The notes beneath the pieces are model-generated. The model was not told the origin of the DNA. It was given only the letters and a program-made list of their open reading frames with translations, and made no database searches. DNA of 63,995 bases, filler included, from Gonapodya sp. JEL0774 (lineage: Eukaryota): NCBI GenBank assembly GCA_027604505.1. It is 7 parts of 7 records of this genome, joined end to end, with 100 filler letters (N's around TTAATTAATTAA, not from the genome) between each part and the next. Parts side by side here need not be neighbours in the genome. Positions count along the whole stretch, not along the records: positions 46,259 to 55,279 come from JADIIX010000425.1; 6 more parts are not named here. One strand, written 5' to 3'. Shown here piece by piece: positions 1 to 63,995 of the stretch (position 1 is the first letter of the stretch; the number at the start of each line of letters is the position of its first letter). Both the position numbers and the translations under genes were made by a program.

Positions 1-235
1 GTTAACTGAATCACGAGACCTCGAAGAACAAAAACCTGAACTGAAATTCCAAACCAACGCCATGAACGCGGCTTTTCACAACGATTCTCGCCGACGGAGG
101 ATGGACACAAAAGTCATTGTATTGCAGCCTGTGAGTGCTCGTGTGTTCTTCCGTCCGGCTTGTGCCAACTCCCAGAGCTTCCACTGTTCTGAACTGAACT
201 CCCATTCCACAATTACAATGCCAGGCCCGTCGCTT

Positions 236-641
236 GCTTTGCCTCGCTGAGAAGGCCCCTGAGCTCAAACACTGTGCTGTCCGGGTCTCATCGGTGTAAC
301 TCCGGTGGACCATAACGGCTGTGCGGCGGCAGATTTGCACCCATGCCTGCGGGAGGAGGGGCTCTGTCCTTGACATGCGGGCGACAACGACGCTTCCAGC
401 GAAGCGAGAGACTGGCACGTCAGCGGATGGTAGATAGTGTTCCTCCCTACTTCTCTTGGCAAACTGTGAAGTGCACTCCTCAACGCTCTGGTCCTGCAGT
501 TCTTCGAACACACCTTATTTCGACTACTCTATCAAGGTTCCTCTCTACTTTGCCTCGCCGAGAAAACCGGCCTACGAGAACTGCGCTGTCCGGGTCTCAT
601 CGGTGCGATTCCGGTGGACCATAACGGCTGCGCAGGGGCGG
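236..641. repeat. Imperfect ~95-bp direct repeat pair (about 236-331 and 548-641)
   Basis: Both copies share actg(t/c)gctgtccgggtctcatcggtg...tccggtggaccataacggctg; overlapping minus-strand ORFs repeat AVMVHR..TDETRTAQ. Confidence 0.8.
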
Positions 642-1972
642 AGCCACGTTCCTTTGCGAGGATGGCGGCCGTTTCTGAGTACCGGTTGCGATGACGCATC
701 TTGCAAAGTGGAGGAGGAGCAGGCTGGGTGAATGAAGACTTCACTGAATTGGCTTGCATCGGGTACGTCACTACGTGCCATCTTCGTCCGCGCATTAGAC
801 TTTCTCTCACTGTTTCCGTCTTCTTCTTCCCCACTCACCATCATCTCGTATTTTTAGTCGATACCCCCATGTATTTTCTACTTTTGATGCCCCAGTGCGT
901 CGCAGGAGGGGGTTGTGCGAGAGACCCTTCTTCCACTCCCGATCGCCCCGGCGCATAAAAGGTTTGTAAATATATTCTCGCACAACCCCCGCCTTTGTGC
1001 ATTGTGTACTCGTCTGTTGTTTCTGATTGTTTGGTGGTACCGACGTCTGTTGCTTTATGTCTTCGAGTGTTCAGGAAGGAACAAGGTCCACTGTTCCCAA
1101 AGAGCCCCAAACGCGTTGGATCAAGCAGTTTCCGCATGCAGCAATGCTGAAGCATCCCTTGATGACGAATCTGCTTGCTGCACATTATTGGTTTGGTGAT
1201 TGCGTCGAGACGCATGATTGGTGGTACTAATTGCATCCCATTTCAGCTTGCACGGCACGGGACCACTGTTTTGCTCAATGATTCCTCTGCACGTCACTTC
1301 TTTCCCTGCACAGTCGTTCGATCATCGGTGGGACACCGTGCTATGTTGCTGTCAGATTACGAAAGGTTCGGGTACTAGAACTAACTTTCCCCTCATATTG
1401 TGCTCTTTCCATTTCTGGATCGTTTTGATGCGTGAATTCAATTCCATCGAATGCGATTCGCTTATGCGTAGACAACGTAGTTGGAAAACCGGTTGCACTC
1501 ACAAAAGAACACTTCTGTTCTGAGAGAGAGGTCAATCATGTTGTCTGCGACGGGAAAGAATTCGAGGCCGCTCTATTCTCCAATAAGAGCTTCGAAGTAG
1601 CTTGATCTTGAATAAAAATTTGGAAATGAAGCTCGAAAATTGTGCAACTAGTACTCACATTTTTCTCTGTTCGTGATGTCATGCACCACATCACCCACGG
1701 TCGGATGAAGAAGAATCGCAATAAAAAACTCCTGCAGGACAACGTTTGGGGCGTCGCTGATGTCGCCCATATACAGAGTAACAGGCTTTTCCGGTGTTGA
1801 ACCATAATTGATTGCTCTCTTATCGTCATTCTCGGTTTGAGAGAGCTCGCAACTACGATCCACCTCTACCACGATGAATCATTGTTATCGACTATGTAAA
1901 GTTTCTTCTTTCCCTTTTGAAAGATTTCCAAAATTGGTTCTCGGGGAATCCCACCACCACTCCTCATGTCCT

Positions 1973-2071
1973 NNNNNNNNNNNNNNNNNNNNNNNNNNNN
2001 NNNNNNNNNNNNNNNNNNNNNNNNNNNNNNNNNNNNNNNNNNNNNNNNNNNNNNNNNNNNNNNNNNNNNNN
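1973..2071. other. Intra-scaffold assembly gap (99 N)
   Basis: Pure N run without the TTAATTAATTAA linker. Confidence 0.95.
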
Positions 2072-4960
2072 CAAGCTCGTCATCAATGGTGACAGGTAGG
2101 TCCTTGTAGTGTCGAACATGCATGCGAAGGCACGTGTACATCCCTGACTCCAATTCGTAAATCGTGCATTGTTGCTAGCCCTCTGAACCAGTTTGGTCTG
2201 AGGGCGGATTACGTTCTTCCGAAACCCGAAAACTGGACTTACTCATGTATGTGTCCGCCATCATCAGTACCATTTACTCACAACGCTCACACCACTCTGC
2301 ATTTGTAATCAGGGACCCCGGATGTTGCTGCCGTGTACGCCAAGAAGCCTGTTAACGTGACCGTTGCCGGGGTCGCATGGAGGGCCGTCTCCCTCAAGGT
2401 GGCTGGAACCTACTCCGTGCAATTATCTGTCGGGAACGAGTCCATTTCTGCCGTGTGGACTGTCAGATCGTTCGAGGGCACTCGGAAGGCTAAGAACGCG
2501 GTCCTGTGAGTTCCCAACTTTCGTCCCCACCACACTTGTATCTTGTCTGATCATGCACCACTTTGTGTGATCCCAACCCAAGTTTCATTGGCGACGGTAT
2601 GGCCCTCGCTGCCACCACTGCCGCTCGTGCTATCTCCAAACAGACCAAGTTTGGAAAGTACGGCAAGAACTTCCTTTCCTTCACAAAGATGGGAACGATC
2701 GGTCTGGTCGGTGCCAACGGCCTGGACGCCATCATTACCGACTCTGCCAACTCCGCTTCCGCCTACAACACCGGCCACAAGAGTTCCGTCAATGCGCTCG
2801 GTGTCTACCCGGACACTTCGCCAGCAACTTTGGACGACCCCAAGGTGAGCATTCGAATGCATCAGCTGCTCGTGATTATTGGTACACTGATACAACTACA
2901 TCTTAACTCAATTCAAAGGTCGAGACCATCGCCGAGTACATCCGCCGCAAGAACCCAGGCCGTTGCATCGGTGTTGTGACAACCGCCGAAGTCCAGGACG
3001 CAACTCCCGCTGCTGTTTGGTCGCACACCCGTCGCCGTAGCGATTTGGCTGTTATCACTGACCAGGCCGTGTTCGGTGTCGCCAACTTCTCGGCTGCAGT
3101 GAAACCCGACGTCTTGATGGGTGGTGGTGGCCAGGTATGTCAATGGATTAATTGGCACAACGACTGCAATATCTAATCATGGGCGCTTCCTCGACATTCC
3201 CTCTCGTTTTTGTCTGTGCTTGTAGTACGTGAGTAGTATCCGCTCAGTGGGTTCGGATTGTGACGAGTCGCTGATCCTCATGCTGTCCTTCCTAGTTCTG
3301 CAACGGTACCAACACCACTTGTGCCAGCAACAAAGGCCAGAACTACTATGACATCTACAAGAAACTCGGCTACAGCGTTGTTAACAGCAAGGCTGAGCTC
3401 GAGGCGTACTCCGGCAGCGGTCCTCTTCTCGGTATCTTCTCCTTGAACCACATGGAGACATGGTGCGCATGATCCATTGCTCTTCCTCTCTCTCGACCAC
3501 ATTCATCGACCTCTTTTGCGATTCAGGATCGAGCGTAACATGCCCGAGTACTTTTCCGGTTTCAATGCCACGAAGTCCAACCCCTTCGGCCTCACCGGTC
3601 CCTCCGACCCTCAGCCCAACCTCGATGTCATGGTTAAGAAAGCTATTGAGGTCATGGATGCCCGCTGCGGTTCCAAGGGATGGTTCCTCATGGCTGAGGC
3701 CGCCTCCATCGACAAGATGATGCACCCCATCGACTTTGACCGTGCTTTGGCTGATGTGAGTTTAATTATCCGTTTCTTGTGTAGGTGCTTTTCTCATTTC
3801 TTTTGCTGGGAATATGTAGCTCCTGGAGCTTGAGCGTGCTGTCAACGTCGTTTTGGATTACAATGCCAAGAACGACGACAACACCTTCATCATGGTTACT
3901 TCGGACCACGCTCAGGCATACGATGGTCTGTTGTATCCTTTATGACCAATTTTTGATGGCGGTCGGACACTGACACTGGCTCGTTTTTCACAGTCTTCGG
4001 TACCGTCGACACCAAATTCTTCAACTCGCAGCCCCTCAACCTGTCTGGTGACGATCCTCTCAGCGTCAGGAAGCGTCGTTCCGTTGGTGAATACCAACAG
4101 TCTGGATGGGTGAGTAGGAAAGAGATCCGCCTTTCGTGGATCTGTATCGTTCATATCTGATGTTCATGCAATCTGTCACCTGCAGCCTGATCTCGTCATC
4201 AACGAGACCACAGGTCTTCCTACCAGTACGTGTTAACACTGTCGACTCGAGTTCGTCTCTTTTATTAATAAAAGTGTCCTGTAGACTGGAAAGGTCGGTT
4301 CAAACTCGCTGACGGAAAGGTTGACGCCTTTGCGCACACTGAGGACTGGCAAATCAACAAGGTTGACCCAAAGAACGTAGGTTTACCGACCGCTTTGACG
4401 AGATGTTGTTTTCGCGTGCGAGGCTGATTGTCCTTTCATAGAACCCTTCTTCTCGCCCCATCGGTCTGGTCAACGCTTCATACGAAGTTACTGGCGACAA
4501 GGTCGTCTCCTACAACCCTGCCAATGACCCGGAAGGTATCCCCCTCCTCCCCAACGATTTCCCTACCGACACCACCACTGTGCACTCCCTCCAGGATGTC
4601 GCTCTCTTCTGTGGTGGCCCAGCCTCGATGACCATCAAGTGCTCTAAGATCATGGACAACACTGAGGGTGAGTCATTGAATAGTGTTACCGTCTCCATCA
4701 TGCGCGTACGAAACCTTGTTTTTCTTCTTCGCCAGTCTTCTTCCTCCTTGCCGACTCTCTTGGTCTGGGTAACGGCAACCAAGTCTCCAAGCGTGATATC
4801 GGTAAGCTAAGCTCGAATATGTTTATTTGGCGTATCAGCTTCTGATCACGCGTACTTCACACTAGATGAGCGATATGTCGCGACTGCCCAAGCTCCCGAG
4901 ATCCAGTACGATGGGCTTACCCGCCGGAAAGAAAATGGTCTCCACCCTGGCGAATACTAA
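2072..4960 (+). CDS. Alkaline phosphatase (PhoA superfamily), multi-exon, 5' end lost in the gap
   Basis: Spliced motifs WTVR..RKAKNAVL/FIGDGM, ITDSANSASAYNTGHKS (catalytic Ser in DSA), VVTTAEVQDATPAA, GWFLMAEAASIDKMMH, VTSDHAQ, VHSLQDV; GT-AG introns; stop TAA at 4958-4960. Confidence 0.92.
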
Positions 4961-5782
4961 TTCTGGGGCAGTCATGGAGTGTCTTGTGTTGCATTACTAA
5001 TTGAAACAACCCATGATTTAGAAATAGTGATTACTCTACTACTAACTATGCTCGCATGAAATCCAAAACATCGTGCACTGACGATGTGGAAGCGTGCTGA
5101 GGTCAAGTGCACCATGACCTTTGAAGCCCATTGAAACTGTCCCAGTCATCTTCGTTTCCGGTACCACGCTCTCAACCGTCTCTCCGGCGGGAAACTCAAC
5201 CGTGCATTCTCACATTCTCACGTTGTGTTTGCTTTTGGCGTTTGCTGTATCCGACACGTCGGCGTTGTTGTTCCAATCGACTGGCCACGCAAGCGTGGTT
5301 GAGTCAGCGGGCGCTGTTCCATTGAGTGTTTCAATCGTATCTAACGAACTGCGAATGTTTTAACCTGGCTGGACACGCCGCTGCCTGCTGCCGCTTGTTG
5401 CCCTCGTCAGAACGCTTTTGGGTCCACGCCATGACGTCCGCCTTGAGTGACCAAACATCCGAAGCTTGCTTGTTTTCAGTCGAAACTTGAATAGTTTCAC
5501 CTACGACGGAATTGCTCGATGGATTCTTGCAACTGCTGCCCTCTTCCAAACCCTTCGCCGCCTTCGCAGATCGGCGTTTGATCAACGTTGGTTCAATGGC
5601 TCACAAGACACCTTGGAGAACCCATGAGTCCATCATTCTCTGATTTACTTTTCGCACCCGGCCCGCTTCTAATGTCCTCTTCTGTACTAGAAAGTTTCGG
5701 ATCAACCAACTCTGAACTTGGCGCTCCCGGGGGTTTACAATTCATGACACACATCCCCTCCAATCCCTTTCTGAACTTTGGG

Positions 5783-6580
5783 CACTCTTGTCTCATAATT
5801 GATTTCAACTTTCTTGTGTGAGCAAGCCATTAACGCCACGGTCTCTGCGGTAGTGCGGGCTTGTCCAGCGAGGAAGTTGATATCGATACACCAAGTGTGC
5901 TGGGAATCTGTGTAGGCCAAGTTTCTTTTTATGAGCACTCTTGTCTCATTATCGATTTCAACTTTCTTGTGTGAACAAGCCATTATCGCCACCCTCTCTG
6001 CGACAGTGCGGGCTCGTCCAGCTGGGAAGTTGATATCGATACATCGATTGTGCTACTAGTCTGCGTGGGCCACATCTCTTTTATGGGTAATCTTGTCTCA
6101 TTATTGATTTCAACTTTCTTGATGAGCAAGCCATTAACGCCACGCTCCCTGCGGTTGTGCGGGCTCGTCCAGCTGGGAAGTTGACATCAATACGCCGAGT
6201 ATGCTAAATCTGAATGCCACACACTAGTCAAGACAGATCTGTTAGTGATTTGTCGAGGCTTCTTTATTCTCTTCTTGATCAGTATCGATTTCAACTATGG
6301 GTGAATGAACGACCACTGCGCTCTGTCTGACAGCGCAATTGTGACCGGCTGAGAAAAGGATATCATTGATGTCCGCGTGCTCGAATGCCGTCCACTTAAT
6401 GACCGTCTTTTGGGCGCTTTTTGATCTAATCTTACCGATACGTTGTTGAGCACCTTCATACCTCATCGACTTCCACTTTCGATTTCAACCCTTTCTTAGT
6501 CAAGCGAACCACCAACTACTCTCTGTGCGTCGTTGGGGGTTTGTCAAGCTGAGAAGGTGACATCGATAGAGCGAGTTGCG
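5783..6580. repeat. Tandem ~153-bp repeat: 3 close copies (5783-6200) plus 2 degenerate copies (~6285-6380, ~6480-6580)
   Basis: Recurring cttgtctcat..gatttcaactttcttg..caagccatta..gtgcgggct.gtccagc..ggaagttga.atc; the minus strand gives a 51-aa repeat (MACSHKKVEI..ETRV). Confidence 0.85.
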
Positions 6581-7910
6581 TTGTAATCGCGACGGTTTAC
6601 GGGGGATACACTTTGAGAGGCTCATCGATTCATGACTCCTTTAGACGTATTCTCTTTTCAAAGGTTTGATACCCTGGATTCTGGTGGAGTCAAGTCTTAT
6701 GTTATCAATCGTGACTGCTCCTATGAACTGCAAGCCCGTTCTTCTGCACTGGATAAATGACCAGGCACCTGGCTCTTGTATTCATCAACACCAATGGTTA
6801 CCACTAACTTAGAGCGACAAATCATAATACCCGTTCCTTCTTTCACACATACTTGAGTGAACTAGTTTTGGGCTCAGTTTCACGATCGTATTGAAAGGCG
6901 GAGCAACTGTATCATGGTCATCGATTGTTGTCCCTTCATAGTACGACGACATGGGAGCCTCACCGCTCCATCCACCTCCAGTCCCCCACCTCCAAGCCTT
7001 TCGATCGCAACGTGACCGCCGCCAGAGGATCACATAGTAGTACTTCTCAGCGAGCAATACGTCTCACTTTTGGAATAAATGAACGCGAGATTCGTCTCCA
7101 TCCGTGATAACCTTGCGCTCCCAAACAAGTTCCCGCAGTCGAGGCACGAGCATGGGTATTAAATTCCCGCGAACGTGCAATCTCCCGGCCAACTCACTAC
7201 TGTTGAGCCACGGGCATATACTGTAGGATCCTCTTGCGACCACGCAATCTCCTGAACAAGTTACCGTAGTTGATAAACGAGAAGAACTAACGACTTACGT
7301 GAGTGAACTATGGATGCATCCACGCGCGCGCAGTCTCCGCAAGGAATGATGCGCTCAAGTTGTGCAAGCAATGAGGACACCTCATATTCGCACCTAAGAT
7401 GCGTACGTCGGACTAAAGTCATATAGTCTGTTGCGAACTGAGTTTTCTTCATCACTGCTTCAATTTACAAAGGATGACGCACTTGTAGATTGAAGGGCTC
7501 TTGTCATTGCGCGGCAGAGTCTGTTTGATATTTCTTGACAAACCTCCTGCTTGTCATTGACCCCTCTGGATTCTGGCAGGGTTTGCGTTACCCCGACATC
7601 TCGATCAGGTGGTTATCGTGTACCGTTGTCCATTGGTGAGTGATTTCATGGATGTCTTTCTCAGCTTCCAAATGACATTCCGTACATTGGATTCCCTCAA
7701 AAATTTGTGCTCAGTTCCCCTTTGCCCGTCAACGAATCCTTTTACCGGACAAGGCACGTACTAGAGTCGCACACCTTGAAATGCCAAAAATACAAAAAAA
7801 AAAAAAAAGTACAAAGTCATTCTAAATACGACATAGGAAATACTTCTGCGCTCAGGTTATATGTTACTGATGGCGCCTGCGCCGACTGAGATATACATTC
7901 CTTTGCGGGG

Positions 7911-9208
7911 CTAATGCAGGAGGTCTGTATCACTCCTAATCCCGACACTGGTGAGGGATCCATCTTCCGAGGGAACTCGTCGATATATCTTGGGTCGCGG
8001 AAGATGGTGTGTTGGTGGGTGCACTGCGGTCCTGATTTCGTCCCATCGTTGCTCCATCACGGCGAGTTCCGCTTCCGAGACGTGGGGAACAGGACCGGTG
8101 AACCAGTCTCGGGCGCCTGTCCACCAAAGAAAGGTCTATGCGAATATTGAAGGAGCAAGGATTGGTCATGTCTTTGGAGAAGATATGATCGCACGCAGAC
8201 TTCTCACCGCGATGAACGTAACACCGCCTACAGCTGCACTGGCAAAGTTGAAGTTCGACGCATTGACAGGAAACGAGCTAATAGAGGGCGACAAGGACAT
8301 CAAGGAGCGCCGTTATGGAATGAATAATTGACGAGCAACATGACCGCAATCACAGCGGTTCTCACTTGGGAAGACAAGCAAGCACGCTGAGGAGGCTGAC
8401 CCAAAGTACGGCAATCCATCCAATGACTACCGAGAAAATCCCCAGGTGGAACTCCCCTCGCTTAAACGTGTAGTATGAAAACGTTACTCGGCAGAGTATT
8501 GGAATGGTGTACTTTGTTCGCCCGATCACAGGTGTGCCGAAACCCGAACCAAATCAAACCAAACACGCTGAGAAATGTCAACACCGAGTGCATTTGTGCT
8601 GACAATTAGACTCACGGAAACCATTAACCCGATTGTTGCAATGCTGGCCGTGGCATTCAGACCTGCGGTAGACCAGAACCCGATTGCGTTGATGGCGCAC
8701 GCCACTGTGTTGGGAACGCGGTTCAAAGTGTTGTCAGTTCAGAAACGACCGGTTCAACCCACGAGACAACATACTTAAACATCCGAACCAAACAGTGCGT
8801 AATGGCGTGCGCGTTCGAGGGTGAATGTAATAGAGAATCCCTGAGAGTCTGTGACCAAACCCACGGTCCCTCGAGAACGCATACACTGAGTATTCAGATG
8901 CGACCAGTCCTCAGATCTTGCTTACAAAGATGCAGTTGAGGGGCGACGTAGCTGGAACTTACTCATGCGTGAATTTCTGGACGAAGGAGAATTCAAGCAC
9001 GGTCGACATGACGTCACAGGATGGGATCAAAGGCTTCACTTACGCTGAATTGATTGTGATTCCAGCGAAAAAAAGGCCCAAATTCACGATTGTCATTAAG
9101 ATCACTGATACTGCCTTACTTTGCTCCGTGGAATCTAGCACGTTATCAGTCACTTGTGAAGTAAAAGTCTACCTTGCTTGTTAATGGAACGTCCTCACCC
9201 ATAAAAAG
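7911..9208 (-). CDS. Amino acid permease (APC superfamily, GABA/choline-transporter-like), 3' part, multi-exon, truncated by scaffold end
   Basis: Manual minus-strand translation: AFSRDRGFG..YIHPRTRTPLRTVWFG, SIATIGLM, YTIPILCRVTF..RGEFHLGIFSVVIGWIAVLWV, FPVNASNFNFASAAVGGV, WWTGARDWFTGP. Confidence 0.88.
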
Positions 9209-9308
9209 NNNNNNNNNNNNNNNNNNNNNNNNNNNNNNNNNNNNNNNNNNNNTTAATTAATTAANNNNNNNNNNNNNNNNNNNNNNNNNNNNNNNNNNNN
9301 NNNNNNNN
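9209..9308. other. Artificial scaffold linker
   Basis: 100-nt N-TTAATTAATTAA-N spacer (stops in all six frames). Confidence 0.97.
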
Positions 9309-9630
9309 GTTTCTTCTTTCAAGATTCGAACAAAGGTGGCTGTCTGGGTGAAAGCAAAACGACCAGTCGAACCCTTATCATTCATTTCTTAGGGCAAGAA
9401 GAACAAATAATAGCTACACTTCCTGCGAGCCTGCAGGGAGACCTTTCGCTGGTGGTTCCTGCAAGAAAATTGCTAGAGATGATTTCTTGGACGAGGTGTT
9501 GTAATTTAGCGAAGCGCCAGAACGGGGCTGCGGCATCATGTCGTTACTCTTTTGTTACGTTAAATCCACCATATCACAAAAAGATTCTTTAATGCTGAAT
9601 GTAGAGGGTCTCTATCTAGCTTGTACAAGT

Positions 9631-10614
9631 TCACGCCGGGCGTTTGGAGTTGTAACTATTTTTGCCTGCTTGAGTGTAGTTCCCGCCATGGCTGGGATAA
9701 CCATTTTGTCCTCCTTGAGAGTAGTCCACGGCATGACCTGGATATGTATCTGCGGACATATACGCGCCGTGCGGGTATGATGGGGGCGGCGGCCCCGGCA
9801 TTCGGTTGTTCTGTGCAGGCGCGAACCCAGGTCCCCGTGCAGTGCTGTAGTGACCACCTGGGTATGTCGCCATCATTGCAATGTTGGGACCCGACTGAGT
9901 CACGATGATGCCTCGAGATCCTGATTGAGCTACAACAACCGTGCTGGTTCCGAACCAACCCCAACCCCAGGGTCCCCAGCCAATGGCAGCGAATCGCTTC
10001 GCGTTCACCACCATGTAGATGGTCAACCCAAAGAATAAAAGACCCAGGACGGATGCTATGACAATTATGATGATACGAGTGGTTGAGAAACTCTGAGAAA
10101 CATTGTCCGCGAAGGAGGAAACCTGCAAGCATTCAGTAATCAGTGCGTTAGCACTGCATGTTTAGATGATTACGCCACACCTAAAGACAAAAGATATACT
10201 CACAATGCAGCAGCTCGTTGTGGATCCTTTGTGATAATGATCGATAAGTCAGGGTTTTGAATCTCTCAGAGCGCACAAACCACGGTACCGCCATTCAACC
10301 CACCGGTACACAATTGAAAGCCCGAACCGCATCCACAGAGCCCGTTCAGACAGAAAAATGTACCAGCGCAGTCGATGCTGGACTTGCAAGTCCCTCTGAT
10401 TGCAGATGGCCACGGACTCGACACGCGGACGCGATGGAAGAACAGGCGACAGAACTCACCCGTACGGTGCGTATGTAAACTGCCGACCACGAAGATCGTG
10501 CGATTGAGTCAGGTTGCCATCTCGGTTTAACAAAACTCTCCGCTCAGACGGGAGAGCTTGGGCATTCAGTGCGAGCAAAATGATCCCAAGAAGGAAGGGC
10601 ACCGGAGCTTTCAT
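9631..10614 (-). CDS. Single-pass membrane protein: signal peptide, Cys-rich ectodomain, TM helix, Pro/Tyr/Gly-rich tail with PPxY (Shisa/Rcr-like architecture)
   Basis: MKAPVPFLLGIILLALNAQA; CKSSIDCAGTFFCLNGLCGCGSGFQLC; IIIIVIASVLGLLFFGLTIYMVV; PGPPPPSY; introns between segments. Confidence 0.7.
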
Positions 10615-10989
10615 CGCGGAGCACAGATTCGCGGCATGAATCATCGATTGGTTGGCGCGACGAGAATGATTGACGAGTTTTGGGAAAACAGGGGCCAGGA
10701 ATGTATGTATAAATGCAGGGTAGAACTATGAAGATTGGCTGATCTCGCCTAAGCACTACGGGTGTTGGCGGTGTCAATGTGCCTCCCCGACTTGACGCTT
10801 TTGGAAAGTCGTTATACATTCATAAAATTTGAGGGCAGCAATTCTTGTACATCTTTGGGACCATTCGACAGCGTGATGACAGTAATTTGAGGTGCTGACA
10901 TCACGCGCCACAACCTTCCTCAAACTGAATGCAGCGCTGCCACCGAGTTTCGGCCACCAGTAGTTGTGTTCACCAGGGACTCGTGAAGA

Positions 10990-12626
10990 TCACCATTTGC
11001 GGTACGGGAGGAATTTGCCGAGGAGGGTAACCTGGATCGAGTGAGGCGGACAAGCGAGGGAGAGTGGTTGCGACACAAGCATTGTAACGCGTACTGTTAA
11101 AGCGGACGGAAAGTATCGCGCAAAGCAAAAGTAATTCACCTTGACGTAGTCAGATCCGTTGAACTTCTCCTTTTCGACCGTCATCTTGTACTATATCAGT
11201 CCATACCGTTACACGTCCACAATGTGAAAAGTCAAATCAGTTCAAGTTCGCATCCAAGGAAGTGACGAAATAATGCTCTTCGTCAACTTAATCAAGCGGT
11301 ACACGGTGAATCGGTTTCAGCCAACTCACGTCAATTGCAGACATGATCCCATCCCCAAACTTCTCGTGAATGACAGCCTTGAGCGTGGTTCCGTAGACCT
11401 AGGGGAGAGCCACGAATGAAGTGTCGCACGTGTATCAAGCAAGCATCAGAGAGACGTCAGGAGCTGGAATAATGCAGGTAGAAGATGGATGAGCAGGGTG
11501 ATGATACGTACGAGGACAATTTCGTAGAATCGGTAAATCAAAGGGTCACGAGGCGGCATGGGGGCGATATGGCTGAAAGTGACACACGGGGGATGAGCCG
11601 TGGGAGAAGAGTTGAACAGTTGTGCGCGACTAGAACAGTACGCGGTATGTCCTGACTTGACCGCGACCAAGGATGCAAGACCGCCCGAGGCACCAATATC
11701 GAACCTCGAAAACGGTCATCGAGGTTCCTCATATGCCTCCATCCCGAGCACACTGGGCCTTCTCTCTCTCCCGGCCCCCACCAGCACTCAACGTAAATTA
11801 CTCACCCCTTGTCCGGAAACTCCGTCGCGAGAACACTGATTTTACTTTCGCTCACATCTAGAGCTTTGGCAAGTGCTGAGATGTCTGAAGGGTCTGCGCG
11901 GTTCTGGCCGTACTTTTGATGAGCAAGGAACAGAACAGAGATGTCCCGGGAGGAGTGACACGAATCACGGAAAGATTGAGTGAGTGTAGATCAGCCACTG
12001 AATTTTTTTTGGAAATTTGATTCCCAATTTGGAGCCTTGTCCTTGACGCGGGAGGCAGTTTTACAGCAAGACTGTCTGCTCCGACGGCCGTTCTCGTCCA
12101 CAATCGGCCAGTATTCCGCTTTCCGGAAATCGTTGGATTTTCATTGGAATAGTGGCTGACATTCCGTCACACGATTACTCACGAAAAGAGATGCCACGAA
12201 GACTTCGTCCTTGCCCACGTGTTTGGAAAGCTCGGCCTGATGAACAGCGGGAGTAGGACGGGTGAATGGAGGGGTTCAAACAGTGAGAATACAAGATAAC
12301 GAGTTGAAAGTGATCCGTGTATTTCCTTCGATGGCGATGTTCAACCCCGCGTGATTGAGGTCTTGGCGATTCAACACGGAACACAGAATGACTGGATCTC
12401 AAACCGTAGCTTAGCCATTGATGACCCATCAACTCACAAATGTGACACCCTTTGCCTTTTTGGCCTCAAGCAACGTATCCATCGCGACATACCGGTTTTG
12501 GTGTGCTGCAGATGTCCACATGTTTGCACGCAGGAGTGACGAAGCTAATGGTGTTGACGCCGCAACGACTGGGAGAACGGGGGTGGCGATCAAGGGCGAG
12601 CGAGATACGAGTGCGCGAGCAAACAT
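10990..12626 (-). CDS. CYN1: Cyanate hydratase (cyanase), multi-exon
   Basis: Exons read [12 protein letters not shown] / [18 protein letters not shown] / [25 protein letters not shown] / [16 protein letters not shown] / [22 protein letters not shown] / MTVEKEK..DYVK / [13 protein letters not shown], which are canonical cyanase motifs. Confidence 0.95.
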
Positions 12627-13159
12627 TGTGGAGAGTTGGAGCGACGTTGAACAAGGGGGGATGTCTGCGATTCGCTTTCAACGGCGGCCGGTCTCGGGCC
12701 GCACCAAATGCTTGACGGCAAGTACGTTCGTCGCTCTGACCATAAATTAAACTTGTGGAACGCTTCTGGTCTTGTTATCGTGGCACTTGGAATCAAGTCG
12801 ATCTTCTCGCGGATCATGAGAATGTACAGATACCACGCCGTTGTAGCCTTTGCACTCTCTAAAATTCCAAAAGACTCGTTCTATTTACATGGACATTGCA
12901 TCTGTGTGTTCTTCAAGGTCGGTGGGATCCGTCTGCATGTGTCCACAGCATTCCCTGTCCCACAAAACCCTTCTTTGCTTCGTTTCAGCAGACGATAAGC
13001 CCCAAAAACTCTCTGAAAACGGTCTGTGCTGGGACCAATGAGCAGATTGGAGACAGGAGCCGGTCGTGGGCAGGTGTCTGAGTGGAATGGAAGTGAAAGT
13101 GATGTCAGACTCGCAAGATCGTTCGCGTTCGGGGAGGTGAGTTTCGGTTCCAGTCTGAT

Positions 13160-16100
13160 TTGATATTCGAAAGATTTGAGATTCAACTGCGAAGTTTTGC
13201 GTGTTTTCCTTGTTGGATCATTCCGTATAATCGGGACATTCTTCGATGCTGCATTTGTCGGAACCCGACTGAATCAACGAACCAACTGCCTGGGGCTGCT
13301 GACTCTGGCACGCAGCTGAAGCCGCTCTGTCTCTCGCTGTTGTCGCCACCGCGGACTTGGATTTCTCGCAAAGACACTTCGGGCCGATTCAGTGACATCA
13401 AGAATCTCTTAAACGAAATCACTTCGCCCACATCTTCGTCAAGCCGTCTCGCCCGTGTGTCACCTCGTGACCGTAGAACGATTCTCGCAGAACTTGCCGA
13501 CTTTGTCCTGGTGCCGATTCTTCACCTCCTTAAAGACTCGGACGGGGTTGGAGTTGCACCTTCAAATGCAGTCGCCGCATTCGAAATCGTCGCATTGGTA
13601 TTGGAGTCCACCTTGAGAGGCTCAGAGAAAGAGGTGAGTAATATCATGTCATCGCTCGCTCCATAATGGCTCAAGGGAGGGGGCCAGTTGGGAAATGTGA
13701 TAGGGTAGGAGATAAGGAGCATCGTGGATTAGTCTTGTTTGTCTTCTTGGTACAGCGAGGCGGTCAAGTTTTCCCCTGTCACTCCCCTTCTTCATCCCTC
13801 TCAACCTGACCCCCGCCCCGCCCCCCCGCGTCCCCTCCCTCCCTCCAACAAGACTGATCCCCTCGCCCCTATACTCCTCTCCACCTCCCACCCCAGCACC
13901 ATCTTATCTCTATGTGCCATCTACATTCAATTTGGTCGTGTCCCTTCACGTGGTGCGGGGCCAAAGAAGTCTACTGACTCGGACGGGCTCGTGAAGGGCG
14001 TGGACGACGAACTCCGAATGGCATGTGTAAAATGTGCGAAAGCCGTTTTCGGTGTGGACTCTGCTGGGAACCGCGGTGGAGAGTTTGATTCGGGAGATTT
14101 GGTTGGGCATTTTGTCACGGATGAGGACCATGAAGATCGTGTTGCCTCTGAGGTGCGTGATCATTTGCAAAGCTGGTTACGTGTCACCAGCTCTCATGGC
14201 TGAGATTATTCTCGGGTTCCGAATCAGACATCGACTTCCACCTCGCGGACTTCTCCGTTGCCCTCTCGAACCCGCTCCCTCCTACCTGCCGTTATTCCCT
14301 CTTCCCAATCAAATGTGTCATCATTCCCTCCACCCCCTCAAACCTCCCCACCTCTCCTTCCGCCTACCCTCCACCTCCTCACCACCCTCCTCTCCGTCGC
14401 ATCGTCCTCTCCCCCTCCTCCCCTCTCCCTTCTCGTCTCCTCTCTCACCCTCGTCCGCCACATCGTCGCGGTGTTATCTCACGCTGGTGCTCACGCCGTA
14501 GCCTCTGTCCTCCCTGGTATTGCGAGCTCCGCTGGAAGGTTGATACTCGGCGGTGAACAAACAGCGAACGCATCGGCGTCCCCTGGTCGCGGTGGTTTCC
14601 AAGGTGTGGACGTGCGCGGCCACTCAGGAACACACAGCGCCGCACTGGTTGCCGCCGTGACTTTGATGGCCGACACAGTGAGCGCTGCGTACCCTGCGAC
14701 TAGGTCGGGTACACCAGCCCCACCAACCGACGGTCGAAGCCCAGAGAGCGAAACGAAAACAGGGCTCGGGGACGTGGACGTAGACGCAACCTTGGCCTCT
14801 TGGAAACGGATCGCGCAAGGCTTTCCCTCCATCACTTCCCCGGCTCCACCTACGCCTCCTCCATCGCCGCAACCCACTCCCTCTCCACCTCCTCCCCTCG
14901 CCATGATCCTTCTCCGTGTGCTACCCACCCTCTCATCCTCCCCAAACACCCGAGTTCGCACCTCTGCAGCCCACCTCGCCTCTATAGTCATGTCACCTGA
15001 TCGCCCTGGTCTCGAGTCAGTGGCCGCACACGTGGCAGTAGTTGCGACGGACGCGGCCATGGTCGGGCTCTCTCGGCGGTCGGATCGAGAACGGATTTTG
15101 GCCGCGTTGGTGGGTGTGGACGTGAGGTCTGCGGTAGTGGGTGAATTGCATCGCAGGATCAAGGCTTTACCTCGCGACCTCGAGTCGGCGAAAACAGATG
15201 CCTGGAAGACGACACGGTGTGAACTCGTGGCAGCGTATCTCTCCTGTTCCGGTTTTGTTTCTTCGGCGTCCTCGATGAGCGAAACGTCCCCATACATCGA
15301 TTTCCCTCAAGCACTGTCACTTTCTTTAGCTCGTTCGGCGACCGGACAGTCACGAGCGGGTGTCACGCATGCACCATCACCGTCGGCAATCCCACCTCTC
15401 CTCATGTCCTCTCCTGCACTTTCGCGTGCAGTTGCAGGCCTTTTGAGATTGGCTGCCAGTGGCGACGATGTTGGACGAGAGCTCTTCGATGGGTTCTCGG
15501 CCCTCGCGATATCCAGCTCTGACTCTGTGCTTCCTGGTGAGAATGAAGGAGAGAGCGAGGTTAGCCCTCCTGTTCGTGCCGCTGCGGCGTGGTGCCTAGG
15601 TAATGTTACGGCTGGGTTAGGTGGTTGGGGTGTCGATGATAGTGGTGAGATGGAAACGGACCGCTCGCTTGGCCGGGATTGGTCTCTGGAAGTTGCTGTC
15701 AGGGATATCACACAATCAGCCGGAAGGCAAAACGCCGTGGTCAAATGGAAAGCCTTGGGCCCTTCAATTGCGGGAGTTCTTCTGGGGGCGATAGACAGGG
15801 TTCTCTCGGAGCTTGTGGCGCCAAGGTTTGGAAGCGGTGGTGGTGGAGACATTGAATCGATTGCCATCCTTCGCCTCGCTGCACATTTGGCCCTTGTCTT
15901 GGGACCGGTGAGGATGGGTCATCGGGTGGGCGAGGCCATTTATGCAGCGCTTGCATTTCTGTCTAGTCACAGTTCCGGATCAACTTCTGGTGTTGGTTCA
16001 AGCTCGACTCCTGCTGGTGTTGCTGCGCGCACTCTGCTGTCGATTTTGTCGACCATTGTGGGATCTCCAAGTCTGGAAGACTTGGTGCGGGAAGAAGCAC

Positions 16101-17548
16101 CCGGTGTAGCAGACGCTGCAACCGCCTCCCTTCGTCGATTTGTCGTATCCGACGCTCTCCTTCAGCCCACTGGATCGGTGCCTCCCGCCGCACGGGTCGT
16201 CGAAGGGTTGGTAAGAGTGTGTGGTGTGGGCGTACTGGATGTCGTGGGGGAGGCAGTGGAGGCGGTCGTAGACGCTGTCGATAGCTTTGGAAGGCGAGGG
16301 TATGCCAAGGGGCTTTCAGCGGGCGTAGGCGTTGCGGGGATGCTGGGAGTGATTGGTGGGGTGGTTGAGGCGGTTGTTGCAGACGAACCATTTGAAACTC
16401 CAGATCACCATGTCAGTGATTATACGGAGAACACGGAGAACGGCACATCGCCTTTGAATGGATCGGAATGGCTCACCGGGTGCTCTCCACAAATGAAAAG
16501 ACTGTGGATAGAGTTTGGGCCTATCCTGGACCTCCAAGCTGGCGGAACTGGTGGAAACAGTGCGCGGCTCGTGGAACTTGATGACAAGGACAGGGAATTG
16601 TGGAATCTGACGGACCCGGACGAAGTGAGAGATTTTTTCTTGCGAAGGGCCGACGAGAAGGAACGCGCCGCAGCCGAAAAGTTGGATCAGCACGCATCGT
16701 CATCCGCGGAAGAACGGCCGCCATCGCCCATCACTACTCCACCGACTCCCGCCACGTCCCTCTTACTACTCGTGCTTCGCCTGACATCCCATCTTTTGTC
16801 GCATCCCCTTCCGTCTGTGCGTGCCGCTGCTCTGCGTCTCGTGCGGTTCTCCCTCCCTCCCCTCCTCCAATCCACTGAACTCCTACCACAAGTTCATAAA
16901 CTCTGGCCGGGGGTAGTATCTCGGCTGGATGACGCAGAACGGTATGTTGCTGTAGAAGCAGATGCGGTGGTTGGGGTTATGGCCAAAGTAGGCGGGGACT
17001 TTTTGGCGAGGAGAGTAGGCGAAGTGGTCAGCAAATACGCAAAACTTCTCTCAGGGCTGAGAAAAGTCGCGTCTGGGGAGATTGGGTCTGCCAGAGCGAC
17101 GGATCCAGCGTACAAGTTCTCCACGCACGGAAGGCTTTTGCTCGGTGCACTAGGCACCTGCTGTGAAGTGGTGCGACAAGTGCCATTGGCTTGGGCGGAT
17201 TTACGGTCGTTGGAGCGTGCGACTGCGCCCTTCTTGGACCACAGGCGATGGAGCACAGATGTTGTCGATGCAGCAGAGAGGGTCTGGAGAACATTGGCGT
17301 ACAGAGACCCTGACGGGACTTGGCTCTCAATGTGGAGCATTCGCGGTGGAGGGAACTGGAAGATGGGTGCTACGGACTGGAACGGTGCAGAAGGGCCGAC
17401 CGTGCCAGCGTGGTTTGTAGAACGATGGCGAGACAGACCCGGTGAAACTACTGATGGAAGTGCAGACAGTATCGGCAAGATCTTGGAATGGGTGAGAGAT
17501 GCGAGAAGAACGGGTGCCTCCAAGGTGAAGGAGGTGCGAGTTTACTAA
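13160..17548 (+). CDS. TTI1: TEL2-interacting protein 1 homolog (TTT complex, HEAT repeats); start approximate; introns at about 13634-13755 and 14152-14227
   Basis: N-terminal QLKPLC..LADFVLVPILHLL; C-terminal HLLSHP..VRAAALRL..LLPQVHKLWPGVVSRL..GGDFLARRV..DPDGTWL; 1096-aa terminal ORF. Confidence 0.8.
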
Positions 17549-17861
17549 ACAGTGAGCACAACTTGATGTATTATGGATTCACGTTATGTTGCATATATTA
17601 TCATCGAGTTTCGGCGTGATATTTAGCGAAAGCGGTGGAGGTGGGCGAATAGCTCATCTTGTGTTTTCAAATTCGGCGAAGGTTTATCTTGAACGACTGG
17701 AGTCAAGGAAACGACGCGAGGAGACCGACAGTGCTCTTCCAACGAATGTCAAATGCAGTGATCAACCGCACCTTGCAATGAATTTTAGTTGGCGACTGTC
17801 TCCATCCCACCTGGGTGGTATAGATAATGGCACCATACAGTTTTTACTCAACCATACGATA

Positions 17862-18005
17862 AACGTTCATCTCCATAATGCAAGATTAGGGCATTGCCCA
17901 AATTATACGCCCATTCTAATACCACGCTGCGACATCATTTGCAGGTACAAATGCTCTGAATCCAGCTTGTCCAATGCATCAAGCTGCATTATGGAGATGA
18001 ACGTT
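17862..18005. repeat. Inverted repeat: 21-bp perfect arms extending imperfectly to ~40 bp (MITE-like or hairpin)
   Basis: aacgttcatctccataatgca (17862-17882) and its exact reverse complement tgcattatggagatgaacgtt (17985-18005). Confidence 0.75.
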
Positions 18006-18506
18006 CATGATGTAACGTGGTTCTAACTTGCATTGCACGCGGTCTTCTATACCTGGGTTCATGCGAAGTGATTTGCATTCGCTTTTTTTTGGCAGAGCAT
18101 TTCATTCAGACTGTTCTCCCCTTGATGACGATTGACGAGTAGTGTTAACGATAATGCCCGATTCGGCAAAAAGGGACTCCTCCCACTTGTACGCACAGAA
18201 AGAGAACATCCAGCAAAAGCGAGAATAATTCTCCGATGGCTTCGAAAGAGCGCAATTCAGAACAACCAGCACTGGAAGATTGGAACTTCGTGCTTTCCCC
18301 CAATCCCCTTTGATCCCTGCCGGCCGACTCAACAAGCTGGGATTTTATGGCAGCATATCAGTAGAGGGTACACCCGGTAGAGCCTTCATCAAGACGCCAT
18401 GCTCCCTACGGCGCCATTGCATTCCAATTTCGGTGAGACAGTTAACCGCGACACTGTACAACGTGAGCCTGGTGGCACTCAGCTTCAGATACACGTTTCC
18501 CCGCTC

Positions 18507-18606
18507 NNNNNNNNNNNNNNNNNNNNNNNNNNNNNNNNNNNNNNNNNNNNTTAATTAATTAANNNNNNNNNNNNNNNNNNNNNNNNNNNNNNNNNNNNNN
18601 NNNNNN
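18507..18606. other. Artificial scaffold linker
   Basis: N-TTAATTAATTAA-N. Confidence 0.97.
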
Positions 18607-21437
18607 GGGAGAAGGTCACCAACCGCTAGGCCAAGAGTCAAGGTTCATTCATCTGTAGAAATTCTTGCGGATCCATCACACATAATGAGCGTAGTTGTAT
18701 TCACAGTTTCGGATGGGACGGAAACGATGTGCTTCTAGTACATGTGATTCGAAGATGTAGGCGCAGACGGTTGGGGTACACACCTTCGCCTAGAGCTGAT
18801 CGGTCAACTTTTCCATCGGTTATCCATCGTTCACAGAAAAGCTTGCAGGCGCAGACTCGCGAGAGTGGTGGAAGGCCGTGACGTGATAGCTCTGCCCCGT
18901 TCACTCAGTCCAGTGAGGGCGGAGTCTGACATCCGACAACGCCAATCGATCCGCTCCCATCCATCACGCATAGAGTCCAGCATTCACAATCATTTTTGCC
19001 GTGCTAAATATGAGATATGACGACTGGGTGGTGGGGGAATGGGGATCCTCACTTCCGGCATCACCACCCGCCCATACACTGCCACAGTAAAATTGGATGC
19101 TCACCATCGAGACTTCGATCCCCATAAGTGAGTACGATATGTGCTTTATATTGCGAATTGAATGTATTCCTGTTCGAGAATGGGTAGGTGTTGACGCATA
19201 TGTTCGTATCAGCTATTATCAGCAGCCACACACTAACCACCAATGCGGCACCAAGGGGTAACTGCAGAAAGAAACGCGATACTATGGAGAGTCCTCCGAC
19301 GAATACAAAGAAACATAGAGAAATCCCCTTGGAGCAAATGAAGATTTAATGAGCGAAAACAAACAACATGATGGACTGAGCACGATTCCCACGAGCAAGA
19401 AGCGACTCAAAGTTAGTTATGTGGCAAATGCTTCCTCAAAGTTTCAGGGCAAACCGACTATTCTTTGCAGAGGAAATGAAGATTTTGTGAGCGGAAATGT
19501 GTGTCGCGGTGAGGCCCAATGACACACCGCCCGCCCCGCCCATCCTATTCTCCTTCCCCTTCGGACGTCAGAGGTGGATTGGAACTGGCCATGAGGAACT
19601 CGCGATCATCACTATGACCAGCACCGTCCGTGCCGCCGCAGTGTCCCCCTCACTGGTGCGGTGTGGTGTCCCGATTCGCACATCACTCGTCACACCCCAT
19701 ATCCCTTGTCGCGTGCGCGCGTGGTTGGATTTGTCTTCACAAAACTCAACACAAATCCAGTGAACGTTCTTGCGTCTTGTGAGACGTAGGGGGCCAGCTT
19801 GCTGCTTCGGTTGTCGACACGCCTGTGCCAAATCTGATCCTCGTCTCCTACTGCCCTTCCTCCTCCCCCAGGCAGATCCCCACCATATCTTGCCTTTCGT
19901 ACATCATACCATGACGCACTGCGCTCCTCAGCCGGACCTCCCCCACAACACGACAAACCAGCCCGCGCACATGCACCGGCAGATCCCGAAGCTGTTGGGA
20001 AGAAGGAGCTTTTGGTACGTTGTCTGGGGTCGCAAAAACGTCAGCAGTGGAGAGAGATGTGCCCGTGGTTCCAGGTACTGATTCAGGACGCAAACGAGCG
20101 GACGTCGACACTACGTACTAGAAAAGAAGACGACGCGGAATGTGCTGCTGTTGACGAAAAGGCACAGAGGTGAGCTTGGTTTACTAGATTCCAACGTGCA
20201 AACGTGGACCCGTTCACAACATGACACTGCAATCGCTGCGAAAGACGGACCGGCCGTCAAGGTCCGCAACGCTTGATCAAGCACCCGATCGGTATGAAAA
20301 CACCCTCCCGCCGCCCCTCCCGGACTTCCCAACCATCGTGTGACTTTTACGTATGAAGATATCGGGACCTCATTGAAACGGAGGGAGTTGCACTGGGACA
20401 CAGCGCGATCGGGGTCGCTGGGTGGCGGGAAGTAAGAGCCTATCCCACCCCGCACCCAGCACCCCGCTTCCACCACCACTCACCACCCGTACCGGCTCAC
20501 GGCTCATAGCTCACGCGTTATGTCCTCGGGTCAGTGTCGCGAGTCGTGGGTCGGCGTACCTCGAGGCTCGAGGCGTGACAACGACCGAAGGAACTTCGAC
20601 AACGTGGTATCCTCCCCCCCCCCCGATCCCGCCGCACTGCACTGGTGCGGTGTGGTGTCTGTCACACATTCAAACTTCTCACACCCCACACCAAACACCA
20701 CACCCCATTTCCCGTACGGCGTGCGGGGCGTCAGTTGTCTCCTCGTCATCCGCAAACAGTAACCTTGAAATCCCCTTAATTCTTTGCTCGTTGGTAGCTT
20801 TATCGATACAGTAGTAGCGGCCTTCAAAGAGATTCGGTATCTTATTGCTGACACCGGGTCCATGTGTTAGATTGTGGGTGTGGAATTTGCAAGACGACAG
20901 GGTTCGTGCGTTCAGGCGAAGCGAATTGAGCTCCACGACCCTCAATATCATTTAACAATAGATTCTCAAATGGATTTTGCCGTTTCTCACCCCCCTCACG
21001 CTTGCTGGATCAAGAGGTTCGTCGCTCGGGGCTGAGGGATCCTGAATAAGCCGCACAACTCTTGCAGATTCCCCAGCGAAACTCTTAGTCCAGCAATGCC
21101 GGAAGGGATGGGCGATGGTAGATTTACGACGAGGGATTCTTATAATACTGTTGGTGCAGCTGATTGACTTCGGAGTGACTACCGGGAACCTTTCGTGTCC
21201 GATGACCTGCAACCGCGTTCAAACGCATGGAAACAACGTCGACAATAATATAACGAGATTCAGGATATGAGAGCTGAGTGGTCATAGAGACACAGTGGAA
21301 TTGGGAATTGAAGCTAGTTCGGGGTTACTGCTTGCGGATAAATTGCTTGCATACTTGCATATAAATTGGGTTGAGGGGCCGGGATATATATATTGGGCCC
21401 ACTGTGTGCGTTCTTTCCAACACCATCTTCCGAACAT

Positions 21438-24400
21438 ATGTCAGGCAAAGTAGCTGGCCAAACAGCGGCTGGCGTCCGCCTCCGTCTCCACGATGTTTCC
21501 GTAGCAGTAGGTCCCAACTCATTCGGAGCAAACATAATCGATCGGTACCGAGGCGGAAGTCCTACCCCGAAAGCAATCGTCGAAAAGATATCATATCTCG
21601 AGTTTGCGCCGTCGCAGATCACTGCAATCATTGGCAATTCCGGTGCTGGAAAAACAACCTTGCTGGATCTCATCACCGGAAGAGCGCCAGGAAACGCAAA
21701 AATTGAAGGCGAGATCGAATGGGAGGAGTCATCTCCGCCAAAAAGAACGGTCGAACGATTTGGAGCTGCTACACCTGCGGACAAACGCAATGTTCGTATT
21801 GCCTATGTGGAACAAACCGACAACAAATTGATACCCCATCTGACTGTGGGCGAGGTGAGTCACTTTGCTGCATTCGATTGATTTCAACGATTCCTGTGAA
21901 TCACATTCCACATCCCAGACATTATACTACCAATCGAAAATCCGCGCGCCTCCATCGTCGAACGACGCTAGCCGTCAAGAAATCGTGGACAACCTGATTC
22001 AGCAGCTTGGATTAAAGGTTCATTGTCCTCATTTTAACCGTGGATTCCTTTGCATTCAACTTTGATGTCTCCCGGGCCTCAATCACTCCAAAACAGGACT
22101 GTGTCAACACGCCAATCGGCAATGACGAGAAAAAGGGCTGCTCTGGCGGTGAAAAGCGCCGTGTCAGTCTCGCCATCCAGCTCCTCTCCCACGGTGTGAA
22201 AGTGATATGTCTCGACGAGTACGTAGTGCATTAGCTCCACCGCTAGTTTGGAATCCCACCATTCACACCCTCGCACGTCATACAGACCCATGAGCGGTCT
22301 CGACGCATTCACGGGTGCCCGCCTATGCACCCAACTCAAGCAGCTGGCGCAGCGCACAAAGCGCACTGTCATCCTCACCATCCACCAGCCCCGCCCCGAA
22401 GCGTTCGCCATGTTCGACCAAATCGTCCTCCTCGGCAAGGGCGGGCATGTCCTCTACGCGGGGGCACCGCACCACGCCGTGGAGTACTTTGAGAGCCAAG
22501 GTGTTCTCAAGCCCGGGGGAGCTCCCACGTGCGAGTGGCTCGTCGATGTCGCGAGCGTGGATCAGGAGAACTGGGCCATGTACAGGGACAGCAAGGAGCG
22601 TATAGCTCGTCTGGGAGACGCGTGGAGGGCGAGGGGCCAGGAAGCTTGGCGCCCCATGACGGAGAAAGCCGTGGGGTATGTGTCGACATTGCACGAAATC
22701 ACCCAAGACTCAATGGGCGATCTCCCAGAGGCCGAGTCACCAGCAAAACCTGCGGTCCGTCTTATGCCGCGCAACTACACGTTCCGTGCAATGGCGGCTC
22801 CAGTCCGGTTAAAGACACTGCTTCGGGGTGAATCGAGTCTCGCCACTGCCTCTGGCGATATGCATCCAGTTGTGCAATCCGCCGTGGCGGCGTTTGATCG
22901 CGTTGTATTCACCACGTCGAGAATGAGCAAAGCAATTTATCGCGATGTCTATTTTGTTGCCCTCATGGTCGCAATGACCAACTTCTTCGCTCTGGTGAGG
23001 TGGCAGTTTTGTTTACAGACCGAGTAATCTCTCTCACGACGGACTCCACCACAAGTACTTTGGCGTTATGCTTTTAAAAGTAGACGAATCTCCCGTTGGA
23101 CTTAGAAATCGATTCGGTGCTGTCAGCTTGGCAATCACTGGCAACGCGGGTCAGGGTGTAATCTACGGTTTTCTATTCTTTCAGCAGCTGAAAGTGTTTG
23201 ATGCCGAACGAAAGGATGGCTATAACCACAGTGGAACGTTCTGTGAGTTTACTGATCTTCCGACCATCATACCCAACCACTCATTTCCGTGATTTCAAAA
23301 GTACTCGCATTCTGGCTTGCGGCTATTCCAATTCTTCTCGGAAACGGCTTGCTTTTTAGCTGCGTGCTCTACTTTATCAGTGGTCTCTCTGCTCATTTCG
23401 GCAAATTCATGATGTTTTTTCTGTATCACGTCATCGCGGTTTTGGTGAGTTTATCTGAAAAAGAAACACTGAGAATCAACATAACGTCTTCGAATTTTTA
23501 CTTGAACCGTTAAGGGAGAAATTTTGAGCCTCGTCGTGTTCATAGCTTGGACACGAAACTTCCCCATTTCAATTACTCTTTTCAACATTTTACGCGGATT
23601 TCTCAACGCGACAACAGGATTCCTGCTACAGCCTGTGAGAGCGCAGACAAAGGAAACACCATAGCTTGACGATGAGTTTAATCAGACGTCGTTTTAAAGG
23701 AACTCACTCTCGTATGGCTCCGATGGCTCAAGTATTGCAATCCTCAATATTGGGGCATGTACACACTCATGAACAACGAAGTGGCTGGAAGGCAGTTTGG
23801 CACCGACAGTGGGGACTTGTACTTGCAACAGATTGGAATGTTCAATGTTGCGAACCCGGTCGCCGCTATTGGTTTTAGTGTTGGCTTCTTGGCAGTAGTG
23901 ACAGCCGTCACTTTGAGCGGTATATACTCCATTAAGCCATCTCCGCCGGTAGCGAAAGAAATATCTCAAACTTTTCTCACTCGCGGAGAGGGAGACGATG
24001 TCGAATCAGTTGAAATCCCACTGGGAACTTTTGAGCACCGGGATCTGCACAAATCCGGACCTGACGGCTTCAGTATCGTGGTGAGAAATTTCCGCTTGGT
24101 ATCCCAGCGACGTGTTGGCCTCTCCAAATCTGTGGAGAGAATCGCCATTGAGGATCTCAGCGTGACGTTTGTGGGTGGTCGATTCACTGGTATCCTTGGA
24201 GCATCTGGTGCTGGTAAAACCAGGTGGGTGATTGGATGGCCGCCAATCCCATGTTTTGCTGAGCCATAACACATTCTTTTCACCCTTCAGTCTGCTAAGT
24301 TTCATCTCCGGAACAGCAACAGACGTTAACGGACTGCTTGAAACAACAACGTACTCGGGACAAGTCTTCTACGGTGGCAACTCAGGGCTTAGTCGGGATA

Positions 24401-26710
24401 CAATCAAATCATCTGTTGCTTTGGTTCGCCAACGTAAGTGCGACCTTTGGCGGATGTCGGGTGGCCCTTTCCACCTAAAAATACATTTCGACTAATCTTG
24501 TTGTTCTCTGCAGATGATCCCTCACTTCCCTCTGCCCTTACTGTGCGTGAAACACTCCAGTACGCAGCAAAACTGAGGCTTTGGAATCATGACGCGGCGT
24601 ACCAAGAGAGCAGGATAAACGAAATCCTGCAGCTACTTCGCTTGCTAGACTGTGCAAACACGGTTGTCGGCGACGAGAACATAAAGGGCGTGTCTGGGGG
24701 TGAACGTCGGCGTCTCAGCATAGCACTTACCCTATTAGCAGATCCGAGCGTTCTGATATTGGAGTGAGTCAAAGAAATTTCGATGGAGTCAATTTTATGT
24801 TTGGACTGACCGTTCACATATCCCTTGATGTCACCTGGGAATTTCAACCTTCGACTCGGAAGTGAACCAACGACGGGACTGGACTCACTTGCGGCGCGCT
24901 CAGTTATGGTAGTACTCAAGGATATTTGCACCAAGAGCGGTAAAACGATCATATGCTCTCTTCACAACCCTTCGAAAGAAGCTTTCAACATGCTGGATGA
25001 TGTACTGCTGCTGGTGCGCTCGTGGAATTGACGTGAAATGTGCCAAGTGCTCACGCTAACTCCAATTTGGTACAGGCAAGGGGAGGACGGGTTGTTTATT
25101 CTGGTAAGTGCAAGGCGAAAAAAGAACCGTTGTGGTTCGACTAAAGAGTTTTAACGGCGCTTCGGGTAGGCTCCACGGCTGGTGTTTCAGACTTTTTTGC
25201 ATCGCAAGATATGTCAATATCACTAGACGAAAATCCTGCTGATTTTATTGTCGTGAGTAATGCGAACCTTTGCAACATAGAAGAAGGTTCAATGTAAATG
25301 TATGCTACGATTCCCAGGATGCAATGTCAATTGACATGGTCTCCGAAGAACGGCTCAATCGTTCAACAGTTAGGGTCGACAGTCTTGTCCGTGGATTTAA
25401 GGAGTACAGCGGCGTTGGTGCATCAAAAGAAGCCCATGCGGCGGAGCAAGTGGACAATGCCGTGGATATTACATCAAGGCTCACAATTAGGCCAGCGCCA
25501 TTGAGTAAAGCTGTTCCAACTCTTTTATCTCGAACGTTGAAACAGGCAGTCCGCGATCCAGAAGAATTAATGATGAGAATAAGCAGTTCTCCAATTGGTT
25601 AGTAAACTTCCCACTTCAGCACCACATTTCATTGAAACCAACCTCGTTTCAGGTGGAGCTTTGGGGGCCGCGACCTGGGGTCGCATGCCGGATTCGGTGC
25701 TCTCCATTCAAAGTCGGAATGGTGGATTTCTATGTGGGTCCCCCGGTTGTGTAGAGCTATGCCAAGGCCACCCCCCACTTAGCCTCGGTTGCCGTTGTAG
25801 TGGCTGCGATTTCGTCGCACGGAACCAGCATGTTCAACGTGATAACGTTTTTCCATCGGGATCTTAATCTTTTCACACGAGAATACCAAGAGCGAGCGTA
25901 CAACATGGTGAGAAGATCCCAAATTTGCTCTTACGTTCGCAAAATGCAAACTCCTTTCCGCAGTCTGCATTCTTTGTCAAACATACCATTTTTGAGTTAC
26001 TTTGCGAAATTATCTCTGCGGCGGCAACCGTCGCGATCTTTGGACTTAGTGTCGGATACAATATCCCGGACGCCAAAGCATTTTTCTTGTGGACATCGCT
26101 ATTTATTCTTCTTCAACACGCGGGGGAAGCAACTGCCATGATCTTCCTCTGCATTCTCCCATCATATCAAGCCGGAATCGCAGCTGCAGTCAGTTTCACA
26201 GGAGCTACCATTGTACAGGTACGTACAGACTTCATGCATGTGGTCTTGTAAAGTGTTTGCTTAACGCATCAATCATCATCTTATTAGAGTGGCTTTGTAG
26301 CCATTAATGCCCCCGTTTTTCTCGAGTATTTCAATTACCTTTCACCAACGAGACATAGTCTACGAGCTCTTGTCCAGAATGAGTACACTGGTGTAACGCT
26401 AAGAGGTCTCGACTGTCCTCCGGGACCAGTTGGGTGTGGTGAGGAAGTCAGGTGAGTTTTTGGTTGAACTTTTAAAATTACTTTTTAGTTCGTGAATACA
26501 AACTGTTTATGTTTAAAGCGGGGCGTCCGTTCTGGAACTTCTGGGACTGGGCAGTGAATCGATCACCTTGTTATGGTTCCTTTGTCTGGTCACTGTGATT
26601 GGCCACCGACTTGTGGCGTGAGTACAATAAATGGAGTACCACGGGTTTCTTCCACTGACACTTGTTTTATCTCCAGGATGTGGGCAATATCATGGCGAGC
26701 AAACAGATGA
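21438..26710 (+). CDS. Full-size ABCG transporter (NBD-TMD-NBD-TMD), many introns
   Basis: NBD1: GNSGAGKTT, CSGGEKRRVS, ICLDE/PMSGLD, TIHQP. NBD2: GASGAGKT, VSGGERRRLS, EPTTGLD, SLHNP. ABC2-type TMDs with AERKDG and REYQER motifs. Confidence 0.93.
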
Positions 26711-27741
26711 TATACAAGAGGACTTCATATTAGTTGGAAAAGCGAGACACGAATGTGGAAAAAGCATTTATTTTTGTAGTTCTCTGTCGCGCATTTTGCA
26801 AGAAAACGTCTGATGCAAAAGCTGAGCATCCAATGGGAAATAGATGATCCAGTGACCGAATCTTCTTGTTTCCTTTGAATCCAGACTCGCCGCGATCTGT
26901 CGAATCCGAGGATATATGGAGTACCGAGACAGCGGCGGCGGGGTAACGCAGAAACACCTCAGAAACGATTTCAGATAGCCCACTTGAAACGCCATTGATT
27001 ATCATCAGCATTCACCATCCGCACTATGTTCCCCACGATCTTCATCCGACGGTCCGACACCCTGCTTCATCACCGGTCATGCCCTCTGGTCGAATTTGAA
27101 GGAAGCGGTGGGCTCAACTCTCCTCCCTCTCACCAGGAAAATCTCTGGACGCTCCACCGATGGGTTCACCAGAGGGATCGCAACTGACAAACGCATTCAC
27201 TGGTTCTAATCCTCTATCAGATTCTAAGTTCGCTGGAACACCGCCCCAATGCTCTAGTATCATCCTTCGCGGTGTCGGAATCGTCGTCTTCAAAAGAGTA
27301 CCTCCGTCTGAATTATTATCTCCTCTGCGGAATATTTGCCGGGTCGTATGCCGTGCCGTCTTGGTGGTGGTCAAAAACCTACCTTGGCCATCATCGATCA
27401 ACTCCTCCTCCGGTTCCGTCCCCAGTCTTGACAGTACGATGCGTCAGTTGGTAGCTTATGATCTACTTCAATTCCATTGCCTTCTGAAACCAAAGCCCCT
27501 GAGATTGGATCCTCCAAATTCTGCTCCGCTTTCGACATCCGAATCACCGACTGGACCATCATCTCGATGGTTCCATTTGTATTTTCTCGACCGCATTCCC
27601 CGGCATTCTCGGGCACGGGAAATTGAGTATCCAATACGACACTTGGAACGATTTTTGGCTCCGGAATCACCTTGTTATCCATCCAAAAATATTGCTTGTC
27701 GCAACGGTTTCCCGTTTTGGAGTGTTTTTTGATTTCCGGGG

Positions 27742-27841
27742 NNNNNNNNNNNNNNNNNNNNNNNNNNNNNNNNNNNNNNNNNNNNTTAATTAATTAANNN
27801 NNNNNNNNNNNNNNNNNNNNNNNNNNNNNNNNNNNNNNNNN
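27742..27841. other. Artificial scaffold linker
   Basis: N-TTAATTAATTAA-N. Confidence 0.97.
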
Positions 27842-29751
27842 CAATCCCTGCTGAAGTGACCCCCCTTGTTGCAGTTGAAGCATCGATCGTTGTTTGCATT
27901 GGCCCACTGACCCAACGTATTTCCTTGACCCCATTGTTGCGGTGGTGGAGGGGGTCCGTACGGTGGGTAGGGCGGGTGGGGATACGGGTACCACTGCTGA
28001 TACGGTGGGTAAGGCGGAGCAAATCCTTGCGGACCTGCTGGGGGATACGGCGGTGGATATGGGGCGTACGGCTGCTGTTGCAGGTAGGGGTTCGGTCCGC
28101 TCTCCGGGCGCCTCATGGGGCCACCTCCACCTCGTCCGCGGCCACCCCGGCTGTTTCCATTTCCACGACCACCACCATGGTGACCTCTTGCCGCCTGCCT
28201 CGCTTCCGGCTCGGTTGGCGGGGCCGCTGCGGGGCGCTTCATTCCGTCCGCCAACTCCATCTCCGTAAACTCCGGTGCCGGGCGCTTCTGCGGCAGGTCG
28301 GTGCGCGCCACTCCCACCCAACGACATCCTGCCGGTAAAGGCGGGAACCTTGATGTTGCATATGCCTGCAAGTCAGACACACGCTCCCGGAGCTCCTGTA
28401 TCTGGAGCTTGTCTCCTGGCTTCACCACCACGTTCAGCATCTGACGTGCCTCAGGGCCAGCGGCCTTAAGGAACATTGTGACGTACTTTTCATTGAGTTG
28501 CTCGCTCGTCATTCTGCTACGGGGCGTTGTGTACGCCTGCAACCGCCGCACGTCCGCCATGTGCTGCTCCAACGTCGCAGACGCTGTGTCTGCGGTGCAC
28601 AACCCGTCCACACACACCACTGCCCAGTTTGCATTGTCCACAACTTGCTGCGCCTCCTCCCGTAGAGCGTCTGTCACTACCATGGTGTAGTACCACCCGA
28701 AGAAACTGTCCAGATCATCAACTGGTGGGTAGTTGAGGACCCTGGCGTCCCAGAGACGGTGGGTCGGGGGCAGCGTGCCCGGTTGTTTTGTGTTGCCCCA
28801 CGCTTTGTTGAGCGACTCCGTGAGCGCGAGTGCGCACCAGTTCACTGCGTCCGGTCCGTCTGGCACACCAGCCTGCTCCACACTACGACGCAAGCGCTCC
28901 ACCCAATCATGTGGGTCCTCCCCAACTCGTCTCTTCATTTCGCTACTCGGCGGTTTGTACGTTCGCTTCTGGAACGTCGGGAGGTCGGCGATGGTCGACC
29001 TCGGTTTCGGAACCACTGCAGGTGGTTGGGGCTTCTTCTCGTTTGCCAGCAGTGTGCTCGCTTTTTCGTTCGCCGTAAATCTCACTTCATTCGTACGGGG
29101 ACCCTTGTACCCCGCCGCCATTATCCTCGTGTCGAGATCGAACTGCAACTCACGCAACTCCTTCTCCTCCAACTGGTGTGTCAACTCCATCTCCTCCCGC
29201 CTTAGAGCCACGCGCTCCCTCATGTCCGCGACACGCGCGCGCAGCGACTCCGTTGTCTCGTCCACAGATGGTTTGCTCGCTGCAACGGGGTAGAGGCTCG
29301 CCGCACCCTGAGTCCCGGGGAGTTTGCGTGGCCGAAGGGGAGGCGTACTGGACGACGAAGAGGGAGGGGCGTTGTTGGGGAGCTTTCGTGCTTTCGGAGT
29401 TGCGGACGGTTTGTTTGTCGGCGAAGGGAGATGATCGGAAGCTGGTGGAGGACGATTTTGGGGTGTCGGGGTCCCATCGCCTGCTGCACTTGCCGGCTCC
29501 TTCGGGGTGATCGGACTGAAGCCCGGTGGTTTCGGACTTTCTTCGGTGTCGACGGGGCCTTTGCCTTTGACAGAGACAGCCGGGGAGTCGGCGACTGGGG
29601 CGCCAGAACCTTCGCCAGAAGGGGGATCGTCGATGCCAGGCCCTTTGGGGGCATCCTCGTCAAGCTCATCGAAGTCGACGACGTTGAATGGTTCAATGTT
29701 TGCCATTGAAGATGATAGAGGGAAGAGCGGATTCGATCGGTATTCGGACAC
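27842..29751 (-). CDS. gag: LTR-retrotransposon Gag-like protein, truncated at the scaffold edge just after the zinc knuckle
   Basis: Intronless ORF of >630 codons with coiled coil, capsid-like GEDPHDWVERL segment, RGG-rich stretch and CFNCNKGGHFSRD(C) CCHC knuckle. Confidence 0.8.
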
Positions 29752-29785
29752 AGGCCACAGCGGAGTGACAGGATGCGAGATGCTG

Positions 29786-29950
29786 CCGGCCGTCCCCCCA
29801 ATTGTGATGTCCCGTACTGGACCGGACTGGTAGATGTAGGACAGGGATCTGATGTATGTCTAGATCCTTTAATACATGTATGACTACCTACAGGCATCCC
29901 AGGAGCCCAGTACACCACAGTTCATCATAGACCATTTCAACTCTCTCCAC
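29786..29950 (-). mobile_element. 3' end of a 5' LTR (...ACATCACA, ending at 29803) followed by a primer-binding site TGGGGGGACGGCCGG (29800-29786); distal LTR boundary not fixed
   Basis: Minus strand reads ...attaaa...gggacatcaca-at-tggggggacggccgg, ~50 nt upstream of the gag ORF. Confidence 0.6.
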
Positions 29951-31387
29951 ACATCACGAAATCGCGAATTAATTCCGATTCTCTTTATTGCAAGCTCCAA
30001 ACTAGCCTTCGCAATTTTGACTACAATGGCTTCTTCGTTCTCTTCCACGCTCCCTCCTACGGCTCTCTCATCTTCCTCCGCGTCTTCCCCCAACATGGAG
30101 TTGTCCACCACCAAGTCTCCGCGGTCCATCCTCTCGTCCATCGCGGCGAAAATGGCGACTGGTCCCTCCCAAAGTCCGATGACGGTGGGCGCTGGTCAGA
30201 TCCGTGGCCGTGTCGAGCCAGAGGACTCCACAATGGGAAACGCGATCCAAACGAAAAAGTCCAGATTCTCTGGGCTCAAGCCCATCTCGCGCGCTTTCAG
30301 CGGTCTCGGATCACTTGCAATGAACAGCCTTGCGCTCTATGTGGTCACGCAGTGTGGGGGGAATGTGTCTGAGGTGATGGCTGTCATGGGAAGGGATATG
30401 CGGGAACAGGGCACCGATTGTGGTCTGAAAGTAAAGTTGGAGCAACAAATTGTGGAGGAGATCAGCGCAAAGTGGAATGACAAGGATATTGAGGTGTGAT
30501 CTAGACACTTTGGCGTGCAAGACAACTATTCCATAACACACAATGTCCAATCGCCCAGAACGCTGCAAACTTTCAAGATAGAGTTGAGAATGGGACTGAG
30601 ATATTTGATGGAGTAGAACCCAAGGAGGTGAGAGTCCCATTCCCTGCTTCTCAATCGATTTTGCTCATTTGCATCTTCATACAATGCCATCTCTGACGGC
30701 AGAAGAATGTGATGGAATCCAAGAAAGATGCATGTGGAATATGCGCAATGGAGATTGAGAACGAAGTGAGCTTGTTGTACATCGCATTCTTTTAGTGTGA
30801 TCTGACAGCGCTGGCATGGTTGTGATCAGGTAGATGATTGGAAGTGTAAAAAATCAAAAGAAAGAAGATATCAAAGTATTGCACTATTCAAAAGTCATCC
30901 AGGTGCGTTTTCCTTCTCTCGTTAGGAATTTTAACAAACTTTAATGGACAAAACGTCGAACTTCAAAGGTTTTTGCGGGCAAGGACATGGCAAGTACAAA
31001 CAAGACTGATGGACAGAATGAGGAGGGAGCCGAAAGTGTGCGGCATCTGATGATAGATGGAGAATGCCTGAACCCAGAGGTGGGTCTGGTAGTTGTTCGC
31101 AAAGCCATGGTTGTACATACTTATCGGTGATCCCAGCTTCGTGTGAAACCTCAAGCTACGAGTAGTACGCAATTTCTGGAAGAGAGAATTTCTGAGCCTG
31201 CTGGCGAAATGGATTCACGTGCGGTAAGACCACTGTGTTTGTTCTCTGTCTGGTGTGAGCTGATGAGCGTCGTAAAGTTGGACTATGATAATTCGCAACA
31301 AGAAACACGTCGAGGCTTGGGCATGGATTCTGCTCTACAGTGTGATTTTCCTGCTAAAGAGGTAAATTTTCGCTCATTTACCGTACA

Positions 31388-34300
31388 TTGGTTGGATCTT
31401 GTGCTCGAAGATTTTTTGGTTTTGACGAACAGGGTAATGACCATACAGTTGGCAAAACAATCGATCCTCCCTCTTCAAACTCAATTGTCAGCAAGGAGGG
31501 ATCAATCGTAATGGATGAGGCACTACTTAACGGAATCTCGTTGAAGGGACAAGGAAGGCTGATTGACCGTACAAAGTACGACAATGCACCGGTACGTCAG
31601 GACATGCGTTTACTCATTTTTTATGGATGGATGGCAAAATTTTCTTGTTGGCTCTGATGTCAACACCCAGGGTGTGCGGGACGAGACGGGCTTCAGTGCC
31701 GTGACTGGAATGGTCCTGGGAGCGCACGCAGTGGACAAACACCGGGATGAGGTAGAAGAACACGTGTGCGTAGCAAAAGTCTATTTGCCGTCCGACGAAA
31801 ATCATCTTGAGGTGAGATTGCATTTCTTTAGCGTGACCTTCTGAGGCTGAGTGGACAAACCCCATCACCTCCTAGAAATTGGAAAGTGCTCCATTTGAAC
31901 AGGAAGAACTCACTATTCTCAAAGAAATGAGTTTGATTACGGTGAATTGACAACCACTCTACTTCTGGTTTTGATATTTAATCCATTCGACGGTAATATA
32001 TGCACTCACAGGTTGTCACTGAGAGCTCAGGCGCATTGATCACTGACTTTTACCGAGAAAATCGTACATCTGCCTCAAATATCTGTGACTGGAACATGGA
32101 CAAAACGGATACTATAAGCATTGCGACAACTGAAGACTCACAGTTTCTGATAGGTTTATCCAGGCAGGATGCTAATATTGATCACAAATATGAAATGCGA
32201 GACAAACTTCCAGCCGTAGGTTTTACAACCTATTTGCCAATAACCATTTCTGATGAAGAGTTTCCGAACGACAAGGCTTATCACCGCTATTGTACAATCT
32301 GCCAAGATTCAACGTGCATGGCAAGTGAGGTGAACATTGGAACTTGCACATCCGGAGAATTCAGCCAGGGAATGCACTCCGTGACTACAAGGGACTTGAA
32401 GACGAATGCCGCAAATGTGAGTGAATGGATTGAGATTGCCAGGAGAGCCACATCTGAACGTGATTCCATATGCATCAAGGACTCCGATATCGCATACAAC
32501 ATCAGAAAGAGTGAGGTACACCTGAGTTGTTGGTGCTTGCTACCGGTCGGACAGACATGTAGGGTTGATTGTTCACATCTTTATAGGTGCCGATGGAAGA
32601 CACGGAAAGTTTGTACAAGGCAGAACATCGTATTCTGATGGGAGATGCCATTTTAGAGAAGGTTGGTGTTTGTTTGCTCGCTTACTCCAGCCAACCACCA
32701 TGCATAAATTTTGCGAATCTGATGCCAAAGATGACCACAATCACCGTGGACCATGAACTGGGCACGTCTAGTTGCTCAAGTAGTAGCAGGGACAATACTG
32801 GGTCTGAGGAGGGCTTATTGTATATTTCGGAGCGCACAGTTCTCGCTGACAAAGACATTGAGGTGTCCACGCGCGTTATCTCCGACAGTAATTGTGAGGG
32901 AACTCAAGAAACTCTTAAGGTAAGTCTTGCCTCAGATTGACTACCCTCTAATTTGAATGCAAGTGGTTTTATTATGAAGTCACAGGATCTTTCGATACAA
33001 AATTCGGGGTATTCAGTTATGATCGGCATGAACTCAGAGTACGCATATGTTCTAAATAACCCTTCTATTTTAGCCACAAGTACTCTCAATCAGACGCAGA
33101 GAATTGCTAAACAAATTATGGAAGCAAATGAATCAGGCAATCAGATAACTGCAGGCTTTGATTGCTATGATTCTTTCTTCGAGGAATTCAAGACATCGTA
33201 TAGTACTATTCAAGAACTATTCCCTCAATACAAAGGCTTCATACCCATGAAGGGTGGCGGGCAAAGCTTGTACTTATGGAAGGCATCAGACAGGCGGACT
33301 GGGAAATTGGTAGTGATCAAGAATGCCACCGACTCTGTGATTAATCCTTTCCCAAACATTCGTGAAGCACGGTGGAGTACTATTTTTAATGGACTGGATG
33401 GCTGTGCTACAATCGTCAAGGTTGTCAGAACTCTGGATTCGTTGTTCATTGTCAGTTCCTACACTGGCGAATTCAATGCAATCACCTTTGCCCAGCACCT
33501 TGGAAGACAGGCACGTAAATCTCCCCAAAGAATGGCAGAACAATTAATGAAGCTTGAGAGGCTCATGTATGACGCTATTGTCATTCTTCATCGAATCCAT
33601 GATCTTGGTGCAATCGTGTGCAATGTCAAGCCACAAAATATGGTGTTGGATGAGCGCAGAAACTTGACAATAATAGACTTTGGGATGATGATGCAGATGC
33701 GGCACAATGGCACAGTACATTATCACGGTGGATCACCTTCATACGCCGCTCCTGAGTGCAATACCGAGGACCCGATTGTAACACAAAAGGCTGATGTTTA
33801 CTCTCTTGGAATGACCTTCAGCCAGATCTTTTACAGTTTCTACCACCCTGATCAAGGCATCAGTCGAGCAGCAATTGTTACCAGAGATGGAAATTTGTTT
33901 TGCTGAACCAAGCTTCCATCATCAATGCAAGCACTTCTCCTTGAGCTGCTACAAGTTGATCCACGTCAGCACCCAAATATGAGTGATATTCTCTTGTCTG
34001 GTTGGGCACAAGAGGCTTGCCTCAAATATGGCTGGCCAGTCCCTGTGTTCTCTCAACATTCAATACTAGAAACCGCAGATACCTATATCGAGAATGAAGT
34101 GCGGAACTTTATGACACGCACACTCTGCTATACAGAGAATTCACTATCAATATCTCCTTATTCTTCTGGTGAACTTCAATTGACAATGATTGAGGGAGTA
34201 AATTTCTCTGGCAGTCATTTGAAGAAAACGTTACGAACAAGGCTACTGGAAGCTTTCGGATTCTCGGACTGGCTCAGACCAGTCAAACCTCGCTCCCAAA

Positions 34301-34482
34301 TCTTTGAAAGCACCTTTGACTACACAGTTTCTGCTAGAAATATGTACACCCACTTATGCAAGCAGTTTCAGCGTGGATATAATCCTTGCATCAATTTTGG
34401 AGCAGTGGGAGACCTCTTAATTTGGAGAAGGGCCGAAGAGTTCTCTAGTATATTCCTATTGGGAGGTACACTGAGCAGTTGA
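31388..34482 (+). pseudogene. Ser/Thr protein kinase-domain gene with large unknown N-terminal region, probably decayed; 5' limit approximate
   Basis: KGGGQSLY, VVIKN, IVCNVKPQN (HRD replaced by VCN), IIDFG, GGSPSYAAPE, ADVYSLG, DPRQHP; in-frame TGA at 33904-33906 with the kinase C-lobe continuing in the same frame. Confidence 0.7.
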
Positions 34483-35070
34483 GGATTACGGAGGTATGTG
34501 TCAGGTACCTTCTTATTGAGCTACAGGATTCTTAGCCAAATACTTACTCCACTCACAATTAAGAGTTTGAATCAATAATGCCCATCGAGAGCTCTAAACG
34601 AGTAATGTTCTGTTGCACCCATTGAGGAGACATGCTAATTACTTTTGTCAACTTTCCGTTTTGACCTCCGTTCTTTTGTGTCCGATGTTGTGTATGCCCT
34701 TACATGAAATGATAGCCAGAAACTTTGTGCATTCATTTGTCTTCTATTATGCCGTGTCTGTAGTCACTGGTAAAACGACAAATCGCGAATAAAAGATTGC
34801 ACGGTTCCTCTTTGGTTGTATTGTGTAACGGAACGCCAATGTGAGCCGACGACACCAAAAAATTAATTAATCTAGCATCACGCTTTCTCGAAGGCTTAGT
34901 AGCTAAGATGTCATATCGTTAAGTTTCCTGAAGAAGGGCTGGTTTAGGGAGATTGGGATTTGCGAGAAACAATGTTTGCTTTACACACCGGACAATTTGT
35001 TGCGCAAACCACTGGGAGATTTCATTGATGGACGAGATTTGTGCTTTTCTTACTGTTGCAATAAGTTCCG

Positions 35071-36956
35071 CTATGCTTTTCTTGCAATTCTCTGGAGATG
35101 ATGCGTTAAAACTGTAGATGAGTTTGGTTGTAATCGGACTTGCCGGAGGTACTTGCGTCTATTTTCAGCATGTTCCAACATGTCCCACGCTACCTCCTTA
35201 GTGTGGTCAACATTTCTAAATCCTAATGAAAGTGGAAACAACCTTTTCTCAACTTTGGAAGGCGTGGGTACGTGTTGAGAAAAAATTGAATCAACTTTAA
35301 TGTGGAAAATGTCCCAACTCTCCGTTTCTTCGGCAAAGTCATTCTCGTTCATTTGCATTTGGGATTTTACTAACAGCAGTGCAAGCTGATGTGGGTTACT
35401 TTCGCTCAAGCTCTCAAAGAGGATTATGCTGAGGTGGAATATTCTTGAGTCAGAACCCCAAATGAACATTTTGTTGCAACATTGACAAAACATCCTTGAA
35501 TCAATGAGCTCCGATGAGCTCTGCTTCAATTGCTCGACTGTGAGGATCAGCCTTTTCTGCGCTTTTGTCAAGGCAAACTTACTCCTCAAACTGAAATCCA
35601 TTGTGCTATCTGTAACGTAGTCAACGGAGATCGATGATAGATAGATAGTATCGGCCGAATGCTGCACAATTAGACTTACAATCTGCCTCACGTTCAGCTT
35701 CAGCCATATCCCAAACATAGTCAAATTTTCCAATGGAAACGTAGGGTATCCAACTACGGCGATGAAGAAACGAGGGCGCTTTGGGGAGATCATCTTGGCA
35801 CACAGCACAGATGAAATCGATCACGCCTGTCCCCAAGATCCCCTCGCACAACATCTGCAAACCCGTCAAGCAATCAAGATGAAATTCTCCCAAAACTCTG
35901 GCAACTTTTGTTTGATCAATAATAAGTGCTGATGTGATCGGTTCTGCCTCATTCGAGAAGTCAAAAAGCTCTGTGAGTGCTGTATCAAAAATCCGTCTTG
36001 CTACAAAAGACTTGGTGGCGTGCATCCGAGTCTCTCTGGGGCACAGTTCCAATATGTTTTTCATTGATTTCACCGGCAAAGTTAGCAGAGAAAATGGTTC
36101 GGAAATGGTGTTGTTGGCAAGTTCCTACTGCAAAACCAAACAACAACAGACTGTTAGAAGAAATTGTTGTCGCTGAAACAGCTCCCAAAAGTATCTTACA
36201 TTATTGAGCTGATTCAACCACTCTACTGTACGACATTGTGTAAGGTGTAGATGCTCAAACGCAGTTTGCAGCGCTTCATTTGGCTCTTCAGCAATCGTGG
36301 AACCGGACATTAGATGGTGAATCGAAGGTACGTTTATCTTCGCATGGCTGCAGACAGGTGACAAGAAAGGACCACCGACGCTGTGAGTAAGTACATGAAG
36401 TTGTACGGTTATGGAGGGAATCATGACTCTCCTCCGACCACTGGCACGCTCAACACCGCCAACTCACAGGATGGGCGGATTGATGTAAGGACAAAAGTGA
36501 TGCAGCTTCTACCCAGTTCTTTGTTGAGGATCAAAGCTTCGTCGCGTTGGTTACAAGGATGCCTGACTTGGTATCGGCGCCGGAAAGTATGATGAATCCC
36601 AAAGTTGTCGTGTGTTGAATCGCCCGGCAATCCAAGAGACAGCGTACAAGAGATGTCCAGACAGAAGATTCACGCGTTTCAATTGTCGGTGTGCTTTGTT
36701 GATTGAGGCTTGCCTTTGTGTGAGTGTAAAGCTCTGACGGGCTTTGTATTTTTGTGCCGTGAGTGAAGAGCAACAGTTCCAACAAAAGTTCACATTCACT
36801 GATAAAAAACTATCGCCTTGAAAATGCAGTTTATCTATGGATCGGAAGAAACACTTCCACGGACATGTGGATAAAAACAATAGTCTGGTTTCCGGTTCCG
36901 TCGAATCGTGTGGTATTCACCCAGTCAGTGTATGTCCCGTTCTCACGACAGGTCTG
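35071..36956 (-). CDS. Hypothetical multi-segment gene or pseudogene of unknown function
   Basis: Overlapping minus-strand ORFs of 245, 152, 99 and 109 aa with globular-like composition; no recognisable motif. Confidence 0.3.
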
Positions 36957-37056
36957 NNNNNNNNNNNNNNNNNNNNNNNNNNNNNNNNNNNNNNNNNNNN
37001 TTAATTAATTAANNNNNNNNNNNNNNNNNNNNNNNNNNNNNNNNNNNNNNNNNNNN
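36957..37056. other. Artificial scaffold linker
   Basis: N-TTAATTAATTAA-N. Confidence 0.97.
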
Positions 37057-37560
37057 GAAGGGAGCGACATCAGTAGTGTACGCTCCTCGGATCTGGACAT
37101 TGATGATACGGAACCAATCACCGCACCCGCCTCTGGTCAACGTTCCGATCCGCAGCCCAAACCAGTGCCAGTGGCGACGGTGGTAGTGCACCAAAAGCCG
37201 ACATCAATGCAGCAAACGAACTATGGGAAGCAACCTGGGGTTGCTCCGGCGGCGTTGGGGACTGGGAAAGTTGTCGTGGACGATGACGACAGTTTCGATC
37301 TTTCTGGATTGAGTCTCTCAGATGAGATTAAGCCAGGTGCACAAGTGCAAAGCTCGAGGTAAGTGCGTTCTTGGTTGAACAGCTAGAGGTCGTTGTTGTC
37401 GATCTTTTGTGATCCATCGTTTGCGAACGGTTTTCGCCGTAACAGGGCATCTCCACCAGCAAAGTCAGCACCGACGGTTGCGAAAACTCCCGTAAGCCAA
37501 GACGACGAGCTGGATGACCTCCTGGAAGAGTTTTCGGACATTGAGGGTTTGGAGATGTAA
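37057..37560 (+). CDS. 3' end of an unidentified gene (acidic low-complexity C-terminus)
   Basis: DDDDSFDLSGLSLSDE exon, GTAAG..CAG intron, final exon ending QDDELDDLLEEFSDIEGLEM*. Confidence 0.6.
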
Positions 37561-40324
37561 CGGATCATACTCTCGTGTACGCAAGGCAGAATGGTCAGCA
37601 GTTTTGTCCATTGTTGTAAATAGCTACGAGTGCTTTTGTATATTGTTGCACGTAGACTTTCATATCAAATCATGGATATTCAAGAAAATCGCATGCGAAT
37701 CCATTGTGCAAATGCATCAAGGCAATTGGCACGCTGTGACTCTTTGTCGGCAATCACCTTGATAAATAGTTCAGGAATACAAAAATCATATACTACTGAT
37801 AAAATGAATATAGATAACGATATGATTTCGCCCAACTGTAATTAAGACCGCTTTCCATCGGCGCTTGTAAACGGTGGTGGATTGCGATGGAAAGGTCCGG
37901 CTCTTTCCACGACTTTCCATGGCCAGCCAGACCATCAAAAATGGATGGAGTTGAGTGAAACTTTTTGAGCAAGCAGCGCTAATTTTGGAAATCGCAGAGT
38001 AATTTTCTCAACGAGTTCCGACCATTTATGCGGCGTGGATCTGGTGTTGAAGTGCCAAAAGCGCGGTACCAAATATTCCGTTCACACCTGGCCAAAACAG
38101 GCGCAAGCCTGAGCTCTGGAAAGTTTCCATCAAATATTACTTGACTCACCCGGTGCGAATTCTCTTACTTTCTTGCATGCCAACGCATATTTGACTTCAA
38201 ACTCGACCATTGCCGAAGAAGATACGCGCCGCAAGCCGCCATGCAGACGCCGGCGTTCTTAAAGGACTCCGAGCGCCAGGTCAGCTTTCGTCCGTCACAA
38301 TATCCCGCGCACTGGCAAAGCTCCTGCATTGAGCGATGTTACAAGTGAATGTGAGTTTTGCGAATGAGTCCTTCTCCTGTGCAGCAGGAATTGGCAGTAC
38401 GTCCTGCGGGTTTGATTCCTGCCTAACCTCATTCGGTGCTCTTGCACATTGTACGCCCATTGCAGTCTGCGGCACCTACACGAAGTTGAAACTTATGATT
38501 TCTATTCTCGTGACAATTGTGGTCCTCCCTTGGGCTGATGTTGACATTGCCTGGCCTCGAAGTAAGAAATGCAAAATTTGTTTCAGCTGTAGTTCCCATT
38601 GATTGCGTTCGACTTCTGTTGCACCTTTTTCAATCTCAGTCATTTTTTATGCTGATTCAGCTTTGGTCCTCTCTCCTCTTATGTTCATCTTCTTCATCGC
38701 CAGTTCCGACAGTTTTGTCTGCAAACTATTTTTTGAACTCCCTCTGTCTGTGCTTTCCTACGAATAGTGTCGAATTTACTGAGCTTCATTTATTTTGGAT
38801 CAAGAACTGTGATTCTGACGGCTCATACCGTTCCCGGGTTGTACAACCTCCTTTTTTCGCACCCAGTTTTTGACAAACCCATGGCTCCAATCCATAATGC
38901 ACGGCAGCTTGTAGTTCATTTCTGACTTTCGCTTTGCTCAACTAGGTTCAGTCCTCTTTGCATTGCAAACCTCCTCCTCGTGCTACCCGATTCTTTCCAG
39001 TGTGTTACTCTTATTTTGTTGTTTGCTCCGACAACGGTTGCTTTTATGCTCACAATACAGCCCTTTTATAGAGGGTGCCTTGCTTTGTGAGTTCAATTTC
39101 GACTTTTGTGTGAATGCGATTGGCTACTCACTGTTTCTCCAATTCTTCCCCTCACAGAATCGAGAACTGGTCTTCCCGTTCCGCGGGCGTTACTTTGCGC
39201 CCAGATTCCATCCTGGACGAGCGGTGTGCAAGCATTGTTCGACACCACGGATAGCGAATTCGGTGTCAAGGGAAGCGAAAGTGGATGCCCCACCTTGTCG
39301 TCCAATCGGTCACGGCCGAGTTGGCTTCAAGAGGCCGGCAGCCAGACCCAGACCACTAACCGATTAGCGAGAAGTCCTCGGACGTTATTAGTGATCGGGT
39401 GCACAACGGACAGTTTCCAGGTTGGTGGGTGCCGTTGGATTCGTCTCGGTATTGAAGAATCAAATCTGATCCCATCTCTTTGTTGCCACAGCTACATCGC
39501 TTTGCTTTCTCTTCGTATGTCCACGTTTTCTCATGCGACTGAAGTTCAATGTTGCCTTGGAATGTAGCAGTACTCTTCTGATCCGCATGTTGCTTTGTAC
39601 CAGACAGTTTGCTGTTCAAGTTTTAGTGGTCTACTGGAGTCTTTGATTTCCGTCAGTCATATGCATACATAGTCGCAAATTTGAAAGTAGCCATGCTTAT
39701 GTAGGATTCAATAGCATTTGGCAAGTTGGCTCAGTCTTCATCGAGCTTTGTGAATGCAAAACTTCAGAAGTCTGTTCAGGTTTGTGGGACTTCTGAATTT
39801 GCTGTGCAGGTCGGCGGTAGAGGTGTCAAGTAGTCAGAGGTGTTGCTGAAGGCTGTGCTTTGTTGAATGCTCTTCATGCATGTGTTGGTGGTGCGGGCAG
39901 GGTGTTCTGCCAGGGAGTCTCACTGACCAAGTTCCATGATATCACCAAGTCTTGAGAGTCTGGAGGATGGCCTTGAAGATTGCGATCACATAGCGACTTA
40001 CCCACACCGCGATGTCTCGAAATACCGAATTGGAATTCGGATTGTGGGGTGCTAATCCTGAGCATGAATACCATCGGCAGTTTGTTCTGCCTTCTTCAGG
40101 GAATCACACGCTAACGCTGACCTCATCGCAACCCCGAAAAAAAAGACATTTGTGATCAGCCTTACGACCATCGCTCAGCTGGTCTCGTCATTAAGGAATA
40201 TACGGCTCATGGTCGACCAACGAAAAGTACAAGTCCTGACTGCCGCAACGTGAATGTCGCGCTCCGGGAAGGTCGTTAAACAAGACCTTGGATAGGAAGC
40301 TGAATATGTGATCGGTTCTCGCCA

Positions 40325-43300
40325 GTGTTGAACAAAGAAGCGGTGGACAAAGCACTGTCCCAGGCGAACTCCAAACCATCACCGTCAAAACCCATGCCAC
40401 CAAAACGGCACAACCGCCAACTCCCAAAGAATACAGCTAACCGTGAGGTCAGCGATGTGGCTACTGCAAACCGAAGAAGTGAAGCAGTGCAAGCTGTTCA
40501 TCGGTCGGCGCATGACATGACGAAAGTGAGCAAAACATTAGACGGCCCGTTCGCACTTGAGCCTGGAGCATTTCGTGTATATCTAGGACGCAAATCAATC
40601 CCGTTTGGCAACAGCCTCCCAGTCGGGCAGTGGGGCCAACTCCAAGAAGGTGAGCAACACGTTGTAGTAAGGAGGGAGCTTCCTTTCATGGAGAGCTTCA
40701 ATTCTGCTGATTTCACAGGGCGCTACTGAAACAGAAGTACAGAGCAGCAAACTGCCTCGCTCGGATCTGCCTTGGCGGAACACCACCCGCGCATCGGCAA
40801 TCGTGGGACCCACCACATTGGTCGAAACGCCCAACACTTCTGGCAGTTGTTCGGTACGGAAACGGCAGACTTTTCTGAGATATAGAGACTCGCTGACTTG
40901 TGGAGAGTTTCTTTCCTACTCACAGGTTTTACTTGCTGGCGGGGAGAGCTCAAGATCTGATGTGGTTGGCAGTACCGAAGTGGGGCACGCGAATACCCCA
41001 AGCAGGCCAGGCAGCGTCAGTAAAAATGAGCCACTTGATTCTAATGAACGAGCAACAGTTGCGACAGGGATTGCCACCTCGGCGGCAAAGTCGTCTGGTC
41101 CATCTCCAGATTCCAATCTCGGCAGGGCAACTCTGCACCCCCATGTAGCGACACATGCCCACGTCTCTATCGCCGACGGGAACACTACCGGGGCGCCAAG
41201 ATTGGCTGAAGAGCCCATGTCTCGGCGAAGCCGTCGAGTTGGAAACCAGGGGATCGAATTCCCGCTCAGCGAAGATATCAACAAGCTCACTCGGCGTGTT
41301 CCTAGGCGTCCACGTGACCCCGTCACCAGTGCTCATGGTGATGCACATGCTACCCATGAGGCGCTCCAACTGAGTCCTGATGTAAACCGAGCTCCACAGA
41401 CAGGCGAAAGTGCGCATCAGGGCGATCCCCGTGCTGGTCAAAGCACCTGTGGAACTAGTACTGTTGCTGAACTACCCCCAAACAGTGAGTACTGATTCGC
41501 TGAAGCTCCGTCATATTCTGCTATCTGGGCAAAGTTTGTTGATATCTACCCCTCAATGTCTAGGTGCTGCCTGCCATCGTATGACTGAAGCAAGCGCCCA
41601 TTATATTGGTTAGTGTGATGCTATTTTCGTCTGACAAAGTTGTCGGAACATGGACCTTCTAACTTGATGGCGCGCTCAGCATCCACCTCAGCATCCACAC
41701 ATGATTTGCCGAAATTCGTCAGAGCGACAGCGAATGTCGAAATTGGCGTCTCTTCTGCGCCAATACATTTGAAATCAAGCAGCAAAGCCATTGCAATTGA
41801 TCGTGAGTGTGATCTGGAATGATATAAGCAAGCTAGTCAAACCGTTTGCTCACAAGTAAGCATCGATCCACTGGAAGGTTCCTCAACTACAAGCGTGAAG
41901 TCGTCAACCTCAAGCGGTGCAACGACGCCCTTGATATCAATAAACGCTTCCAAGAAGAAAACACCCATGGCCGGGAAGTCGACCTCAGGATCGGATTCGC
42001 CACCTGCAGCAGATCACCGTAAAGCGGCCGTGACAGCGACCACACATTCACAACAAGTACACTCTACAATATTCAAAGTTGAAGGACCTTCACCCGAACC
42101 CCAAGCAAAATGTCAAACGATTCACGTGTTTGAAAACAACCATGAAACGTGGGTGTGAATCTTTGCATTGTGGAATCGAGCCCCGTGACTTCACAAAGCA
42201 TAGTATTAACGCTTCCACCCTCCCTTTAGCCCTGCGATTCCTCAACCTGGTCATTGCTCCATTTCAGTTCGTCGCACAACTGCGAAAATTGCAACAGTCA
42301 CCCCAGATCTGAACGACGAAATATCAAACAACACCGAAGTAGGGTTTGCAAGAGGGTCAGAGGGTGGTGAGCATGCGAACGATGGAAACCACAAAACCCC
42401 CGAATCTCGAGCCGCATCTCGAGTGTCCGTTGGCCGAGGACTTGGAGCAGCGAACATTGGATTCATCAAGAACAACTTTCGAGTCATCCGTCACCTTGGA
42501 ACCGGCGGATCAGGCACCGTGGTGGCAGCTGAGCATGTGATCAGCGGTATGACCGTCGAAGAAGTCGCCTTGAAGATTGTGGGAGTCGGAGATGATAGAG
42601 AGAGCTTGACAAAAGTCATCAAAGAGATCAGTGTTCTGCGGCGAATGAAGTGAGTTCCTGAATTTAATTCCGTCATTTATAACCATTTGGCACAATCGTT
42701 TCACTATGGTTGATTGTCACTTCCCTTGCACTAAGCCATCCCAATGTGCTAACGTACAAAATCTCATGGCTTGAGGATGAATATAGCATTGGAGATCGTG
42801 GTCAGTGCTCCACCTTGTTAACATGGAAATTTCTATATTCTGTTTTGTATTCATAGCTTCATTTTCAGGTGCGCGGACAAGAGTTGCGGTAATTGGTCAA
42901 CAACTTGCAAATGGAGGATCGCTTGAAAACTACATATTTCAAGGTGTAGTTGAAGGCCTTCAGCGTCGGCAGGCTTTCCAAGCGCAACGGCAACCCGAAT
43001 ACAGAGATCCGCGTGTGCATGGCGGCGGCGTTTATGTGGACCTCACTTCAGGTCAACGAACGCGTATTTTCTCGGCGAGAGAAATTGTACGTTGCCTCAC
43101 ACTCATGGCAGCTGCAATCTGTTATGTCCACAGTCGAGGAATTGTTCACCTGGATCTGAAACCAGGAAACTTCCTGCTCCATTTTCAGCAAGGGCCACCA
43201 AAAGATTTGGCTGCTGAGTGGAGTGATCAAGCATCCACTCCGATGGTCTTGCTTGCAGACTTTGGTGAAGCGGAGACCCTTCCGAAGACCTTGACCAACA

Positions 43301-43767
43301 AACCTGGCACTCTCGAATACATGCCACCCGAGCTACTTTCTGGAAGCAAAATTGCAGCTGACCCCAGTATGGATATGTGGAGTTTGGGCATTGACGCGTA
43401 TCAAGTTTCCTACAATGGGAACCTTCCGTGGCAGAACTCTGGGAGCGAGGACCCCGATGCCTTAAGAACCGAGATTGCTTCTTTGAAAGTTGATAGGTGA
43501 GCAACCTAAAAGTGCTTTGGCAGGTTCTCGTTTGTTGTTAATTTTGCACATCACGTATTTTATTGTTGTTTTTTCTTCGGACTTTCTCCCAGTATCACGT
43601 TTCCACATGACGCTGGTTCTGAACCCCGCGTACCATGGCAAGTTAAACACGTGATTACTCGCCTTCTCTCACTTGACCCTGCCAAGCGACCGTCATCGAG
43701 GGAGGTCCTGACCGAGCTCAAGTCGTTGTGTACGTTGTTCAACATGTCTGCATCTGGCTCATCGTAA
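40325..43767 (+). CDS. IKS1-like Ser/Thr protein kinase (kinase domain ~42450-43767) preceded by long low-complexity exons; 5' structure uncertain
   Basis: GFIKNNFRVIRHLGTGGSGTVVAAEHVISG..ALKIVGVGDD..KVIKEISVL, HPNVLTYKISWLED, HLDLKPGN, LADFGEA, GTLEYMPPE, DMWSLG, LDPAKRPS. The VGDD, WLED and DFGE pattern resembles fungal IKS1. Confidence 0.8.
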
Positions 43768-45443
43768 AAGTAGCCACCTCACTGGTGCATCCTTCACGCC
43801 AGTCAGAGTACAAATTTGTGAGATCAAATTACATAACAAATTTAATTGCTACATCGTAATCAACAATTGACACCTAATCACATTGCGTTGTTTGATAACG
43901 ACACTTGATCGTCTCACCACTTGTGATGATCAGCTGATTGTCTACCTGTGCGATGGAAAGAGTGTAAGCTTCCTCATGCGTCTTAACGTGCTTTCTTGGT
44001 GTTGGGGGCGGTTGCGACGTATCTGTATTGTTCTCAATCACGGCTGCTTTCGGCGACACAAAATATAAATCAAACCGCTTAACCGCAGACACCAAATTTC
44101 GCCGCCGCAAGTGATTTTTTATCTGCCTCTTCCACCTCGCTCAGATTCTCCCACTCAATCTACTGCTTACCTCGTGAGCTATTTTGATTCTTCCTTCTTG
44201 CGCTTATAGATCTTGCAACCGTCACCAACCTATCGTGTGGTGGTTGTTGGTAAGAGTGGACGCAATGTCGTTCATTGGACACCGTGGTGAGTGTGGGTGG
44301 GTGGGTGACCAAATGGAGGGAGACCGTGCACCATCGATCTGCCTCTCGTTACACTTGGCCTCACCTGCAATCTGCACACGGGTCTTGTACCAATGACACT
44401 CGGCACACCGTTACCCGGTTTTAGACACTCGTGTCAGGGATATTCGAGCAAGTCCGTCTTCAATGCCAATCTTCACGGCACCCGGCATATCCAGACGTCC
44501 GGCGGAAACCGTCCCCGCAATTCAAGAAGGTCTGATTTGCATATTGCATGCGCGCTCGATCATGATTATGAATTGTTTCTCTCTATTGGTCTTCAGTGGG
44601 CCACCGACTATCCCAACGACTGCGTGCCGAGAACGAGGGAGGACTTGAAGTTGGACAACGTCAGACGAAATGGGAGCCAGCCGCAATAAGGCGACAGCAT
44701 CGAATGGCTATGCAACGGGATGAAGGGGTGCCGATGAAGTTGTCGAAATCTCAGAGACGTCAAATTGCAGCAACACGACCGGAAGTAGGGTCACGACGAC
44801 ACCAACGGCAGGCGAGACTTGAGGAGGAGGCCAGGTGGAGAAATCCTCACGTTGAAATTCGACAAGATGAACCCTTACATACCTGCTACGACGAAAAATT
44901 GAGAATAAGAGGTTTTGATATACTTTTGGAAAGACGCAATCACGTGGAGAAACAAAGCGGAGATCGCTTTTGAGCGCAAGAAAGCGCGGCAGACGAAACA
45001 AAAGGAGCAGCCGATTGCAGCATGGCAAGATTGGACGCAAATATACTCCAATGCAGCCGAGGAGCTCCTTGACGGTGGCAACGGTCAATTCCCGTTCCCA
45101 CATGATGCACTTTCTGAAGCTCGTGTCGAGTCGGAGCGCGTTGCAGCATAAGACGCCGCGGAGCTTTTGCGCTTGATTGAGGAACTGGAAGCCACTGAAA
45201 CGTTGATTGAGGCAGAAGAATTGCGAGCTTCGTGGTTCCAAATAGAGACTTGAGCTTGCAGCAAGTTCAAGCAAATCACTGAAGCTCGGTTCGAACATCC
45301 ACACCTTATTCCTGCGGAGCGGATAAGGAATCCGGCAGGGGCAGTGTTCAGAGAGGCGTTGCGATTTCAAGACAGTCCGAAATTCACGTGAATGGTGGTC
45401 GGATGTCGAGGAAGAGTCCGATCTCGAGCGAACGGTGAGCAAC

Positions 45444-45925
45444 ACACGGAGACTTGCTTTTGGGGATGCCGGACACGTGAGTGGACGTGTTCGAGTCGGA
45501 ACGGTCGCGACTTGTGCTCACCTGCGTTTTTGTTGATCACTTGTACATAGAGGTGCTGCGGCTTCCCCACGGTCCGAGCCTGGCTCGAATAGGAGCCAGA
45601 CGTTGAGGAAACGGGTGACTTTGAGTGAACAGCCGACACGTAGAGGCTGGCTTTTTGGGGTAGCGGACACGTGGGTGGACGTGCTCGAGTCGGAACGGTC
45701 CCGATTGTGGTCAATTCGTCAAACCTATTTCTCATGAGGCCACACAGTCGGGATACACCAATCAAGGAGGAGAGCAGATCCCCAAAACCCTGCCTCAACT
45801 CATCGATAGTGGATTTGTCAAGCCCCGCAATCGGATAGGGGAGACAGGGCGGATCTGAAAGCCAGTCCGTTTGGGACGCCCTTTTCCAAAGACAGGACGG
45901 ATCTGAACGCCAGTCCGTTTGGAAC
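45444..45925. repeat. Two short direct-repeat pairs: ~77 bp (45444-45520 and 45636-45713) and ~34 bp (about 45842-45875 and 45891-45924)
   Basis: cggacacgtg.gtggacgtg.tcgagtcggaacggtc twice; gacagg.cggatctgaa.gccagtccgtttgg.a twice. Confidence 0.75.
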
Positions 45926-46158
45926 ACTATTTTCCGATGACTTGTGAGTGAAGTTATTGTATTTATAGATAATTGGTACATACAGTTACTGACTTGAAAC
46001 GTGACTGATTGCGCTTGCAACTTGTAACCGTGCAGGTGTAGCCCTCTGTTACCCCTTCGGTGACACGACAGGGCGGGGGTAAAGACTCCAACACACTATG
46101 AAACGCCGAGATCCACCACGGCGATTTCATCCGCATACCAACTGGTATCTGGACGGTA

Positions 46159-46258
46159 NNNNNNNNNNNNNNNNNNNNNNNNNNNNNNNNNNNNNNNNNN
46201 NNTTAATTAATTAANNNNNNNNNNNNNNNNNNNNNNNNNNNNNNNNNNNNNNNNNNNN
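46159..46258. other. Artificial scaffold linker
   Basis: N-TTAATTAATTAA-N. Confidence 0.97.
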
Positions 46259-46455
46259 GAGTGTTTTTTGTGCAGAATGGTGGAGCGGTGAAGGCGGGCA
46301 GGGTGGGAGTCTGACGAGCGATCGTCGGACGAGTCGGAGGACGATATAAGGATGGGATCGGGAATGGAAGTCGGTGGAGCGAAGGAGGAGGAGAGGGCGG
46401 GTTGCAGTTGGAGTGCAGGAGAGGGAGGGGCGGGAGGTCTGTCGAAATGGGACAT
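46259..46455 (-). CDS. 5' start of an unidentified Pro/Ser-rich protein, truncated by scaffold edge
   Basis: ATG at 46455, MSHFDRPPAPPSP..., open to the linker. Confidence 0.35.
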
Positions 46456-49004
46456 GAAGTTGGAGTTGGATGTAGCGTGGGTATGACGTGTATAAAGAAT
46501 ATAGAGAGTGTTGGGGTGTTCAGATTGGACTGAATTGGAGTTGAGATGAATCGGGTGAGTTCAACGTCAGTTCAACATGAGATTGCGAGTGGATTCACGA
46601 CCGCATACACAGCTGAAACTGCGTACGAGTGTGGAGGACTTGGAATCGGACTCTCCGTCCACCCAACATAAACAGTCACCACTTGTTCGTCTCCGAAACC
46701 GATTCCCAGCGTCTCCCGCTTTCGCCGCTGGCACGCAAAATTTTAATGCCCTCACTTGACGACATTCATCGGCCCATTCTCGGACATGCTGCTTCGGACG
46801 CTGACGTTACCCGCCGTCCCAATCAACGTGATCTCCACCCGCACAGGCGCCCTCCGTCTCCGTCGCCAGACACTCTGCCCATGTTCCCCCCTGCTCACCT
46901 TCCCGGGTGTCCTGTCCGTTATGCTCGACCCCTGTGTCTGCTTCTATACTCCGCAAAACAGGGTTGACGTGATGGGTTTCTGTCGGGGTTTGAGCATCCA
47001 AGATCCACAGATCCATTGATCCACCGCCCTCCAAGGCCTCCTACCCTGCTGCCCTGCACACCCTGAACACACGAATCGGACACTTTTTCATTTCTTTTCC
47101 TGCGTTTCGAGTGCTCAAACTGTCTCTGTTCTACTTAATCTGGTAGTTTCTGCCTTTCGATGGAGCCGATCAGCGCCAGAACGAGTTCTGCATTCTCATC
47201 TCCTCCACATACGGAGAACGGAAAAGAGATCTCGAATCTCATTCAGCGTCCCATTACCCCACGTCTTTATTTTCTGCATTCCTGCCCCCGTTTGCTCTTC
47301 TTGTCGCTCTCCGTTCATTCCGCCCCATCCCACACCCCTTAGACCCCTGGGAACCGACCAAGCTCCCCTTGGGACAAACCTAAACAGCATTTTGCATGAA
47401 CCATCATGATTCAACAGAGTCGCACCAACTCCGCAAGTTTTCACGATATCATCACACCGAAAGTTCGATTTTATGCGCATTCTTTCTCGTTCGTGTTTGA
47501 GAGAATTTGAAATGGTCCGATCGCTTGTGCCAGATAGAGCACCCTGTGTGTCTCTTCCCATCGGATCAAAACGGAGCACCAAAACCTGAGCGCTCAGTTG
47601 GGATGGAATCGAGTCCGGAATATTCCGGTTTGGTTCCAAAGAGTTTTCTCCTGTGCCGCCCATTCCGCTCTTCTCTTCCTCCAGCCTTTCCACAACATCC
47701 TATGCTTTGTACGAACACTCTTTCTCCCGCTCAAACAGAGTAATCAACCTGCCATAACAGGAGATTACGTGGAGATGCTATACCATACCGTCTTTACTAG
47801 ACGTACCGCTACTCCTGCTTCGATTGGTGCCGTATGGAAGAGTTGTAGTCGTACAACAACTGCATGTAGTCATAGAAGGTACTCAGCGTAATCCAATACA
47901 TTGCCGTGACCGCAACTTGGTGCGCGCTGAACGATGAACGAGAAGAAGATGTGCATTTGGCTTATTCACATCGTTCCCGAGGGCAAATGATGTACTTCAC
48001 GATCGGTCCGGCAAAATGGCCATCCCCATATTGGTCGGCACTCTGGAACAAATTCCACCGTAAAGTTTAATCATGTAGTAAAGTACTCGGTGTAAAAACT
48101 ATCCCGACTGCCACAGCGTGCAGTTGTCGTAATAATATGAGGACTCAGCTGTTCACCTTGCCTTGAGAGAATATACTGTCACAACTGTCATACGGAAGGA
48201 AACGTAAACGCAAGCACACACGAAGCTTGAATGAATCTTGTGTGGGACTTGAGTACTGTTGAAGATGTCCATTCTCTTTTGTCCACCTGAAAGGACACCG
48301 TGACATGGCATGTGTGGCCAACCACATTTGACCCAGCAACCCAGTCCCCTATATCCAATTCCAATTCCCACTCCATCAACCCTCGCCCGCTTTCCTTCTC
48401 TCCTCCCCATTGTATCCCTCGTCGACTCCTTGTCATGATTGCTTCCTCCTCGTTCCTGCGACTCGCTCATTCTCCTGAACTTTGTTTCCATCCAAACAAA
48501 ACCGAGCGCGAGTAATGAGCTTTCGCGGGCTTAGGGGCAGTTGCGACGTCAATATATTATCTTCAATCACTCAGTCGCTGTGCACTACTGTGGTCACTAC
48601 TGCTGCACTCTTGCCCTACGCTCCAAGTCCAATTGCTCACTACATAACTCCACAACCAGGAACGCTAGAGAGATCATTCAAGTACCAAAACGCATCTACT
48701 CTTCAAGACAGTTACAATGCGCCTATCGGCGTCTTTAGATCACAGTCTGTTGTTGAGCTATTCAACATCCAAACTCCACCGTCCCCCCTCCCCTACATCC
48801 TTTTTTTACCCTGCCCCAAGAACATTTTGTTTTGACATATTTTCGCTTTGCCGCTTACGTGTTTCTTTTCTGGACAGCCCTGTTATTTCATGTTTCCTTA
48901 CATATCTGTACGTACCCTCTAGACCCAACACGAACTTCTCCCATTTATCTTTTGCTCTCAATGGTGTATGAGGATGTATTGATAATTCTACATGTATATT
49001 TACT

Positions 49005-52000
49005 TCACTCATCCTTTGCCTGTACATTGACGTAGTATTTTTCAATGAAGCGTCGAGTTCGAGGGGTTAGGCAGGAAGACCTACGTGCTACTCTCTTCCC
49101 CTTGCGGTCCGATGCCCCCTCTTCTATATTGTCCTCAGTGTTGCCCTTGTCTCGTAAACGCTTTGCAGAGCGAGTCTCGATGACACCAGTCTTGAGTGGG
49201 GTTGCCGATTGACGAGGTGTGGGTGGTCTCAACTTGAGGCGTGGAGGGTGAATGTTCTCTTTACCTGACCACACATCTATAGACTTCAAGGTAGTGTAGT
49301 CAATGTACCTAAATGACAAAGTTTACAAGCAGTTCGTAGGATGAAAGAGTTGAAAGCTTACTTAGCAGCCAGAGACCCCTTCTCTTCAACAAACGTTTGA
49401 TGCAGCGACATAAGGCGTGTCAAAGCAGATCCAGCTACATCAGTGAGGGATTTAATCCCGATGTACTTGCAATTGGTCAACAGGGCAGCAACTCCAAATC
49501 CTGCTGCTCCACAACCGAGGTCAATGATGAGCTCTTCCTTTTTGGTAAGCTGGTTGAGGACGTAGGCAGCGGTGGTGATGGGCACTTGCATGTCAGGGTC
49601 GCCCTATAAAATGAAGATGGGAGTAAGTTCTATGATGACTGACAAAACACAAAACTCACCGCCAATCTCAAAGAATCATCCATTCCTTTGGAGGGAGGGA
49701 GCTGACCCACAAATGGTGCCTCCACTTTAAAGCTAGTTGCGCTTTGCAGAAAGCATTGCGCAACCACGAAGTAATGGAGTTTCTTCTTCTTGTTATCCAC
49801 CCATGCCGCAATGTCATCCGCAAAGAAGATTTTGCGGTTCTCGTACTCCAACTCGGAGAGGAAAACCTTCTGTGCCTCCGATAACGTGATCCACTTGGAA
49901 GTGTGCTGGAAGGGTACCAACCATATCTCAGTATTGTATAGGCAGTTTGTAAACATGAGACTCACCAGAACAATCCAACCTGTGCCAACTGCAAGTTTTC
50001 CCGCAAGGTCCAAGGCTGGCTTCACCTCGGACCCCACTCGGTCCAGATCAACCAGAACCATGGAGGCACTATTGAGGTGGGCGTGTAGAGGTTCGACGTT
50101 GTCACCAGCCGAATGTATTGGTGCACGAAGAATGACGGTCGGTGCGGGCTTGACCAATTCAAAAGGCATACAGAGTGGTGCCCTTGAAACCCAATTTGTG
50201 TCAAGAAATCAACGGTGAGAAGGCAGCATATGATAAATGACTTGCCTCGAGCTTTTGTCATCGTCTTTGTCGACCTTATCTCCGGATAGTTTTGACTTCG
50301 ATACGGAGGAGGCGTTTTTCTTGCGGGATTTGGTGGGCCCATCCATGTCCATATCCACACTGGCATCATCGTTGTCATCATCGGATTTCACCACCTGTAT
50401 GCCATCGTCGCCCTCTCGTCATCTACAATTTCTGGAGCACCTCCAAGCGCCATCTCATCATGAACTGTTGTTTCCTTGGGTTGGACACAAATGTGAGGGC
50501 AGGCTGGAGGGGAGACATCTTCGTTGAGGTCTGTGATCTCCTGCGCAGGAGGTTCCTTTGATGGTGATGGATTTTTTGCTGCTTCTATTGCGGCTCTGAG
50601 TTGATCAGGATTGTCGTCATACATCCCTATGAAGTGAAAAGTGTACGTTAGGTTTAAGTAGGAAAACTTAATGAAAGGTACGCACCATTCTCAATCTCCC
50701 CGAAAAGCCGGTCGAATTGCACTTGTGGAAGGCGTTCCGCGAGGACCAACTTGGTGTTCTCCAACGTCTCACGAAGGGCTTTCCTGCGCGTAAAGATTTC
50801 CAACCATGCTCTGGCTTGGGCCTCCGTCACACGGGAAGGTTGGCTGAGGAGGTAGTCTAGGTATTTGTGCTGGCAGCAAACAACTTACTGGTGTGAACTC
50901 TCATAAACAATTGCATTATTCACGTACCTGATCTTCCTCAGTCTTCAGCTCCCTTGTGGCAAAATTGGCGTGCATATTAATGAAACTGAGGAGACCAGTA
51001 TGGCGATGGTCGTAGATGCTGTTTTTGACCTAGTCGGATGATGATCTAGAATCAGTACGTGAGCGGAACAAATCATCAATTGCATAACGCACTGAATCAA
51101 AGAAATTCACGATCACCATGAGATTTCGAAGTGTGTTGACTTCTGTCCATTTCTCTCCTACAGCTCCTGTGTTTGGGAGGAGCTTTGCGATTGTGACAGG
51201 CTGAACGCTGTCCCGTTTGGTCCCAGGATTCCTTGCAATGTATGCATCGATCTTGTCTGACACATACTTCACCTGGTCAAACACATCCATAGCAATAGAG
51301 TGGCCATCTAAGTTGTTTGAGAGGAAGGCAAGCTTGCAAAGGACATCTGCTGGAGTGTCCCACTAAGGTAGAGATGTGAAGGTAACGTTTGTCGCATATG
51401 TGAGGTGAACAGTACACATACCCAGAGGGCTATAATCCATTGGTTGTGGCACTTTGAAGTGTCACCATCCTCTTCGTTTATCTTGACGGCCCCTTCCTGG
51501 CTGCATGTGCAAAACTTGACATTGACATCGAAACAAATCGCAAAATGTGGCAAGTACATACCGATGGAAACCATTAACAAGATCCGTTAGCTCGGTCTTT
51601 GCTTTCCGGAATAGCTCGCCAAGATTGGCGAATGCAGTACGCCCATAGTTCTTTTTCCACTCTGCCAGAAGAGGACGATTCTTCTCGGGACCATTGGTCC
51701 TCATGCGGCGCCTGATCCACGGTTGTATGTTAATCGTTCGTTCCATATAATTGCAAACACTAATACTCACACCAACTCTTTGTAAACAGGGTGCTTCTTC
51801 GACATCACGCGGATGTTTTTGAACTGCGATGTGTCAATCAACCGTGTTGGGATTTGGATACCTCAGTGAGCAGGCTCGGACCACGTCTCAATGTCATAGA
51901 AAGCGACTCGGCTACAAACAAAAACATTAGAATATATTCTGTTTTTATGTAACGATCCCTCACGATTCGATTCGACTACTTCCATGTCGGGGGTTTCACC

Positions 52001-52084
52001 GGGGTCTGTAACGTCTTCTGGTCCTCGACGCTTCTGGCGCATAGGTCCGTCTTGCGCAGGTTTGCGTTTAGGTGGCATTGGCAT
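49005..52084 (-). CDS. Multi-exon gene (probably slightly decayed): NLS-like start, ParB/Sulfiredoxin-like domain, helical region, acidic linker, beta-class N4C/N6A DNA methyltransferase-like domain, basic tail
   Basis: Manual splicing. Start MPMPPKRKP. ParB-like: IPTRLIDTSQFKNIR..KELVRRMRTNG..RPLLAEW..DLVNGFHRQEGA..LAFLSNNLD. MTase-like: IHSAGDNVEPL..NSASMVLVDLDR..LAVGTGWIVL and DPDMQVPITTAAYVLNQLTKKEELIIDLGCGAAGFGVAALLTNCKYIGIK..ALTRL. In-frame TGA at 51863-51865. Confidence 0.72.
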
Positions 52085-52255
52085 TTCTGCAGGGTGTAGA
52101 CTAGTTAGATTTTGGAACAAGACCCACGTAACTCATTCAATGCCACATCCTTCCTCCTTAGCGCTTCAGCAAACATGCTATTGCATGTTCTGTGCACTCC
52201 CTTGAGGATGTGACTTCATCTGCCGGACAAATTGATGCAAGATAACGAGAGACAA

Positions 52256-52842
52256 GAGTAGTCAAGTCGTCCGGCGGACGACTTCACGCTTGTGCAAGAA
52301 AGAGAGCGAGCGAGGTGTAATTTCGTCCGCTGGACGACTTAAAATTAGATAAGGAAAGTCGAGAGTAGTCAAGTTGTCCGTCAGACGACTTTTTCCACGA
52401 GGGGAGAAAGTCGTCCGCCAGACAACCTGACGCGTGAACCACAAAATCACCGAACCATGAGTAATTTGGTCCGCCGGACAACTTCAAACAAGAAAAAGAG
52501 AGTCTAGAGTAGTCAAGTCGTCCGTCAGACGACTCTTTCCACGAGGGGAGGAAGTCATCCGCCGGACGACCTGATGAGAGAACCACAAAATCACCAAACC
52601 ATGAGTAATTTCGTCCGCCGGACGACTTCAAACAAGAAAAAGAGAGTCGAGAGTAGTCAAGTTGTCTGTCGGACGACTTTTTCCATGAGGGGAGAAAGTC
52701 GTCCGCCAGACGACCTGATGCGAGAACCACAAAATCACCGAACCAGGAATAATTTTGTCCACCGGACGACTTCAAACAAGAAAAACAGAGTCAAGAGTAG
52801 TCAAGTCGTCTGTCGGACAACTTTTTCCACGAGTGGAGAAAG
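52256..52842. repeat. Higher-order tandem repeat with a 144-bp unit (~3.5 copies plus a partial), each unit carrying three AAGTCGTCC-NNN-GGACGACTT-like palindromes
   Basis: gagtagtcaagt anchors at about 52363, 52507, 52651 and 52795; palindrome spacing 37/56/51 bp. Confidence 0.92.
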
Positions 52843-53287
52843 TAAAAGTCGTCCACCGGACGACTTGATGCTTCACAGAGAGTTCCGCAGTTATGGTAGA
52901 AAGTTGTCCAGCAGACGACTTGGCACTTCCCTGAGAGTATCAGAAAACACGCGAGAAAATTGTCCGGTGGACGACTTGGCGCTTGACTGAGAGTATTATC
53001 AGTGATTGTAGAAAATTGTTTGGCAGACGACTTGATACTTGACATACAGTTCCGCACCGACAGTAGAAAATCGTCCGGCGGATGACTTGGCGCTTGACAT
53101 ACAGTTCCGTTGTGACAAGAGAAAATCGTCCAGCAGACGACTTGATTCTTGACGGAGACAAAGAGAAGCAGCAAGAGAAAATTGTCTGGCAGACGACTTG
53201 ATGCTTGACGCAACGACGATAGAAAATCGTCCAGCAGACGACTTGATGCATGACTGAGAGAGTCTGAGAGCGTAGGGCAGACGACTT
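52843..53287. repeat. Repeat-spacer array: 8 copies of a ~34-bp repeat (AGAAAATCGTCCRGCRGACGACTTGRYRCTTGAC) with 21-22-nt variable spacers (one of 11 nt)
   Basis: Repeat starts at about 52843, 52898, 52954, 53010, 53065, 53120, 53176 and 53221; half copy near 53276. Confidence 0.9.
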
Positions 53288-53550
53288 CTACTGTGCATGA
53301 GGCGTTTCCCTGTTCCCATCGTCCTGGCCTGACAGCCCTGCCTGATATCCTCATCAGTGCTCACCTTATCTTCGCAATCCCTGTCCCTTGTTATGTTTAT
53401 CGAGTTCTTTTCTCTTAAGACAATTGTCCAAAGTAGGCACTTTCAGTGTGGCCCTGTTGTGTAGGGTGTCATTTAGGATGCCATTTTTGTTTTCACCATT
53501 CGGTGGCTTTGGTGAATCTTGCAGCAGGGTTCAATCACCTCAACAACAAA

Positions 53551-55279
53551 ATGGGAGATCCCATCACTCTTGTGAACGAATTTCAACCAAACAAGACTCA
53601 CTTCTTCCACAAAACATCTTTCATCGTCCCTGATTTGCAGGAGCTGTTTAGACTTCAGGGAAACCTGTTGGACATCTACCTCTTACCAAAATCAGCACCC
53701 AATCAAACCATTTTGACGAGGAATGGTCGATTTGAACTCATCGCAGACAAAGAATACATTGTTGGTGGAGATCCAACGGAATCTTTGTTTAAGAACATAC
53801 TTGAAACAGTCACCTCGAACCTCATCGTGGTATTTCCCCCATCCGAGGATGTCACGCGTACTACGCCTGTCGCCAGCAACAAAAATGCTGAACACGTGTA
53901 AGACAATGAGACGGAAGATGCAATCGATGACTATCTTAATAAACATTCCGAGATTGAACTCTATCTATTGAATAACTGTATCCCCAAAGCACTACCGGTT
54001 TATTGCAAAGGGAATGTGAACAAATCACATCGAAAGGATTGGAAAAGAATGGTGAGTGATTCTTTGAAGCCGCGGTGTGTTTATCCCTAAAAGAGTCTGC
54101 ATTGCAGGTGAGGTCTTACTCAATCATAAACGACCGGCTGCATTGTCCGTAAGGACGGAACACCAATGCTTCTCTTTACATCAGCGGACAAAATCAACAG
54201 TGCAATTCATCATGTACACACGTCATCTGCGGTTGGTGGTCACTCTTCTTTGTGGCGCTTGTGGAGGAAACTCGTGATGAACTATTATGCCCGCGGACTC
54301 TTCTGGATCCTCGAAAAGACAATACTGACATGTGCGGTATGTATCCTGCAACAACCGCTACCATCTAGGGCGCCTTTGGTACCCATCATCACCTCCCAAC
54401 CAAATGAGTTGGTGAGTGACAACCCAGTAGCAGATGAGTTCTGCTGTGTTGTAATTCATTTTCATACCTTGCTTCAAGTGGGTGATAGACTACACAAAAT
54501 TTGGGCGCTTTTGGATTCTACATGGAGTTGACCACCTATCTAAAAAGGGATTCGCTAATGCTTTCCTCACAAAGGTACGTTTATTCTGCCATAAGAACTT
54601 TCAAATGGAGAAAGTTCTAACCTGATATGAAGCAATCAAAGAACGTAGTTGACTCAATCATGGAGTGGAGCAAGGAAGGCTGTATGCCCGATTCAACACT
54701 CTCTGATAACGGTGGCGAACTTGTTTCGAAGGCGTTCGAGAAACTCCACCAGCTCCATGGTATCAAGATCCGGCATGGCAGCCCCTACAAGCCTTCGACA
54801 CAAGGTGCCATCGAGAATCGCAATCGCTTTTTCAAGAGTCGTATTCGCAAAGTGTTGAAGGAGCTCAACATTCAAGAATCTACTTTGAGCCTTGAGCGTC
54901 TTCAAGACATCTTGCCAACTGTCAACAACACAATTGATCACGAGGTACATGGAACAACTAGTGCCGTGCCATATGAATTATTTTATGCAAAGACAGATCG
55001 GAACTTTTATGCTGTTCCAGGACAGGGTTAGTGTTCTCAGCATCCAAAAGTGAATGTAATCTCACATAACAAAATGGATATTGTCAGATCCACCTCCCGA
55101 TGTAGCGTACGACCCTGCCACCCATTCGAAAATGATGCTCAATGCTAAAAAGCACATGCAAAAAGTCGCCACTCGAGATCTTGCAAGGTAAGCACGCAAA
55201 ATTTAATTGCACTCTGTTGATCTAAATCTTCAAACCCCTTGCAACCAGGTCATTGGCAAATTTATCGCTATCTCCACCT
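53551..55279 (+). mobile_element. Intron-containing retroviral-type (Ginger/GIN/Gypsy-like) DDE integrase, decayed (stop at 53899-53901, frameshift near 54150), truncated by scaffold end
   Basis: HHCC: HHVHT..GGHSS..NYYARGL..TCAVC; PLVPIITSQPNEL; IDYT..VDHLSK; LSDNGGEL; HGSPYKPSTQGAIENRNR; HGTTSAVPYELFY; GT-AG introns at about 54052, 54412, 54574 and 55027. Confidence 0.88.
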
Positions 55280-55379
55280 NNNNNNNNNNNNNNNNNNNNN
55301 NNNNNNNNNNNNNNNNNNNNNNNTTAATTAATTAANNNNNNNNNNNNNNNNNNNNNNNNNNNNNNNNNNNNNNNNNNNN
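55280..55379. other. Artificial scaffold linker
   Basis: N-TTAATTAATTAA-N. Confidence 0.97.
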
Positions 55380-55505
55380 TCTAAGTATGAGGATGGGTTG
55401 GACCTGCGACCCCCGTTTGGAGATGTAAACATAAACATCACTTCGAATACCACAACGAGTACTAGAATAGAGCAATATAAATCATTCAGGTATTACATGT
55501 CGGAA

Positions 55506-57356
55506 TCAACTAATCGGCGCTGTCACGGCGTCCCACCATCTCGCATCCACCATGTTCCCGAACCTCTGCCTCCACTTCTCCCCCATCGAGAGAGGACCTT
55601 GCTGGTCCTCACTAAGTGCTCGTGCGAGCCATTCGCGGTCTCTATGAATTTCTCGAATCCAAGGATCCGTAGGTGATCTCAGTGTCGAACGGGAATTTGA
55701 GCGACGCGGGAGAGATGTTCGTGGGGCAGGGGAAAAGCGAAGAGGTGGAGGTGGTAGCTGCGAGAGAGGTTGTCGCACGAGTGGCACTGTCAGGGGACGT
55801 GGGGTTCCTGGACGTCCTTCTTGCTGGGGTTCTTGAGCAGATAATTTGGAAATGCGCGACGACGAGCGCGAACGAGAAGATACTGCCGAGATTTCTGCGC
55901 CTAGCATGTCTTGCGGCTCCACGTCATTCTCGTCCCGTCGACTCTCGAGTTCTGCGTCTCCGACGGTCCACCTTGCCACTCCACTCCCGAACCCAATATC
56001 CACGACTGACCTCGCCGCCTCCCTCAACTCACTGTCGTGTTCTCGTTCCTCCACGTGCCGCATCCATGCCGCTGTGGGGAGAGCAAAGTGGGGTGGTCGG
56101 CCAGAAATCCACCCCGACTGACCAGATGCGACTGAATGCGGAATAGGGATGGCTGGCAGAAGGGAGGGAAGTGGAGATATCGGAGATTGGTAGGGCCAGA
56201 ATGACGAAGCTTCCGGAAGGGAGTTGGTGTCATTGTAGCGCCGCGGTCGTGACTGGGTGTCCCGATCCCCGAAGAACTCTGGCGATAAGTCACCATCGGC
56301 CAAGCCATCCTCATCAGAACACTCAACGGTCACGGGTGGAGGAAGGAGAGTGTAAACCGGAGTGTAACTGCTTACTGGGATTTCGTACTGTCTCTCTTCC
56401 TCCACGAAGTCGTGTCGTGGTATCTTTCTGCAACATGATCTGGACGCATTTGTGATAGAGTTCACATGTGCAGATAAAGGAGGCGCAGGGCCGGTCGCTA
56501 TCGAGCGACTGAGTTGAATCAGGCGCTGAATTGCTTCAAGACGAGACCTGTACCGATCGGACGGTATCGGTCGAGCTGTGACGGTGGGCATAGTGTATGA
56601 CGGTGGGTTGGGATCGATAGCGCAGGAGACGTTGTAGCCATAGTATGGAAAGTGTCCGCATGCGTTCTTTGGTGCTTGGGGAGATGGCGAGCGACTTGAT
56701 TGGGAATGGTCACAATTGGACGTTCCTCGACCGGTAACGGAGCCCGATCGCTGCGATCGATCCCGCCGCAATTCATTTGAATCATGCAATTGGATCTCAG
56801 ATGGATCTTCAGCGTCCGTCTGGCTGCCCTCGCTGATCCTTGAGCTGGCCCTTGTGCGGGTACGATCGGTACTTCCCCACACCACTGACTTGCCGTCCCT
56901 TGCCTTCACGTGGCCCTTCCAATGAGCCCACTGCTCTTCAACCAAATGCTTCTCCCACGCTTGCATTGGGCCCGTGAATCGTGTTCGATCGTGGCAGTGG
57001 CCGTCGCCTGTGGAGTGCGAGGTTGACGTCCGCACTTTGAACGGAGGAGGGTGTTGAGTAGATTGCGATCGGTAAGCACGAGAGTGAATGTGGGAAGTTG
57101 GAGAGGAGATATGGGAAGGCATGACTGCGATTGGGCGACAGGTTTGGAAGACAAGGTGAAAGTGAAGATCGCACGTGGTTTGTGCCATCCCGCTTGGCAA
57201 ATCTTCACCGTTTGTACCGATTGGTATCCAGGGAACCGTAGTTCTCGACAATCGTATATGAAATTGCAAGCCGGGCATCTGCGACATTTGACGCTTGACG
57301 ACTAAATTACATGACAGTCTATACAGAATGGATACGTAAAGCACAAACCACCCCAC
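55506..57356 (-). CDS. Hypothetical Ser/Arg/Pro-rich, largely disordered protein (true start likely downstream, about 57122 or 56966)
   Basis: 616-codon ORF; no recognisable domain. Confidence 0.55.
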   Translation of the reverse strand: MGWFVLYVSILYRLSCNLVVKRQMSQMPGLQFHIRLSRTTVPWIPIGTNGEDLPSGMAQTTCDLHFHLVFQTCRPIAVMPSHISSPTSHIHSRAYRSQSTQHPPPFKVRTSTSHSTGDGHCHDRTRFTGPMQAWEKHLVEEQWAHWKGHVKARDGKSVVWGSTDRTRTRASSRISEGSQTDAEDPSEIQLHDSNELRRDRSQRSGSVTGRGTSNCDHSQSSRSPSPQAPKNACGHFPYYGYNVSCAIDPNPPSYTMPTVTARPIPSDRYRSRLEAIQRLIQLSRSIATGPAPPLSAHVNSITNASRSCCRKIPRHDFVEEERQYEIPVSSYTPVYTLLPPPVTVECSDEDGLADGDLSPEFFGDRDTQSRPRRYNDTNSLPEASSFWPYQSPISPLPSLLPAIPIPHSVASGQSGWISGRPPHFALPTAAWMRHVEEREHDSELREAARSVVDIGFGSGVARWTVGDAELESRRDENDVEPQDMLGAEISAVSSRSRSSSRISKLSAQEPQQEGRPGTPRPLTVPLVRQPLSQLPPPPLRFSPAPRTSLPRRSNSRSTLRSPTDPWIREIHRDREWLARALSEDQQGPLSMGEKWRQRFGNMVDARWWDAVTAPIS

Positions 57357-57481
57357 GTCCCCTCTATCACGAAAAGCGAGTTAGAGTGGTCATATCCGCA
57401 TTAACCTCAACAGGAGACATTCTGAACCTGGGGATGAACCTCGAATAGATGTCTCACAATACCAACCACCTATCCTAAATG

Positions 57482-58849
57482 TCATCCACAATTGACGCGA
57501 GCGACGTTATGAACGCCGTCTACAATTTTCGAGGGTCGAGCGCAATCCCAGTCTCTCAAACTTCTCGGCCAACTTTCCTTGTGGGACTCCGCGAGGAGCG
57601 CCGGGCGCAATTGTTTACTGTAGCTGACGATTCTGAGTTCAACAACACAGGTTGGCCGCACGACACTCAGTAACGTGCCAAGAAACATTCCAAATCGCAT
57701 CACTCCGTCACTGACGCCGTACTCGTCGAATGTTGCGGTGACCACGAGATGATCCAGTGCTGGAAAGAGCACCACGAGCTGGCGAATCACGTGTAAAGTA
57801 TCCTTTGGTGTTGTGGCGCTTGGTATGCTGCCGTTCCAAATTTCTACGAATAGTTTTCTGACGGTTTTCAAAGCTGGAGTCGATGAGCGCCATGTACTAG
57901 GGTCCTCTGAGGCGCACACCAAGGCAAATACGCCCAAGTCCAGAGTACCAAACTCTCGCAAACCCGCAAAGATAGGTTTGGGAAGGAGAAGAGAAGGTTG
58001 CTCGTTCTCTACCGGCGTGACTACTTGAGAGGGGACAATGAGGGTACCGACGCTGTTTCTCTGCAGCCGATCAAAAGAGTCCTCCACAGGTCCTCCATCG
58101 AATCCGAATACGGTCTCGCAAATCGCTGGATAGAGTCCTTCTCCTTCCAATGTTACCACGGATGGGAATCTTTTGAGCACTGTATGGAGCATCGTGTTCG
58201 GGGACACGGACCCATGGATCATGACCCTCTCGGGTGCGCTCACGCAGACAACAGAATCCATCGTTACATCTGAGGGAAGACTACAGAAAAGTTCCCAGTC
58301 GGCAGTGTTGTGACCGATTCGAAATTGGGGGACCTTGTGTGTTCGAACGAAGTCCACGGTGTTGAGAAAGGAGGTGAAATCGTCTTCTGATGTACCGCAG
58401 TGAGATGGAGAGACCTTGCTGATGATGATTGATTGCGATAAACGTGATTTGAGAGGCATAGTTCGAGTGCGATGACTGAAGGAGTCAAAGACAGCTTTGT
58501 GGAGGTGTTGCTGCAATCCCTCACTGATGATGGAGGAAGCTGAGAGCTGCAGACACACCACTGCTGAAAGTGAAGACCACATCAACAGACCAGATGGGCG
58601 ACGCGTCATCCGAAACTCCCTCTCGAGACTGATTTCGACAGAGTACGGTCGATCATCATCCGCAGCGCAACCCCGCACGTCCAACTCCACTTGACATGTC
58701 ATCCCGACCGCATTTCCTGGACAACCCGTGATCGCTCCGAAGCATGTGTTGTTCAGCGTCTTGGAAAGGCGAGGGATCTTGGAATAGAATGTTTTCGGGG
58801 AAAGGAGGCGGAGGATGCGATGGAGGATCTCGATGGGGAGTGTTTCCAT
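57482..58849 (-). CDS. F-box protein (N-terminal F-box, possible degenerate LRR C-terminus)
   Basis: METLPIEILHRILRLLSPKTFYSKIPRLSKTL F-box signature; later FPSVVTLE and FPALDHLVV LRR-like motifs; intronless 455 aa. Confidence 0.8.
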   Translation of the reverse strand: METLPIEILHRILRLLSPKTFYSKIPRLSKTLNNTCFGAITGCPGNAVGMTCQVELDVRGCAADDDRPYSVEISLEREFRMTRRPSGLLMWSSLSAVVCLQLSASSIISEGLQQHLHKAVFDSFSHRTRTMPLKSRLSQSIIISKVSPSHCGTSEDDFTSFLNTVDFVRTHKVPQFRIGHNTADWELFCSLPSDVTMDSVVCVSAPERVMIHGSVSPNTMLHTVLKRFPSVVTLEGEGLYPAICETVFGFDGGPVEDSFDRLQRNSVGTLIVPSQVVTPVENEQPSLLLPKPIFAGLREFGTLDLGVFALVCASEDPSTWRSSTPALKTVRKLFVEIWNGSIPSATTPKDTLHVIRQLVVLFPALDHLVVTATFDEYGVSDGVMRFGMFLGTLLSVVRPTCVVELRIVSYSKQLRPALLAESHKESWPRSLRDWDCARPSKIVDGVHNVARVNCG

Positions 58850-59434
58850 CTCAAGGTGAACCGCGAACGGGAAATTTGCGACGACTGAGTGGGGAATACG
58901 GGCTCTTTGAGTTCAGAATGAGAACTGGTCGCGTGTTAACCCACAATACAGACAGAATCGATTGATGGTGTGCCAGCGATAATATGTTGGTGCAGATGAG
59001 TGTGAGGGTCATGATGATATATTTGAACACCACCAGCTCGCCCACAAGTGACAGTTCCCCAGATTGAAGACAATAACACCACACCATGTAAGCCAGCAAT
59101 CTATCAGCATCCAGGTCTGACATTCCTGCAACGCGAACAATGAGTGCCGTGTACATACAAAAATAACCAAGTTCAGTTGTTCCCGTTCCCGTTCCCGGTA
59201 ATTAGAAGGTAATCTCGCAATTACCATCCGGCTTCCCCTCATCATTCCATCCTTTGGACACTTCGCAGGATTTACATAAGTGGGGTTCGGTACTTCAGGC
59301 TATATATGTACCACTGTATTATGTAGTGATCATCACCACAACTCACCAACATTTGAACAGCGTGCTCGACCCATCAAATCCAGCGATCCGCGCGATTCTT
59401 AGCAGTGCAAGATTCAAGATTTGAGATTCGAGCG

Positions 59435-61879
59435 ATGATGGAATCTCCAGTCTTGAATTACGGTCAGCAGTATCCGGGGACAGCACATTCATCGTTCCCG
59501 TTCCCGTTCGCGCCGGCTGCTCTGACCCGCGCACCCTCGCTGTCTCTGGCAGCAGACTCGAGTCTTTCGCCTGTGTCTGCGCCGTCTCCTGCACTCGGAC
59601 ACATCGCTCATCCCCCGGCAGCAGCCCAAGACGATCAAACTTTCTTCTCCCTCGCTTCGTCCTTTCTGGATCTCGACGCTCTCGACGGATTCGAACTCGA
59701 CGCGACGCACTCGCCAGACGAGGAGGATGAGAAGGACGCATCGGGTTCTCTTGGTGTCGCTGGATCGCATCTCTCGGTCCCAGGAACTTCGTCTGCCCCA
59801 ACGAACCACACGAACGCGTCTGAATCGATCGTCAGCGCAAATCAATTAATTAACAACTGCGGCATCAGCAATGGCGGAAATTACGTCATGATGATGTCCG
59901 ACATGGCCGGCGTTCCAAACGACGTGTCCCAGCTCTACTCATGCGCTTCGTCCATGCAACACCACCAACTCTACCAACATCACCACCAGTACCAGCAGTA
60001 CCAACAACCCTATCAACACCAGCACCAGCCCGCCCACTACACCCAAAACCAACCCGCACAACCTCAGTGCACGTCGGCAACCTTGAACCTCGTCCACTTC
60101 TCCCCGCACTGCGTCCCCGCATTCTCCAACCCGCATCAGCACCAACTCGTGTCCGTCCCGAGCTACGCACACTTTGTCGCAGCTCCGCCCCTCCCAATCG
60201 ACCTGTCCAACGGCCTGGCATCAAACACGACGGTGTGGACCGCGGGACCGCACCTTGCACAGGGCAGCACCAACCCCCCGCCGAGAGCACCGACACCCGC
60301 TCCACCAAGTGCACCACCACCACCATCACAACCATCCCACCCTCCTCCCGTCTCAACTTACTCCCACACCTCCCTCGAGGCGTTCTTCCAACCCGTCATC
60401 GAACCCACTCCCGCTCCCGCTCCCCCATCTCCACCGAGCATCCTCCCGTCCAACCCGCACCTCCCGCACACAATCACAAACCCGAATGTACCCCCGCCTC
60501 CACACGTCCTTGCCCCGACACTCCTCTCGACAGCACTCGCGGAATGGCGTGCGGCGAGGGCTCATTTTGCGAGGTCGGCCGCACACTACGCCAGGGGCGG
60601 GGACGGGGGCCCGAGGGACGGTAGCGGTGGCAGTGACGGTGGCGTGAGTAGCGGTGGCGATGGGGGTGGTGGTAGCAGCAGCGGCGGCTGCGGTGCCCTC
60701 CACCTCCCTCCCCGCACGCCGCGCTCCCTCGGCGCGCCCGCCATTCGGGTGCTGGCCGCCCTCGCCCTCGATGGGGATACCGACGTTGCCGCCGAGGCTG
60801 GGGCTGCGTTGCGGGCGGACGCGGAGACGTGGTGGGAGCGGAAGGAGAGGGCGAGGATGGCCAGGGTGGCGGGGGAGAGGGCCGGGAGGCGCGGGGAGGG
60901 GGGTGAGGTCGGCGGTGTCGGTGGTTATGGGGGGTTAGGATGGTGGGGGTGGGACGAGGAGGACGGAATTGAGATGGCGACGCAGTGCATGCCGTGGAGT
61001 ACGAACGGCAACTGCAAACACTTGTCCGGCCACGGCACGCCCCCCGGTTTCGATCCCATCCTCCCATCCCACCTTCTCTCCGCACACCCGCCATCTACCC
61101 TCCTCCTTCCAACGACCCCGCTCCACACCATCCTCGTCGCCCACCTCGCCGCCCACCTCTCCCTCCCCGCCGCCCCGTCGCCCTCTCCGCTCCACCTCTC
61201 CGCATCCATCCTCCTCGCCCGGCTCCGCCACTTGGCCCACCCGGCGCTCGTGAACTATGCGAGGGGGTTTGCGGCCCAGTGGGGGATCGATGTGGGGGGA
61301 GAGGTGGGACACGCTGTGGGGGGCGGTGGCGGTGGAGGGGGCGGCGGGGGCGGAGGGGCACCTGGAACGGGCGGTGAGACGAGGGAGTGGGACGAGGCTG
61401 TGGGAGTGTTTGGAGCGGGGCAGGGTGGATCAGGTACCGGTAGCCACCCCTCACTGTCACTGTCCGCCCCACCTTCCTGGCCGCCGTCGAGCCCAACCCG
61501 CGCCCCACCCGCTCCACCTTCTGATCCCCCCTTCTACCGCCCCACATACCCCTGGCACGCCCCACTCGACCCGACCCACGTGGCCCACCGCATCTCGTTC
61601 CTCACCTCGGTCTCTCCCACGTCCCCCCCGCACCCTCCGCTCCCCCTCCACCTCCTCCACCCCGCCCCCACGGAACCCCCTTGCGTCCCCGCACCGAGCT
61701 CGGCGATCCTGTACGCACCGTTTGACGACGTGGTGTCGGGCCGAGCAGGCGTGTGGCACGGGTACGCCGTGGATGTGCGGGGGCAGGAGCCGGGCGTGGT
61801 GTGTGGGGATTGTGGGATGGTGGAGGGGGAGCTAGATCTAGGAGGTGGAGGGGGGTGGGTGGTGTGGGGGGGGAAGTAG
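59435..61879 (+). CDS. Hypothetical protein with Gln/His-, Pro- and Gly-rich low-complexity tracts
   Basis: 824-codon ORF, first ATGs at about 59435 (MMESPV). Confidence 0.6.
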   Translation: MMESPVLNYGQQYPGTAHSSFPFPFAPAALTRAPSLSLAADSSLSPVSAPSPALGHIAHPPAAAQDDQTFFSLASSFLDLDALDGFELDATHSPDEEDEKDASGSLGVAGSHLSVPGTSSAPTNHTNASESIVSANQLINNCGISNGGNYVMMMSDMAGVPNDVSQLYSCASSMQHHQLYQHHHQYQQYQQPYQHQHQPAHYTQNQPAQPQCTSATLNLVHFSPHCVPAFSNPHQHQLVSVPSYAHFVAAPPLPIDLSNGLASNTTVWTAGPHLAQGSTNPPPRAPTPAPPSAPPPPSQPSHPPPVSTYSHTSLEAFFQPVIEPTPAPAPPSPPSILPSNPHLPHTITNPNVPPPPHVLAPTLLSTALAEWRAARAHFARSAAHYARGGDGGPRDGSGGSDGGVSSGGDGGGGSSSGGCGALHLPPRTPRSLGAPAIRVLAALALDGDTDVAAEAGAALRADAETWWERKERARMARVAGERAGRRGEGGEVGGVGGYGGLGWWGWDEEDGIEMATQCMPWSTNGNCKHLSGHGTPPGFDPILPSHLLSAHPPSTLLLPTTPLHTILVAHLAAHLSLPAAPSPSPLHLSASILLARLRHLAHPALVNYARGFAAQWGIDVGGEVGHAVGGGGGGGGGGGGGAPGTGGETREWDEAVGVFGAGQGGSGTGSHPSLSLSAPPSWPPSSPTRAPPAPPSDPPFYRPTYPWHAPLDPTHVAHRISFLTSVSPTSPPHPPLPLHLLHPAPTEPPCVPAPSSAILYAPFDDVVSGRAGVWHGYAVDVRGQEPGVVCGDCGMVEGELDLGGGGGWVVWGGK

Positions 61880-62231
61880 TGAGTTTGTGCGGGGGCTAGG
61901 GGATCAGGGGAAGTGGTAAACCGTCACTCATCCCATCCGCACACATCCCGCGCTCTTGCGTTTGTCTGCCAAGCCTGTGCCCTTCCTGCCCCCTCCTCCG
62001 ATCACGCCCGCCCACTGCATGTCCGTCGCCCGCCGTGCCCGTGCGGTGTGGTGTCCCGGCGGGCACGGGACGGCCGGGCGAGGCGGACGGACAAGAGTCG
62101 GTAACGAAAATGCATCAGCGAGGACAAGCGAACCCGCATGTGCGATTCTCAGCCCACGCTGTGTGTCCCGTCGTCCACCACACTTCGACCGTGGCTTCCA
62201 CTCCACTGCCTTCGACACCACTCACCACGAC

Positions 62232-63033
62232 GATGTCCCAGGCACAAACGGACCTTCGCCCCAAACCCGTCATCCGCATTCCCATGCGGGCTCTCTCATC
62301 CCACCGACTGAAACGCTCGCTGTCCTTGCTGGCCGGGTCGGAACCGGCAGCCGCCGCCGCTGGAGCTGCACCGTCCCAGTCTCCATCCCCGTCCCCGTCG
62401 CCGACCATCGAGGTGGTGAGTCCCCGGTGCGGCGATGCCAGGCCAAAGGTGACGAAGCGGAGTGCCAGCGAGGCGGGGATGGGGGACGGCGACGGGGACG
62501 TCGAGAACGGGTACAATGCCGGGGTGGCGGCTGCGGTATCTGCATCGAAAGGGAACGAAAATTCAAAGTCGAGTTACTCGAACGAAGACGGCGCTAACGT
62601 AGCCGTGGCAGTGCAGCGGGGACGGGGAAAGAAACCGCGGGTCCAGGATGACCTCGACTGCGACCTCGGTGAGGACACCAGGCACTCTACTCCCTCAGCT
62701 CACGGAGGTGGGAGTGGAAGGGGGAGTGCGATGATGGGAGAGGATTCGCAGAGGACGCTGGTCGCGGAGAGTGGATCAGTGGAGTACGGAACCTGTGTGG
62801 CGCTGTCGAGTGTCAGTGTGGAGCGCAAGGTACTGGTGGTCGGTGACACCGTGATGGGCGAACTGGGGCAGATCAAGATGGAGGTGGAGGGGGAAATGGG
62901 GATCTGTGCTGTGGGATTGTACGGTTCAGGAGGGGGAGGGAAAGGGAAGGTGATCAGTAACGAAGCAACGGGGGAGACCTGGAAAGTGCGCAAGGTGGGG
63001 AAGGGCACTCGGGTGAAGAGGGCGGCGCAGTGA
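62232..63033 (+). CDS. Hypothetical protein
   Basis: ORF 62035-63033; plausible ATG (MSQAQTDL) at about 62232; basic C-terminus. Confidence 0.5.
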
Positions 63034-63995
63034 GTTGTGTGCTGCGTTTCGGGGGGGAGCGGGGACGCTTCAACGTCTTTTTTGGGTCGTGACGATGGAA
63101 GCTGGGAGATCGAGAAAAACGACCGGTGGTGGTTTTATTTATTTTGAATGATGGACAATTGAGTGGGCATGATCTGCAACTGTGAACACATTTTGCGGAG
63201 TTTTGAAATAGAGACAAGAAATAGAGATGTAGATCAGAATGAACTGAAAGTTTTGATATAATTAATTGATGAACAAAGATGACAATGACTGATCTTGCAG
63301 GCTTCTGGCTAGCATTTCGAACGTCGCTAAAGAAGTGGCTTCGCACGGACTTATGGCGCCGGCTGCGGAACTTTCCCACTGAGACAACGATATCAGTGAC
63401 ACATCACATCTTTATAAGATCCAAAGTTAAAATCCTACTCTTTGATTCATTGTTTGGTGGTTCTGTATCAGGTTTGACGCATGATTCGCCCACGGCGTTT
63501 ACCTTACCGCTGTTGCTCTGCATCCAGTCAAACTTCACGTCCCGTTGCGGATTCACAAACGGTACAAACCTATGCACTCACCTTCGTAGACATTTAGTGG
63601 CACAATTATCCCATTCAAGGGTTTGTACAACGGGTTGAAGATCTGGAGGGGTCCAAGTCGAGCAAAGAAGGTGATGTAACTCAAAGGTCATCACCAAGAG
63701 GATGATGTCACAGGCACTGTTTCATGACTATTTCACTTTCACTTTCCTTTGTTGTGAGAGCTTCCTTGTGTTACGGATGTCAAACTAATGTTGGTCCGCC
63801 GCACGCAAACATCGGCTGATGTGGCGTCAGCTGCTGCAGCCCGTTCGGAGACACCGAAAACGAAAACGTTGCGATCAGTCGCGGATATGGGAACATTGAT
63901 ATCTTGGATAAATTCGACTGTCACGACATCGTGTTGATCCGGGATGTCAATCTTTCAAAGCTCCACCACGACGGCCGTGGGAGACCCGGCAACAA

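Follow-up and report, generated by a model that had tools for sequence, protein, structure and literature searches.

A possible decayed Ginger-type transposon with a ParB-/methyltransferase-like gene and a palindrome array in Gonapodya

One locus of the fungus Gonapodya sp. JEL0774 (GCA_027604505.1) raises the question whether two divergent genes and the palindromes between them form a single mobile element, and whether the product of one of these genes could bind the palindromes. The window, i.e. the whole stretch of DNA analyzed (63,995 nucleotides), consists of seven contig pieces, each about 9 kb long, that are joined by N-spacers, and is thus not the one scaffold assumed in the earlier note; the divergent intron-containing genes with palindromes between them, described in the same note, were confirmed. 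All three parts lie on the contig piece 46259-55279 (9,021 bp), in the order gene A (minus strand), array, integrase gene (plus strand), the genes pointing apart and the array occupying the interval that separates their start codons. The features are as follows.

49005..52084, minus strand: gene A, 12 exons (exon model, database protein P0001 and paralogues P0002-P0004)
49362..50182, minus strand: methyltransferase-like domain of gene A
51093..51911, minus strand: predicted ParB-like domain of gene A and a helix-turn-helix-like exon after it
52213..53287, no strand: palindrome array, 22 imperfect 21-bp units, four CpG per unit
52317..52843: left sub-array, 3.7 copies of a higher-order repeat of 144 bp, each with three palindrome units spaced 56/51/37
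52846..53287: right sub-array, monomers measuring about 55 bp, whose spacers differ while the palindrome is the same
53551..55279, plus strand: integrase-type transposase gene, truncated at the contig end
55280..55379: artificial spacer N44-TTAATTAATTAA-N44, which ends the contig piece, the right end of the element lying beyond the readable sequence

The predicted layout of the gene A protein comprises a ParB-like N-terminus, a helical region, an acidic linker, a beta-class N4/N6 methyltransferase-like domain and a basic tail. The gene has 11 introns of 52-63 nt (10 GT-AG and one GC-AG), and its spliced form accommodates all 724 residues of P0001. As was noted earlier for both genes, it carries disabling mutations, in this case three: frame changes at about 51890 and 50416, and an in-frame TGA at 51863-51865. 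Gene A is not the single-copy syntenic host gene that would speak against a mobile element, being multi-copy with repeat-like decay. In particular, four records under one Gonapodya name reside on contigs of 9,021, 2,500, 181,586 and 3,679 bp, and the copies are 76-93% identical to P0003. CpG transitions account for 7 of the 26 private changes of P0003, compared to 119 among the 4,777 non-synonymous changes that are possible (p = 3e-6); in the window copy they make up 14 of the 58 private changes, while none of the eight private changes of P0002 is at a CpG. Only six proteins among 1.84 billion representatives match gene A, none of them a named orthologue in another fungus, and none of four candidates in viral contigs proved to be a relative. 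The few other hits were rejected: one of 241 in the alignment of exon 5 with viral contigs (L001, a phage protein) and one of 103 in the metagenome-contig scan (L002, in gene-dense prokaryote-like DNA) were chance matches, four of 41 in the prokaryote-genome scan were three ordinary beta-class methyltransferases and one other methyltransferase, and the Pfam TNT match on P0003 (E = 0.036, 37 residues) was considered noise.

According to profile comparison, the C-terminus of gene A is a homologue of beta-class N4/N6 DNA methyltransferases that includes the SAM-binding motif I region, in agreement with the earlier assignment (hhalign 96%, E = 2e-9; match of P0002 to an HMM built from 85 beta-class methyltransferases, E = 9e-11). 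Its motifs are GD (50098-50106), DLDR at the predicted DPPY position (50038-50055) and the SAM-binding DLGCG (49508-49522); (D/E)LGCG and the YIGI strand after it are conserved in metagenomic relatives that share 44-57% identity. The position aligned with catalytic motif IV, (D/N/S)PP(Y/F), N-terminal to motif I, is occupied by DLDR in P0001, P0002 and P0003, that is, in all copies covering the site, and none of these three proteins shows a DPPY/SPPY-like motif. The glocal alignment to methyltransferases is colinear, its N-half not being significant alone (2 of 40 shuffles scored higher), so that the placement of DLDR is putative. The domain is likely a pseudo-enzyme, whose predicted catalytic motif appears to be replaced family-wide, a feature that the earlier note had overlooked.

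The N-terminus of gene A is probably ParB-like, judging from the order of its motifs and from a language-model (Atlas) hit. The motifs are LVNGFHR (51564-51581; DGFHR in P0003) and AFLSNN (51312-51329), and their order is colinear with that of ParB, though not significantly, the real score being reached by 8, 9, 2 and 35 of 100 shuffles in four comparisons. Atlas features score 0.89-0.93, where scores of at least 0.9 arise in 4-10 per 100 shuffled proteins. Eight of the 30 Atlas matches carry a Pfam family (seven ParB_N and one DUF3723), and the match at rank 2 is automatically named ParB/Sulfiredoxin; the first query, with exon 5 alone, yielded unnamed clusters only, with low recognition. The ParB identity proposed in the earlier note is thus weakly favored by Atlas features and motif order, but gained no support from profile-profile tests and fold searches. 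Pfam, NCBIfam and PHROGs detected no ParB in the gene A protein, and hhalign against ParB gave a probability of 0.2%. AlphaFold gave no usable model of the full-length protein (pLDDT 32), while the exon-5 model (pLDDT 70.7) retrieved weak helix-turn-helix-type folds with Z of 4.3-5.7, below the noise level of the tool for helical domains; there was no ParB structure among these rows, and Foldseek found no match of the exon-5 model in PDB or BFVD.

On the other side of the array, the intron-containing HHCC-DDE integrase gene claimed previously was recovered, with an H2C2 finger (54205-54342), the catalytic residues D 54488, D 54705 and E 54813 (DD35E, the D-to-E spacing being 35), five GT-AG introns of 56-67 nt, and two lesions, namely a TAA stop in frame at 53899-53901 and a change of reading frame near 54140-54150. 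Pfam matches on single exons (rve, E = 2e-6; Integrase_H2C2, E = 2e-4) both fall below the curated cut-offs, and the IS481 model matches with E = 5e-10. The N-terminal domain, about 116 aa long, matches no family, and a Y-P-Y-H stretch is seen by eye ahead of the H2C2 finger; the motifs DHLSK and HGSPYKPSTQGAIE look Ginger2-like. No reverse transcriptase or RNase H was present in the ORFs scanned on the 9-kb piece, where the integrase is covered for 1.7 kb from its start codon, and the introns argue against this gene being part of a retroelement. A homologue search with integrase exon 4 retained none of 481 candidates, and none of 16 candidates in viral contigs was a relative. The protein collection searched contained none of seven single-exon ORFs taken from the integrase gene and the left flank.

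The array ends 129 bp from the start of gene A and 264 bp from that of the integrase gene. The earlier report of an array of a 21-bp palindrome holds, with a count of 22 units in place of about 20. Relative to the consensus AAGTCGTCCG-N-CGGACGACTT, 20 units have at most 5 mismatches and two edge units have 6; allowing up to 3 mismatches yields 16 matches, every one inside the array, while none of 100 shuffled windows gives any. Between the left and right sub-arrays the palindrome is 75% identical, and the flanks are 24% and 41% identical. Such retention of the palindrome, but not of the spacers, across two differently built sub-arrays is the pattern expected of a protein-binding site. The palindrome was absent from all 171 fetched loci, and a scan of viral contigs gave no matches; three single sites of its 17-bp core in viral contigs were judged to be chance.

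Consistent with the CpG-type decay noted before, C>T/G>A changes affect 32 of 160 CpG positions of the array and one of 60 other C/G positions, with both edge units and positions 1-3 of each unit left aside (p = 2e-4, an optimistic value, since array units share history); with all units and positions the counts are 36/176 and 8/88. As the array carries CpG decay, it was not protected in the window copy. The observed/expected CpG ratio is 0.76 in gene A and 0.78 in the integrase gene, compared to 0.83-1.00 in the six other contig pieces, and the mean intron sizes are 58 and 61 nt, respectively. Trinucleotide composition does not set the two genes apart as a pair: of 25 control stretches, 4 are closer to gene A than the integrase gene is. 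No TIR-like inverted pair of 14 nt was seen outside the array, the right end being cut by the contig end, and neither a TIR nor a target duplication was found, TGTNR occurring 21 times in 2.7 kb of the left side. The linkage of the three parts rests on one locus.

Several known systems resemble this locus in part. In Sola1-1_Ec32 from the brown alga Ectocarpus, a ParB + N4/N6-methyltransferase gene lies opposite the transposase, and its product was suggested to bind the element that encodes it and to modify this DNA (PMC12477816); similar proteins are cited for green and red algae (PMC12477816, citing Iyer 2011, Petroll 2025). The earlier suggestion of an undescribed system is hence not supported: the arrangement, with a putatively ParB-like and N4/N6 methyltransferase-like gene opposite a DDE transposase, is common to both. 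The Gonapodya locus differs in its fungal host, in the H2C2/DD35E integrase in place of the Sola transposase, in the predicted replacement of the catalytic motif, and in the palindrome array between the genes. The narrower claim, that no Ginger element with ParB-methyltransferase cargo has been described, stands after a literature search that had most subscription papers outside its scope and found no Ginger-type or fungal element of this kind.

Ginger1 and Ginger2/Tdd elements typically encode a single, integrase-type transposase with H2C2, DDE and introns, and are characterized by TIRs of 40-300 bp, TGTNR ends and a 4-5-bp target duplication, while Ginger1 also has YPYY, GPY/F and an OTU or Ulp1 C-terminal domain (PMC2836005); Ginger-type rve elements have been reported to be ubiquitous in fungi. 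The H2C2 and DDE integrase with introns, with no reverse transcriptase found nearby on the 9-kb piece, is shared with Ginger, and Y-P-Y-H stands where Ginger1 has YPYY. A difference is the extra N-terminal domain of the Gonapodya integrase, whose C-terminus is beyond the contig end. Three of 80 fetched viral loci (L031, L041, L063) encode phage fusions in which a ParB-like domain is likewise followed by an acidic linker and a beta-class N4/N6 methyltransferase, and phage ParB-terminase loci are on record (PMC4738411). Unlike gene A, the phage fusions keep DPPY, lack introns and have about 440 aa, and only the SAM-binding half aligns with them significantly. Repeated palindromes beside a gene with ParB-like motifs recall bacterial ParB-parS, but no ParA is seen at the Gonapodya locus, the site has 21 bp rather than 16 bp, and the GERR box reads DGFHR/NGFHR. 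Finally, the VANC protein of Arabidopsis VANDAL elements is an anti-silencing accessory protein whose targets are fast-evolving tandem repeats in the non-coding parts of the element (PMC5735166); an accessory protein with tandem target motifs inside its own element is a functional analogy only, the protein being unrelated and the element of the Mutator type.

The anatomy, the lesions, the presence of gene A in several copies, the CpG bias of the decay and the preferential conservation of the palindrome are observations. Beyond them, we consider it somewhat probable that both genes and the array constitute one decayed Ginger-type cut-and-paste transposon, in which dimers of the ParB-/methyltransferase-like protein are predicted to occupy the palindromes and thereby regulate the promoter region shared by both genes. 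All three parts would move together, and the integrase would excise and insert this element by way of termini that lie beyond what can be read here. A two-fold symmetric dimer may read the 10-1-10 palindrome via the helix-turn-helix-like region, as ParB reads parS, and the methyltransferase domain without DPPY could serve as a SAM- or DNA-binding pseudo-enzyme rather than a writer of 4mC/6mA. By analogy to VANC, occupancy of the CpG-rich array might keep both promoters open against host 5mC silencing; such shielding would last until the element copy dies and then decays. An unlikely extension is that a Ginger-type transposon adopted a complete bacterial ParB-parS pair, in which a CTP-gated clamp would load at the 22-site array and spread over both promoters, the dead methyltransferase domain shielding CpG from host methylation.

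Linkage at one locus only, together with the different construction of the array halves, could also mean two independent repeats, head to head or nested, with the array belonging to one of them as subterminal repeats to which its transposase binds; arrays of this kind are common in DNA transposons. We regard this as doubtful, since the palindrome is common to both halves, no terminus-like inverted pair is visible, decay and intron style are alike in both genes, and their opposite-strand pairing matches the described Sola1-1_Ec32. A fragment of a larger element, either a giant transposon carrying additional cargo genes or an endogenous Polinton-like virus, is rather improbable. Polinton-like viruses often have RVE integrases and methyltransferases and are reported in chytrid genomes; the algal precedent measures 21.5 kb, and the contig piece only 9 kb. 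Against this, none of 41 ORFs (at least 45 aa) in the left flank, 46259-49010, has a Pfam match better than E = 0.02, the viral-contig scans revealed no relative, and no DNA polymerase, capsid proteins or packaging ATPase were present among the ORFs scanned on this 9-kb piece. Moreover, Polinton ORFs do not typically contain short spliceosomal introns, of which the two genes here have 16.

Within a single element, the methyltransferase might be active via an atypical catalytic loop, marking the array with 4mC/6mA as proposed for the algal proteins. The conserved (D/E)LGCG and YIGI strand, the retained first Asp of motif IV and the weak N-half alignment, due to which the motif may be misplaced, are compatible with activity, which we nevertheless find quite improbable given DLDR in all three copies covering the site, the absence of a DPPY/SPPY-like motif from P0001-P0003 and the precedent of inactive methyltransferase domains in transposons (DIRS1). 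Very improbable is a small host gene family beside an unrelated integrase relic, or an assembly error at the array: tandem arrays are prone to mis-joins, but these units have diverged enough for unique assembly, while the gene A copies have frameshifts, stops and CpG-biased changes, with the few database matches and no named fungal orthologue mentioned above.

The single Ginger-type element is thus our preferred reading, and what is likely new in it is the fungal host, the integrase-type partner, the probable pseudo-enzyme and the visible candidate operator array, the pairing itself being known from algae. The ParB-methyltransferase cargo of algal transposons has only been proposed to bind its own element; a candidate 21-bp site beside gene A makes the binding and anti-silencing idea directly testable, and a more intact paralogue of gene A (P0002/P0003 type) is on record for binding work. 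If a complete ParB-parS pair were indeed adopted, ParB-methyltransferase cargo in eukaryotic transposons would for the first time have a visible cognate site, namely this array. With this locus the pairing also reaches fungi and another family of transposases, which suggests its repeated recruitment.

The window comprises seven contig pieces of approximately 9 kb, joined by artificial spacers and ordered by falling length (9.2-9.0 kb), and adjacent pieces are not genomic neighbours. The locus, consisting of gene A (with a predicted ParB-like N-terminus and a methyltransferase-like C-terminus), a divergent integrase gene and the palindrome array between them, lies inside one piece, the right end of which cuts the integrase gene. 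The features are as follows.

9209-9308, 18507-18606, 27742-27841, 36957-37056, 46159-46258, 55280-55379: artificial spacer N44-TTAATTAATTAA-N44, the same in all six places
46259-55279: contig piece with the locus
52084-49005 (minus strand): gene A, 11 short introns
52213-53287: array of a 21-bp palindrome, 22 units
from 53551 (plus strand): integrase gene, five introns
53551-53898 (plus strand): integrase N-terminal domain (~116 aa), no Pfam or NCBIfam match, PHROG at E = 0.044 only
52087-52150 (minus strand): putative intron just 5' of the gene A start, branch-like CTAAC, TGCAG acceptor
about 53434-53525 (plus strand): putative intron just 5' of the integrase start, GTAGGC...TTGCAG
48881: TGTTA, 124 bp past the gene A stop, matching the Ginger end pattern TGTNR, which occurs 21 times in the 2.7-kb left flank
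5779-6206: 153-bp tandem repeat, 2.8 copies, 84% matches
27842-29859 (minus strand): 689-aa ORF at a piece edge with a CCHC zinc knuckle at its end, resembling retrotransposon gag
32941-34482 (minus strand): possible decayed gene on an AT-richer piece, with protein-kinase-like reading frames interrupted by a stop

Gene A behaves as a repeat family and not as a conserved host gene. The database lists four copies, each on its own contig and all with one source name, and CpG transitions are enriched among private changes of the paralogue P0003 (7/26) and the window copy (14/58); a single-copy host gene, the outcome that would have spoken against the earlier note, is thereby ruled out. The paralogue P0002 has none of its eight private changes at CpG, and may be the copy closest to the active form. 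Compared with P0003, the window copy is disrupted by one stop and two frame changes. Close relatives in the database are limited to proteins that NCBI names as Gonapodya, which places the locus in a zoosporic fungus. HMMER on 1.84 billion representatives yielded six proteins, two of them paralogues and four exon-sized metagenomic fragments (39-57% identity); hence there are more distant relatives, although sampling has hardly reached them. The fragments (P0005-P0008) match exactly two gene A exons, the helical and the SAM-binding one, which hints at intron-bearing relatives of the gene in eukaryotes not yet sampled.

By sequence, the C-terminal domain is a homologue of beta-class (permuted) N4/N6 DNA methyltransferases. 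The half containing motif I is matched by methyltransferase families of PHROG (E = 2e-6), NF010253, a three-sequence profile (96%) and, for P0002, an HMM of 85 beta-class enzymes (E = 9e-11). In the glocal alignment the N-half is colinear, with DLDR at the position of the catalytic motif DPPY; the N-half alone scores within the shuffle range. Since DLDR is present in all three copies covering the site, it is a family trait and not decay, and the domain is likely a pseudo-enzyme retaining SAM binding. Inactive methyltransferases are described in DIRS1 elements (PMC4738411).

The ParB assignment of the N-terminal region is plausible but unproven; we hold it to be fairly probable, an estimate raised because of the published precedent, the ParB and N4/N6-methyltransferase accessory gene of the algal Sola1-1_Ec32 (PMC12477816). 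The product contains motifs in the ParB order (ELVRRMRTNG, RPLL, LVDGFHR), and its domain order is shared by phage ParB-methyltransferase fusions. The language-model feature search (Atlas) retrieved phage clusters at 0.90-0.93, and 8 of its 30 matches bear a family, seven being ParB_N and one DUF3723. DUF3723 is reported as one of the core cargo genes carried by Starship elements in fungi, and it was not found named together with ParB in the literature searched. The HMM libraries searched gave no ParB match, and profile comparisons scored within the shuffle range. The exon-5 model (pLDDT 70.7) retrieved mostly helix-turn-helix and winged-helix domains (roughly 15 among the 20 best rows) at Z 4.3-5.7, below the noise level of the tool, with no ParB row.

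The earlier note's array of about 20 palindromes and its CpG-type decay were both borne out. Sixteen units have at most 3 mismatches, while shuffles yield none; changes affect 32/160 CpG positions vs 1/60 others, suggesting cytosine methylation by the host. In the left part, three units make up each 144-bp repeat, and the right part is a run of ~55-bp monomers. Identity of the palindrome, compared between the two parts and among the 144-mer's three unit types, is 73-79%, against 7-46% for the flanks, so the palindrome and not the spacer is kept. As the array edges lie 129 and 264 bp from the start codons of gene A and the integrase, respectively, the array likely fills their shared promoter region. 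The upstream introns, if real, would place both transcription starts at the array edges.

Motifs of the integrase include a Y-P-Y-H stretch, an H2C2 finger and DD35E; its gene is interrupted by a single stop and a single frame change. Its introns, and the lack of a reverse transcriptase on the piece, fit a Ginger-type DNA transposon (definition in PMC2836005); it works like a Ginger element and is a candidate member of that group. Whether one element or several are present was judged at this single locus. Gene A and the integrase have introns of similar size, similar CpG depletion and a similar extent of decay, the palindrome is common to both array halves, and no boundary-like inverted repeat was found between the genes; composition alone does not pair them. 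That they form one element with the array seems to us reasonably likely.

The claim of an undescribed system did not survive, as this kind of cargo is already known from algal transposons, whose primary papers may describe repeats or fungal cases. A ParB-HTH-fused Dam family of chlorophytes and chytrids (PMC4738411) belongs to another methyltransferase group than gene A. No Ginger-type or fungal element with such cargo or a central palindrome array was found in the literature searched, in agreement with the earlier note as regards Ginger; novel within the range of the searches are the fungal host, the integrase partner, the replaced catalytic motif and the array as a candidate operator. The locus is a real, decayed and probably single mobile element. 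The leading reading, somewhat favoured, is that the accessory protein would bind the array and regulate or shield its element, for which VANC, the Arabidopsis VANDAL anti-silencing protein (PMC5735166), may serve as an analogy.

Follow-up and report, generated by a model that had tools for sequence, protein, structure and literature searches.

A decayed copy of a repeated, probable transposon accessory gene combining a probable ParB-type domain with a predicted inactive methyltransferase fold beside a palindrome array in an early-diverging fungus

The locus and its genes

The window (that is, the whole 63,995-nucleotide stretch of Gonapodya sp. JEL0774 DNA analysed here) consists of contigs of about 9 kb strung together with N spacers between them, one of which carries two divergent genes arranged head-to-head across 22 palindromes (Table 1). 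On one strand lies a gene encoding a ParB-like region and a beta-class amino-methyltransferase (MTase)-like domain, and on the other a gene for a Ginger-like integrase. The contig has no blastn or tblastx match elsewhere in the window, and no third gene was found in 46259–48900 (Pfam matches in 0 of 13 frames; codon scan).

Table 1 Features of the contig, in window positions
Feature	Position	Strand	Basis or remark
Contig carrying the gene	46259..55279 (9021 bp)	.	Bounded by N spacers
ParB-like + beta-class MTase-like gene, pseudogene copy	49005..52084	-	12 exons
Exons 1–6	52084-51964, 51911-51771, 51711-51562, 51500-51422, 51362-51093, 51029-50928	-	
Exons 7–12	50869-50686, 50626-50246, 50182-49966, 49905-49660, 49603-49362, 49308-49005	-	
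Lesion 1: frame break (1 nt, near 51894), exon 2	51892..51897	-	Relative to P0003
Lesion 2: in-frame TGA	51863..51865	-	Arg in P0003
Likely ParB/Srx-fold domain, exons 2–5	51309..51853	-	Sequence; ESM Atlas neighbours
IPTRLID	51853-51833	-	Spliced translation
All-helical middle domain	50580..51308	-	Model and sequence
Acidic/basic low-complexity linker	50246..50579	-	Sequence; 83% to P0002
Lesion 3: exon 8 frameshift	50411..50423	-	
Catalytic half of permuted MTase fold, exons 9–10, with GDNVEPL followed by MVLV-DLDR where motif IV is expected	49660..50182	-	Alignments, fold matches
GDNVEPL	50106-50086	-	Spliced translation
DLDR (GAT CTG GAC CGA) replacing (D/S)PPY	50038..50049	-	Same in P0001, P0002, P0003
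SAM-binding half, exon 11: MQVP, IIDLGCGAAGFG, YIGIK	49362..49603	-	Profile matches
DLGCG	49522-49508	-	Spliced translation
IGIK	49462-49451	-	Spliced translation
Palindrome array, 22 copies of 21-bp AAGTCGTCC-nnn-GGACGACTT	52213..53287	.	Chance mean 0.04
H2C2 + rve (DDE) integrase gene, Ginger-like, intron-containing	53551..55279	+	Cut by contig end

A preliminary description of this DNA had proposed a gene with spliceosomal introns, and the gene is real: it has 11 introns of 52–63 nt (10 GT–AG and 1 GC–AG) that differ from the exons in GC content (0.38 versus 0.51), and all 11 junction peptides are present in the annotated proteins P0001, P0002 or P0003. P0001, an annotated protein of an early-diverging fungus, is identical to the window translation across two blocks, of 350 and 374 aa. 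Every motif named in that description was located in the spliced translation, including LSNNL, MQVP and VNGFHR (the last interrupted by intron 3), and the ParB-like and MTase-like exons belong to one gene as proposed, being joined in the full-length paralogue P0003 (813 aa) at the level of annotation.

The window copy is a pseudogene with two frameshifts, one stop and CpG-biased decay, in which CpG sites account for 17 of the 21 transition-type private changes; the annotation of P0001 spans the exon 8 frameshift by means of a 35-nt gap (50396–50362). The full protein cannot be made from this copy, which has been methylated and has decayed, and because the window’s own copy is dead, the value of the locus rests with the family. 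The pseudogene status had gone unmentioned in the preliminary description.

That a transposon carries the gene, as had been suggested, is supported by the divergent H2C2 and rve integrase opposite it. The integrase gene was modelled with 5 introns and is itself broken (near 54150 by a frame break, and at 53899–53901 by an in-frame TAA, unless a short, atypical intron lies there), with matches to PF17921 (E 2.3e-4) and PF00665 (E 2.2e-6) that are both below the gathering score. As the contig end falls inside this gene, the ends of the element, with any TIRs and TSD, are invisible. A scan of viral contigs found no relative, and no RT or gag was seen upstream of it. Judged by integrase domains, the carrier is like the Ginger DNA transposons (PMC2836005), which have an H2C2 and DDE Gypsy-like integrase with introns and without RT or gag upstream, together with TIRs of 40–270 bp, TGT ends and a 4-bp TSD; unlike here, accessory ParB–MTase genes were not found in the passages on Ginger consulted.

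A permuted methyltransferase fold with a replaced motif IV

The C-terminal domain is a permuted (that is, beta-class) amino-methyltransferase fold according to profile matches and fold matches of the model, with the catalytic half N-terminal to the SAM-binding half, as first described. Motif I (DLGCGAAGFG) aligns with positions 164–211 of the 221 in PF01555; of the expected Pfam assignment the match itself was obtained (E 0.016), but the best score of 15.6 bits lies under the Pfam gathering score of 26.7. P0002 matches two PHROG profiles, one for methyltransferase (E 2.2e-6) and one for DNA methyltransferase (E 2.2e-4), NCBIfam PRK13699 is matched at E 4.8e-4, and the best PDB sequence match is the DpnA-type enzyme 5hek (E 0.31). 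A whole-domain hhalign alignment extends over 206 columns (prob 97.9), with the SAM exon contributing most; by sequence alone the catalytic half is marginal, as 3 of 100 shuffles score as high (42 of 100 for P0002). With the single-sequence model, Foldseek ranks M1.HpyAVI–SAM (5hfj) first (E 0.029, 226 columns), and for model residues 400–516, the half of the fold lacking the SAM exon, SAM-methyltransferases fill the first 11 places among 48,161 chains (best match Z 7.3, rmsd 3.3, 102 aligned), a fold match at Z 7 that may perhaps reflect just a common arrangement. ESM Atlas neighbours of the domain (0.91–0.95) include a PF01555 cluster.

The replacement of (D/S)PPY by DLDR proved to be a family trait in all three copies that cover motif IV. 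It is seen only in these close paralogues (85–93% identity), all of one organism; none of the distant relatives spans the motif. The whole-domain profile alignment (prob 97.9) pairs DLDR with DPPY, and a motif III–IV matrix finds its best placement there in all 3 proteins. A C-to-T change does not account for DLDR. The lysine after IGI, by comparison, had been singled out as a second departure and is not supported as a family trait: the residue is K in the window copy and P0003, E in P0002 and the distant P0005, and G followed by SE in P0008. Given IGIE in a paralogue and a distant relative, the IGIK of the window copy is probably decay.

We predict that the MTase domain of the intact protein is catalytically dead, and the absence of the catalytic motif throughout the family suggests that selection may act on binding rather than on methylation. 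In a rather unlikely alternative, the intact protein would still methylate, its non-canonical motif IV (Asp kept) notwithstanding, and would mark element DNA (4mC/6mA) or another substrate, as proposed for algal proteins. Consistent with activity, P0002 and the distant P0005 retain both motif I and the acidic residue of motif II, the strand-end Asp is kept, DLPY and DIPY exist as natural variants among phage enzymes, and 4mC or 6mA is the predicted product of an Ectocarpus protein (PMC12477816). However, Pro and the aromatic residue are both lost (DR), the change of SPPY to APPA abolishes the activity of N4CMT (PMC8885841), the HPTQKP-like motif reads DPDMQVP, and CpG deamination in the palindrome array fits host 5mC.

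The ParB-like region and the palindrome array

The N-terminal region is likely of ParB/Srx type on the basis of its GxxR motif, its language-model neighbours and its context. It contains, in order, a Box I-like ELVRRMRTNG, an insert of about 25 residues, a Box II GxxR (the phosphate motif as defined for ParB/Srx in PMC12704722) and a Box III-like LAFLSNNL, and the GxxR follows a hydrophobic strand (LVNGFHR in the window copy, LVDGFHR in P0003). The N of NGFHR, counted among the hallmarks at first, is not supported as a family residue, as P0003 has D and the change is of CpG transition type. In the ESM Atlas, the region scores 0.90–0.93 to phage ParB/Srx clusters, yet the rows share just 101–126 of 256 features.

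The ParB/Srx assignment made at the outset is likely from motif, neighbours and context, yet neither profile nor fold tests confirmed it. Pfam gave no match to PF02195 or ParB at E up to 10, and neither PHROGs nor NCBIfam gave one to ParB. A phage ParB-like profile matched within the confines of Box II, the motif used for selecting it, and gave nothing with Box II masked (as high a score was reached by 49 of 60 and 59 of 60 shuffles); against one phage subfamily, the flanks of Box II were equalled by 78–184 of 200 shuffles. Boxes I and III look plausible on inspection, and a global alignment keeps them collinear, but they do not rise above shuffles against one phage subfamily. The AlphaFold models are poor (mean pLDDT 39.5 and 33.6, with the ParB-like region below 50); the second, from 8 family rows, is worse, and its Foldseek search returned no meaningful match. 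No ParB/Srx chain appeared in the fold searches, though these barely probed the ParB-like region. These negative profile and fold tests, and the single locus with its element ends out of sight, would suit a reading in which the N-terminal region has a fold other than ParB, or a host gene happens to lie beside a Ginger- or Maverick-type integrase, or both; we give this the least weight of all, given the GxxR motif in the right setting, the Atlas neighbours, at least four copies with a shared decay pattern and a layout as in algal elements. For reference, the commonest eukaryotic member of the ParB-CTPase fold in a recent survey is sulfiredoxin (PMC12704722).

Behind this region, the helical middle domain is the best-conserved part of the protein (94% to P0002), and we infer that it serves in DNA binding or dimerisation.

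The count of 22 palindromes allows as many as 6 mismatches, and 17 remain when no more than 3 are allowed. They are spaced 37–56 bp apart within 144-bp and 55-bp tandem units, and lie 130–1200 bp upstream of the ParB-like gene. Among their bases, transitions affect 14 of 88 CpG positions versus 1 of 66 other C/G positions, a deamination pattern that is typical of host 5mC. Viral contigs yielded 13 single matches and no palindrome array. We regard the array as a candidate set of parS-like loading sites. Since it spans the upstream region shared by both genes, and many palindromes suit cooperative loading, the ParB-like protein might instead serve transposition (for example, by bridging or holding the element, or by keeping an excised form from being lost) or repress both promoters to limit copies, rather than oppose silencing; ParB relatives including KorB are reported to be repressors. 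The array is internal, though, and not at a seen end, the remainder of the contig showed neither a partition ATPase nor any further gene, and we consider such a role unlikely.

Relatives, precedents and a proposed role

Homologues comprise own-organism paralogues and 6 matches, none of them algal, in a library of 1.84 billion proteins. There are three paralogues (P0002–P0004), of which P0004 is truncated. The domains are better conserved than the linker and tail (35 differences in 407 versus 35 in 204; Fisher p 0.003), and exon-sized distant relatives at 39–57% identity retain the SAM exon and the Box III-like exon. No MTase-domain homologue was found among shorter proteins. A metagenome scan with the paralogue alignment left 0 of 297 candidates and a GTDB scan with exon 5 left 0 of 108, whereas the SAM exon left 42 of 459 in metagenomes (24–41% identity) and 25 of 329 viral candidates. 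The SAM-exon matches that were translated or profiled are ordinary prokaryote-type DPPY/SPPY enzymes, but the scan filter demanded a motif of that type, so their motif counts are no control. Searching phages by tblastn gave a single DNA methylase (E 0.6). Three candidates were set aside: L183, a long phage protein matched by chance over 8 residues; L197, an ordinary, unrelated methyltransferase; and a Pfam TNT match on P0003 (E 0.036, 15 bits against a cut-off of 27), a chance match missing from P0001 and P0002.

It is very unlikely, in our estimation, that the element carries the gene, or just its MTase domain, as a relic not under selection. The three lesions of the window copy, the many radical changes in P0003 (only 9 of 29 private changes conservative), the truncation of P0004 and a contrast between MTase domain and linker of only p 0.05 would fit such a relic, but 11 introns are maintained, 31 of the 56 window-private changes are conservative, and the SAM exon persists at 44–57% identity, with the same end point, in distant organisms.

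The novelty implied by the preliminary description is lower than it seemed, as algal transposons are reported to carry ParB and N4/N6-MTase genes opposite the transposase (PMC12477816). The accessory protein of Ectocarpus Sola1-1_Ec32 (ParB-like + N4/N6 DNA MTase, 1104 aa; PMC12477816) resembles ours, by its description, in that a single eukaryotic protein unites both domains and its gene is transcribed opposite to that of the transposase, but it belongs to a brown alga and a Sola transposase and is predicted to methylate, whereas here the host is a fungus, the carrier has an rve integrase and motif IV is lost. In red-algal Plavaka elements (PAG2, PF01555 + SET; PAG3, ParB-like + 2OG oxygenase; bioRxiv 2025.02.11.637652), a ParB-like gene likewise lies beside tandem inverted-repeat arrays in an element with a PF01555-type methylase, but ParB and methylase sit in separate genes with other partners and the transposase is of EnSpm type. 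Phage and prophage ParB + N6_N4_Mtase fusions (PF02195 + PF01555, PMC12704722; ParB–terminase loci, PMC4738411) share the domain pair and its order and are the likely ancestor, although they are intronless and the present gene carries 11 introns, adds a linker and a long helical middle domain, and lacks (D/S)PPY. The second family of Chlorophyte-type Dam (ParB-type HTH + DpnM-like MTase, in chlorophytes and chytrids; PMC4738411) also fuses a ParB-related part to an amino-MTase in early-diverging fungi, but its MTase is of group 2 (DpnM-like) and unpermuted, unlike the permuted beta order here, which is closest in the PDB to M1.HpyAVI. Bdelloid N4CMT (PMC8885841) is a further beta-class N6_N4 MTase that passed from prokaryote to eukaryote; it has an active SPPY and is a chromodomain-fused host silencing enzyme, whereas ours is element-borne and ParB-like with the motif lost. 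We found no fungal beta-class ParB fusion on a transposon in the literature, and PMC10853773 contains nothing on this family; nor did the literature found describe a fungal beta-class case, this carrier or a methylase domain retained without its catalytic motif.

Taken together, we prefer, at about even odds, a reading in which the gene belongs to a repeated set of transposon accessory genes and is broken in this copy, and in which the intact product likely binds the element’s own palindrome array by a probable ParB-type domain and carries a predicted dead methylase fold. How such a protein might act can be envisioned in four steps of falling certainty. First, the module would have come from a phage-type ParB + N6_N4 methylase fusion that gained introns later. 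Second, a dimer of the helical middle domain may recognise the 9+3+9 palindrome, and the ParB-like domain, with an NTP (CTP or ATP), may load on and spread from the array, which covers the promoter region common to both genes. Third, as the MTase fold has lost the Pro-Tyr pair by which a flipped base would be held and activated, we propose that it is, with its SAM motif kept, a non-catalytic DNA-, cofactor- or partner-binding domain. Fourth, the purpose might be to keep the element promoters open against host CpG methylation. Possible analogues for this last step are the VANC proteins of VANDAL transposons, in which an element-encoded protein binds its own tandem repeats and lifts silencing (PMC10398659; homology is not claimed), and Shigella VirB, a ParB-family CTP-binding protein that can act as an anti-silencer (PMC10245682) but is bacterial and opposes H-NS.

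The algal ParB–methylase proteins of transposons are predictions so far, and the fungal locus would extend this class to fungi and to integrase-type transposons. As a candidate protein adjoins a sharply defined candidate site (the 21-bp palindrome in 22 copies), self-recognition and protection by a transposon ParB become directly testable here. A wider and doubtful generalisation is that DNA transposons of several eukaryotic superfamilies and kingdoms carry a phage-derived parS/ParB module, the methylase half of which is a pseudo-enzyme in the fungus, and that an NTP-driven sliding clamp loads on the array, spreads and shields promoters from host CpG methylation; if true, a bacterial-type clamp on eukaryotic chromatin would be a sequence-specific anti-silencer.

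Gene structure and decay of the window copy

The ParB-like/methyltransferase (MTase)-like gene (52084–49005, minus strand) comprises 12 exons separated by 11 introns of 52–63 nt, of which ten are GT–AG and one is GC–AG, and GC content is 51% in exons versus 38% in introns. The many small spliced exons proposed in the preliminary description were borne out, given that all 11 junction peptides are present in at least one annotated protein (these being gene predictions, not transcripts), and every motif named there was found in the spliced translation. When a frame rich in exon sequence served as the protein query, two matches came back, both deposited at NCBI under Gonapodya sp., an early-diverging (monoblepharid) fungus. 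The annotated protein of the window copy (P0001) is identical to our translation at every residue of two blocks, one of 350 and one of 374 residues, and three paralogues (P0002–P0004) are listed in the table.

The window copy is decayed. Its frame breaks near 51894, position 51865 has a TGA in place of the Arg of P0003, and a frameshift at 50411–50423 is spanned in the P0001 annotation by a 35-nt gap. Among three aligned copies, 56 residues are private to the window, 21 of which are reachable by one C-to-T or G-to-A change; 17 of these 21 lie at CpG, although today roughly 17% of C/G sites in the gene are within CpG, the pattern expected from host 5mC deamination. The Box II residue is N (NGFHR) in the window copy versus D in P0003. 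The Lys after IGI, previously taken as an oddity of the protein, did not hold as such: P0003 shares it, but P0002 and the distant relative P0005 have Glu. Judging from the aligned sequences, the Lys probably reflects two parallel G-to-A hits, or may be one change common to the window copy and P0003. That the gene is a relic seems to us very unlikely. Differences between the window copy and P0002 affect 35 of 407 sites in folded parts versus 35 of 204 in linker and tail (p 0.003; for the MTase alone, 25 of 235 sites, p 0.05).

A methylase fold with an altered motif IV

The S-adenosylmethionine (SAM)-binding half of the MTase-like domain matches a PHROG profile (E 2.2e-6), an NCBIfam DNA methyltransferase (E 4.8e-4) and, as had been anticipated, PF01555 (E 0.016; profile positions 164–211 of 221), the last under the gathering score. 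Its closest PDB sequence match is M1.HpyAVI, which is DpnA-type (E 0.31). Judged on sequence, the catalytic half is a weak match whose score 3 of 100 shuffles equalled. In a single-sequence AlphaFold model of low overall quality (pLDDT 39.5), this half has the expected strand–helix order. When model residues 400–516 were compared with 48,161 chains, SAM-methyltransferases were matched in the top 11 (best Z 7.3, rmsd 3.3, 102 aligned), a second comparison pointed the same way, and Foldseek ranked M1.HpyAVI–SAM first for the model (226 columns, E 0.029). No line is strong alone; together, sequence and model agree on a predicted MTase fold.

Where (D/S)PPY is expected, the preliminary description had read DLDR, and this reading stands. 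DLDR aligns under DPPY in a profile alignment against 36 prokaryote-type enzymes, and a matrix built on the 23 residues up to and including motif IV is placed best at DLDR's Asp in three of three proteins (for P0002, the score is equalled by 42 of 100 shuffles). Because all three copies covering the position have DLDR, and its codons (GAT CTG GAC CGA) are several transversions away from DPPY or DLPY, the change is older than the copies. Given that Pro and the aromatic residue are lost, and that an SPPY-to-APPA mutation is described as abolishing N4CMT activity (PMC8885841), canonical methyltransferase activity is predicted to be absent; the protein thus falls outside the active beta-class methyltransferases, and its fold is itself beta-class. 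An active enzyme with odd chemistry, which would use the same fold with DLDR, is unlikely.

A ParB-like region beside a palindrome array

The N-terminal region contains a Box I-like helix, a ~25-residue insert, a Box II of GxxR type (DGFHR) and a Box III-like LAFLSNN, and in the ESM Atlas it lies near clusters of phage ParB/sulfiredoxin proteins (0.90–0.93, with modest feature sharing). The previously claimed ParB hallmarks are present as motifs; profile searches of Pfam, PHROGs and NCBIfam gave no match. A profile of 93 phage VDGFHR segments matched only that motif, and both AlphaFold models left the region unfolded. Leaning on motif and context, we regard the region as likely to be ParB. Phages have a large family of ParB-like proteins, ~270 aa long, in which VDGFHR is accompanied by IDxGTQxR near the N-terminus. 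P0003 residues 40–370 (window 51911–50580) also neighbour an Ascomycota DUF3723 cluster (0.89). DUF3723, which we take to be cargo of Starship elements, may represent a further case of a ParB-like protein serving mobile elements of fungi as an accessory; our literature search found no paper joining DUF3723 and ParB.

Between this gene and a divergent integrase gene, palindromes sit within 144-bp and 55-bp tandem units. All 17 palindromes with up to three mismatches (0.04 expected by chance) lie inside the array, where transitions affect 14 of 88 CpG positions versus 1 of 66 other C/G positions. The integrase gene, oppositely transcribed and with introns, encodes H2C2 (E 2.3e-4) and rve (E 2.2e-6) domains, and is itself broken and cut off by the contig end. 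It fits the Ginger transposon type (PMC2836005), or may be Maverick-type. On the contig (46259–55279), no element ends are visible, and a Pfam search and codon scan found no further gene to the left. The contig's left end (46259–47050) has coding-like stretches of low complexity with no Pfam match, which may be the end of a host gene or more of the element. Taken together, we consider the gene very probably a transposon accessory gene of ParB-methylase type; that the N-terminal region is not ParB, as the empty profile searches might imply, or that the gene is not element-borne despite its array and integrase neighbour, is most improbable.

Proposed role and comparable systems

ParB–N6_N4 methylase fusions are described as enriched in phages (PMC12704722), and we suggest that a eukaryotic DNA transposon captured such a pair. 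The protein would dimerize on palindromes, load with the aid of NTP and spread across the promoter region common to both genes, with the methylase fold retained as a non-catalytic binding domain, and host CpG methylation would be held off the element. Models exist in VANC proteins, which hold off methylation at VANDAL tandem repeats (PMC10398659), and, for ParB-family anti-silencing, in VirB, a ParB-family CTP binder that counters H-NS (PMC10245682). We judge the whole chain evenly balanced; an NTP-driven ParB clamp serving as transposon anti-silencer in eukaryotes is rather doubtful. A function in transposition or self-repression is quite unlikely.

ParB-methylase transposon genes are already known as a kind, but by prediction. 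Ectocarpus Sola1-1_Ec32 has a 1104-aa ParB-like plus N4/N6 MTase gene opposite its transposase, much as ours lies opposite an integrase, and similar green and red algal proteins are cited there (PMC12477816); the five Ectocarpus supplements searched did not mention ParB or methylase. In red-algal Plavaka elements, one gene is described that combines PF01555 with SET, and another, ParB-like gene lies next to inverted repeats in tandem (bioRxiv 2025.02.11.637652). In chlorophytes and chytrids, a ParB-type HTH is reported fused to a DpnM-like MTase, a class different from the permuted MTase here (PMC4738411). In the literature searched, we found no example from a fungus in which a permuted MTase without the motif is carried by an integrase-type element; an older review or supplements may mention fungi.

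Four 55–95-aa proteins on four other contigs (P0005–P0008) match exons 5 and 11 singly (39–57%), none covering motif IV. The two SAM-exon relatives stop where exon 11 stops, which, with the exon-sized matches, suggests spliced relatives in other eukaryotes sharing an intron position. No eukaryotic relative came up when contigs from metagenomes, viruses and prokaryotes were scanned.

Paralogues and features of the window
Feature	Position	Strand	Details
Palindrome array	52213–53287		22 copies, 21 bp, 9+3+9; spacing 37–56 bp
P0002, paralogue			621 aa, partial; 88%
P0003, paralogue			813 aa, full length; 87%; on 181,586-bp contig
P0004, paralogue			truncated
TTI1 (TELO2-interacting protein 1), host gene	13103–17548	+	
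ABC-2 transporter piece	22227–23027	+	
ORF, weak zinc knuckle (gag-like?)	27790–29859	-	689 aa
Protein kinase domain	32941–33906	+	
Protein kinase domain	42787–43500	+	
ORF, weak F-box	57482–58912	-	476 aa

The window's parts are unrelated ~9-kb contigs, and the long "repeats" at 1973–2071, 9209–9308, 18507–18606, 27742–27841, 36957–37056, 46159–46258 and 55280–55379 were rejected as N-spacer artefacts. Another contig carries a ~152-bp direct repeat in three to four copies (5774–6302).
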